This document shows, one piece after another, positions 1 through 64,000 of a DNA stretch of 64,000 nucleotides; positions within the stretch are counted from its first letter, which is position 1; each line of letters begins with the position of its first letter. Made by a program: the position numbers and the translations under genes. Below the pieces are notes generated by a model, which was given only the letters and a program-made list of their open reading frames with translations, did not search any database and was not told the DNA's origin. Source of the stretch: Schmidtea nova (lineage: Eukaryota); contig CM097882.1 of assembly GCA_044892505.1 (NCBI GenBank), positions 591,976,001 through 592,040,000 on the forward strand, in the 5' to 3' direction.

Positions 1-407
1 TGTTTCTGTTGAGGTTTTGTAATGATATTTTTATCATTGGAATTTGATTTGATTTTAATGATAATGTATGGTGAGTTCGCAAGTGAGTGATAAGCCCACT
101 GGAGTTCGCTTTATTTGTCACATTTTGCATCGACAGTTGAAAGTTTTGTAAAATATTCACAGACACCGGAAAATGGTCCTGTCATTTTGCCTTAAAAATT
201 CATTTTTAATTTTCCAAACTGAAAATGATTTTTTTCATTTTATAATTCTAATTAGCAATTGAAATAACTAGAATACACTTAGCTCTCGATTTACACGGCA
301 GATTGGTTCTCAAAAATCCCGTGTAAATCGAAATCGTGTAAATTGAAGCCGTACAATTAGTAATTAAATATATATTTTATTGAAGAATATATGTGTTGAA
401 TCTAAAG

Positions 408-1311
408 CAGCGATGCCCAAAATTATTTTTACTAAGTCCACAAAAATAAAATTTACAGGATTTAGAGGGTCAAAAATTTTTTTCAAACATATTAAAAAGT
501 ATAAATCCAAATAATACAAAAGATGAAAATTAAGAGGATTTTATTAATGTTAAAATTTAATACATTTTTATAAAAATCAAAAATATACAATAATTTTAGT
601 GGTGCGCATGAATTCTAGTTACCAGTTCTGTAATGTTAGGTTCTATTCTTGAAGTTGCAATTCTCAGAATGTCCTGTAAATGATTATCTTATAGTTTATT
701 TCTGCCGTTCGTTTTTGTGTTTTTCATTTTTAAAAGTTTCTTTACATATGAATGAGCTTCCAAAAATTGACAACATTTTTGATGCAAATATTCTAAGAAA
801 TTTTAAATCCAGCTGTAACACAAGCTAAATTCTTATCATTTTTGCTTGTGAATAATTTCTTTTGTAATGATAATGAGTTTTTAAACTTATCCATTTTGTC
901 AATACGCTCATCTTCATTAAGTATATCCAGGCTTTTATGATTGGTTTAATAATGTCCTGAATATTATATTATTTTACAACTGAAATTGTAGCTTGGCATA
1001 CCAAACAAGTTAGCATTTTTTTGTTTTGGTGACGGAATACAAAAGTATTTGAAAATGTCTGGTTTCATCATTAATTTTCCTTTTTTATTAAATGTCATTA
1101 GGAAATATGCGTTTCTATTTTAGTATTATTAAAGGATATATTTTTTATTACTAATTAGAAAATAAAAATAAATCATGATATAATAACAAGTAAAATATTT
1201 ATTTATTTGGATTTACAGCTGATAATTCTCTGCTTTATCTTTTAAAAAACGTTTCTTTTCTGCGCTTTAAAACAAGCTTCTTTTTTTTTGGTAAAAATGA
1301 TATTTTAATTT

Positions 1312-1355
<44 letters not shown>

Positions 1356-1811
1356 ACGGAGGCACTCCAATAATATACCTCAGAATGGATTTAAAAACTG
1401 ACACGTTTCTTTCCCTTAACAGAAAATTAACAAGAAAGTAATTTTAGTGCTGCGGCCTTTTAATATATATTTTTTCCACGAATCATTAAAACAACTTTAT
1501 CACATCATAAGTTTTACTATTTATAATTTTCTTCTTATTACACTACGACGCAAAATAAATATAAACAAATGGAAAACAACAAATGGACAAATTTCAAATT
1601 TTACCATAGCATGCCACAAGTTTTCAAAATAAGTAACGAAACATATTTTTTCTTGTTTCTATTTTACTATTGAAAAATCTGATGTAAATAATTTTTATTT
1701 CTTTGACTCAGTTAGTAAAAAAATTACATGATTTAGTTGACCCTTCGAGGGCCAAAGAATTGAAGCTGGCGGGCCAAATTTGGCCCGCGGGCCGTAGTTT
1801 GTGTATCGCTG
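408..1811 (-). mobile_element. hAT (Charlie/SPIN, GTF2IRD2-like) element with decayed transposase 3' end
   Basis: Perfect 8-bp target-site duplication ATCTAAAG (400-407, 1812-1819); CAGCGAT...ATCGCTG termini; GGCCCGCGGGCC subterminal motif; minus-strand remnants ASKMLSIFGSSFIC and DNHLQDILRIATS. Confidence 0.85.
1312..1355. repeat. Compound microsatellite (TA)n(TG)n
   Basis: Directly visible dinucleotide runs. Confidence 0.95.
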
Positions 1812-2902
1812 ATCTAAAGTAAAGTATATATATTACAATTTTTTTTATTTTTGTGACCGTGTGTAACTGAAAACTTGTGTAATATAAATGGAATTTTCCC
1901 GTATTTCTTCAATCGTATTAAACAGAAACCGCACAAATCGAGTACCGTGTAAATCGAGGGCTAATAATACTTTGATTTTGAAAATTAAACTTTAGGCTGA
2001 TATTGCGCAAAATGGTAGTAATATAAATTTGATTAATTTTAAATCAGATATAAAATTAAATAACAACAACAATAAACTAGCTTTATTAAAAGAGCATTGA
2101 ATAAAAACCAAGATTTTTATAAGTGTAAATTATATAAGATGTTAAATTATATTAGATGTCAAATTATATTTGAATTGTAATTAAATTCAAGTTACCCTAT
2201 TTTGAACTTCCTCGAAATCTTTGAGTTTTGCTCAGTTTTGGTTTGAAAATTAATTTTTCTTTTGATTGATAACAGGGGTGTCCAAAGTACGACCATTATC
2301 ATTTTGATTAATATATATAAAAAAACTTTTGTTACATTTTTTATTCAGAAAATAAAAGCAGCGAAAATAATAAAATTAACATCATTTTCTGAAAATTATA
2401 TGCCTGTAATTAATAATTTTCAATATGGTAGCTCAATTGAACCCTTAATAAAATATAATCTGAAAAAATCGCATGTCATATTTAAAATGGACGTAAAAAC
2501 TTTACAGTTAAACGAATTTTAATTGATTTTTTTACATAAAAAACATATTTATTAAAAGAATAAATTTATTTTCTTGGCTATTTATTACCACCATGGGTTA
2601 AAAGCCCGTTGGTTCGTGTATTGAATTGGATTAACATTTTTTTGCGGCTATCATTTTCTGTAATCGTCAATTTTTGGCCAAGCATTCTATAATCTTTGGG
2701 TACCTGTGACATAATAATCAAAATTTTCAACTTTCAATAATCTGATTTATTATATAAAAAGTATAAATATCAAATATTATATTGACCTACTGCAAATTTT
2801 TTGATAAAATATGAAGCTGAATAAACATCTAGGTGGATGTTATTTTTTGTTAGTTATTTTTTATTAAGACGTAAAACATTTTAAAACGTAAATTTAAATC
2901 AT

Positions 2903-4710
2903 AATTATCGCGATTGATAAATGAACCATAAATAGCAACAAGGTTTTATTAGGTATACAATTGATTTGTGATGCGTGCTGCATTTTTTCTACTTCACATC
3001 TGAATATTAAAACAACCGTGTTTATTTAATTTTTTATGTATTAAAAATAAATATATTTAATTTTAATATATACAATATATTATAAATATGCATAAAGCAG
3101 AGGCACTACAATACTCCTCGTTGAAGTACGCGGAGCGTATGGGGACTGAAAGAACTTAAGAGAATCAACTAACGACGGTAATGTATAGCAGGTTATCTGC
3201 GAGGTATTGCGGGGGAGGTGGCGGATGCGGTTGGTTATATATGGGCCGAGTAAAGGGTCGTTGGGTGGAATAGAGGCGAGACGGTCAGTACAGGGGGTGG
3301 AACACAGAGAGAGTCTTCCTTTAAATCTTCGTCGACTGTGAGGTGATGGTGGTAGGTCGTGTTGATCATTTAGAACGAGAGCAGGTTTGAGGCGGTTCAA
3401 GCTTATAATGTGTGGTGAACCGTCGATATATAACTGTGCAGTGTTTTTGAAGATTTTTATCGCCGGGAAAGATCCTTTGTAGCGGAGTTTAATGTTTGAA
3501 GTATCAACACATTTTAACCAAGCGTGCGAAGCTGAGAGTGGTGACTTTGGAATGTAGGGTTTGTACAGTGTTGAGTATGTGAAGGACGAGTTGGAGTCTA
3601 AGGATAAGAAGGTGTTGCAGGCATGGTTTACCTGTTTTAGGGAGGAGTTTGAATAGGTCTCTAGTAGTTCGGATGGTATGCGTGTATTCGTGCCGAACAG
3701 TAATTTCGAGGGAGAAACTATACTAGAACGATTAGGCGTATTGTGCCATCCTAGTAGTACGAAAGGTAGAGATTTGGTCCATTCTGATGAAATAGAGAGA
3801 ATGCGAAGTAATGCTTTGATAGTGCAATAAGCGCGTTACACGAAGCCTTTGGTCTGGGAATGATAGGAAGAAGTGCGTGGGTGTTTGACGCCGAGGGAAT
3901 TGGTCATATAATTGAATTCCACTTGCAATAGAAATAATTTTATTTGCCTCATTTATTCTATCAGGATTTCTGACACCAATTATCGCGATTGATAAATGAA
4001 CCATAAATAGCAAGATTTTCTTAAATATACAATTGATTTGTGCTGCGTACTGTCTAAAATAATGAATCCTTGGTAGCAACATTAAGTATTAAATAAATTA
4101 ATAAATAACAAAATAAGCCTTTGCTGTAAAATAATTTTTAATGGAAAATTTTAGATTGGTGAGAATCATTTTATAATCGAAAATTTCCCATTAATAAAAA
4201 TATTTTTCAGCAAAGGCTTATTTTGTTAATTATTAATTTACATAATGAATGTAACAAATTGAAATTTAAAAAAATCATTAACAATCAAGAGTAATCAGCA
4301 TCACTAAGAAAATTGCATTCTTAATCTCAATTAACATAACCACTTTGTTTATAATTTTAACTGACCATCCAACTATGTCGTCTGGGAGCTAACCGCACAG
4401 CAAGCTAAATATTTAAAAAATAACGAAGTCGAAGATTGTAAATTTTACAAAATATTATTTAATTCAATAAATTCTATCATAGGATTCGGCTTGAAATTTG
4501 AAATTGAATTAAAATTGGGATTTGATTTGTAGAACGAATTGGCCTTGTTGAAAGGCATTTTGACTGTTGCTGATATAATTTGAATAGATAGCTTTGTAAT
4601 GTATTGATATTATTAAAACAAATTTACACTCCATTCATTATTCAATATATAATTACTATAATTAAATAATAAAATGAATATTAAATGGTAGTGGTTCAGC
4701 AGGCACTACA
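2903..4710 (-). mobile_element. Internally deleted Ty3/gypsy LTR retrotransposon (LTR-PBS-integrase C-terminus-PPT-LTR)
   Basis: ~75-bp direct repeat at 2903 and 3978; both LTR ends read AGGCACTACA (3101-3110, 4701-4710); tRNA-Leu-type PBS TGGTGTCAGAA on minus next to 3978; purine tract before the 3' LTR; integrase remnants HPRTSSYHSQTKG, WTKSLPFVLLGWHNTP, SPSKLLFGT, ISLNRLKPA. Confidence 0.75.
4093..4241. mobile_element. Palindromic MITE/foldback inserted in the 5' LTR
   Basis: ~65-bp imperfect inverted arms (core AACAAAATAAGCCTTTGCTG / CAGCAAAGGCTTATTTTGTT) around a ~17-nt spacer. Confidence 0.7.
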
Positions 4711-5590
4711 GACTATTTATTCTTTTTTTCTAAATAAGATAGAAATGAGTCGTTTGATATTTTTTGGTTATAAATTATTTTATTTTCAAATTTATTTTTC
4801 AATTTTTATTTCCTTTTTCAACCATTTAAGATTTTAAATCAATGGAATGTTGTATCTTACATTTAAATTTTCAGCAGTCTTGGTAAATTTTAAGTAAATT
4901 TAGTAGATTTTTTATTTGAGTTTAAAAAAGTTTTCAGTGTAATATGTACTTTTTAATTATTATTTTTATGTCACTATTGTGATACGGTATTAGTATTTGA
5001 AAATTTTCCTCAATAGTAGTATAGAATACTACTGGATTATCTAATAATTATGCCATAATTACCTTTTGACAATTTTGTTGCATAAAAATAAGATAGAATT
5101 TCAGTTGGAATAACTATTTTTAATGCCTGTAATTTCACCAATATGTTAAATCTATATAATATTGTCAATATAAATGACAATGACAATAATAAATAATAAA
5201 AATAATATTAATAAAAATGACAATCAAAAAATAATTAATAATAAAAAATTAATTATTAATTAATAATAATTTACTTGTTTAAGGCGGGTGACTGAATTTC
5301 AGTGTTTTACTCTAATTCGTCAACAAATTGGAAATTTTAGACTTTAATCTTTTTTAATAAGCTTAATTAGATCTTTATTTCGATACCAAATATAATAGGT
5401 TATTGATAAAAAAAAGAAGATAAAAGAATACATTACTGCCTAAATGTTAATGAATAAAAGTTTTCGCGATAAATATTTATGCAGATATTATGCAGCAATT
5501 TCCAACGCTACTTTATAAATCGGAAAACTGTGCTCTCACAGTTTACAAGATCAAACTGAAGAAGAAGGTACATTTAATCAGTTCAAAACA

Positions 5591-6600
5591 ATGTTTGTAA
5601 AAATCGAAGAAAATTCTAAACGCATCCCGAAGACAGTTGCATTTTATTATAAAGTCAAATACAGAGTGAACGTTATTGACCAAATTTTACGAAATTATAG
5701 TGTGAAAACCGGGTCCCGTAGATGGCATCTTCAAGTCTTCAACAACGCGTTTCATTCTTATTTAATAAATCAGTTAAGCTCTGACTCCTCGTGTCTTTCC
5801 TTTATAAATTAAATAATTACAACCCAACACAGAACAAATTTATTGACTATCCAAAAACAAATTACAAATTTTCACTTTATTTGCACTCCTTATCAGGCAA
5901 CAAGGTTTATTGACGTAAGGCAGGTAACTCGACGTCAATATAGTTGATATTTTACACACGAATTTGTTTCTCTTCTAATTTGACAAACCTCTAGCTCGTT
6001 GTTTTTCAATGGTTGAATCTCAGCTTCTGTTACCAGTTTTTGCTGTACTTGTCTTTCAGCAACTATTATTTTTATACCGTCGCTGTCAAGATATTTTAAT
6101 CACTGTTTGACAATTATTTCCGTAATTCCGGAACAATTTACACGGGCAGGTTCTTGGGGTTATTTACCGTAAATGAAATTAATTATTTTATTAATTACCT
6201 GGGCTTTCCATACAGTTCGGCTTTCTACACGTCTCGGGTTTTCAATTATCTTGGGTTTCCCATTAGCTTGAATTTTCCATTAAGGTATTAATTAATTTTA
6301 ATTAATTAGTTTTTAATAACTTTCACAAGGGACCCCTCACCAAACTTTTATTATTATATTTGGGTTCGTCTCTAGATTTGTCGTTCAACCATACCTGTTT
6401 CGTTCGGAAAATAATTTTCGATTTTTCTAAAATAATTTTTGATGTTTTTTTATTTTCTACGCTTTTATTTCCATCATTTTATATCAACCCCAACAAACCT
6501 ATTGGATTTAGCCGCTATAACGCGTGGATATTGTATAAGAAGACCACCGGACTAAATTTAACAAGAAAATACTTTATTTTTCAATTGGCTTAAGAACTAG
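5591..6600 (+). pseudogene. piggyBac (PGBD-like) transposase C-terminal remnant split by a ~750-bp insertion
   Basis: PKTVAFYYKVKYRVNVIDQ...SVKTGSRRWHLQVFN (5591-5750) continues as LLDLAAI/NAWILYKKTTG...RKYFIFQLA (~6500-6600). Confidence 0.75.
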
Positions 6601-6764
6601 CAAGTGATAATTGAGGTATGCAATCAATCCCCGTAAATTCAGTGTCAAGAAAAATTATTTCTATAGTTTTCAAAGATTTTTATACGTCTTTTATACCAAA
6701 ACTGACATCTAATTAATAAAATATAGTTAAAAGTTAAAACTTTTCGAACTTTTATTTTTCTTAA

Positions 6765-7440
6765 AAAAATCTTCCGGGTACTCGACAAAGCCGCACGAGA
6801 CAAACCCGCGCCGACAAAGCCACACAATAAAAATAAAAATAAGTAAAAAGTACAGGCAACCTTCGTTTAACGCGGTTTACTGGTTCCGTGTTATCTAAAA
6901 CCGGGTTAAATAAAACTAAAAATTTACATATAATAAAAAAATTATAATAAGAAAAGAAGTTAAAAATTTAATTATATTTTGAAAAAAATTATCTAACATT
7001 TCAAATAATTAATATTAAAGTACCACGTTAAACAAGGGTTACCTGTATATTTATTTATTATTTATTATTATAATTTTAAAATGAAACAAATAAAAAACAA
7101 AAAATATATTTAAGCATAATATTATTAGATAATAATCACATTAAAATTTTTAAATTTTGGGCCAACCTTCTTAAATAATCTAACTTACCCATATTATCAT
7201 ATAAAGACATTAATGCCGGAAGTCTTTCATTTAATTTATTGTATTTACATTTTAAAGAATTTGGTCGCCTGAAGACTGTCTTGTATCTTTCTATTATAAT
7301 TTCAAAGTGATCTTGTTTCTGTCCACAAAACAAAATAAATAGAATTAAAACATTTTCTTTCATTTTATTCAATTTTATAATTTTGATTCACGTGGCAATG
7401 TCGGCGCGGCTTTGTCGGGGTGCAAGATCTATTGGGATAG
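6765..7440 (-). mobile_element. Non-autonomous MULE-like element
   Basis: Inverted GACAAAGCCGCGCCGAC-type subterminal repeats at ~6785-6825 and ~7391-7420; remnant KYNKLNERL...LDYLRRLAQNL resembles a MULE transposase C-terminus. Confidence 0.6.
6853..7045. mobile_element. Tigger/pogo-like MITE nested in the MULE element
   Basis: TIRs CAGGCAACCTTCGTTTAACG / CGTTAAACAAGGGTTACCTG with TA flanks. Confidence 0.75.
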
Positions 7441-8739
7441 GGTTAATTATCATAATAATAATTACGACAAAAATATCACTTCAATAAAAATGCATACATT
7501 TATGAAGCACTCAATTATGTACTTCCAATCAAAATTGGTAAAAATTGATTGGTACAGTGAAAATGAACTTTTGTGAAATGCAGTTAAAGGAAAAAATTAA
7601 AAGCAAAGCTATTGTACAAGGAATTAAAAGAATAAATATGATCTAAACCGAAGTCAGCAAATTGTTTATGTTGACGGGTATGTAAAAGAAAATACGCGAA
7701 ATAAAAAAATTGTGGTCCATTGCTTTATAGCCCGCTTCTGACATTCCGAAATGTTTTAGTCCCGCTAATAAAATAGTCACAGGGCAATATTTTGATTGAA
7801 AAAGAATGCCAATGTCTTGAAAATATTGGGCTGTTCATTTTTCATCATAACAAGTACAAGCGAGTTCTAACAGATTCATTATAAGCGCAAAATATTACAC
7901 CGATATCAGAAACAGCAATATATAGTGCTAGTATCAACACTATTCAATATGAACCTATGCCAGTGTATGCTAGCATGTCTTATAACGTACGAGTGCATGA
8001 CAAAATGGTACATGCAATTAAAAATGATTATGAGTCAAACGATTATTAAACATATCAATTTAGTGGTTGGATTATAAAGTAAAAGATTCAATAATTAAGA
8101 AGAGTAGTATAAAGAACACTTTATTGAATAATATAAAATAAGAAGAAATATATTCAGTTCAAGTTATGTGAAGACAAATATAGTAGATTTTCCTAGATAG
8201 TTTCATTTTAGGGAAACAGTGGAGATATGTAGGGATGATAAAGAAACCCTGAATTTATCATTGAGATGTCAAGAAGTGAATGTTGTGAAATTATGGAGCA
8301 CTTCTATATGCGCATCTAATCAAGATGTTTTGAATTTTTGTTGTTGTGCATTTGTGTCTAATAAGTTATTGGGTTTGAGTGACTTTTGTGTAGGTGCTAA
8401 TTGTGTATGTGTGTTTGAATTGAGTTCGATTTGTTGGCTATTCGAGTCTGGTTAATTTGGAAGTTAGAAAATGATTAGTGTGTTTTGTGTTCCCTTTCTG
8501 AATTGTAGTTTTGTTTTATGTGTGAGCTCAAATGAGTTGGATTTTGGTGTTGGGAATTCTGCTTCGTTGAATTTCTAAGATTTTAATATTTAAAAAGTTG
8601 AAAATAAAATTTTGCTTGTATAAACTTTATTTTCATATGGAATCTCGAATTTGTAGTATTAAAAATCAATTTTTTCTCTATTATTTTGGAAATAATTAAC
8701 TTAGTTTTGTATTAATATGAAACATATTTAACATGTGCG

Positions 8740-9090
8740 GCAAAGTGGGAATTATGGAGCATTATGGAGGAATTATGATCAAAATAAACTATCAATTTTC
8801 CAGTTATGTAGCACTTACCGACACGGAGAAATTGGTCGGGAATGCTGTGAAAAACCTAGTTGCAATGAATCCAATAATACAGTTTTCAATGCCAAAAAGA
8901 TTAATTGGTCACAAATTCAATGCGGAACAACATGAAACATTAATTTTTAAATATAATTGAAGAAACTAGCCGTCCGAAAATCCGCACCGAATTCAAAAAT
9001 GAAACAAAAACATTTCTCCGGAAGAAATCTCATTCATATTGTTGATAAAAATAAAACAACTATTGGGAAAACAGTGAAAAATACAATTTC
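8740..9090 (+). pseudogene. hsp70: Hsp70 N-terminal (ATPase) fragment, frameshifted
   Basis: [24 protein letters not shown]...KRLIGHKF followed by RPKIRTEFKNETKTFSPEEIS; frameshifts and truncation. Confidence 0.85.
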
Positions 9091-10039
9091 CAAATGTACT
9101 TTCGGTTATTTGCCACTCACTATTGTTTAAATTATGAGTCAATCACATTATTGATCTAATACACAACATTGTCAAAAAGTAAATCGCAAATCGCAATGGA
9201 AATATACAACAAATAAAATAAATAAAAAAGAACATAGAAATAAAATAGAAATGAACAAATAATAAAGTAGAAAATAACATAATGAATGATAAAATTAATT
9301 AAGGAAAAAGAAACAATTCAAAAGAAATAAAAAATGAAAGCGCCCAACAAAGTTTTTATTAACAATTTCTCAATAACATAAAACAATATAATCGTTTACC
9401 ACAAGATAATTCCCTTACATATATATTTCACTACCTAATTAAGAAATAAGATATTTGTTGAGCCCAGGTGGTCTGATTTGTATATTATGTATGTGTGTAT
9501 GAATTATGTCTGTACTTGAATAATGAACGACAATTAACAAATAACTCAGAACTTAAATTTACAATCTTTATTTTAAATTGAAACAAAATAACATATAGAA
9601 CAATAGTACTCACGAATTTAATTAAGATAATTTCAGTTCAGTTCTTTCTTATTCAATCAATTTCTTTCGGAATTTAATTAAGGTAATTTCGGTTTCTTTT
9701 TAATCAATATCCTTCTCTATGTTTTCTTTAAGCTTTCTTGTCTTGAATTAATTTTCCCACTTTTCTTTATAATTTTGTTTTTGTTTTTAATTTTAAGTTT
9801 TTTTGTTTTCTATTGGCTTTGTCAATATTTTCAATAATTTTTTATTATTTCTAGTTTTTTAAATTTGCTTTCTTATTGATTTTTAAATTTTTAAAATTTA
9901 CATAATTCTTAATTATTCATAATTATCAAAAATAAAAAAGGGGAAACCGTCAAAGACCCACAGCAAACAAATAAAAATTGACCACTTGCATGTACCAAAA
10001 AAGACAATCAAATTACAAAATATTCTTGTAGTTATTCAT

Positions 10040-10600
10040 GCGCTCCAAATAGATTTATATTACACAGAATATATTGAAGCATGTCATTGTCTTGATGTCT
10101 TTGACGCCACATAAGTAATTGTCAAGTATAGATTGTGTAGTTCCACTGTGCTTTTATGCATCATGGCGTTTTCCCACATTTTCAACGCTTTGAGTATGAG
10201 CACCAATTTGCGGATCCACGAAATTAAAGGAATGTTTAATCTTCAAATTGTAGTAAACAATTAATCTTTAGTCTATTTCCACAACGTCGTTCATTCCTTC
10301 AATTGCTATTGGATTCTCTAACAATGAATTGTCACAAATTTACTTCAAGCAGTTATAAAAATTGCAATGTCTTTTCACAAAATGAGATCCTAGTATATTT
10401 GTTGGGCCAACAATAAATAAAATGAACGTTTTTTCCAAATCTATATTCGATTTAATCAGCCAAGTAGCCATAAGTACTTTCTTTTCGGATCTATAAGTCC
10501 ATTTTTTGCAAACTAATTTCAACATATGTAGATCCATAGTCTAGACCGACAAGAAAATGGTTCTTGATAGATGAGAAACTTTTGAAAACAACTAGGATAA
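10040..10600 (-). pseudogene. Merlin (IS1595-family) transposase remnant
   Basis: Minus-strand NFVDPQIGAHTQSVEN...GTTQSILDNYL and MWRQRH match Merlin motifs (NFVDPxTGAHTQxIE, FMWR). Confidence 0.7.
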
Positions 10601-11559
10601 CTGAAATAATAGTGAGTGACAGGTAACCGAAAAATACCTTTTCAAGCACGCACACACTATAATATTCTACACAATCACAATTGTGAATACCCACAACTAT
10701 TTAACACAAAATTTGCACACACTATGATTATCCAAAACACTCGCCTTAATAGAAAGAAACACGTAAACAATTATTAATTAATTTCAACCTTAACCGAAAC
10801 AATAATAAAACAAATATGGCACTGAAAAATTATTATTATTAAAAACAAACACCAATCCAAAATTATATTCCGCATATTATATTTCGAGAACATCATTCTT
10901 CTCATCAGGTGCTTTTCAGTCAAACATTCAAAACATTTCTTTCGAAATTAACGATAAATAGGTAAAATATAAAAAATCATACATTTGTAATCATAAATAG
11001 CTCTAACTTATTTACGCCAAAAGTGAATTATGCCGCTTTCAAATTTAACAGCTCAAATGTTGTAAAATAAATTAAATATTAACATTATTGTTTAATTTAT
11101 TTCATAAAATATAACACTAAAATTAATTCATTAAATTTTATTTTTTATGAAATCATTTGAAGAAGAGTATTCTGGCTTTTTTCGACTTAGACTGAAGAAA
11201 AATTTTACTCCATTCTAATATATCATGACTTTAGCAATAGAATTGTTAATTACAATAGAATTGCACTCAATTTGTTCTTCTCTCATATTTAAATTATAGA
11301 AATAAGACATTCCAATTAATAAATATAATTTAATAGAAAAAAATTCAATTGATCCGGATGAACAACGATTTCAATATTTCCAAAACAATTTGAACACAAT
11401 TACAATTTTTCAATAAATAATAATTCAGCCTTAAAAATTCATCTCGCACACAGACGTGAGAAAAAGTAAAATATGCGCCCACACAGACGCGAGAGAATCA
11501 GAAATAAAAATGTTCACACGCCAAAATATATTTTTCTATCTGGGACAAATTTCAACACA

Positions 11560-13330
11560 GCCTTTTAGAGAATCTTTATTTGACTGCAGCCGAAACATTT
11601 CCCCCTTCCTTAAACCTCTGCTGGTGTGATGGATGATGAGTTGTAGTGGATCTTTTATTAGGGTGAACTCCACCAACATAAAAACGTAACTCCTCGCGAT
11701 GGTGCCCGTGAGATACCCTTAATTGTGTCTCACGTTGGTACTGCACGAATCGGTGTATGTCAAAGCACTCTCATTTAGTACCTAATGATTAAATAAAATC
11801 AAATACCAAATTAAAATTAAAATATACATTTATTTATTTGTTTACTACACAGTAGCTGTTGTTCATTTAATCCACTTGAATGCCAAATCTCTCGGCATAG
11901 ACACGGCGTTCGCGTATTCTTTGGGCTCCGAGGCGGTTCTTACGCTTTGGTTTAGTGACTTCCCCGTTCGATAGTTGTTGGGTGGACGCTGACGTTGCTG
12001 TTGGTAACTCTCTACTCGGTGAGGATGCCGTTTGCGTTTCTCTCATAGACGAACGCTGAGTTATCCATATGTCTTATGTAATCGGACGGATTTGCTCCTT
12101 TAGGTGTTGAGATACAAAGTCTGTTGTGACTGCTTGGAGGCATCGATTTAATTCAAGTTTTGTGGCGGATAGTTCTGAGGCCTGGTCGTTCAACGCCTGG
12201 TTTAACCGATTAATTTTTTTAATGCTGCTCTCATAACTGCAGTGGTGAACCGTGTTCGATGTAATTTTTCATTGATGTGGATTTGTTGATTTATTCCCTT
12301 CCTCAATTCTCGATTGTCGCACTTTAACTCACGCATTTCTCGTTGTGCTTTCACTTCTTCCTTAGCTTCTCTATTCATCCTGAAAATTAAATACATCCAT
12401 ACACATTAGTTGCCTAAACAAAATGAATCGAAAAACATAATGAACAAAATGTTGGATATCCCTTAATCACACCTCATGAACGCCTCAGGAAACTAACGGG
12501 ACCTTTCCCCTTGGATTATTAGAAAAATGTCTGAGCTCCGCCAAATTTTCCTTTTACAGTAATCATACATTGAATTGGTATTACCGATTACCAATATACT
12601 TCATGAGTTGGCTCATATCATCGACATAACTTCCCCTACCACTTTTAGCCTTGACTCAATAACAATGAAGAAGAAATATCTAAAAGAAAAGAACGAAAAC
12701 TACCACTAATATTGAATTGTACCAATTCATAACAAAAGTACAAAACAAAAATTTTATGTCAATAGCGGATGTTAACTGGCAGTGATGATGTCCTGGATCT
12801 CGTCGCCCGGCTGTAATTGGAATCCTTCTGGGGAATAGAACTTTGGGTCAGGCCTCCAACATAGTTGAGATTTGAATTCAATGATTTTTCGGATCTAGAT
12901 CTTAGAACTTCATGCGGACTTTTCCCATCAGTTCTCGTCAAACGGGAACGGAAGATTTCTGAACGATAGCTCTTCTCCGATGCTGACATTTCGAGGTTTT
13001 TCTAGGAGAATCAATCCAAGAGCATTTAGTTTGGCAGTGGGGATTTCCTTGAATTGCAGTATCCATCGGTGTAGCTCATCCTGATCCCGAAACAAGGTAA
13101 ACAAGATTGGCGTGACTTTGACATCGTCGGTGATTTGATATGAATGTGGCCAGGAGGGACATCCTTCCCACCAGATCTCCTCGGTGCGTGGCAACTTCCA
13201 CAGGCCAAATGGGATTGATGTTTGAATTCGCTACGTCATCTTCATAAGTGGCGATTTACTTCCCGACCGGCAGAAAATGGTATCGGTTTTAGGAGCCGCG
13301 TTGAAAGAAGGTTCTCCCGACCATTTCGAT
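11560..13330 (-). mobile_element. Unclassified ~1.7-kb element with two decayed coding segments (family also at 38.6-40.3 and 45.5-47.2 kb)
   Basis: GC-richer than flanks; peptide EIPTAKLNALGLILLEKPR (12991-13047) aligns with EISITKFLALGHLVHLNHPRKPR (39724-39792); shared 5' motif AAATGG(G)TCGGGA(G/T)AA; TTTTCAG acceptor near 12381. Confidence 0.55.
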
Positions 13331-13383
13331 AGTAGAGAGTGCTGTTAGAATATGTTATATAGAGAGCAACCTTTGATGCCTGT

Positions 13384-14860
13384 GTGGATTCAGTTTTTGG
13401 GACAAAAGTAGAGAAGTTACTACATTTAAGGCAATCTCTAAACGATGAACCATATAGAGTTGTAAATCAACTCGGTTTTATAGCAGATGCTTATGAAGCA
13501 GCCTTGAAATGGTTAGACAAGCAATATGGGGGTGTTGAAAGATGCTTTATTGCTATTTCAGAGGAGGTAAATCACTTCACAGCTATTCGGTCAGGGTCGA
13601 TTGGTAAACTGGAAGCTTTTCAAGAATTAATAAGCTCATTGAAAAATGAGCTAGAAGTTGGATTTTTATATCTAGCTCTACTAAAGAAGTTACCTGAACA
13701 TTTAGTGTTTCAGTGGGCAAAATGGAGACAGGACAATAAAAGGGAGAGGAATGAAGAAGCAATTGCTGAGTAGATCTTTCAATTAGCAGAAATGAAGCAA
13801 AAAGTGTTGGAAGAATTGTATGGATTTGTCGATCAACGAATGGCGTCAAAAAGACCAGATAGGCGTGAAACCATCTTGGAAGAATAATAATCAAAGTAAC
13901 TTCAGAACAAAGGGGACAAATTGCTGCTTGAATGTGTTTGTAGATGCTTCTAATATTGCCTGCGCAGCTATTTTCTACTTACGTGAAGAAGGGAAGTAAA
14001 AATTAAATTTTTATCTGCTAGAGCAAAGGTGGCGCCTATAAAAGCCATCTATATTCCTCGATTGGAATTGATGGGTGCTTGCTTAGATTTGACGCTGGCA
14101 AGAAAAGTAGTTAAAGCACTACGTTATGAATTGTCAGAAGTGATTTTCTGGCGCGACAGTCAAGATGTTTTGTGCTGGATCTATCAGCATTCAAGACTTT
14201 GGAAAACCTTTGTTGTAAATCGAGTAAGCACTATACATAATGAAACTAATGCTGAACAATGGCGTTACGTACCAACTAAAGATAATCCAATCGATTTAGT
14301 TACTCGAGGATTGTCTGAATTATGTCACACAAAAGATTGACTGTGGTGGAAAGGACCTTCATTTTTAAAAGGAGAGGAAAAATACTGGCCTAAAACTGAG
14401 CTAGAAATGAAAACTAGTGGAAATAAAAAAAAGAAAAAATTAAAGTGTTTAACAAGAATAGAAGAAAAAGATGAAGTAAAATATAAAGTTAATTGTTTTC
14501 AACCGGAAACTTATTCTTTGTGGAAACGGCTAGTTAGAGAACAATGTCGGGTGCAGCGATTCACAAATAACTGTCGAAAAAGCAAGGAATTTAGACAGAG
14601 GAGAATTGACTACAGATGAAATTCAATGTACCGAAGTAAAATTAATTATAGAGAAGCAGAATCATGCTTTCAAAGATGAAATACGAGAATTGAAAAAAGC
14701 AAAACCACTTACCATCAAAAGTAAAATATTGGGCTTTACTCCCAAATTGGATGAGGAGGGCTTGCTTAGAAGTGATAGTAGAATTATAAATGTGGAATTT
14801 ATTGTTAGAGTAGCAAATAATTTTACCATCAAAACGATGGATAACAAAATTAATAATTTT
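13384..14860 (+). mobile_element. BEL/Pao LTR retrotransposon remnant (DUF1759-type gag, Pao peptidase/RNase H, start of integrase region)
   Basis: EKLLHLRQSL...AYEAALKWLDKQYG; APIKAIYIPRLELMGA; FWRDSQDVLCWI...FVVNRVSTI...WRYVPTKDNP; LDEEGLLRSDSRI. Confidence 0.9.
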
Positions 14861-17344
14861 TAAGACAAAACAGCGAACAAAGTTTATTTTAATTTTCAGT
14901 TTTTAAATTTTCAAAAAGTCGAAATAACTCCCAAATCAATTAAACTTATTTAAATAAACAAAAACATTTTTAAACAATTAATATCCAAATGTTTTTTAAT
15001 TTAATTATTTTTGATTCACAAATTAACTGGTCCCCTAATCCCTCAAACTTATCCAAATCCCATAAATCTTTTACTTAAAATTAATTTTAATTTAATTTTA
15101 ATATGGTCGAGCCAACTGCGAAACTGGTAACAAATGATTGATATACCGCGTCTTTAATATAACCCGTATTTTTATATATCCCTCACTCCCCTTCTCCATT
15201 GAGAAGGGTTTTTAAAATTTGGTAAAGCCCTCAAGATATATGCGGGTAAATATGGTAATCTAGACTTTGAATTCAATATTAACCTCTAACAAATCAAGTC
15301 GACCAAATATCACAATTTCTATTAGACTAATGTGCATAAAAATTATACCATGAAAATATTATTTCTATACATTGAATAACATCAAAGAATTTAAACTTCA
15401 CGGTAATACATTCAATGTCAGTTATTAAGATCCAATGAGATAGTAATTTAGGTGTCTATAATATAAGAAAATTAAATCTATAAAATTAAACACTAGTCCA
15501 GGTATATTTACTCGCAGATTGGACATTAATTAAGGTCTAAATTAATACGGTAATATATTATAGGATGGTAGAAAAAGTAAATAAGTGTCATAACATGAGA
15601 TATCTTCACAGTGTTGAGTATCCCTGAATAATAAAATTAAATAAAATCATAAATAAATAAGATAATTTAGATAAAAATTGAGAGGGTAAACGAGATAATG
15701 TTCTGGAACTTGGAAAAGAAGAATTAAAAATTAAAAATAATTGAGAAATGAAAAAGTAATAGCAAAATAAAAGAAATCAAACAATAAAGAAAAAAAGGTC
15801 ATTGATAATTAATAAGTGCAAAAGGAAAAAGGAAAAAGGAATTCCAAAATTGGTAAACAAGAATAAGAAGGAAATTTATATCTTGACAGCTTGTCAGAGA
15901 TAATGTAAGAGCCATGAAAAAAAGTATGGAATATTCTGGAGGCAAAGAAGTAGGAAAAACAACAATAATCTTAAGTACTAGAGAATGACGAGCTAAAGAA
16001 AGAAACCACAGTAGATGAATTAGAATTCAAATTTGGAGAGAAATTAAATTGGTGAATTCATATTGATGAATTCAAATTAGAGGAATTAGAGAAATTGAAA
16101 TTGTAATAGAAGATATTGAAAAGAAAATTATTAACACAAATTGAATGTAGCAAAAGAGGAATTAATCGAATAAGAAGAGTCGAAACCAATTGAGTAAATT
16201 GTCAAGTTAAAGCAAGAGAACAATCAAAATCAATTTGCCAATTGTTGAATCCAACTCAATGGTCAGTGATTGTTCAATTTTTGGTATTATACAATAGTGC
16301 TATTCCTTACGAAGTGTTGTAATAAGCGCTATATAATTATCTGTTGTAGTATTAAATTGGACGTATCATTGTAATTTGTATAACAAATTGTGATAATCAA
16401 TTAAAGTTTATATTGTCTGAAAATTGTTATTTTGTGGATCAAATAAAGCACGCTTGGAGTCAGAAATTTAATTGATAAATTTAAAATTTCACCAACAACT
16501 CAATAATCCAATAATAGTCTTGCATAAATTACAATTAAAACTAAACGCCCTGCAGTGCCTCCGTTAAAATAATTAAAGTATGTGACAATTCTTAAGGTTC
16601 ATTTATGAATGAATTTATTTATCGAGAATTTTTCTATCAAATGTAATTAATTTGAATTAGTATTTGTAAAATTACGTGATTATATGATTTTTCTTACATC
16701 TATTTAACAAAATATTCAATTTTTACTAGATCGACCTTAATCAGAGACATCATCTTTTATTAATTTTCCAAAACAAATTTCAACAATTTGTTTGTTCAAT
16801 AAATCTTGATTATAAAATTTTATTTTCGGCTATAAATAAACAAAATTTCGACGACTTTCATACGAAAATTTATTAATTCCAAATTTAAAAGACAATATCA
16901 CTAAAATTTTAAATTCATAAAATTTTTTATCAAAATCACAAATATAAATTAAATTTGAATTGTTTAATTAATAATAATTACAAATCAGTTAGTCAGAACA
17001 GAGCACTCATGTTAATACTACAAAAATGTTAAAACAATATAAGAAAGTTGTAGTAAAATTCGCTTAAAATAAGAAAAATCTTTAAAAAATTGTAACTTAG
17101 TTAGAATTTTGTTTAATTTTTGTAATTTACCAGTTCTATATAAACTGGAGTCGGTTAAAGATTCAGAGAAATGGGACTCATGCGCAATAATGCCTTCTGA
17201 TATAGGCGGAAGATACTTTTAAAGATAATCTTGTTTAAAATTTAGATTTGATTTCAATTTGTAGTAACATTCTTACATAAATAATTTAGACAAATTAAAT
17301 GTCTCAGAATATTTATTAAAATACAATCACTTAAAAAATGTCAA

Positions 17345-18330
17345 ATATTAGTGCAGTTTTTTTACTATAAACTTTGAAACGCTATAACTTGGTTAATACT
17401 GAACTTTATTAATCAAAATAAGAACAATTAGATTCAATAAACTTTTATTTAACGATATAAAAGTTTGTTTATCCTGTTAACTTCAGATTTTGGGCAACGA
17501 CAAATTTTTAGAAGGCAGCATCCTGGTTTCTGAAAATTTCAGCACTAAGAAAGTTGTATAAATATTTGAAAAAGTGAGTCTTTTGTTGAGAGACCAGGTA
17601 AATATGGAGGATAATGCAATAGTAGACAGAGTTTCGATTCCGATTCATTAAGCTTCTGCAGCATTAGTTGTGCGACTTTCGACCAAGCGTTGTCATGCAA
17701 GAGGATTAAGCTCTTTCTGTCGAACAAATTCGGATAAAGATGGCCAAGTTTCAGATTCATTTCGTCGATTTCATGACAATGCTTAGCTACTGTGTATGTT
17801 TTTGCCAAGATTGAAAAAGCAATAGTAGATAATGTCGCCAGTAGACTACCAAACAGTCACTGAGACCGTTTTTTGGTTTTGATAAAGGCTTTGCAGCTTC
17901 ATTCTTTTTAAATCATTCATAAGAACGTATTCTGTTATCTAAAACAATCCATTTTTCATCACACGTCACTATACAAACTAGAAATGTGTTGTTATTGTTG
18001 TGTAAAACGAAGCTCGATGCAGACCTCGTAGCAGTAACTCCGATGATTCTCGTTCGATTCATGCGGCACCCACTTGTTGATCTTTTTCAGCTTTCTGATT
18101 TGTAAACGATGGTAGGATGATCAACACTGACTTCTTACGATACTTCTAGCGTTGATTTGAAAAGGTCAGTTTCGATTATTGCCTTCAAATAGTAATCGGA
18201 AACAACCGTGGGGCGGCCGTGACCTTACTTGTTTTCAAAGTTGATTTCTCTGCTTCGAAATTTCTGAAATCAACTGTACACACATTTACATTATTCTTGT
18301 CCAAACTTGGTTGATATTTCGAGCAGTTTG
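17345..18330 (-). mobile_element. mariner (Mos1/SETMAR-like) transposase remnant
   Basis: LFDRKSLILLHDNAW, HYPPYLPGLS, VMKNG (DEKW-like) and VTVW segments; many stops. Confidence 0.8.
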
Positions 18331-18357
18331 AGTTAAATTTTGAGTTGTATTTTGTGA

Positions 18358-18500
18358 TTATTTAACTAAATAGCCAAAAGCATATGCTATGGCAAATCAA
18401 AAGGCAGAAACAGTTGCACAAATATTTGTAGAAAAGATAATATTCAGATAAAGAGCTCCAAAAAAAATTATTAACAGTTCAAGAGAAAACTTGGCTAGAT
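18358..18500 (+). pseudogene. Ty3/gypsy integrase fragment
   Basis: YLTK*PKAYAMANQKAETVAQIFVEKIIFR*RAP resembles DYLTKWPEA...QKAETVA. Confidence 0.65.
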
Positions 18501-19321
18501 GTTCATTTATATTGTCAATAGTAGGTTAAACGATAAATCTTTCCTCTTTTCCAAATTTGTGGTCATGTCATTTACAGATTTCTGGAAGAATTTGAAGGCG
18601 ATCGTCTATGATTACGACGTGATTCAACATCACTGGATTGTCTCAATGATGTAGAGCTTTCTAGCTAGCTAATATTTTTTGTGAGCTCTTTTACAGCAGA
18701 TTTTATGGATTCTTCTGTTAAAAGTATGATCGAAAACGAAGCTGCTTTATTAGGATTTAGGTAAAATGTAAAGAGCAATAAGACTAGGAAACTAAATTAA
18801 GAACATACATGTGAAGACTCTGAAAATAGCAACAAAATTAAATATCAGGAGTGAGTATATTGACAGGAGAAATACCCCTTAAATCTAAATTGTAATATGA
18901 ATTGAGTAAATTAATCAAATCTTTCAATGTTCCGGTTCTCTGGGGGTCATTTTAATCGCCGGTACAATAATGGTGACATAATCAATGACTGCCGTAGTCG
19001 AGTACTACTATGATCACGTCTTCAAGTATTTACAGTAAGACAGGAAATATTATAATATTGATAATAAATGTTTGAATGGCCTGAAAGATTTGTGTCCGAG
19101 CTATTAACTCTAATTAGAATCTTGTCTACGATATTTCGCTAGATAAAATTTCAAAATTTTCCCTTTGATAAGCTTTAAGCATTATAATTTATGTTTTGAT
19201 CTTTAGTAGAAAACTATTTCAACTGTAATACACGATTTTATGTAAACGATTCGTTAAAGGAATCAGCCATGAAGACTAGCTTGCTTTGGTATAAGTAAAG
19301 TCAAAAGATGTCTTTCAAAAA

Positions 19322-22300
19322 CATTGGTTTTAAAAAAATATATTTTTTCGTCGCCGAAAAGTATTGAATGAAATTAGGGTATCTTCATGCCGCTGATTTT
19401 GAAAATGACTCCAGTATTATCGAATTAACTCTAGTTTTTTAGATAACAACTAACTTCACATATCTATTGTTTGTATTGAACAACAGGTAAAATATTAATA
19501 AATCTATGCGCATTCTGTCATTCATTGGAAAATTATAAATAATTGTAGTTAATATAATATAAGTTAGAAAAACCACGATCAACAGGTAAAGGGCCGACTA
19601 AATCAATATGAAGAATTCTAAACCTATTTCTAGTTTGATAATACGAAATAGGTGGTTCGGTGTGTCTAGTTATCTTGTGCCGTTAACAGCCGATACACTG
19701 ACTTACCCAAAGTTTCACATCATGTCTCATGGCTGGTCAAATAACTGACGAATGCAAAAGATTAAAAGTGGCGGAAGAACCTGGGTGATGTAAGTCATGA
19801 ACGGAATGAAAAGCTAGTTTGCGTAAGGAATTGTGTAAAATTGGTCGTAAAACACCTGATAAAAATGAATCAAAGTGAATTCCAACAACGATTTCGTGGT
19901 TGTCGTCGAAAGAGGCTATGTCTTTGGCTAAAGGTGGATTTTCACGAAGATCGTTCGATATGAACATTGGATCATAAAAAATAGCATTAGTGTTACGTGA
20001 AAAACAATCAGCAATGACGTTTTCTTTGCCCGCAATGTTGCATATATTGCAAGAAAATTCGCAGACATAACTGATTTGTCTCTGATGTCGAGGAGAAACG
20101 TCTTTCATTTTAAAAAGATAAGTTAAAGGCTTATGGACTGTGAAAATTGTAAAATGTTGACCTTCAAGTAAGTGTTTAAAATGTTTGATTGAGAGAAAAA
20201 TATCCAGAAGCTCTCTATCGAAAGCGGAATATTTCTGTTGGGCAGATGATAATTTTTTGGAAAAGAACTCTAATGGTTCCGAAACTTTGTTATTTATTTG
20301 ATGTAAAACTGCACCAATAGCTACGTTAGAAGCGTCAGTAGTCAAGTTTAAAGATAAGTCTCCTTTAGGAAAGTGGAGGCTTTGAATGCTAGAAAGAGCT
20401 GGTTTCGCGTTTTCGAATGACTGTAAAGCAACATCATTCCATACAACAAAGGATTTCTTTAATTTAGAAACTAAACCAGATAAAGGTGATAAGATGTCAG
20501 AGACCCTTGGGATGAAGCGATGACAATAATTAATTGTTCCAAGAAAACTCCTTAACTGAGATACCGTTTTTGGTAGTGGTAAATTGGAAATAGTTTCGAG
20601 CCTATCTAAAGAAGGTCGAATTCCAGTTTCGGAAATTAAGTGACCTAAGAAACTAACTTCTTGCATTTTGTCGGTATTGATTTTAAGTTTATTGTTATAT
20701 AGTGCCTTTTAGGTCATATCTAAATGCAGTTTATGTGTCTCTGTGTCAGTAGATCATATGAGAATGTCGTCTAAATATAGAATTGCAAAAGGTAAATCCA
20801 TCAAAACTTGGTCAATGTACCTTTGAAATGTCTGTGCAGAGTTACGAAGGCCAAATGGCATGCAGACGTATTCAAACAGATAGATTGGAGTCAATACGGC
20901 TGTTTTCTCGATTGCAGACTCTCATAGGGATTTAGTGATATGCCGTAACAAGATCCATTGCCGAAAAGATTTTTGCACCTGTCAAATGGTGAAGAATATC
21001 ACCGACTAATGATATAATGCATGATGTACGAATCATGTACGGTAATAGCGTTAAGGTTTCGATAGTCTCCACAAGGACGGAAAGTGCCGTATTTTTTGGG
21101 ACTAGATGTAAAGGTGAAGACATGGAGATTTATGTCTCCGAATAGTACCTTTATTCAGTAAAGTAGAAATTCCGAACGGACAAAGTCTAGTTTTTCGTTA
21201 GATAAAAGTCTCAGTTTACAACGAATAGGAAGTGATGAAGTTATTTCTATCGAGTGAAAGTATGGTGTTAAAATCTNNNNNNNNNNNNNNNNNNNNNNNN
21301 NNNNNNNNNNNNNNNNNNNNNNNNNNNNNNNNNNNNNNNNNNNNNNNNNNNNNNNNNNNNNNNNNNNNNNNNNNNNNNNNNNNNNNNNNNNNNNNNNNNN
21401 NNNNNNNNNNNNNNNNNNNNNNNNNNNNNNNNNNNNNNNNNNNNNNNNNNNNNTGCGGATGGTTAACAGCTCATGGTTTATGCTAGATGTGCTATGATTG
21501 ATTTTAGGTAAATCAAATGATTAACGATGAGAAAGAAAAGATACAGAGTGGTTCTGTGTTCTTAGAATACGGGAACAACAGTCTACTAGCAAGCTATTTG
21601 CGCTCAAAAAGTCTAAACGAGATGTCCTACTAGGAAAAAAATAATTTTTAGTTCAGTTAGCATCATCCATGAGCCACTCGTTGACAGACCGAAAATTATT
21701 TTGCCATAGCTTCAGATCAAATTTAATCAGTTCATAAAGGCTTTAATAAAGGGCGGTGATTGTTTCAAATACGTGAATGTTGGCGAAGCTCCCGTTTGAC
21801 GCAATTACGTAACAGTTGTGAAAAATTTCTTGAAAAATTATCGACCTGCTAATTATGATGAAAAGCATGATCTTTCACTTTAAAAATCTTCAGTCATTTC
21901 CAGAGAATCTATGCCACTACAACGAAGAACAATGAAAAATATTTCATTAAGATATCAAGATATCAAGGTAGGTAGTACAAATATATGATGACAGATTACT
22001 ACTTAATTATTCAATGTAAATTTTCTGCAGCAAACACAACACAAAATCAAAGAATCTCTTTCTTTGCGCCATAAATATTTTCTGAGTTCTTTCATGTATT
22101 TCCATAATACATTAAACTTGTGTATATTTTCTTAATATTAGGATTTTTCGTAGGATGGAGTAGGTTAATGAAACAATTTCACAAATTTCAAATTTTCGAT
22201 ATTTTATGGATAATGACAATTATTAAAAAAAAGAGCCAATCAACCAAAACGACTACCAGATTTGGATTCAGCATGTTAAAATTACCCAAAATTCACTCTA

Positions 22301-22334
22301 AGATCAGCGGGAATAAATATTGTGTTGACCAGTG
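19322..22334 (+). mobile_element. Chapaev3-like (CMC) DNA transposon remnant, apparently interrupted by the gypsy pol insertion and a gap
   Basis: HEPLVDRPKIILP, QFIKAL..GGDCFKY, FPENLCHYNEEQ and MMTDY segments at ~21670-22000; right end ...GACCAGTG at 22334; candidate left end CATTGGT at 19322 (weaker). Confidence 0.55.
19650..21240 (-). mobile_element. Ty3/gypsy pol remnant (RT, RNase H, start of integrase)
   Basis: SPLHLVPK, GAKIFSAMDLVTAYH, VSFLGHLIS, LRSFLGTINY, LTTDASNVAIGAVL, YSAFDRELL, GKENVIADCFSR, HDLHHPG. Confidence 0.95.
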
Positions 22335-24193
22335 TAATTGTTAGAAGATGGGCGAGTACTAAAAATTTTAAAACTAAAACACTACATAATAAGGTGCAAT
22401 AAATATAGAATAAACATAAATATACAGGAGTAAGTCTAGATATAAATAATTTCGGGAATTCATCAACAATTCAATTTATTTGACAATTATATTGATTGTG
22501 TGATCAATTTATTGACAGACAATTAATTTTTATCATCATGTCATTTTTGTGATCATTAATAACTTAACAATTTATTTATTTTTTGTGATTTATATAATTT
22601 ATATAATGTGATTCAATTTATTTCACAATCATCTTTGTAAATTCCTGGCCAGGTTCCCCATACACACATACATATATAATTAATTAAACGCTCTAGGGGC
22701 CAATTAACCAATTATTATTAAAATATATTTCATTTTTGCACCAACATGTGCTTTCAACATTTTTTATTTCGACGCTAGGCGCAATAATTGTTGCTCTTCA
22801 ACAGAAAATCATTAAAACAAAGACTCTACAAGTGCAATAGTAGTTCTAAAAGAGCAAGAATTAAAGTAATCAAATCGCCTCGAGATCAGTAAAAACAATA
22901 ATACGTAATAATAATAATAAACAATAATAACAAAATTTTTAAAAATAATAAATTTTAAAAATTGTTAAAGCTGTAAATAAATATCATCTATTTTCTTATT
23001 TTAATTACCATAAAAATTAAACATTAAATTATGAATTTATTACGAAGCAATTAGTACTTATTGTTCGGTAATGAAATATGAGAAAATTGTTTTTATTCTC
23101 GAAAAGGATTCAATAATATCATCACGAATGTCGGGAATCAAGATAACAAATTGATATTCAATTAATAACATAAATAAATCCACAAAAAATTGACAATAAC
23201 AATATTCCTAAATTGACACTCTGAAAATCCACAGATTAAATCAGAATTCTATATAGTTTTCAAATAATAAATATAATAAAATAATAATTAAGTTATCAAA
23301 ATATATATCAAAATCAAAAAATGGCTAAAAATTCCCATAAGTTAAACATACAAATTAAAACAAAAAAAATCAAAAAATACCATTAATATAATTTAACATA
23401 GAAAAAATAGGTTAATGATACTCAGACATCAACTCTTGATATATAAGCATCAACACTAAGATTTTAAAGCTCAGGAATGCTGGGAATAAAAATACTAATT
23501 AATGTCTGTACTTTTAAAAATAGAAAATTGTTGATCAAAAACAAATAGTTGACAAATGATAAGCGTTGCCACAGATTAAAGAGCAGCAAAAAATTATTAT
23601 TTAAACCAACGTTTTCCTCAGTCATTTCATAGTTGTTATCGACTATTGAAAATTAAATTTCGAGCTCAGAAACTAATTTGATCATACGCATATACATAAT
23701 AAAGAAATATATCATAAATTGTGAAGTTGTAATATTTATCCAGGTAATTATAATTGTTATATTGAATAATATCTTTTAACCAGTGTCGCCTTATTAATTT
23801 ATATAAGATACTAAGTTGAGATTATGGGAACCTCGACATAATTAATAACTGTACTATACACATTTGTACAATTAAATTTAATCGTTTTATCGAAAATTAA
23901 AAAACAATCAATCGAATAACAATCAATTAGTGATTCAAATAAAAAATAATTTCATATTTTTTTAGAGGATCTATGAATTTAATTTTAAATATTAAAACTT
24001 TTATTGAATTATAAAAATCTTAACATCTAAATATTTATTATTTCAATGATTGCGATTCAAGAAATATTTCTCTAAATAGCTTAATCTAAAATATTTTTCT
24101 TGACCACATTCTAAAATCATTCATTTGTTATTAAATCTTTATTGAAAATTACGAAAAATGGCAGATAAATGCAATAAATTATAAAATGTCATG

Positions 24194-26503
24194 TTAGATA
24201 TTCTCAATTTTCAATGATAATGGCATCACCAATTCTGATTCAAGTGGAAGTAAAAATTCATTTGAAGCTTGGTCAATTAGTTGTTGCAGTTGTCCAAATA
24301 AATTATTATGCGATAAATCTTGATAATTTTCTTCATTTAGAAAATCATTAGCAAGTTTTGTCAACGTTGGAAATATCATCAACAAAATTTTGCTTCTGCG
24401 AATATTGTTTGAAGTCGTATAATTAAGGGCTTCTAAATATGTAATTTCAAGTTCTTCTATCGCTGATGGGCCTGCTGAAATATTTTGATCTAAAATTCTT
24501 TATTATTTCATATAATCATCAATGTTTATACTTACGATCAAATAACAGTATTAGCACGAATATTATAGATTTTTCTGATTGACTGAGACTAAATTGATCG
24601 ATTTTTGACGCAAAATTAATGAAATCTTCAACTTTTTTGTTTTTTACAGTTTCGTCGAAAGGTTTATAAAGAATACTGATATTTTGGAAATGAAAAGTTT
24701 CTTTTGAATCGGAATAAGAAAATGCTATTAAAATGATTAAGCAATGTAAATTACGATTTTGTATTAAACATATTTTTTGAATATTGGTCAACTAAATAAA
24801 TTTATGAATTACAGAATTTCAATTTCAGATGGTTACTTTTTCAAAATCTGGTAAATTCTTCACTAAATAAAAAATCTTTTTTATAAAATAGTCAATCGAA
24901 ACTGTTTTATGCTATTTTATAATAATTAATACAAATAACTTTCATTAAAATTTTACTTTTTGAATTATTTCGGAATTCTGAAATGTCGTAACCAAAGATT
25001 TAATCCATTTTGACATTTCCAGCGATCCATACGATTCATTACTTATGGTTTCATCTCTATTTGATTCATCTGTTGGCTCGCTTTTAATTGAATCGTTATA
25101 TGAATTTTCTTTGATTATTGATTTTTCATTTTCTAAAATTTTCACATTCGTGGAAGTCGAAGCTGCTCTTTTCAATTTATTTAGTTTAATCAATTCATTT
25201 TTCATTTTCCTTTCATCTTCATTTAGAACAGCTAATTATGTTTTACAGATTAATAGTTATTATATACAAAATTTTAGCAATTTTCATATAAAATTACTAT
25301 CGAATTATTTTAAATTTAACTTTAATACCAATGCTAAAAATTTAATTATTCAATATTATTAATTGTTACACTGAGTGTATTTGTAACTTTAATTTATAAT
25401 ATTTTAACATAAAATTAAACACTAATAACTTACAATTTTGTGCCATTCCGGCATTTAAGCATTTATCCCACCTACAACTTCGGCATACGTCCTTTTTCAC
25501 ACGTCTCGAAATATCACACTTTCCTGTAAATTTGCATTCATAAGTTAGATTCTGTTGAACTGTTCGTCTAAAAAAGCCTTTACATCCTTCACAAGTTAAT
25601 GCTTTATAATGCAATCCCGAAGCATCATGATCGCAAACAACACATAGATATGGACCTTTAAAATTATCCATATAACTCGGAACAAACGCAGGTCCTAAAT
25701 TTAATACAGAATTATAACCTTATAAATTTAATGGTTAATAATTTAATTTTAGTCAAAAAAGGATATTGAATCAACATTTGGTCAATATTAAACATTAGTC
25801 ATATATGCGGGACTTAAAGCAATGTATGCAATATTGTTTCCGATAATATAAATCTTTAGATGAGTAGATTATGTAATATGCTGGGAAATTTTAATATTGG
25901 AGATTAATATTAAAAATTACTTTTTAATGGCTTGCCACATTTACTTCTCCCATATGGTGCTTCAACATCATGAGCAATATTTGATTCATTTTTTACTCTG
26001 TTTGATAATTTTATATTTTGGTTCATCTCTTCATAATGTCTTTTTAGAAATTTTCTTTTTGGTTTTGATAAGTTCTCTTCGTCCAATGTATTACTTTCTG
26101 TTGATTTATTTATTTCCGCAGTTTCCATTGATATAGGTTGCACAAATGGCATTTGAAATTGCATGGATATAGGACGAGAAAATGGATTAAAATAACTCGT
26201 ATTGATTGGATATATTTGTTCAAATGGTTGTTTAGGTATCTGAAGCATATTTCTATAAATGTCAATTAACTTATTCATTTCCGGTTGATTGTTAATGATT
26301 GCTATTTGCTGAGGTGTGAGTAACGCAAACTTTTTCATGATTTCTACCATATTTTCATTTCCTAAATTTAGAAAGGCATTTGGCTGAATTGTTGAGTTGT
26401 GATTTAATAAAAAGGATTGTAAACTGTTAAAGGGCAACCCGTTTTGAAAAGTATTTTGAAATTGAATATTTGCTGTTTTTGAGTCAGCCGATGAATTCTC
26501 CAT
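24194..26503 (-). CDS. THR: Thyroid hormone receptor-like nuclear receptor (NR1A); model complement(join(24194..24489,24536..24791,24837..24911,24957..25231,25434..25694,25945..26503)), 573 aa
   Basis: GT-AG splicing keeps one open frame (1722 nt). TR-type pre-DBD motif FVPSYMD..GP.LCVVC; P-box CEGCKGFFRRTVQ; hinge GMAQNSVLNEDERK; LBD-like VKNLPDFEK, FSYSDSKETF, FSLSQSEKSIIFVLILLFD. An additional upstream exon cannot be excluded. Confidence 0.85.
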
Positions 26504-28779
26504 TGTATAACTATTTAAAATGTAATAAAAATAGTTTTTTCAATGTATTTAATGAGCTTTTATATTTGTGCATATTAATAAACTTTATCCAATCAAATTA
26601 AAAATGTACTTGATTAATAGGATTTCTTTGTAATGTTATTTAACATCTGAGATGTGTGTACTTACGAGTGTGTATTAAATATATGTCATGCATACATACA
26701 TGTATTTGAAGTACGACAAGTCTGAAATAGATTTTATATTAAAAAAATGACATTTTAATTTTTTACATCATTAATTATCCTTCAAAATTTTAATTATTAA
26801 ATTTAAATAATTAAAATTATACTATTTTTAATAATTTTTTGGTTTCACTTTCGATCTCTTTTTTAATTCAATTATTTCACATTAATTTTTGTAAGACTAC
26901 ATTAAATTTTATTTTGGTTGTTAGGTGAAAAAACTTTGATCTAGTCTTACAAAAATTAACATGAAAATTATCGAATATTGTCAATTTATTCATTCTTAAA
27001 TTTATTTTCTTTATCTTAAATTTTTATAACATTGTGAAAAAATATCATATTTGATAACAAAAGTTATAAATATAAAATAAATTAATTCTCTTTTCCGTAA
27101 AGTAGAGTATATTGATTTTGTCAATCATGTATGTTAATATTTTTTAATGATAGAATACAATTTAATAATATTATTTCAATCAAATCCATGAGTTTTCTGT
27201 TGAACTTATGAACGCATTAATCTCAAATGACACACAGGAAACTTGTTAGCGTAATTAACTATTAAGGATGTGGGGTATATTGCATAATAATAAATTACTG
27301 ATTCTAAAGGTTGACCTGTAAGACAATTATGATTCAATTAAATTGAAGGATTAAAGAATTATTATCAGATCGAGTGAAATTTCATTTGCTTATAATTTAA
27401 ATATTATACAGTGAAATTTTAATATTTCGAGATTTTATTTTAACACCACATTTGGTAGACAAGTGCAGACAAATGTTGTTTAGGGTGATTAATCATATTA
27501 AATTTCATCGACTATTGCCTAATCGCCAGTCACCTGACACAGCTCTTAGTATGCTACTTGAAATATAATAGAGACAAGATTACTGTTGACTGTCGACTAC
27601 GTGTAACGTGCATCTGAATCAACTTATAATTCCATTGCGATCGCAATGTATCATAAACTGATAAAAAATTGAAAAGCAATGATTCTAAATATGATAGCAT
27701 AAATGTCATTCAATTGTTTTATTATCTTTAACTAATAATCACATTCGATTAGAAAATTCAATAGTTGTTAGTGTAAATAATATTAATCACTCAAATTACT
27801 AGTTAATATTTATTTTTGAATTGTTCTTTTAAAATTTTTCATAAAACGATTTATTAATTTTTCACGTCTTATAATTCAAATCCATGAAATTTTCATTTCG
27901 TAAGTTTATTCTAAATTTATTTGTAATAAAATAATTACACGCCATCTTGAGCTGTGACAATATTAGGTAGCTTGTCTATGCTAATATAACTGTTGTGTCG
28001 TTTCGCATAAATTAAAATTTTTTAAATTAAAATGATTTTTAACAGAAAAATAAATTCCACCATTCACTTTCAAATTCACCACAATCTTAATATTACAGAA
28101 ACTGAAAACGAATAAAATTTTCGAACATTCACCAATAATAACAAGAGTTTATAGTTTAATTGACGAAAAATACCATTCAATGATAATTTTTGAAATCCAT
28201 TCCTATTTGTCTAAATTTGTTTTAAAAGTTTTCAAATCTATCCGTATAAATTAGAAATTTTTTTACACTTTAATTTAGTAGCACTGCTATATGGTTCATT
28301 AAAAGAACAAGCACATTTGAAATACTGTCTACGGTTATTTCATTGCATTAATATAATTTATTGGTTATTGTACACACTCAGAGTATGCAAATATTTAAGA
28401 AAACCGTCAAAAAATGTATAGCTAGTATTGTGATTCATCTTCAGGATATAAAAATTGCATCTAATGGATTGTGACTTATATTTCTTTAACAGAGTTCCTT
28501 TCTGTAATGTTCTGTGGACACACGTTTGGATATGAATTTTTAACATAAATAAATGTTTATGCGTGTTTTATGTATCTTTAAAATTATGTAAATCAAGGTT
28601 GTAAAAAAATTGTTATATATGTAAAAATTTATGTAAATTAAGGTTGTAAAAAATTTGTTATATATGTAAAAATTTTATAATTTCAACATTGTAAGTTTTG
28701 TTAAAAAAAGGTTGTTAAGCGGTTAACCCGCACGATAATAAAATAATAAATATTGGAAAGCATTTGAAATTCTTAATTA

Positions 28780-30381
28780 TTGATCAAATGGATCTTTACA
28801 TACAAATTGTTCCAAGCCGATGTTAGACTGACAGACAGCGCCAGGAATATCGAATCTGCTAATGCTACGGCAACTTATATTGTTGAATTTGTCAACATGA
28901 AGTGGAAAATAAATGTCTTTTATTACAAATACTTTCAAGATGTCAGACCATTGAAAGTTTCTGCTAACGGTAAACGTTTGGAGGTTTTTATCAATTCCTA
29001 TGGATATATCACTACGGAGTCCAGTGAATCAATGTTGGGATATTTCCGCATCAATGATAAATATGAAATCAGCGGATTGGTCGAATCACATAATAAGCGC
29101 TATCAACTGATTTACATCACTCACGCGCCAGCGATTATTCTGTCTGAAATCACAGAAATAGTTGCCTTAGAAACGAAGGAATTTATTGAACTATCTAAAA
29201 CTTTAAAACAAAATATTTTTAATAAACAATGCTATGCCAAAGTTGTTATTGGGCCCTACTTTTATGTCAATCTTAGTGATAACATTGAATTTGTTACTGA
29301 AAGAGAGAAATTTATAAAGATCGAAATATGGGTACAGAATATATTTCTCCGTTTAAACTTGATATTTAATCAACTTCCGTGGGAAATAAGGATCGAGTTC
29401 TTGGTGGATCACTTGCTTATTTTGACTCCAAAAATGTGCTTGAGTGACTTTAAAGGTCCCCGTTATCAGGTTTCAGTGAATAGTTATGGCAATTTGAGTT
29501 TAAGTGCCCGGGAATTGCTCGAATCTTTTAAAAGTGATTCTTCTAGTAGATGTTTTGAGTTGGAAGGCCAAATGCCGTTCACCGGTATGACTTTAATGTT
29601 GAATCCTATTTTCTACAGATCCTCGGCAATGACCGTCCAACACTTTTACATCGTCATTATTTTCGGCTTGTTTGTATTCATTGTCTTTACAATGTGCATT
29701 TTTGAAGGTTCTTATATGATGAACTTATTCGTCTCAAGAAAATTACGATTTTATTGTCAATTGATGTCCTATCAAGATCCGAAAGTGAATGTATTTAGAG
29801 TATGTACTGTACTATCAAATCCATGTGTGTATCATTTTTATATGGTTATTCAATCTTTGAGACCTCCTTTTATTTTTATTCATGAAATTTTGGTAAACTG
29901 CATGTTTGATATTTTCACAGACATTTCCAAAACTTGGTGTTATGCTTCCAATCTTATTCTTAAATTTTACAGATTTTTCAACGTCTCTTTCAATCAATTA
30001 ATAAAGAAAAGTAATACAATTAAGATTTATATAGAAACTGGTTATCAAATAAATATTACATTTTCTGACAATTATATCTACACGCTCCGAGTGATTGGAC
30101 AAGTACTTTCTAATAAGCAAGCCGGCAGTGGAACACCTCCTTATGAGATCCTCCTTGGGGGATTACCCGATGATTTCGATCGATCTTTGGTTCGACCTGG
30201 AATCCTTCTTTCCCTGCTATTTGGCATAACTGAGTATATGTTAACAAATTGCCGTAAGCTGAATACCAACTACAGACATTCGAAAACAAAAGTATATTTA
30301 GATTTATTTGTAAACTTATGTACACACTTGATAAAGGCTGTGCCGAAATATTGTGTTATTGTTTATAAAAAAAAATTTTGA
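28780..30381 (+). CDS. Long ORF (533 aa); N-terminal half resembles ADAM10/17-type prodomain plus start of a reprolysin domain; true 3' end uncertain
   Basis: 1.6-kb stop-free frame in AT-rich DNA; ISGLVESHNKRYQL, CYAKVVIGPYFY, LNLIFNQLPW, IEFLVDHLLI and RELLESF...CF recall the ADAM layout; no HExxH (only HEILVN); last ~65 bp match a gypsy RT fragment. Confidence 0.4.
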   Translation: MIKWIFTYKLFQADVRLTDSARNIESANATATYIVEFVNMKWKINVFYYKYFQDVRPLKVSANGKRLEVFINSYGYITTESSESMLGYFRINDKYEISGLVESHNKRYQLIYITHAPAIILSEITEIVALETKEFIELSKTLKQNIFNKQCYAKVVIGPYFYVNLSDNIEFVTEREKFIKIEIWVQNIFLRLNLIFNQLPWEIRIEFLVDHLLILTPKMCLSDFKGPRYQVSVNSYGNLSLSARELLESFKSDSSSRCFELEGQMPFTGMTLMLNPIFYRSSAMTVQHFYIVIIFGLFVFIVFTMCIFEGSYMMNLFVSRKLRFYCQLMSYQDPKVNVFRVCTVLSNPCVYHFYMVIQSLRPPFIFIHEILVNCMFDIFTDISKTWCYASNLILKFYRFFNVSFNQLIKKSNTIKIYIETGYQINITFSDNYIYTLRVIGQVLSNKQAGSGTPPYEILLGGLPDDFDRSLVRPGILLSLLFGITEYMLTNCRKLNTNYRHSKTKVYLDLFVNLCTHLIKAVPKYCVIVYKKKF

Positions 30382-30773
30382 TCTATAGTCATNNNNNNNN
30401 NNNNNNNNNNNNNNNNNNNNNNNNNNNNNNNNNNNNNNNNNNNNNNNNNNNNNNNNNNNNNNNNNNNNNNNNNNNNNNNNNNNNNNNNNNNNNNNNNNNN
30501 NNNNNNNNNNNNNNNNNNNNNNNNNNNNATTTTTCTTTATTATTTTTATTGTGTATGGTATTGTGTATACCGGAACCCCCTTATCATTATTTAGGTGCTT
30601 TATGTCTGGGGGTTATGGTTTTTTATTATTATAATTATTATTAGTTAGAATTATAGAAATTCAAATTTAAATCAAATAGCTTACTATAGAAATATACTTT
30701 AGTAAGCTAATGACAAATAGAAAAAAATCAATAACCATAAAAAATTTAATTACAAATAAATAAGAAGACTAAG

Positions 30774-31849
30774 AAACCAAAATTAAATAAGCCTAGATAA
30801 ATTGTCAAGGGAAAAAAATTATTAAACGAATAAAGAAAGAAATTATCAACAAATTAAAAATTCAGAAGCTAATAGTTGAAAGATCAAATAGCGATTGAAA
30901 GAGAAGAAAATCCAAAGGGACTAATTATTTCGAATCGAGGCAAAAGAAAAGTCCAATAAAATCTAGAAAACAACCCTAACAATACCTTTTTGAAAAAAGA
31001 ATTTTATCAACCTGACTATAACGATTCAGTTGCTGATCCCGCTACCGACTCTAGCCCAACAAATTCAATTTCCCAAAGCGAATTAGTCGAATAACTTGGA
31101 AAGACTAACATAACATCCAACGGAATCCAACAACCCTCTTAAAATCCTATCACAATAAACGAGCAACTATCAGTAATTAAAATATTTGCGGTTATAACTT
31201 ATATTGTGATACTAATTTAATTGCTAATAATTATTTCGTTTTATTATTATTTTATTGTTTTTGACTTACTGTTTTTGCATTACATAGCATACACCCCGAG
31301 TGTCTGCACACAATTACCGCAAGACTCTCTCGGGCGCTTACATTTCCCCTTGTACATATTTGCAATATCTTACTCTAAAGCCATTCGAAACAAGTAAATA
31401 TCAACATTTACAACTGGTGCCACAAGATGAATTGGGGTGCAGGTTATATCTTTATTGTGTGCGTGTAAACCCTATAAAGTACAACAATAAAATAACCGAA
31501 AATTAATTATGTTATTATAAAATTTTATTATTTAACTTATTAAAAATCAAAAATAACAACCTCAATGCAATTACTTCGTAAAATATCGTTATAGTGAATC
31601 GTTATAGTCAGGTTGATAAAATTCTGCTTTTTCAAAAAGGTATTGTTAGGGTTGTTTTCTAGATTTTATTGGACTTTTCTTTTGCCTCGATTCGAAATAA
31701 TTAGTCCCTTTGGATTTTCTTCTCTTTCAATCTCTATTTGATTTTACAACTATTAACTTCTGAATTTTTAATTTGTTGATAATTTCTTTCTTTATTCGTT
31801 TAATAATATTTTCCTTGACAATTTATCTAGGCTTATTTGATTTTGGTTT
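30774..31849. repeat. ~255-bp inverted repeat pair (30774-31028, 31595-31849) around a unique spacer
   Basis: The arms are clearly reverse-complementary with scattered mismatches; the unit lies between two gaps. Confidence 0.9.
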
Positions 31850-32054
31850 TTTTGGTTTTAATTTCCGTTATATTTTCTTATTTTAATTTTTCCATCGATT
31901 TTTTAAATTTCCNNNNNNNNNNNNNNNNNNNNNNNNNNNNNNNNNNNNNNNNNNNNNNNNNNNNNNNNNNNNNNNNNNNNNNNNNNNNNNNNNNNNNNNN
32001 NNNNNNNNNNNNNNNNNNNNNNNNNNNNNNNNNNNNNNNNNNNNNNNNNNNNNN

Positions 32055-33239
32055 CAAATTAATCCAGAAATCTTAATAATTAATATTTTTACAAATCATA
32101 TTTGCTGCACCATCAATCATTGCAAGTAGAGATCTGTCCAGCGTTCTTTTTAAAGGGACACTAGTAAAATCTGATGTTTGAATTTAAAAATATTACGCTC
32201 TTTATGAATTCGGAGAATATATCTAACCCTGTAATATTTCCTTTTATTATTGCATTGAAATCAATTCTTCTGTAATATCACAGTTTTCATCAATACACCT
32301 AATAAATTTTAAGACCTGGGCTGTATTACATCCGTTGTTACATCCGTTCTTTTATTCATGATTACAGAAAAAAAATAAATCTGTAGATTTTTTCAACAAT
32401 TGCGAAAATATGTTTTCATATATTTTCTCTATCTCAGTGATAATCCTTTGCGAAAAATACATCAACCGGAAATCTTTTATTTTCTCTGAGCGGATAATGT
32501 CACTCATTGTCAGTACATAGTCTTTTACTAATTTGCCGTCTTAGAAGGTATTGTTACTTTGTGCAATTTTAGATAGTACTGTATAACTTCCTTTTGGGGC
32601 AGATATTTGTGAAAAAGTCTGTTTACTAAATATATTACACTACAGAAAATAACTTACGTTTCATTTTTATTTTTAGTTAAAGCTTCATATGATTAGTATT
32701 AAAAGGTTTTGAAATAATGTATTCTTTCATTGCAGAGCAAGCACATAGGTTTGCCATTGTACATTGTAAAACAATATTTCCAAACCTAGTCTCAAACCTA
32801 GTCTCAATCCTTCTTTCTTACCTTCACTTCAAATTGGGCATTATTATTTAATTTTTAAACATTTCCTTATCAAAACTTGACCCAATTATTTAATATAAAC
32901 TTGCTAAGGTAATTTCGATATATATAATAAAGATTAAAGGAATATAAAGAGCATAAACCGTAGTGCTACCAACTTGGAGTTTCTATTTTCAATTCACCCT
33001 GAACGCGTTAAATGATAAATATTTTAATTTCCTTTTCTTAAATTAATTTTCATAATTTTAGACAAAATTAAAAAATTCAATTAAAGGATAGGATGGTCTA
33101 TCTACAAATTTATCTACTTAATAGATTCTATATAGTAAAGCTTCTATTATAATAATTCCAGATTTAGTTAATACAAATTTGGTTTGGATCGCGGGTCAGA
33201 TTGCAAACTATCACGAGCCATAGTTTCCTCCCATAACTG
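32055..33239 (-). mobile_element. hAT (GTF2IRD2/Charlie-like) transposase 5' remnant
   Basis: Terminus CAGTTATGGGAGGAAACTATGGCTCG at 33239; NGKPMCLLCNE, SYTVLSKIA...DGKLVKD, FFSVIMNKRTDVT, AMIDGAANMI. Confidence 0.75.
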
Positions 33240-34329
33240 TTATAAAGTAAATACACAGTCAGCAACTCAGTTACTCTTCGACGAAATTAGGAATTAATTA
33301 GAAAACCATTAATTGGTTTGATATAAAATTAAAATAAATTTCATATAATTTATTTTTATAAATGAAAATTTTGTGTATGTAATTTATTTAAAATATTAGT
33401 TTTTTTAAACTAGTAGTTTTGGTTTATTCAACTTTTAAAATTTGTTCTGCTTCTCCAATCATTTCGATTAATTCGTTTGAAATATTTAAATTGGAATTTG
33501 TAATTTTGTAATATATTGACATTTTGAAAACGGAAAATGTTTGAAAAAGTGTTTGTAAAAACAGTATAATTTTAATATAGTAATAATTAAATATTTTTTA
33601 ACGTTAGTGATGCTTTAGTGATATAATTTTTTATTAAAATACTATTTAGATACGACGAACACAATTTTCCTCGTACTTCTAATCGGTCAGATTTCTTACA
33701 CCTGTTTTAGCACAGTTTTCAAAAGTATTTGAGCTGTAATTATGTCCTAGAAAGTATATGCAAAGAAATTTTAAGCAGTTGCTACGATAGGGATATCATG
33801 ATTCATTTTATCCTTCCGGTTCATTAATCTAAGCGGTCTTATCAATGAATCTTTTGCGGATTGCAATGGTAAAGGGCAAGACGATTCTATATATTCTACT
33901 TATTTACTGATTTTAGTGATTTTCCAATTATCAGTTTATTACTTTATAAAACTATAATAAATAGTTAAATGTACTCATTAATAAATTCATTTCCGAAGTC
34001 GTCTATTTTTGTGTACTAATGTTGTATCCATATTGAGATTAAAGCTTTTAGTCAATAATATTTGGTTTATTGAAATTGAATATAAATGCAAGATAGGGAT
34101 TGCGGTTGCAATTATTACTGAAATTTCATTTTTCAATAATAATTTCTCAATAAGTCAAAATACTTTATTTAATTGGTTGCACTGATAAAGTGAACAAAGT
34201 GCTAAATAATAGTTATTATTATATTATTTATATAATTGTGTGTATCATTAATTTTGAATGAAAAATATATTACAAATAAATTCAGTACACACAGTTCGTG
34301 AAAATATGAAACTTACCTTATAATTTGGT

Positions 34330-35400
34330 GTTAATATTAGTCGTATTTCTTGAAGATGATCTCGTATTGTACTTTCACAAGATGGTCTAGGGCCTAGACT
34401 CTAGGCAATGTACGATTATTAACCCTTTCGTAAGTCGTTGGAAGTATTATTCCGACTTGTTTTGAATAATTAGCAAAAGTTTGAATTTTTGTGATGGAAA
34501 TATTATTTCTTAGAATTTTTCAAACCACACAAAAATTATTTTTCAGTAATTCCATTATGTCCATAAAGTGTTCGCACTAGAAAGAAAAAAATGAATCATG
34601 TTTCCATGTAAAAAATTTGTCCATGAAAGGGTTTGCAACCTGGTTTAATCACAATATATTTCAGTGCAGTTTAAAATGTGAGCAAAATATATTTCCCATA
34701 GTGTTTTTGGAGAAATAATACGGATTAATAAAAATTTTTTATATTATTGGACTAGTAAACAATTGCAGTAAATTACTGACGGAATTGAGTCGAAGAGTAT
34801 ATTCAATGCAAACGAATTTTTTTTTGCTATTTGTACCCTTGAACGGATAACGAATATGCACAGATAAACCTATCGGCAGTTGAATTATATTTGTTTAAAG
34901 CGCGACACACTTTTTTAGAATTACATTATGAAATACCTAAACAAATAATAAGCATTTTTGATTATTTCAAATATTGTTGTAATGATGAATAATTATGAAA
35001 AAATGATTTCCTTGTTTTTCAATGTGGTGTAAGGTTAATAATAACACTTTTAACGATATTTTAAACTCTATTACGCAAGATCTATCACAATTGGATTACT
35101 TCTTATGGGGTGTCATTAATCAGTAGCTTTTTTAAACTATCCTTGAACAAACTATTCGTCAAAGGATGGTTTAACAAGGGAATCTGATTCCATAGAAAAC
35201 TAATTCATACATGCTTAGAATTATTCTAAATTCTTTCGTTGAACGCGTTTTAAATTGTATTGAGTTAAATCCGTGATTCTGAACATGCACTGTAACTGAT
35301 AAGCTTGCTGATAATTGATAAATTAAATAAAATTTCACAGTGGATTTCTTATATACTTTTATTATGAAGACTTATGAGGCACGCTAAAACATAATTTTAT
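34330..35400 (+). mobile_element. Tc1/mariner-superfamily remnant (second copy ~41260-42330)
   Basis: TQDLSQLDYFLWGV (35073-35120) resembles SPDLxPLDYFLWG; IFNANEFFF resembles IIFSDE; heavily decayed, boundaries approximate. Confidence 0.45.
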
Positions 35401-35799
35401 TTACTCTCAAATTGTAAATATTATATACAAAAATGTTTTCTAAGTTTTCTATTATTATCTAAATATTTATAAAATTTATATCTATATAAATATTATTATG
35501 TTTTGCGTCGAAAAAAGCTGGTATTTGATAAAAAAACATAATTACTGAGATGAATTTCGACGCTTTTTCATAATATTTAGAGATTCTCGAAAAGATCTTA
35601 TTGACCCATTCTTAAACAGATCATCAATTTGTTTACAGTTTTAAATTTTTAAAAGAAACATTAGAATGATTTTCGTATGCAGTGTGCGTGGGAATCTATA
35701 ACACAAGCTTGTTCGAATTACTGTAATAAGATGACTGATCAAACTTCCGGTGTATTACAGTAAAACAGTTTTATTTGCAATTTAATAAAATATAAATAT

Positions 35800-36682
35800 T
35801 ATTTAACACATTAAATGCCAATCATTATAGAGGAACTGAATATATCCAGAAGTCAAACCGAGATACCATATGTTCGTATCCTAGAATAGAAAAGGAGTCA
35901 GCTCTATCTTTGAAGCCAATGCGTTAATTTCTTCAAATATCAGACTTAATAAGAAATTTAAAATTGCCTGATTTTGTATATTATATGAGCTGTTTTGTTT
36001 CTTCACCAGAAAATCGATAAATTCTGCAGATATAGCAACGAAAAAAATAAAGTGTATTAGACCAAAAAATTAAGAACAAGGTATTCAGATTCGGGTCGTG
36101 CTTCTTCCGGTATTTAAATAACAGCGATAACCAATAAATTTTAATTGTGTTGGATACTAGAAAATTAATAGAAGTATTTAGAATCAATTATATTCTTTAA
36201 AATAGGGACAAATAAGTACAGAATAACAATTAAATTTGACTAATTCCAAGCAATCGGTTGATAGTGTTGATTTTAACAATTTATCGATGACAATTTGTGA
36301 TTATCTTATTTTTAAGTAACAGTTTTAATTATAATCTGAAAATATCAATATCAATTTATCAATTTGTCATTTGATTTATTTTACGATGATTAAAAATGCT
36401 ATGCGTAAATTAATCTCAAAAAAGTAAAACAAAATTAATATTTTTAAATAAATAAATTCTAACCATATCAGATTGAAGAGAAGTACCAATAATTATATAT
36501 TTGCTACTGAGTGCACAATATTGTGAGTTCAAAACTGCGAGTAACATCGCATATAAGTGCAAGAAAAAAATCAAGATCGAGTGATAAAAATTAATAAAAT
36601 AAAAGCTCAGATATTGTGCAAATAATAATCCAAAAATAAATGCACTAAGGGCTTGACTCAAAATAGAGCAAATAAAAAGCAA
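35800..36682 (-). other. Possible exons of a multi-pass membrane protein gene (second copy 42730-43612)
   Basis: Hydrophobic ORF 36416-36682 and hydrophobic segments FFGLIHFIFFVAISAEF and IWYLGLTSGYIQFLY downstream; no full model could be built. Confidence 0.3.
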
Positions 36683-36785
36683 TTTGTGTTAAAAATAACA
36701 ATAATAATAATAAAGGTAATAATAATAATAAAAATAGTAGTAATAATAATAGTAAATACAGTATGATGATAATGATAGTATTAAC

Positions 36786-37135
36786 CAGTGTTCTTTCTAA
36801 TAAAATAGGTTCCGGAACGCATTCTTTGAAAATACAGGCCTTGAATTTTTTTGATAACTAAAACATTTATGTAATTTATTAAAATTAAAATACATTTATT
36901 CTATTTTAATACAAAAATATTCAAAATTTGTTATAAAGAAACAATAAAATTATTATATAAAATTTTAAGAAATTCCAAACATTCATTATTTTTTTGGTGA
37001 GACTCAGGATCTATTTTTCGCTCCTTGCTTTGAGTGTTAATTGCAGAATGATGTCCTCTAAAGATCCACGACTTTAGATATTTTTTGAAATAGCTTCCGG
37101 ACCGCCGTCTCGGTGCGTTCCAACAGAAAATACTG
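36786..37135. mobile_element. Small hAT-like MITE (second copy 43716-44065)
   Basis: CAGTGTTCTTTC...GGAACGC and GCGTTCC...AAAATACTG termini; target-site duplication not clean. Confidence 0.5.
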
Positions 37136-38589
37136 GCGGTATTAATAATAACAATAAATAATAATTATTATAAATTCTTACGAGAACAAAAAATTTAATA
37201 TAGAGACTGAATTCTCAGTCAAACCACCAAAAATATTTCGTAATTCGTAATCGACTTTTGAAATCTAAAAAAGAGCATACAGGAGATGGATCTCAGAACA
37301 GCATTACATATATTGACATAGTATATACCAAAATATATACATGTCACAAGTGATATCTTTTTAATTATATTAGGTAAAAGTCTGGCAATCAATTTGTATT
37401 GGATAAAATTTGCAAACCAATGTTAATATTGTTTTTTTAAATAAGAACAACAAGCTGAGATTCTGAATCACTAACTACTTAACTTAACCTGGTAACAACT
37501 GCTACTTTACGATTAGTTTAATTTAAAATTTTTTTTTATAAAATTTATTCTTTTTTTAGTTTGGATTTACTAAATTTAATTTTTATAATTAAATCTTTAA
37601 TCTGAGTTTCTTTGTTCAACCTCGATATATAAAAAATTTTCAATGATAATAGATCAATAAGTTAAATTAAATCTAACTACAAATTTTAAGAATAGCCCTT
37701 GCCAAGTATTAATCATTTAAATTCGTATCGAGAAAATAGATTGTAATTTTTATTTTAAATATTTTTTTTGAATAGACCTAAGCATAACAATAATTTGTTG
37801 GGTGAATGGATGTTCTGAGAGGCCTTATACGTTAATAGATAGCTGGGGTATTGGAATTTTGATTAGTGTGGATGAATGCTTGTGAGTTAGTGTATTTTAT
37901 TTAAACAAAACAAAATAATAAATATATTCAAATTTTTTAGCACAAGCACCAAAAGATTAATCAAGACAATCTTTGTTTGTTCATATTAATTCTAAATGAA
38001 TGTTTTGTAGAATAAGAATCTTCACAGAAATTTGAATATTTCGATTTTACAAAATGCTTTTTTATAGATTTTGATTTCTTTGCACTGGTTTGCTTGACAA
38101 AGTATTTTATTCTTCACTTCGATTTAACCGAAATTGAATTAGTGTTTTATTCTGGAATTTGTATTTCAATCAAGTATCGCGTGATAATTTTTATCAATTT
38201 TTACTTTTTAATAGTAATCTTGTTACATTAAAATTTCATTGGATATGGACTTTCCAGGAATTGGTTTGCAAAATAATTTATCTTCTATTATACTAATTTC
38301 ATCAACATCGAATATACGCAATTAATTGAGTAACTTTTACATTGGTTACCTCATATACTTTTATTGTGAATTTTGAAGTACGCTGTCGAGAAACTAGCTG
38401 ATCGAAAAGATCTTCAGATATATCATCGTTTTTTACCAATTTCATTTTTAGCAAGTGGTTTCTCATATGATTTGACCAATATTTTTTAATCATAAAAATA
38501 ACTATCAATAATAACATTTGTAAATCTTTATGATAAATAGTGTTAAGGGTAACTTATCATATCTCATTTCATTCAATTCTGTCCAATAA

Positions 38590-40285
38590 CCCGTGCATAA
38601 AATTTAATCACTGCCCTCTGAGTATTTACCCGCGATAGCTACTTGTGTTCATGTTGGTAATGTACAACTCGGGTGCGTAACGAGTGACAGATGAGCGTCT
38701 GTGTTAGAAGTACTCCCACTCGCTATGCTATTTACGGTCCTGTAGGTGATAGAAGCCTTCATTCATTCCCTGCTCATCCTAGTCACTAATTTTGGAGAGA
38801 CTTCGCTGTTGGCACAGACTTTAGTGGTCTACCCTCACTTTTTAACATAATAAACCCTTTATTTACATCTCAGTATTATTCTACACATAAGACGAAATGA
38901 AAACAAACAGTTGTATTTAACACAACATTTATGCCAGTTCATGAAATTTTAACACTTCGTCCATTAATTGTAATTTGGTTAAGTCTTCTAGATGACCTAC
39001 TTATTTATCCAATTTTCTTTGACAGACGCATCTCCTGGAAAATACGGAAACAACGTCGCTTACGGGCACTCATGCGCTTCCTACGTTTGGCCGGATTTTC
39101 CGGGGGTGTTTGTTTGCTAGTTAGTTCTGGTGATCTTTCTTCAGTTTTTGAGTTAGACATTCCGGGAAACCATTAGTCAAAGGTTAATAGTCGGATACAT
39201 CCTGCCAGTTCCCTTGTAATGAAATTGGTAGACATCCTTTCTCTGCACCGCTTCAACTCCAATTGAGTAGCCTGTAACTTAATTTCCTGATCGAATGACC
39301 CACTGGGCCATTTCTAGCCTTTGGTAGAAGGTTTATACCAGGTTCGGAGCGAGGTACGTACCTTTCACTTCCTCTATCCTTCACTTGAGAACTCTTTGTG
39401 CCCGTTCGTGAAGCGCGTCGTTCTGTCGCGAACATTTGCACAATCTAATACTTTTACCATTTACTTTGGATGCCATTATTGTTAACTAAAAAGAAGAAAA
39501 TCATAGAAGTACTTAGATCACTGTTGGTCAGATATTGCTACAAATTCAAATACAAAATATAGTTTAAATACACTATTTCGTAAATATCTTGATTCGCTGC
39601 TAACCCATGCCTGGTGTTATTTTTCCCACAAAGAAAATTAAGGGTTTAAACGAGACAATTCTATTTATTTAATAATGACACATTTAGTCCATTAGTTATC
39701 TCCGTAATAGTATCTTCGGACGTCCTTGGCTTTCTGGGGTGATTCAGGTGAACTAGGTGACCCAATGCGAGGAATTTTGTGATCGAAATTTCACCCACTA
39801 GGATTAGCTCACTCATCCCCGCCACCTTACTCGGTACGGTCGCGAAACACGTTTGGTCTCCAGGTTTCCTTGCCCTTCAACTTCAATAGGCCACTGGGAT
39901 GACCCGTGCTATGTGATCTGACACCAGCTATCCTTCCTTAGGTTGATCAAAGGAGCTTTCCGTTCTTGATAGCGCTGGTTATTTATTCGGATTACTTGTT
40001 TGATAATTGACCGAGGTAACTTTTGTTTTGGCACGATTTTCATTCCTTTAAATCGTAGGGTCTTTCTGGTCAGATCGGGCTATAATCGACCTTGTGCTCT
40101 TTATTGTTCGGGGAAGATAATGATTCCTTAATTTGGTTTTATTTGATTGATCTGAAGCTGGTATAAATAATGCAAATACATTTATTAACAATTATCCGCG
40201 ATTCACTTTTCCCCGACTCCCTTTTTTAATAATTCACCCATGAATTTGTAGGCTTATCCCGACCCATTTGTGTAAATCATTAATT
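38590..40285 (-). mobile_element. Second member of the unclassified ~1.7-kb family
   Basis: Peptide and 5' motif homology to 11560-13330; same layout of conserved domain, coiled-coil/basic segment (PAKRRKRMSARKRR) and GC-richer tail. Confidence 0.55.
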
Positions 40286-43200
40286 TCAGTTATTAAACCT
40301 AGTAAATAGCAATTGTGTGTATCATTTAGTTTTTTTAAACTAGTAGTTTTGGTTTATTCAACTTTTAAAATTTGTTCTGCTTCTCCAATCATTTCGATTA
40401 ATTCGTTTGAAATATTTAAATTGGAATTTGTAATTTTGTAATATATTGACATTTTGAAAACGGAAAATGTTTGAAAAAGTGTTTGTAAAAACAGTATAAT
40501 TTTAATATAGTAATAATTAAATATTTTTTAACGTTAGTGATGCTTTAGTGATATAATTTTTTATTAAAATACTATTTAGATACGACGAACACAATTTTCC
40601 TCGTACTTCTAATCGGTCAGATTTCTTACACCTGTTTTAGCACAGTTTTCAAAAGTATTTGAGCTGTAATTATGTCCTAGAAAGTATATGCAAAGAAATT
40701 TTAAGCAGTTGCTACGATAGGGATATCATGATTCATTTTATCCTTCCGGTTCATTAATCTAAGCGGTCTTATCAATGAATCTTTTGCGGATTGCAATGGT
40801 AAAGGGCAAGACGATTCTATATATTCTACTTATTTACTGATTTTAGTGATTTTCCAATTATCAGTTTATTACTTTATAAAACTATAATAAATAGTTAAAT
40901 GTACTCATTAATAAATTCATTTCCGAAGTCGTCTATTTTTGTGTACTAATGTTGTATCCATATTGAGATTAAAGCTTTTAGTCAATAATATTTGGTTTAT
41001 TGAAATTGAATATAAATGCAAGATAGGGATTGCGGTTGCAATTATTACTGAAATTTCATTTTTCAATAATAATTTCTCAATAAGTCAAAATACTTTATTT
41101 AATTGGTTGCACTGATAAAGTGAACAAAGTGCTAAATAATAGTTATTATTATATTATTTATATAATTGTGTGTATCATTAATTTTGAATGAAAAATATAT
41201 TACAAATAAATTCAGTACACACAGTTCGTGAAAATATGAAACTTACCTTATAATTTGGTGTTAATATTAGTCGTATTTCTTGAAGATGATCTCGTATTGT
41301 ACTTTCACAAGATGGTCTAGGGCCTAGACTCTAGGCAATGTACGATTATTAACCCTTTCGTAAGTCGTTGGAAGTATTATTCCGACTTGTTTTGAATAAT
41401 TAGCAAAAGTTTGAATTTTTGTGATGGAAATATTATTTCTTAGAATTTTTCAAACCACACAAAAATTATTTTTCAGTAATTCCATTATGTCCATAAAGTG
41501 TTCGCACTAGAAAGAAAAAAATGAATCATGTTTCCATGTAAAAAATTTGTCCATGAAAGGGTTTGCAACCTGGTTTAATCACAATATATTTCAGTGCAGT
41601 TTAAAATGTGAGCAAAATATATTTCCCATAGTGTTTTTGGAGAAATAATACGGATTAATAAAAATTTTTTATATTATTGGACTAGTAAACAATTGCAGTA
41701 AATTACTGACGGAATTGAGTCGAAGAGTATATTCAATGCAAACGAATTTTTTTTTGCTATTTGTACCCTTGAACGGATAACGAATATGCACAGATAAACC
41801 TATCGGCAGTTGAATTATATTTGTTTAAAGCGCGACACACTTTTTTAGAATTACATTATGAAATACCTAAACAAATAATAAGCATTTTTGATTATTTCAA
41901 ATATTGTTGTAATGATGAATAATTATGAAAAAATGATTTCCTTGTTTTTCAATGTGGTGTAAGGTTAATAATAACACTTTTAACGATATTTTAAACTCTA
42001 TTACGCAAGATCTATCACAATTGGATTACTTCTTATGGGGTGTCATTAATCAGTAGCTTTTTTAAACTATCCTTGAACAAACTATTCGTCAAAGGATGGT
42101 TTAACAAGGGAATCTGATTCCATAGAAAACTAATTCATACATGCTTAGAATTATTCTAAATTCTTTCGTTGAACGCGTTTTAAATTGTATTGAGTTAAAT
42201 CCGTGATTCTGAACATGCACTGTAACTGATAAGCTTGCTGATAATTGATAAATTAAATAAAATTTCACAGTGGATTTCTTATATACTTTTATTATGAAGA
42301 CTTATGAGGCACGCTAAAACATAATTTTATTTACTCTCAAATTGTAAATATTATATACAAAAATGTTTTCTAAGTTTTCTATTATTATCTAAATATTTAT
42401 AAAATTTATATCTATATAAATATTATTATGTTTTGCGTCGAAAAAAGCTGGTATTTGATAAAAAAACATAATTACTGAGATGAATTTCGACGCTTTTTCA
42501 TAATATTTAGAGATTCTCGAAAAGATCTTATTGACCCATTCTTAAACAGATCATCAATTTGTTTACAGTTTTAAATTTTTAAAAGAAACATTAGAATGAT
42601 TTTCGTATGCAGTGTGCGTGGGAATCTATAACACAAGCTTGTTCGAATTACTGTAATAAGATGACTGATCAAACTTCCGGTGTATTACAGTAAAACAGTT
42701 TTATTTGCAATTTAATAAAATATAAATATTATTTAACACATTAAATGCCAATCATTATAGAGGAACTGAATATATCCAGAAGTCAAACCGAGATACCATA
42801 TGTTCGTATCCTAGAATAGAAAAGGAGTCAGCTCTATCTTTGAAGCCAATGCGTTAATTTCTTCAAATATCAGACTTAATAAGAAATTTAAAATTGCCTG
42901 ATTTTGTATATTATATGAGCTGTTTTGTTTCTTCACCAGAAAATCGATAAATTCTGCAGATATAGCAACGAAAAAAATAAAGTGTATTAGACCAAAAAAT
43001 TAAGAACAAGGTATTCAGATTCGGGTCGTGCTTCTTCCGGTATTTAAATAACAGCGATAACCAATAAATTTTAATTGTGTTGGATACTAGAAAATTAATA
43101 GAAGTATTTAGAATCAATTATATTCTTTAAAATAGGGACAAATAAGTACAGAATAACAATTAAATTTGACTAATTCCAAGCAATCGGTTGATAGTGTTGA

Positions 43201-45519
43201 TTTTAACAATTTATCGATGACAATTTGTGATTATCTTATTTTTAAGTAACAGTTTTAATTATAATCTGAAAATATCAATATCAATTTATCAATTTGTCAT
43301 TTGATTTATTTTACGATGATTAAAAATGCTATGCGTAAATTAATCTCAAAAAAGTAAAACAAAATTAATATTTTTAAATAAATAAATTCTAACCATATCA
43401 GATTGAAGAGAAGTACCAATAATTATATATTTGCTACTGAGTGCACAATATTGTGAGTTCAAAACTGCGAGTAACATCGCATATAAGTGCAAGAAAAAAA
43501 TCAAGATCGAGTGATAAAAATTAATAAAATAAAAGCTCAGATATTGTGCAAATAATAATCCAAAAATAAATGCACTAAGGGCTTGACTCAAAATAGAGCA
43601 AATAAAAAGCAATTTGTGTTAAAAATAACAATAATAATAATAAAGGTAATAATAATAATAAAAATAGTAGTAATAATAATAGTAAATACAGTATGATGAT
43701 AATGATAGTATTAACCAGTGTTCTTTCTAATAAAATAGGTTCCGGAACGCATTCTTTGAAAATACAGGCCTTGAATTTTTTTGATAACTAAAACATTTAT
43801 GTAATTTATTAAAATTAAAATACATTTATTCTATTTTAATACAAAAATATTCAAAATTTGTTATAAAGAAACAATAAAATTATTATATAAAATTTTAAGA
43901 AATTCCAAACATTCATTATTTTTTTGGTGAGACTCAGGATCTATTTTTCGCTCCTTGCTTTGAGTGTTAATTGCAGAATGATGTCCTTTAAAGATCCACG
44001 ACTTTAGATATTTTTTGAAATAGCTTCCGGACCGCCGTCTCGGTGCGTTCCAACAGAAAATACTGGCGGTATTAATAATAACAATAAATAATAATTATTA
44101 TAAATTCTTACGAGAACAAAAAATTTAATATAGAGACTGAATTCTCAGTCAAACCACCAAAAATATTTCGTAATTCGTAATCGACTTTTGAAATCTAAAA
44201 AAGAGCATACAGGAGATGGATCTCAGAACAGCATTACATATATTGACATAGTATATACCAAAATATATACATGTCACAAGTGATATCTTTTTAATTATAT
44301 TAGGTAAAAGTCTGGCAATCAATTTGTATTGGATAAAATTTGCAAACCAATGTTAATATTGTTTTTTTAAATAAGAACAACAAGCTGAGATTCTGAATCA
44401 CTAACTACTTAACTTAACCTGGTAACAACTGCTACTTTACGATTAGTTTAATTTAAAATTTTTTTTTATAAAATTTATTCTTTTTTTAGTTTGGATTTAC
44501 TAAATTTAATTTTTATAATTAAATCTTTAATCTGAGTTTCTTTGTTCAACCTCGATATATAAAAAATTTTCAATGATAATAGATCAATAAGTTAAATTAA
44601 ATCTAACTACAAATTTTAAGAATAGCCCTTGCCAAGTATTAATCATTTAAATTCGTATCGAGAAAATAGATTGTAATTTTTATTTTAAATATTTTTTTTG
44701 AATAGACCTAAGCATAACAATAATTTGTTGGGTGAATGGATGTTCTGAGAGGCCTTATACGTTAATAGATAGCTGGGGTATTGGAATTTTGATTAGTGTG
44801 GATGAATGCTTGTGAGTTAGTGTATTTTATTTAAACAAAACAAAATAATAAATATATTCAAATTTTTTAGCACAAGCACCAAAAGATTAATCAAGACAAT
44901 CTTTGTTTGTTCATATTAATTCTAAATGAATGTTTTGTAGAATAAGAATCTTCACAGAAATTTGAATATTTCGATTTTACAAAATGCTTTTTTATAGATT
45001 TTGATTTCTTTGCACTGGTTTGCTTGACAAAGTATTTTATTCTTCACTTCGATTTAACCGAAATTGAATTAGTGTTTTATTCTGGAATTTGTATTTCAAT
45101 CAAGTATCGCGTGATAATTTTTATCAATTTTTACTTTTTAATAGTAATCTTGTTACATTAAAATTTCATTGGATATGGACTTTCCAGGAATTGGTTTGCA
45201 AAATAATTTATCTTCTATTATACTAATTTCATCAACATCGAATATACGCAATTAATTGAGTAACTTTTACATTGGTTACCTCATATACTTTTATTGTGAA
45301 TTTTGAAGTACGCTGTCGAGAAACTAGCTGATCGAAAAGATCTTCAGATATATCATCGTTTTTTACCAATTTCATTTTTAGCAAGTGGTTTCTCATATGA
45401 TTTGACCAATATTTTTTAATCATAAAAATAACTATCAATAATAACATTTGTAAATCTTTATGATAAATAGTGTTAAGGGTAACTTATCATATCTCATTTC
45501 ATTCAATTCTGTCCAATAA

Positions 45520-47215
45520 CCCGTGCATAAAATTTAATCACTGCCCTCTGAGTATTTACCCGCGATAGCTACTTGTGTTCATGTTGGTAATGTACAACTC
45601 GGGTGCGTAACGAGTGACAGATGAGCGTCTGTGTTAGAAGTACTCCCACTCGCTATGCTATTTACGGTCCTGTAGGTGATAGAAGCCTTCATTCATTCCC
45701 TGCTCATCCTAGTCACTAATTTTGGAGAGACTTCGCTGTTGGCACAGACTTTAGTGGTCTACCCTCACTTTTTAACATAATAAACCCTTTATTTACATCT
45801 CAGTATTATTCTACACATAAGACGAAATGAAAACAAACAGTTGTATTTAACACAACATTTATGCCAGTTCATGAAATTTTAACACTTCGTCCATTAATTG
45901 TAATTTGGTTAAGTCTTCTAGATGACCTACTTATTTATCCAATTTTCTTTGACAGACGCATCTCCTGGAAAATACGGAAACAACGTCGCTTACGGGCACT
46001 CATGCGCTTCCTACGTTTGGCCGGATTTTCCGGGGGTGTTTGTTTGCTAGTTAGTTCTGGTGATCTTTCTTCAGTTTTTGAGTTAGACATTCCGGGAAAC
46101 CATTAGTCAAAGGTTAATAGTCGGATACATCCTGCCAGTTCCCTTGTAATGAAATTGGTAGACATCCTTTCTCTGCACCGCTTCAACTCCAATTGAGTAG
46201 CCTGTAACTTAATTTCCTGATCGAATGACCCACTGGGCCATTTCTAGCCTTTGGTAGAAGGTTTATACCAGGTTCGGAGCGAGGTACGTACCTTTCACTT
46301 CCTCTATCCTTCACTTGAGAACTCTTTGTGCCCGTTCGTGAAGCGCGTCGTTCTGTCGCGAACATTTGCACAATCTAATACTTTTACCATTTACTTTGGA
46401 TGCCATTATTGTTAACTAAAAAGAAGAAAATCATAGAAGTACTTAGATCACTGTTGGTCAGATATTGCTACAAATTCAAATACAAAATATAGTTTAAATA
46501 CACTATTTCGTAAATATCTTGATTCGCTGCTAACCCATGCCTGGTGTTATTTTTCCCACAAAGAAAATTAAGGGTTTAAACGAGACAATTCTATTTATTT
46601 AATAATGACACATTTAGTCCATTAGTTATCTCCGTAATAGTATCTTCGGACGTCCTTGGCTTTCTGGGGTGATTCAGGTGAACTAGGTGACCCAATGCGA
46701 GGAATTTTGTGATCGAAATTTCACCCACTAGGATTAGCTCACTCATCCCCGCCACCTTACTCGGTACGGTCGCGAAACACGTTTGGTCTCCAGGTTTCCT
46801 TGCCCTTCAACTTCAATAGGCCACTGGGATGACCCGTGCTATGTGATCTGACACCAGCTATCCTTCCTTAGGTTGATCAAAGGAGCTTTCCGTTCTTGAT
46901 AGCGCTGGTTATTTATTCGGATTACTTGTTTGATAATTGACCGAGGTAACTTTTGTTTTGGCACGATTTTCATTCCTTTAAATCGTAGGGTCTTTCTGGT
47001 CAGATCGGGCTATAATCGACCTTGTGCTCTTTATTGTTCGGGGAAGATAATGATTCCTTAATTTGGTTTTATTTGATTGATCTGAAGCTGGTATAAATAA
47101 TGCAAATACATTTATTAACAATTATCCGCGATTCACTTTTCCCCGACTCCCTTTTTTAATAATTCACCCATGAATTTGTAGGCTTATCCCGACCCATTTG
47201 TGTAAATCATTAATT
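45520..47215 (-). mobile_element. Duplicate of the 38590-40285 element
   Basis: Part of the 6930-bp-offset tandem duplication. Confidence 0.55.
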
Positions 47216-47791
47216 TCAGTTATTAAACCTAGTAAATAGCAATCGTTCTCAGCATAATGCAGATCTAAAATTTGTTATGGCAGCAATCTGTTGATTTTAC
47301 TCAGTTCATTCTATTTACTCTGACCCACAATGGATTTAATTATGGAGTTTATTAGTAGACAATAATGCTAAGCAAATGATTTAAGTTCAACATTGATGTT
47401 CCTAATCGCGAAATTATCGATTTAAAAAAATTCGCTCGCTACTAAATGCTATAAAATTTATGTGGGTTATGGCGTTCTAATGAATTTGGATATTCGGGGA
47501 TTCTCTAAATTCTTCTAAAGCTTACTAGAAAGCTTACAGCTTCTGAATACTTTTATATCGGCCGACCACTGCTTCTACCCACCATGTTAACACTTTTAGA
47601 TCGTTACTACTTTATCCCCCAATGAAATTCTAATTTCTCTCTTCAATTGTTATCTCTATAAATATTGCTTTCGTCGCGGCTTGATATATTTATCCGCCTA
47701 GCAAATAAGCAGACCTGAGATTCGCGGGGAACCGAGCACGACATCACTCCTTCGTGGCTCCAAGATATCGATCAAATTTAACACCATAATT

Positions 47792-48700
47792 GTGGTTACT
47801 CAAATTTTTATCTCGCGACTTAATCTCATCCATTCACCTGGTGAACGGATGACCATAGCAGCCATAGACAATGATGATGATAACAATAGAACAGACAAAG
47901 ATATCAATAATGATAACAACAATTCGGACGAAGACATTGATGATGATATATACGATAGCAACACAAACGAATTTGAAACCAACAACGATGATGACAATAA
48001 CTATGTTGACCATAGATACGTAGATCAATATGGATGCATCATTTACTACCAAGAGGGAAAAGCCATTGATGCAATTAAATACTCAATTCACCACTTTCAA
48101 ATTTTTTGGTCAATTTACCTGAATAAAAAACATCTCACTCTGACTCAGATAATCTATTTAAAAGAAGATACAGCCATTACAATTATTGACCAATACCACG
48201 AATTTATAATTGACCTCATTAACAATACAAGAAAAGATTTCATACATGTAATCAGGATAATTGGTGAAGATATGCTAACATGGCTCCCAGTATTGTATAC
48301 GAATTGTATATGAATTGATAACATTATCTTATTAAGAACTAAAGAAACTTAAATTATACTCAAGAAAACTCTGAAAGAATCACAAATCGGACATCCCTTT
48401 ATGAAATATAAAACCACTAACAAAGAAAAATCCTATCATCATATTAATATACTTAAAACACGATACCGAATTAGAAACATTAAAAAGAAACTTGAGTTAC
48501 AGCAGGATCTCAATATAGAATCATTATTCATTCACCCACGCTTCTGGTACCCCTTTATCTGACTTGAAAGAGAAGAATTACTAACTAAATATTCAGGACA
48601 ATGGCCCGATATCCTGATAAACCCGATGTTTATTATCCTTTCAATTCCTGAAACTATAATCCAGAAGCACTCTATTGGGTGCTAGCTAGATGATATGTGA
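47792..48700 (+). pseudogene. Unassigned coding-like region: D/N-rich ORF 47792-48313 that continues through stops
   Basis: 173-aa ORF with acidic low-complexity N-terminus; frame continues past stops to ~48700; TATA-like CTATAAAT at ~47655. Confidence 0.35.
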
Positions 48701-51099
48701 AAAATTAGAAAAATGACGGAACTAAGTTTTTGCCCTCCTGGTGATACTCGAGAGCAGAAGTTTTATTAAATAAATTTTAAGGCCTACTTATCAGGGTAGG
48801 TCGAAAAAAACGGTGACAACATCGCCACACTGTGTTCCAAGTAAAAACCCACTGTGTTGTTAATGGGATTGTTAAGATCAAAAGTGGGTGTTGGTAATCT
48901 TAACACAGATTGACTCCTGATATCTTTGTAAATAATTAGATTAATATAAATATATAAATTATTTGTGTGGTTGTGTGTAAATTTATTCAAGATTAAACAA
49001 TCAAAAACACAATCTTTTTTTCAAAAAAACTCTTTATTAATATCAAAATTTACAACAGTGTGTATATTTAAAGATAGTTACAAAAACAGGATTTGATAAT
49101 CCCTACTATTTGTGACAGCCTGCAAGAAATCGATGGATTCTATGTAGCACAACGATCGCTGATTATTACAAGAAAGAGTGGATAAGAAAGCGTTGAAAAG
49201 TATGGCGCACCCAGAGAATACGAAAGCGATGAAAGCTTGTGTAGATATTGGTGTAGAATTCAATATTATTATCTTTTGTTATATGACTGATAATTATGTA
49301 GATGATTCTAATAGGTTGTTTATTAATGTGGTATTCGAAAAGAAGGTCTGTTGAGCCCAGCCGAGTCACCTGTAAAAAGTGGTATCGGGACAGCTGGGAT
49401 GCGTGTTATGGGTAACTGGATATGTGCGATACACTAGGAATAATAATTAATAATTAACACCTTTACAACTTTACAATTTTTATTAAATAAAAATAGAACG
49501 GAAACTAATAAAATTTACTCACTGATGAATTACTTTCAACTATAATGCTATTTCCACAAATTTTTCAATCTACTGTTTCTTTCAATTTCTTGTTATTGTT
49601 AGTTTAAATTCTAAATTTTTCCTTCTTACGAAACTCGATTGTTCTCTTTAGTTTAGTTATTGGTCTTGGATAAAATTTTCAATTTTTTTATTATATCTTG
49701 CGTTTCTATAATTCTTTCTTTCCATTTCGTATTGGATTTTTTTGCTTTAGATATTTGATTTTTTTGCTTGGAAATTTATTTTTTTAAAAATTTTGTATTG
49801 ATTCCTTTTATGATTTTTTGAGTATGATTTTTTTCTGTTTATAATTTTTTATTCCAATTTCATATAAACACAAATAAAAAACAAAATTGGGGGCGGGTGA
49901 ATATCATTCACACGTCACTCACAAACAATCATTAAAAAGATAGAACCTTTACAATAATAACAATAAAAATAATTTGACTTTTATACCTTTTTCTGTATTC
50001 GCTTAATTTTCAATATGTTAGATTATTAAATGGATACATTGATCCCTCTCTAAAACCTTTTTTTAATTTTGTACTAAAATCATTATTATCTCTGATGCTC
50101 CTTTATTGAAATAATTTTCTATAAGCTTCCAACTTAAATTCAAATACTGCTCCTTTTTGCTAAAATTCTGTTCGATATTTATATAAAATTTTTAATCAGA
50201 TATTCCTTTATCTCGGTCCGATTTTCTGATTACGCTAATTGGACTTTAATCGTTAAAACTAATCCTAAACAACACTAATTGCTGTCTTTGTTGATTAAAA
50301 TTTTATTTTGCTTTATTTCTATTCCATTATTTATTTTTTTTCTTGAGTTTATATATTAGTTTAAAAACAATGGTTCCTAAATTTAGTAATACCACAATTA
50401 CTATTTTGCTGTCAAAATTGGGGAATAATTTCTATAAATAAATATATTCTTTTTTAAGTAATTTTTTTTTCTTATTTTCTTTCTTTTTCCATTTTTAGCA
50501 AATTAAAATTCTCGGTTTTAAGGCCAATGGCCTAACACTGACAGCATGGAGACAAAAATTAATACAATAAATTAATTACCGTTTAATTGGATTCTCAACA
50601 AAATTGACAATAATCGTAAATTCACACTGTAATTGTAAATGATCACTGAGAACTGAAATCTAACTTTAAGATCAAAAATATAATGCTCACAGTAAATTAA
50701 GACAAGTTGTGTTAAAAATACAGCTTCTTATATAGCTGTCCGTGGCTTTAATCAGCCAATCACATTCACTCCACCCCCTCATTATGGTATGTTATAATAA
50801 TCTTGGATCATTGATATTTATTTTGATATTTTGGTTAATTCTTTGTACTTTTATTTAATTGGTTTGTTTTATTCTTTCAATTATTTCCTATTTATCCATT
50901 TATTTCTTATTTTTCGTTAATTTAACTCATTCTGCGTTTTTTATTACTGTTTATTCTATGTAATTTCTTTTTTCCATTTTTATTTCCTTAGTATTTATTA
51001 TTTTTTATATTTATTTAATTTCTAAATTCTGATTTTATTCGATTGTTTTTCTAATTGTTTTGTTTTTTCTCGTGTTTTTCTTAATTCTTTTGGCTTGTC

Positions 51100-51410
51100 T
51101 TGGCCAAAAAATAGAATAAATCTTATTTTCTTGTATTGGTAGTTCTACAATCTTGATCACCTTTGTTGTTTGTATTCCCAATACCTTTACCTATTCAGCG
51201 TCAACATCTTCATTATAAGTGGATTTTATCTTGTAACCAGTGAAAAATTTATCCATTTTTCTAAAAATATTAGCATAATTATCTTTTGGTTTCACCTTTG
51301 TTCTCTTTTTTAATTCAATAATTTTCATATTAATTTTTGAAAGACTATAGATCAAAATTTTCTTTTGGTTGTTAGGTACACAATATTTCGTAACAGCCTT
51401 TATCAAGTGT
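51100..51410 (-). pseudogene. Ty3/gypsy RT fragment
   Basis: KYCV...KKILIYS (YxDDILIYS-like) and FTGYKI...DAE*VKV (FLGYxI...DxEKVK-like). Confidence 0.55.
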
Positions 51411-51465
51411 CTAAAAATATTAGGACTAAATTTATATTTTTAAAAATTAACTTTTAAATTACTAA

Positions 51466-54400
51466 AAAAAAAATGTTAAGGATCGGGAGATCCGAATTAA
51501 TAAAATTTTAGACGAACTAAAACAAAGTGGAGAGATTCCGAATTTCTTAATCAATTCTCAGTTAAAGTATTCAAATGGAGAGTTTCTTCTGTTAGACCTT
51601 ATTAATTCCGATGAATTAGTTGGCGACAGCACTGATCTAAACCCAATCGATCTTTCTCGCTCTGAATTGGAAGAATTAACAAAATCCTTTCCTGAAATTC
51701 CAAAGCTCTACTTTATGGAAAACGTGAACAGGTATCCTGATTTATTAATTAATTTAATTAAAGAATTAAAAACTATAAAACATTTTCCTAATGAGATTTC
51801 ATTTGTTGGGGGTAAATTTGTTAAAAATAAAATTTTTCAAAACTCTGTTGGACTGCACGATAATGGTGCGTCTGACATAATGTTTAATCTTGGCTTATTA
51901 GACTTTGTAGAAATGTCAAATGTGGACATTGAGTTCAATAAATTATTAAAACAGCCTCAGTCACCTGAGAAATTAATAAATATAATATTTTACTTAAATT
52001 ACCTAAACTTACAGGGATCTTTAAAATGCAAAATAAATTTATCATTTAATATATATGTTTATAATTACATTCGTAACTGCTTCCTAATGCACTCGATTGT
52101 GAAGCTTGAGAGTGTAGACTCCTTATGCTGCGATAATATTGAATCCTGGGCTATGGAACTAATTAAAAAACTACCTACCAACTCCTATTATAACAAAAGC
52201 TGCCAAGAGCGCTTCCTAAAACTCAAACAAACTTTTATACTTCAAGAGATCGATAAAATAAACAACATCATCTCTCCAAAAACTATTTTGGATATTAACA
52301 ACTTCTTTGATTCTATCGATAATCTTTTGCCAAATAAAGCACAACAACTAACGGCACTTGAAAATATAGGACGTGGAATTAACGAATTCCAAGACGATTT
52401 GGATAACTCAAACACCTTGAAAGCGAAAAGACTCTTATTCTTTCTTATTAGAGATAAAAAAACTTTTCTTTTAAAAAATAAATTTACTTTCCGCGTTCCC
52501 AAATACTGTAGAAAGATTTGTACTCCAGAAATGAGCGAAGGTATATCTAGAATCTTATGCTCTATTAAGCTAACTGTCAATGAAAAACCTGCTATAGAAA
52601 AGGTTGATAAGCCTGTGATGGGGAACAATGAGAATACTGAAAAGCTTGTAAACGAGCCTCTTTTTTCTATTCCTGAATGCGATGAAGCCGAAATAAATTA
52701 CAATTTGGTAGAAAACCCTACAAATAAACTTCCTGTCGATATTGATGAAAATTTGACATCAAACACTGAATTAATTGATAGTGAGTCTCAAGACTCTTCG
52801 AAAAAGCCTATTAAAAAACCCAAACGTACGGCTATCAAAAACAAATGAAGTTGTGTGCCTGCACCAGTCTCAATATCTGCCCCAATCTCAACAGAGACTG
52901 ATGCAGACAGCACATTTCCCAAAAAATTTAAACCATCTAAAATCACAAATATATTGCGTGACCCTAAAATATGGTTTACTGATGATGACATTGATAACTA
53001 TCTTGAATGTCATATCAATGACCCTAAATTTGCTCCAATAAAATGCTTTCAAATAGAAATCTTACGGGCAAATCTTTGCGAAACCATTTTTCGAATGCCA
53101 GACAGAGTAATATCTGCGCAAACTCTACTATGTCCAATAAATATTAATAAAACTCATTGGATTATTTTTGTGTATTGTAAAACTTCTTTAACTTCATACT
53201 TTGTAGATCCTCTTTTCAACAACCGCCATTCGTTGACCAATAGAGCCGACGCTCTTCAAACTACAATCGCTTTGAATCGTCTTTTTAACCTTAAAGCTGC
53301 ACTATTTTTCCACCCACATAAAAACTTTGTCTACCAAAATAATAACTATGACTGTGGGCCTTACATCTGTGCTTATGCTATGATGATAAGTGGTACATGG
53401 CAAAAATTTCCTGATGATTTTATAGAAAATATCAGAAAAGATGTCTACCAATTTAAACTTACTTTAAATAACATGGTCCCAAAATCATCTGGAGGTGGTG
53501 AATCTAAACTCACTAACCCTAAGAGAGTGAAAAAAGACACAACTCTAAATATTTCTAATAAACATGACCACATCTTCCTTATGAAACGTAATGCCTGCAT
53601 CTCGTCTTTGATTACCGAATGGTTTAAAGACCATAAAGACATCTTGGTCCTGTCCCAAGAACTTACACTAAATATAATCTCTAGAAATAACTCATTTATT
53701 AGAGAAAATGTCACGTTTAAAAATTTTCTCGGGATTAACCATGTCATCAGTGTTATCCCAAATGATAATTACTGGTGTTTATATCTTTTTTCTATTACAC
53801 ATGGTGCAAGTTACGTTTTTAACAATCAAGAAAAACCTATTTCTGACCGTTTACTTGGCATCGGCGAAAATATTACTGACTACTTGAATAAGTTCTTTCT
53901 ATCAACAAACATTTCTTTTAAACCTAACCACGGCTTGGAACTGGTGCCCAACATCTCTGATGATACAATTCTCTTTGCGTCGGTTTTTATTGAGCTTCTT
54001 GAGAAACTTTTGTTTAATAAAGTTATTCATTTTTTAAATATACACAAATCATTAAACTCAATAAAATTAAGGGAAACAAATGAAATCTCTCAGAATCTAA
54101 ACTTACTTAATTCTAAAATTTCGGATAAAATAATTTCAATGTTTTTTGATAATTTAAATTTACCCAAGACTTTTTTTTTACTGAGTGCGACCATGTGCAC
54201 GGCTATTCTTGACGATTGTACTCAACACATAAATGATTTTCTGAATTTTGAAAATATATGCAAATCACAAATCATCTTTGCGATTGTTGCTCCCCCTAAA
54301 CATCGTGAAATTTTGCTCATTCTCGATTATAGTGTTGACACCTTTTATCTTGTAAACCCAACATCTTTAACTGTGAATGACAATTATCTGTCTACTTGCA

Positions 54401-56340
54401 GAATTCTGAGAAATAAAATAAATGACATAAAAGATACACCTGGCCGCGTTTTGAATCTTTCTGAATGTCCCCATGACATCCGCAGCTCAGGTCTTGTTAG
54501 TAAAATTCTCTTGTGTGCGTTTATTAATAATTTCTCGAAAAATTTGCCCCTTGTAAATTTAAACTTGCGCGAGATTGGAGACGTGGTTGGCTCTTTGCTT
54601 ATCTTTGTCAGGCAGCACGATAATATAGAAAACCCAAGTAACACTAAAATTATTCATAAAGCTATATTGAGAGTTCCGATAAAACAAAAGAGAACTAATG
54701 CTGAACTATTTTTAATTAAATGGGCAAATTATAGCACAAATGAAATTATTCACGCGATTATGGAGCAATTCCCTGAAAAAGTGAAACCAGCTAAAAAACC
54801 ATACTTGGGAACCAAAATTAAAACTTCTAAAATTAGCAAAAATAAATTGATCGATTTATTCATGAAAGATATGAAGACAGCTGTCAATAAGGTCATCAAC
54901 AATTTCGATGTACCGGCTCGACCAACTTTTCAGAACATAGTTAAAAACTTTTCTCATGAAACACCTGCACGTGGGCATTGGGAGAAACTATTTGACTTTT
55001 GTAAACACTCTCAAAATGTACTTCCTCTGAAATGCTTCTCGAATAGGGAAGTGATGTATGAACTTAGGAGGGCTGACAACACTAGTCCTGGTATTGATGG
55101 ATTACAATATCGTGACTTGTTGCGTCTAGATCCTGATGGTCATATACTTACTTTCTTGTTCAACAAGATCATTACAGAGAAGTCCATACCGGACAGTTGG
55201 AAGGTCTACAAAACCACTCTAATCCCGAAACCTAATAAAAATGATAAATATTCAGATATATCATCCTGGCGCCCGATTGCCTTGCTATCCGTCATCTACA
55301 AAGTTTTTGCGTCCTGTCTAGCCTCTCGTCTTGCACGCTGGATAAACTATAATAAACTATTACATGTTGGACAAAAAGGTGGCTCCCAACATTAAGGTTG
55401 CGTTGAACACAACTCGATTCTGTCTGCTGCTCTGGAACATTCCAAATATAGTAAAAACTGTCCTCTTTCCATTGCTTGGCTCGACATAAAAGATGCTTTT
55501 GGTAGTGTCCCACATGATTACATGTGGTCCTTACTCCGATACACTGGGGTAAGTGAAGACTTTACCTCCATCTTAGAACTTTTATATTCTGACACAAGCT
55601 CCTTCTATAGTTGTGGTCCTATTCTGACACCAAAGATCCCAATTAATAAGGGTGTCAAGCAAGGATGTCCCATCTCCATGATTTTGTTTGCTTTGGCGAT
55701 TAATCCTGTGTTGGAAGCTGTTTCCAGAACAGTCTGTGATGCTTTTGCTATTGGAGAATCATCTGTCAAAATTCTCGCGTATGCAGATGACATCGCAATT
55801 TTCGCTAAATCTCCTAATGACCTACAAAAACTCATTAACACTGCTGTCACAACTGCAACCAATATAGGCTTTGAATATCGGCCAGAGAAATGTGCTTATC
55901 TGCAACTTCCTAGAATTCACATTGACAGTGAAATTTCAATCAATGGAGTTAAAATAAAAAAACTACTGTCTAATGAATTTTATCAATACCTAGGTGTGCC
56001 AGTTGGCGAAGGAACTGACCAAAGTCATTACGACATTCTACTGGAGGCACTCAAAGACACCAAAAAACTTGCTGATTCGGATTTGCTTGGGTGGCAAAAA
56101 CTTAAAGCGTACAAAGTATTTATCCATTCTCGCTTGATCTTCCCTTTTAGAACCCGTGAAATTAAAACTAGTGCACTTTCAAAATCTTATGATAATAAAA
56201 ATCTTTCAGTTAACATCACTAGCCAGTTAAGGAAAACCTTAAGAAAAATGCTGCTTTTGCCTAATCACTCGGAAGTGAGTTATTTCTACAATTCAACTGA
56301 AAATGGGGGAGCAAACTGTGTTGATCTCCTCGAACGAATA
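51466..56340 (+). mobile_element. R2-superfamily (NeSL-like) non-LTR retrotransposon with Ulp1/C48 protease and RT; two in-frame stops; 3'-truncated
   Basis: ORFs 51667, 52855 and 55522 share one frame, separated by TGA (52846) and TAA (55393). Ulp1 motifs KTHW, FVDPL, QNNNYDCG. RT motifs SPGIDG, WRPIALL, WLDIKDAFGSVPH, GVKQGCPIS, YADD, PEKC, YQYLGV. Confidence 0.9.
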
Positions 56341-57188
56341 TACATGACAGGATTCTGCACTGTGTTGACTTTCGATATTTGATATACCTAATCACTCCAA
56401 TTATTATCAAAATTTTTAATGAATGGCGATGTACTATTCTTGCTAATTCGAACATGATCACCAACTTTATATTTTGGTTTCTTTACTTTAACTTCACTCA
56501 CAATATTTTCAGTATCAACTACTTCGGCCGGTTTCCTGCCATTTATACCCCGATGAGCACTATGATTATAACTGTGAATCAATTGAGGTAAGACATTAAT
56601 CCAGGTTTAATTGCCTTTAAAAACAAAGTATTTTTTCAATCGATCACGCAAAGTTCGATTAAATCTCTCGACATGAGCGGCTTTGAATTGCTAGAATACC
56701 GAATAAAAATTTATTCCCTTGATAACTTCCTTGACTTTACTGTTGTAAAATTCCTTTCCTAAAATATATATTAAATATATTAAATTCTATTTAAATTTAC
56801 CTAAATCAGTTTGTAAATTAGTTGGCCGATCCTTTTTCATCATTGTTTTGATAGCGATTGCCATGTCATTAGCAGATTTAGATTTGACTCCAATTGCTCG
56901 AGCAAATCGACTGTAAACATCAATACATGTTAAAATATACTTGTACCCCTTGTTAATAGCAGAATACGGAATCATTTCCATCAAGTCCATTTGCCACAAA
57001 TCATTGATTCTATATGTTTTATATGCTCGAGTTGGAAACCGTTTCAACATCGGTTTGTTTAGACTGTATGCAAGTTGCCCCGATAACCAACTTTGTGTCT
57101 GTTGTTTCGACTTCTGTGCTTTTTTCCTTAGCTTTTCGACTCCACCGAAACCGGCGTCATCTTTTGGGTTCGTCCAGATCTTCTCCAT
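56341..57188 (-). pseudogene. Maverick-type retroviral-like DDE integrase with 42-nt intron (56759-56800), three stops, truncated C-terminus
   Basis: WQMDL, YILTCIDVYSRFA, QTDLG|KEFYN across a GT-AG intron, HVERFNRTL, YNHSAH, KYKVGDHVRISK; stops at 56691, 56607, 56388. Confidence 0.9.
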
Positions 57189-57243
57189 TACAACAAGAAG
57201 ATTTAAAGTTTAAATTTAAATTAGGTAATGATTGACCCATTGT

Positions 57244-57768
57244 TTATGACTTTCTTTTTCCCAATAAACCAGCACCTCCCAATAATGATAATGCTAATGG
57301 TAACAATGCTGCGATAAAACTACCTTGTTGTTTATATATTATTTTGCGCATAAGTTTTCTATTTTTTGTGTTTACTAGCGACAACAATGGTTTTTTATGC
57401 TTGTTCAAAACACGTCGATTAGATGGAGTTAGATTCATTTTACCTCGCACGACTTTAATTAAAATAGCGAGTAAATCATCGATGACGTAATTAGGAAACG
57501 ATTGAAGAATACCCATTCTTCTAACGGAGGGGGCTTTAAGTAATGCATTAAAAAACGGTAAACTACGATTATGTAGTGGTTTAGCATTAGATTTCAAATT
57601 AATTTGATTATTTTTGGGAATATTATCCATAATTATTTTCTTGGATCTTGATTTCTTTCTTGATTTCTTTCTTGATTTATTTATAGATTTCTTTGTAATT
57701 AGTTTCTTTGTTTTCTTTGTTCTAGCCTTTATCAATTGCTCAAACTTTACTCGAGATTTCATTAACAT
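57244..57768 (-). CDS. Lys/Arg-rich protein with C-terminal QQGSFIAALLPLALSLLGG segment (putative virion core/DNA-binding protein)
   Basis: Intact 174-aa ORF between ATPase and integrase; the GxFxxxLLP hydrophobic tail recalls Polinton small structural proteins. Confidence 0.7.
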   Translation of the reverse strand: MLMKSRVKFEQLIKARTKKTKKLITKKSINKSRKKSRKKSRSKKIIMDNIPKNNQINLKSNAKPLHNRSLPFFNALLKAPSVRRMGILQSFPNYVIDDLLAILIKVVRGKMNLTPSNRRVLNKHKKPLLSLVNTKNRKLMRKIIYKQQGSFIAALLPLALSLLGGAGLLGKRKS

Positions 57769-57788
57769 TATTATGATTGCAAACAGAA

Positions 57789-58383
57789 TTAACTTTGTTT
57801 ATAAACCATGGCTCCTTCAGTGTTAAAAATATCAGTTCTAACTCGTAAATCATCACTACATTGTTGTGTAAAATCCAGGAAAATATATCCATGAGGAGAT
57901 TTTGTAGCATCTTGAAAGGCTTCAATCAAAAAGTTACGGTTAGAAGGATAAGCCTGTCTTGCCAGAAAATCAATAACTGTTGCATCTCTAGGATTTTTAA
58001 AACAACAAGATATTGAACATTTAAATTACGGGTTCGATGACTACCGCCCTGATGAAATAAATTCTAACAGTAACACCTTTATGTCTACTGATTTTCGTAA
58101 ATAAGTTATTGAAATCCTTTTCTTTATTTGCTTCTTGATACAAGTCATCACCCTGTTTTAATCTAGATGACCAGTTTTTATCGAATCCTTTTATGATTGT
58201 CATTTTTATTTTACAAAACTGATCTTGTGTCATTCCGCTTTCGTCGTCAGCACCCCTATGCCAATAAATATTATTAAATTTTGACTTGAATAATTTCGAT
58301 TGCAATAATTTACAAACAAATAAAGTTTTTCCACTCCCGCTCGGACCAACAATTTGAAATACTGCATCATTTCTTAATTCCAT
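57789..58383 (-). pseudogene. FtsK/A32-type genome-packaging ATPase, frameshifted
   Basis: Walker A GPSGSGKT; Walker B region apparently shortened (GD-DLYQE); FTKISRHKGVT; after a frameshift (Q)NLFHQG..RTRNLNVQYLVVLKNPRD...PHGYIFLDF. Confidence 0.9.
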
Positions 58384-58476
58384 ATTTAAAAATTATATCT
58401 AAATAATATTATTGTTTATATTTGTTTTAATTACTCACTCTCAAAATAATTGTTTCATTTAAAAATAATTTCAGTA

Positions 58477-58944
58477 ATGATTAGAAACATTAATTACAAG
58501 GGTAAGACAGATGTATCACACATGAAATTTCCAAATGGAAAACCACAGCAAATTGTAGATCGAAGTGGGAAATACCCAAAAATATACTTTAAAACAGGAA
58601 GATATAGAATAATGGGATGCAAGGAATTTATTAGTGACGAACAAGTTGAGTTTTACGATTTAAAAATTCAATCGATAACTGTAACTGCGGATTTAGGATT
58701 TATTTGTAATTTGAATGAATTATCTAAATTGATACCGTATGTTTACGAGCCAGAATTATTTCCAGCTTTGAGATATACCAAATATAATCCAATATGTGTA
58801 AATATATTTGCAAGTGGGAAATTAGTCATATTAGGATTAAAAAACAAAGATAATTCAACTATAGTTGATGATATTATTAACGATATAAAATCAATTATAG
58901 AAGATAAAGCCTTTGTTGATTTCATACTAACATGTGACTCATGA
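58477..58944 (+). CDS. Divergent TATA-binding-protein-like protein (~155 aa)
   Basis: Repeat 2: IQSITVTADLGF...YEPELFPAL...VNIFASGKLVILG. Degenerate repeat 1: IRNINY...IYFKTGRYRIMGCK. Frame intact. Confidence 0.85.
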   Translation: MIRNINYKGKTDVSHMKFPNGKPQQIVDRSGKYPKIYFKTGRYRIMGCKEFISDEQVEFYDLKIQSITVTADLGFICNLNELSKLIPYVYEPELFPALRYTKYNPICVNIFASGKLVILGLKNKDNSTIVDDIINDIKSIIEDKAFVDFILTCDS

Positions 58945-58972
58945 CTGCAATATCGATGCAGTAGAAATGCAC

Positions 58973-59087
58973 GATTCTGATTGGTTGAGTGTGTATTTCG
59001 AGAATAAAGACATGTTGTGCATGCTTGATTCTGATTGGTTCATTATGTATCGTTTTCTAAATCATGTGTGTTTCTTTCGTATATAAA
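58973..59087 (+). promoter_or_regulatory. Pol II-type promoter: two inverted CCAAT boxes plus TATA box
   Basis: 14-bp direct repeat GATTCTGATTGGTT at 58973 and 59027; TATATAAA at 59080, ~40 nt before ATG 59123. Confidence 0.65.
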
Positions 59088-59122
59088 CTATGAACAAACT
59101 GACATAGTTTATATCTACAATT

Positions 59123-59703
59123 ATGTCGCAAAATACAAAGAATTTAAAAAATGGTAATAATAAAATTAATATATTTTCAAATTTAATATATTTTATTTTT
59201 TAGAAAAACGCATGTCCGTAATCTACACCAAACTGGCTGAGATGTTCCCCAATCTGATGCAGACGCTGACCTATACAGCACCGGAGCTGTTCCCGTACAA
59301 AATTCACGTTTTGACGGGAATAGATGTAAATCAAATATTAAAGGAACATTTGGAAAATCTCAACAATGATTTGCCTTTTATGGCCAAACACATATTATGC
59401 GCCTATCAATGCGGGCACTGTGTGGATAGGATCCATAAATTACAAGTGTGGGTTCTCCGAAATACCCTAAATCAATTCGAAACCAAGGAGATGAAGGAAA
59501 TCATCGAGGAGGCAATGGAACAAGAAAGATGGTTGAACTCAACTCCCGAACCGATTGATGATTCAATTGAGATTGAAGCACCAGCGATAGATGAACCATT
59601 GGAATCGCCACAATCACCTGATTGTGATGAGTGTCACCAAAAGGTTGACGATTGTGATGATGATGGTTGCCAATCTCTTGGTGGTGAACCATCAGATATG
59701 TAA
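59123..59703 (+). CDS. Unknown protein with CxxxCxxC motif and acidic tail; join(59123..59153,59204..59703)
   Basis: 50-nt phase-1 GT-AG intron joins MSQNTKNLKN in frame to EKRMSVIY...; motifs APELFPYKIHVLTGIDV and LCAYQCGHCVD. Confidence 0.75.
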
Positions 59704-60060
59704 ATTTTATTATTATATTTTTTGTTGAATAAAAGTTTTTGAATTAATTTCTTTAGTTTTGATTTCATTATTTGTATTAGCTTTTTATGTAAATGTTTTA
59801 ATTTATTAAACTTTTTATTAAATAAGAAAGTGTTTTGGTTTTTAAAAAAAAAGTATTTTAGTTATGAAAGTTTTTATTATCAGTAAGAATGTGTTTTTTA
59901 TTTTTGATGAAAAATAATAATAATTATGAAATAAATAATTACAAAACTTAGGAACATTAGTAACAGAACATTCCGAGCAGAACCCTGGTAGCAGAACATA
60001 TTCTGTGAGGGTTTTTATCTGCAAAAGCTCATTACTTGAACATATACAAATTAATTAAAC

Positions 60061-60170
60061 ATGCACGCATACAACAAAGACATTGCAATACAGATGCATA
60101 GTGTGTGCAAGATAAATGCATGAATATGATTGGACAAAGACATCCAGTCATTAGTATAAATACAAAGACG
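60061..60170 (+). promoter_or_regulatory. Promoter-like module with three ACAAAGAC motifs, ATTGG and TATAAATA
   Basis: ACAAAGAC at 60074, 60134, 60162; GATTGG at 60128; TATAAATA at 60155; ATG at 60200. Confidence 0.55.
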
Positions 60171-60199
60171 TTTTATAAAATATTGTCACAATTTATAAA

Positions 60200-60616
60200 A
60201 TGAATTCAAGAAAACAAAATTTAGATATAAGCGAAGAAAAAATATATCAGACTGAGGTAAAACCAGTCCAGATGTACTATGACAGCCGCTTTTATTTTTT
60301 GATTAATGAAATACCGTTTCGATTATCTTATCCGGTAAAGTTAACAAAATCTTTATATGACAGTCTTGCTGTAATTATTGCTAAAGAAGATATTATAACA
60401 TTAAATCGATTGTTTTCAAAGATGAATGTTAATTTATCTTGTAAAGAAACCATGTACATCAATAACAGAAAAACTCGGTTCCATGATGCGTTTCAAACTA
60501 TTGATTTCGTGGATCAAGAACACTGGTTCGTTACCGTTATTATCCAAGGGTACAAGATTGATAAAAAAGATGTTGTTACTCCAATTTGGAGAGTTGACAA
60601 TGCTAGATACGCATAA
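60200..60616 (+). CDS. Unknown 138-aa protein (tentatively OB-fold/SSB-like); contains LSCKE
   Basis: Intact ORF downstream of a TATA module; C-terminal VTVIIQGYKI...PIWRV is beta-rich; function is inference only. Confidence 0.65.
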   Translation: MNSRKQNLDISEEKIYQTEVKPVQMYYDSRFYFLINEIPFRLSYPVKLTKSLYDSLAVIIAKEDIITLNRLFSKMNVNLSCKETMYINNRKTRFHDAFQTIDFVDQEHWFVTVIIQGYKIDKKDVVTPIWRVDNARYA

Positions 60617-60902
60617 TTGTTATTTAATAAATATTTTAGTATGAACAATTTTAGTTTTGATATTAGTTTTTGTTTAAAAAATGAAATGAAATATAGTTAT
60701 TTTATTATTATGTGTTCACAATACTGAAGGAGAACAAGCTTTGGAAGATTGTCAATCATCCCATCCGTTTTGAAGACAAGATAGTACTTGCGCGAGTTAT
60801 AATGATATATGTCTTTACTCAAACATTGAATGCAGTCAAATAAAATTACAATGTAATCAATGTCCTTCTAAAAATAATGTCATTAATAATGATATTGAAA
60901 AA

Positions 60903-61262
60903 ATGATTGCCAAAATAATGATGAAAATAGTTGAACGATTAAAATGTATCAATCAAACTTTTGTTAAAAAAGAATATGAAGTCAGATACCAAAATCAAAC
61001 AGTTGAAAACGAAAAAACAGCCATTGTATTACATTATATAAGTTTATTTATATTAATAATTATAATGATTTTATCTGCATCTATACGGTTGGAGAATATA
61101 TCAAATATTCCAAAGAATAATATTCCGAAAAATACGAATATTCCGATGAATAATATTACAATGAATAATATTCCTATGAATAATATTCCGAGTAATAATT
61201 TAGATGTTAATAATTTTGAAACGAAATTTTGTATACGCACACAACAATATATTTATAAATAA
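60903..61262 (+). CDS. Single-TM protein with NIPxN pentapeptide repeats; frame extends upstream through one TGA into a Cys-rich segment
   Basis: Hydrophobic IVLHYISLFILIIIMILSASI; ~15-bp repeats at 61100-61200; upstream in-frame CASYNDIC...C....CNQC. Confidence 0.45.
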   Translation: MIAKIMMKIVERLKCINQTFVKKEYEVRYQNQTVENEKTAIVLHYISLFILIIIMILSASIRLENISNIPKNNIPKNTNIPMNNITMNNIPMNNIPSNNLDVNNFETKFCIRTQQYIYK

Positions 61263-61369
61263 ATTTTATTTTGTCTTTGTATTTAGAATGTCTTTGTTCA
61301 TGTTGCACGTGTATTGCATTGTCTTTGTTTAAGTTGCACGCGTGTTGCAAACTTTTCGATGACTCATAT

Positions 61370-61530
61370 TTGTGTTAAAAAAATTTGTGTTAAAAAAATT
61401 TGGCGCGAAAAAAATTGGCGCGAAAAAAAAAATTTGAAAAAAAATTTTGGCGCGAAAAGAAAAATTTGAAAAAAATTTTTGGCGCGAAAAAAATATTTGA
61501 AAAAAAAAATTTACCCCCCCGGGGGGGCTC
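61370..61530. promoter_or_regulatory. Array of four E2F-consensus sites in A-tract repeats plus C7G7 palindrome
   Basis: TTTGGCGCGAAA at 61399, 61446, 61478; TTGGCGCGAAA at 61415; CCCCCCCGGGGGGG at 61514-61527. Confidence 0.65.
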
Positions 61531-61901
61531 GAAAAAAAGTTCTTTGTTTAAAATTTTACGCCCACGCATTCCTTTGTCTTTGACTCCACACATCTACCTA
61601 CTTACGTTAACACGATGGTATACTCCAACATTTGTACCAACAGCACCTGTATATCCAAACGAAAAATTAAAAGAGATGAAACCATTATGAAAAATTACTT
61701 TATATTTCTTTCCAATTTTACATTTTTTTGATTGTTATAAAACTAATTATTGGAGTTATTGGGGTTAAATTTATGATAATAAAAAACTTTTTCGAGTAAA
61801 AGTGGCCATAATTCAAAAATTTTTACATCAAGATAATCAAAATTTAACGCTCAACAATAAAAAAGTCATATAAAAACAAAAAGTATTTGAAAAATAAATC
61901 T

Positions 61902-62306
61902 TTATTTAAATAAATCTTCGGCAATAATTTTTGTATTGTAAAGGTCATCATAGTATGTCTTTTTCATTTCAGCAACCAAAATATGAGCAGATTGTTGTCT
62001 TTTGAAATCGTGGCAATAAGCACATCCATTGGTGCATGATACACGCATTGATTCCTTACAAACAATGCAATTTTCAATGCACTTGACTCCAGCTCCAAGC
62101 ACCATATCATAATGCATTTCAAGCAACTCCTCGATATTTATCCCCGTGTATTGGTATATTTTATGTACCAGCAACTCGGAGCACAATAATCGATATTATT
62201 TTCAATCTTTGGGTATAAATCTTAGAACTTCTTGAGAAGTACTTCGAGTAAATAAACCAAAAGAATAAATTAATATAAAAATAAAAATACTCTTACTTTT
62301 CGACAT
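61902..62306 (-). pseudogene. Decayed paralogue of the 59123 CxxxCxxC protein (exon 62297-62306, 55-nt intron 62242-62296)
   Basis: MSK|ILLKKF*DLYP...DYCAP/ELLVHKIYQYTGINIEELLEMH...SCTNGCAYCHD aligns with TYTAPELFPYKIHVLTGIDVNQILKEH...LCAYQCGHCVD; one stop and one frameshift. Confidence 0.75.
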
Positions 62307-62392
62307 TTTCAAATTTTCACAATCAATGAATAACAATTAATACAAACAAAATTTATATAATTAATTAATGTATTTATTTCAATAATTATATT

Positions 62393-62590
62393 TTACACGT
62401 AATCTTTAAAATCCAAAGTTTTTATTCCAAACATAACAACTCTTTTGCTGTTAAAGACATTGACACATACTGGATCAAATTTCTGTAAACGAATTGCTGG
62501 GAATACTTCTGGTTCGAATTAACAAAGACATTTCTTTAGTATTTCGTATAAATTAATAAATTTGCCGACATCGAGCGTCACTGTAGTCAT
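62393..62590 (-). pseudogene. Second TBP-like gene, C-terminal repeat only, with one stop
   Basis: MTTVTLDVGKFINL...*FEPEVFPAIRLQKFDPVCVNVFNSKRVVMFGIK aligns with the 58477 protein. Confidence 0.8.
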
Positions 62591-64000
62591 TCCGAAAAAT
62601 AATATTACCTTTCTTTCCGATTTTACATTTTTTTGAATGTTATAAAAATAATTATTGGAGTTATTGGGGTTTAATTTATTATTTTTTTAGTAATTCGTGT
62701 AAATAAATAAATTTGCCAAAATCGAGCGTCACTGTAGTCATTATGAAAAATTACTTTATATTTCTTTCCAATTTTACATTTTTTTGATTGTTATAAAACT
62801 AATTATTGGAGTTATTGGGGTTAAATTTATGATAATAAAAAACTTTTTCGAGTAAAAGTGGCCATAATTCAAAAATTTTTACATCAAGATAATCAAAATT
62901 TAACGCTTACATTTTTTTGAATGTTATAAAAATAATTATTGGAGTTATTGGGGTTTAATTTATTATTTTTTAGTAATTCGTGTAAATTAATAAATTTGCC
63001 GACATCGAGCGTCACTGTAGTCATTATGAAAAATTACTTTATCTTTCTTTCCAATTTTTTATTTTTTTGATTGGTATAAAAATAATTATTGGAGTTATTG
63101 GGGTTAAATTTATGATTACGAAAAACCATTTTTGAGTAAAAGTGGCCATAATTCAATAATTTTGTTGGGTTTTTTGTTGAAAGTCGGTTCTAATTTCTGA
63201 CTCCTGGTGTTCTTTTAACAAATAATTAACCCAACACAATAACCTTTATTTCAATATCACAGTTTATCACAATGATTGAACAATATAAGAACTGTCTTTT
63301 TACACNNNNNNNNNNNNNNNNNNNNNNNNNNNNNNNNNNNNNNNNNNNNNNNNNNNNNNNNNNNNNNNNNNNNNNNNNNNNNNNNNNNNNNNNNNNNNNN
63401 NNNNNNNNNNNNNNNNNNNNNNNNNNNNNNNNNNNNNNNNNNNNNNNNNNNNNNTATCTCATGCTCATAATATTACTATAATACTAATAATAAGTGACGG
63501 TCGCCTTCTTCAGTCCCTGTCCAGGGATCCAAGCCCCGGTGACTAAAATTGGACACTTTCATTTTATTATTATGTCCATATTTAATTTCAATAAATTTGT
63601 AACTTTGATAACGTCGGTGTATAATAACAATGCTGATATACTTCAAATAATTCGATTCTGATACTATTAATAATAATAAACTCAGAATTTTTAAATCATT
63701 GATTATAATTCTGACAATTTTTATTTTGATAATAATTTTTTTTTTTGATTTTTTTTTTATATTGCATTAAATTTTGCATAATTTTTATTAATAATAATTT
63801 GGGGGTTGCCCTTAAACAAATAAGAGACAAAATTCGCTGAAGTTTTATTTATAAATTTATAAATACAAATATAAAATTTTAATTGAATTTTAATTCAAAA
63901 CTTTCTTCACCGTGGCAATATTGGACAATTGTTCCTTTTCGCACATACGTCTTCCCTGCATATGTTATCGAATTTTCTATTTGCAAATTTGAACCCACTT

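Follow-up and report, generated by a model that had tools for sequence, protein, structure and literature searches.

An array of E2F-type sites as a candidate regulatory element in a putative decayed Polinton-like fragment

What are four E2F-type sites and a C7G7 palindrome doing between the genes of a virus-like element in an AT-rich animal? The initial annotation of this locus, which noted these motifs at a site 3' of convergent genes in a viral module, proposed an S-phase-responsive enhancer or a replication or packaging origin. We analysed the whole 64-kb stretch of DNA that contains them (the window; ~27% GC, without CpG depletion), whose base composition and thyroid-receptor-like exon identify the host as an AT-rich animal. 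All four motifs are exact matches: the E2F cores TTGGCGCGAA start at 61400, 61415, 61447, and 61479, and these are the only four in the window. Three of the four sites carry the full two-sided 12-mer TTTGGCGCGAAA, starting at 61399, 61446, and 61478 (site 1, 61399..61410; site 3, 61446..61457; site 4, 61478..61489), which occurs nowhere else in the window. At site 2 (TTGGCGCGAAA, 61415..61425, minus strand) the 5' flank is only TT, and TTTSSCGC is matched on the minus strand alone. The E2F consensus is TTTSSCGC or TTSSCGC (PMC5716687); seven of the eight TTTSSCGC matches in the window fall within the array, at the four sites. The E2F identity claimed initially is exact, and the 12-mer equals the core of a DHFR probe used in EMSA (PMC5622404).

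TRF and unit parsing resolved the region 61369..61511 into a tandem array of 15–16-bp units of the form T(2-5)-G-core-A(5-10), with a higher-order 32-bp period (TRF periods 15 and 32, 86% matches). It comprises nine units, two with the core TGTT, four with GCGCG, and three that are coreless and read TTTGAA. The A-tracts that had been noted between the motifs are present as spacers, with measured lengths of A5–A10 and not A6–10. The three TTTGAA copies (61433, 61465, and 61496; 61433..61501, plus strand) match the canonical CHR hexamer bound by LIN54/MuvB (PMC5716687, PMC5683655), and they alternate with the GGCGCG cores at spacers of 10, 10, 10, 10, and 9 nt. The canonical CDE/CHR tandem element has a 4-nt spacer (PMC5716687). 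In the array, the E2F-to-CHR spacing is 7–11 nt in every register on both strands and never 4, and the hexamers at +4 from the E2F cores are A/T tracts; the array is therefore not a member of the CDE/CHR class. DREAM can also be recruited by an E2F site alone or a CHR site alone (PMC5716687). TTTGAA is common in the window (159 copies outside the array, 0.25 per 100 bp), and the reading of these copies as candidate LIN54/MuvB sites is suggestive only.

The clustering of the E2F cores is not due to chance, yet it reflects one tandem amplification and not four independent events. In 300 Markov simulations, half of order 2 and half of order 4, no simulated window had three or more cores within 90 bp, and the window total of eight TTTSSCGC matches is marginal against shuffled sequence (mean 3.05; at least eight in 4 of 100 shuffles). 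Because the array is a tandem repeat, the fair null is a single motif that was then amplified: one two-sided 10-mer occurs in 9–12% of simulated windows (600 in all), and the two-sided 12-mer in ~1% (3 and 4 per 300). The invariance of the cores among the array units is uninformative, since there are very few substitutions.

The C7G7 palindrome lies beside the array at 61514..61527, as initially noted. It is a perfect 14-bp palindrome that the flanks do not extend, holds the sole C7 run and the sole G7 run of the window, and arose in none of the same 300 simulations. We take it to be a candidate zinc-finger site, either Zic-type, as it resembles the Zic-family palindromic consensus, or Sp/KLF-type. 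One Zic1 site with a CCCC-GGGG core is tabulated in PMC11201823; our literature search returned no printed Zic palindromic consensus that matches C7G7. No Rfam family matched in 56300-64000.

Pfam and homologue matches bear out the virus-like gene context of the array. An rve integrase (56391..57188, minus strand; Pfam rve 2.6e-8, above cut-off) has a candidate 42-nt intron and two in-frame stops, and its 3' end abuts a retrotransposon. It is followed by a small basic protein (57244..57768, minus strand) whose C-terminus is hydrophobic and Gly-rich; this protein has 7 homologues among 528 candidates and a homologue in the related locus L001 described below (probability 96.9); presumably it is Polinton pX-like. 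An A32/FtsK-like packaging ATPase in two reading-frame pieces (57792..58383, minus strand) has a weak Pfam Pox_A32 match and a tblastn match of 1e-13 to the L001 ATPase, which itself scores above the Pox_A32 cut-off. On the plus strand lie a TBP-like protein of a distinct family (58477..58944; Pfam TBP 1.3e-13; 65 matches among 74 candidates), gene X, which encodes a Cys-containing protein with an acidic tail (59212..59703; aligned to one homologue, P0073), and gene Y (60200..60616; no homologue among 4 candidates). Gene Z is a remnant, read by eye, with a Cys-rich stretch, a hydrophobic segment, and an Asn-rich repeat tail (60774..61262, plus strand; no Pfam match); across 60680-61262 it resembles a broken Cys-rich membrane protein with that tail and matches no family. 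The predicted models of X and Y (pLDDT 49 and 42) are too poor for fold searches, and an Atlas search with gene X returned nothing.

On the other side of the array, two broken genes point back towards it on the minus strand. X' (61902..62195) is a paralogue of X, linked to it through P0073 (tblastn 6e-21; alignment), and is convergent on the array. On both sides the array is flanked by ORF 3' ends that converge on it, as the initial annotation had stated. TBP' (62360..62584; tblastn with P0002, 68%, 2e-30) is a second TBP-like gene that continues, in its 5' part, into a 151-bp tandem repeat; it is identical to the first TBP-like protein at 18 of 36 positions. The distinct family of the two TBP-like paralogues has many relatives, mostly unnamed. 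The layout TBP-X-Y-Z, array, X' and TBP' could represent a single element that underwent an inverted duplication long ago, or a head-to-head pair of elements.

An integrase and a packaging ATPase are hallmarks of Polintons and adintoviruses (PMC8502044). The module has both, the integrase gene being broken, and shares with Polintons, Mavericks, and adintoviruses the rve integrase, the A32/FtsK ATPase, and the small basic pX-like gene (PMC8502044, bioRxiv 2023.08.22.554363); it differs in its duplicated TBP-like and X genes and their inverted arrangement. No PolB, capsid protein, or maturation protease was found among 37 window stretches scanned against Pfam (17 + 20), and no long inverted repeat bounds the module in the window; the ends may lie outside it or be lost. 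We therefore name it a Polinton-like fragment, and it appears to be a decayed Polinton/Maverick-like element, cut on the left by the retrotransposon and on the right by repeats, by a gap, and by the end of the window. Candidate short GT-AG introns (42–50 nt) at 56759-56800 in the integrase and 59154-59203 in X imply nuclear Pol II expression. The integrase, the TBP-like protein, and 61263-61682 had no match in phage and plasmid collections, where the BLAST low-complexity filter weakens the DNA result. Rb-binding "Oncoid" proteins have been proposed for adintoviruses (PMC8502044); LxCxE-like words occur in Y and X' and are not conserved in X or P0073, and we rejected them as Oncoid candidates.

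The array had been described as not at an obvious promoter, a statement that the adjoining 80 bp contradict. In reverse orientation, 61263-61366 matches the block that precedes gene Y with an alignment score of 46 (null 26.1 +/- 4.1; 0 of 200 shuffles as high), and the Y block is the top-scoring of 502 window tiles; the alignment test covered 56 region comparisons, of which three cleared the print filter. The match includes 26 nt that are 88% identical, inverted, to 60073-60098. The array-side block (61272..61349, minus strand) faces left and contains three CAAAGAC, two TGCA-N7-TGCA, and a degenerate TATA. The Y block (60057..60181, plus strand) contains three TGCA-N7-TGCA, three CAAAGAC, a reverse CCAAT, and TATAAATA, and the block upstream of gene X (58946..59090, plus strand) contains two TGCA-N7-TGCA, AAAGAC, two reverse CCAAT, and TATAAA; a TATA-like word follows both the X and the Y block. 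Block sharing holds although the flanking TBP paralogues are only ~50% identical.

Of the eight TGCA-N7-TGCA copies in the window, the three blocks contain seven (0.6 expected per spacing), whereas other spacings from 3 to 13 have 0–2 copies, and 7 of the 15 window copies of CAAAGAC lie in 843 intergenic bp (0.11 expected); both motifs were chosen after inspection of the sequence, and the excess is large. The two recur together at 58946-58971, 60084-60120, and 61304-61349. In the X and Y blocks CAAAGAC is oriented towards the gene that follows; all four copies near the array point left, including a fourth on its far side (61575..61582, minus strand). On the minus strand, followed along the right-hand genes from TBP' to X', CAAAGAC comes first, then C7G7, (CHR-E2F)x3, E2F, and the element's own type of promoter block, an order that puts the array in the position of an upstream activating sequence. 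The array-side block faces the 3' end of gene Z, which ends 10 bp away, and ORF reading of the window found no ATG-initiated ORF downstream of it. TTTSSCGC is absent from the X and Y blocks.

A contig scan for relatives, which used a query alignment (A2) of 19 of the 65 TBP-like matches, reduced 17 candidate stretches to one locus, L001 (contig JAJRUL010000009.1, 3352 bp). L001 is distant and partial and has the same order of basic protein, ATPase, and TBP genes, its distant TBP-like gene having the same position relative to the ATPase. It ends inside this gene, short of the position equivalent to the array, and contains no TTTSSCGC. Its ATPase and TBP genes are separated (1700-2061) by an A-tract repeat of 30-bp period and a telomere-like repeat, CCTAAG. 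The A-tract repeat has no E2F sites, and its faint likeness to the array is not significant: 2 of 100 shuffles did as well, in one out of 16 comparisons. The contig is titled as a bacterial MAG, and this Polinton-like DNA is likely a eukaryotic contaminant.

Several known systems resemble the array in part. Adenovirus, a mid-size dsDNA virus related to Polintons, has E2F sites in the cis-regulatory DNA of its E1A enhancer and E2 early promoter (PMC4726734, PMC2794291), and the E1A-enhancer site recruits Rb/p107 and promotes persistence (PMC4726734); the array could likewise serve repression, persistence, and release. It differs in that its four sites form a minisatellite with interleaved CHR hexamers, that it is internal and not terminal, and that it belongs to an integrated, invertebrate-type element. 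The DHFR-type overlapping inverted E2F site has the identical 12-mer (PMC5622404); that site is single and at the transcription start, whereas the array has four such sites set in A/T tracts. In worms, DRM targets are marked by periodic T-rich motifs and by hybrid E2F/CHR motifs (PMC3093354). The CDE/CHR and E2F/CLE elements of DREAM targets (PMC5716687, PMC3093354, PMC5683655) likewise combine an E2F-type core with TTTGAA in periodic T-rich flanks; unlike them, the array is reiterated and has a spacer of 7–11 nt in place of 4. Members of the class lie within ~200 bp of a transcription start; the array stands beside a promoter-like block.

We tentatively favour the reading that a Polinton-like endogenous virus had a compound promoter/enhancer whose E2F/DREAM-responsive upstream section is the array, which would repress in quiescent and release in cycling cells, as the E2F sites of the adenovirus E1A enhancer and E2 promoter do. 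As the repeat structure shows, one two-sided E2F site and one CHR hexamer in A/T tracts were multiplied by tandem duplication. Host E2F/DP would bind the cores, LIN54/MuvB may bind the CHR hexamers, and the A-tracts may help to maintain nucleosome-poor DNA. Pocket-protein/DREAM complexes could then silence the element in quiescent cells, and activating E2F could free it in cycling stem or germ cells. The S-phase-responsive enhancer proposed initially stands in part: the E2F consensus is exact and lies in a virus-like module, and the CHR hexamers point equally to DREAM-type repression. A cell-cycle role is consistent with the exact two-sided consensus, the intergenic position in a virus-like module, the adjacent Y-block homologue, and three almost evenly spaced CHR hexamers. 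The single amplification event, the fact that one two-sided 10-mer is not rare, the non-canonical spacing, the abundance of TTTGAA, the rearranged region, and the decay of the element speak against it, as do the absence of TTTSSCGC from the X and Y blocks and from L001, the lack of an ATG-initiated ORF beyond the leftward block, and the plant mobile-element E2F motifs that are bound mostly without a target (PMC7329337, PMC5950925). The leftward promoter block may have been orphaned by rearrangement or may be a source of antisense RNA. The array probably once coupled the activity of the element to dividing cells and may well have no activity left in the present, decayed copy. A bolder version, which we consider unlikely, is that a TBP-encoding Polinton lineage would couple its own promoter grammar (TGCA-N7-TGCA and CAAAGAC) to an array of repeated E2F and CHR sites whose 10-nt spacing is non-canonical. 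Host DREAM, recruited by the array, would then serve as a latency switch that keeps the element silent in differentiated cells and releases it in cycling stem or germ cells. Such a circuit would resemble the E2F/Rb control of adenovirus, here in an integrated virus of ancestral type.

A serious rival, in our judgement rather unlikely, is a neutral minisatellite in which slippage amplified an A/T-tract unit with a chance GC hexamer, the E2F and CHR likeness arising from the flanking T and A tracts. The tandem structure fits this well, as do the non-E2F core (TGTT) of the first two units, the other local repeats of the module (15-bp, 31-bp, and 151-bp by TRF), the E2F-free A-tract repeat of L001, and the non-canonical CHR spacing. 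It accounts less readily for the rarity of the two-sided 12-mer in simulated windows and for the coincidence of the array, within 250 bp, with the only C7G7 and a significant promoter-like block. That block could also be bidirectional, making the array the promoter of a small plus-strand gene that starts ~90 bp right of C7G7 and is broken by a 169-bp insertion. A stop-free plus-strand frame (61394-61687) does contain a Pro-rich, PTAP-like stretch and runs into the 169-bp duplicate, it is the best of six by codon usage, if barely (LLR 3.1 over 27 codons), and TGCA-N7-TGCA is palindromic; given the lack of a Pfam match, the weak coding signal, the missing TATA between array and frame, and the leftward direction of all four nearby CAAAGAC, unlike the gene-facing copies upstream of X and Y, we regard such a gene as improbable.

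The replication or packaging origin of the initial annotation fares worse, and we consider it very unlikely. An internal origin or packaging signal, like the adenovirus A-repeat domain or the baculovirus hr repeats, would suit AT-rich phased repeats with a palindrome in an element that encodes a packaging ATPase. Polinton-type replication is protein-primed by PolB at the termini, which counts against an internal origin, and the adenovirus packaging A-repeat consensus is TTTG-N8-CG. The latter is absent from both strands of 61260-61690, folding of the array region gives no special hairpin or cruciform (z 0.16; 113 of 200 shuffles as stable), and no terminal repeat was seen nearby. In favour of a packaging signal, the packaging repeats of adenovirus overlap the E2F sites of the E1A enhancer (PMC4726734); IVa2 binds the A-repeats (PMC2794291). 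A separate host-derived or MITE-like insertion with E2F sites, or a misassembled join, is a highly improbable source of the array. E2F motifs were reportedly amplified by MITEs in Brassicaceae (Henaff, 2014), and within 2 kb of the array there are an N gap and an exact 169-bp duplicate. The Brassicaceae motifs are bound in vivo, mostly without a regulatory target (PMC7329337, PMC5950925), and are, like those of the array, amplified and borne by a mobile element; the array differs in its animal host, its virus-like element, and its place beside the promoter-like block of that element. Element-type CAAAGAC flanks it on both sides, it is single-copy in the 64-kb window, and the 25 longest pairs listed include no convincing terminal inverted repeat around it. 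We gave no weight to one source that PMC7329337 cites for RBR1 binding, as it is listed as retracted.

E2F sites have been described before, both in transposons and in the regulatory regions of DNA viruses. The literature searched, mostly outside subscription papers and supplements, held no report of E2F sites or any promoter grammar in Polintons: "Polinton" with "E2F" gave no paper on the topic by title or abstract start, and "E2F binding sites" with transposon and minisatellite gave none. The accessible portions of PMC8502044 and bioRxiv 2023.08.22.554363 make no mention of promoters, nor that of PMC8502044 of E2F, and the opening part of the adintovirus supplement, which starts with maps and a network file, has no match to the array motifs. 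How Polintons and Mavericks are switched on or silenced in animal genomes is essentially unstudied. As a candidate regulatory element, found in a single, decayed copy, the array is real and well placed. A compact E2F/CHR array with a definable promoter block makes the control of these elements by the cell cycle and in the germline directly testable; it also bears on the age of the E2F/Rb circuit in small DNA tumour viruses. Should the array be a mere minisatellite, the recurring TGCA-N7-TGCA/CAAAGAC block would remain a new candidate promoter signature for the lineage.

The surroundings of the module are rich in repeats and mobile elements. A 169-bp piece (61683..61851) is identical, by self-comparison, to 62739-62907 of the 151-bp tandem repeat and represents either a local rearrangement or an assembly collapse. 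The 151-bp repeat (62530-63160) contains part of the TBP' coding sequence and therefore seems to be born from the element. The retrotransposon that abuts the integrase 3' end (51466-56382) is a non-LTR element with a Ulp1 protease and a reverse transcriptase, which we take to be NeSL-like. An exact tandem duplication with a 6930-bp period and many 100% identical pairs (~33400-47250) is either recent or an assembly artefact. Farther left are a MITE-like element (30738-31885) with inverted arms of ~290 nt that are 97% complementary over 185 nt, and a host exon that encodes a thyroid-hormone-receptor-like nuclear receptor DNA-binding domain (25366-25719).
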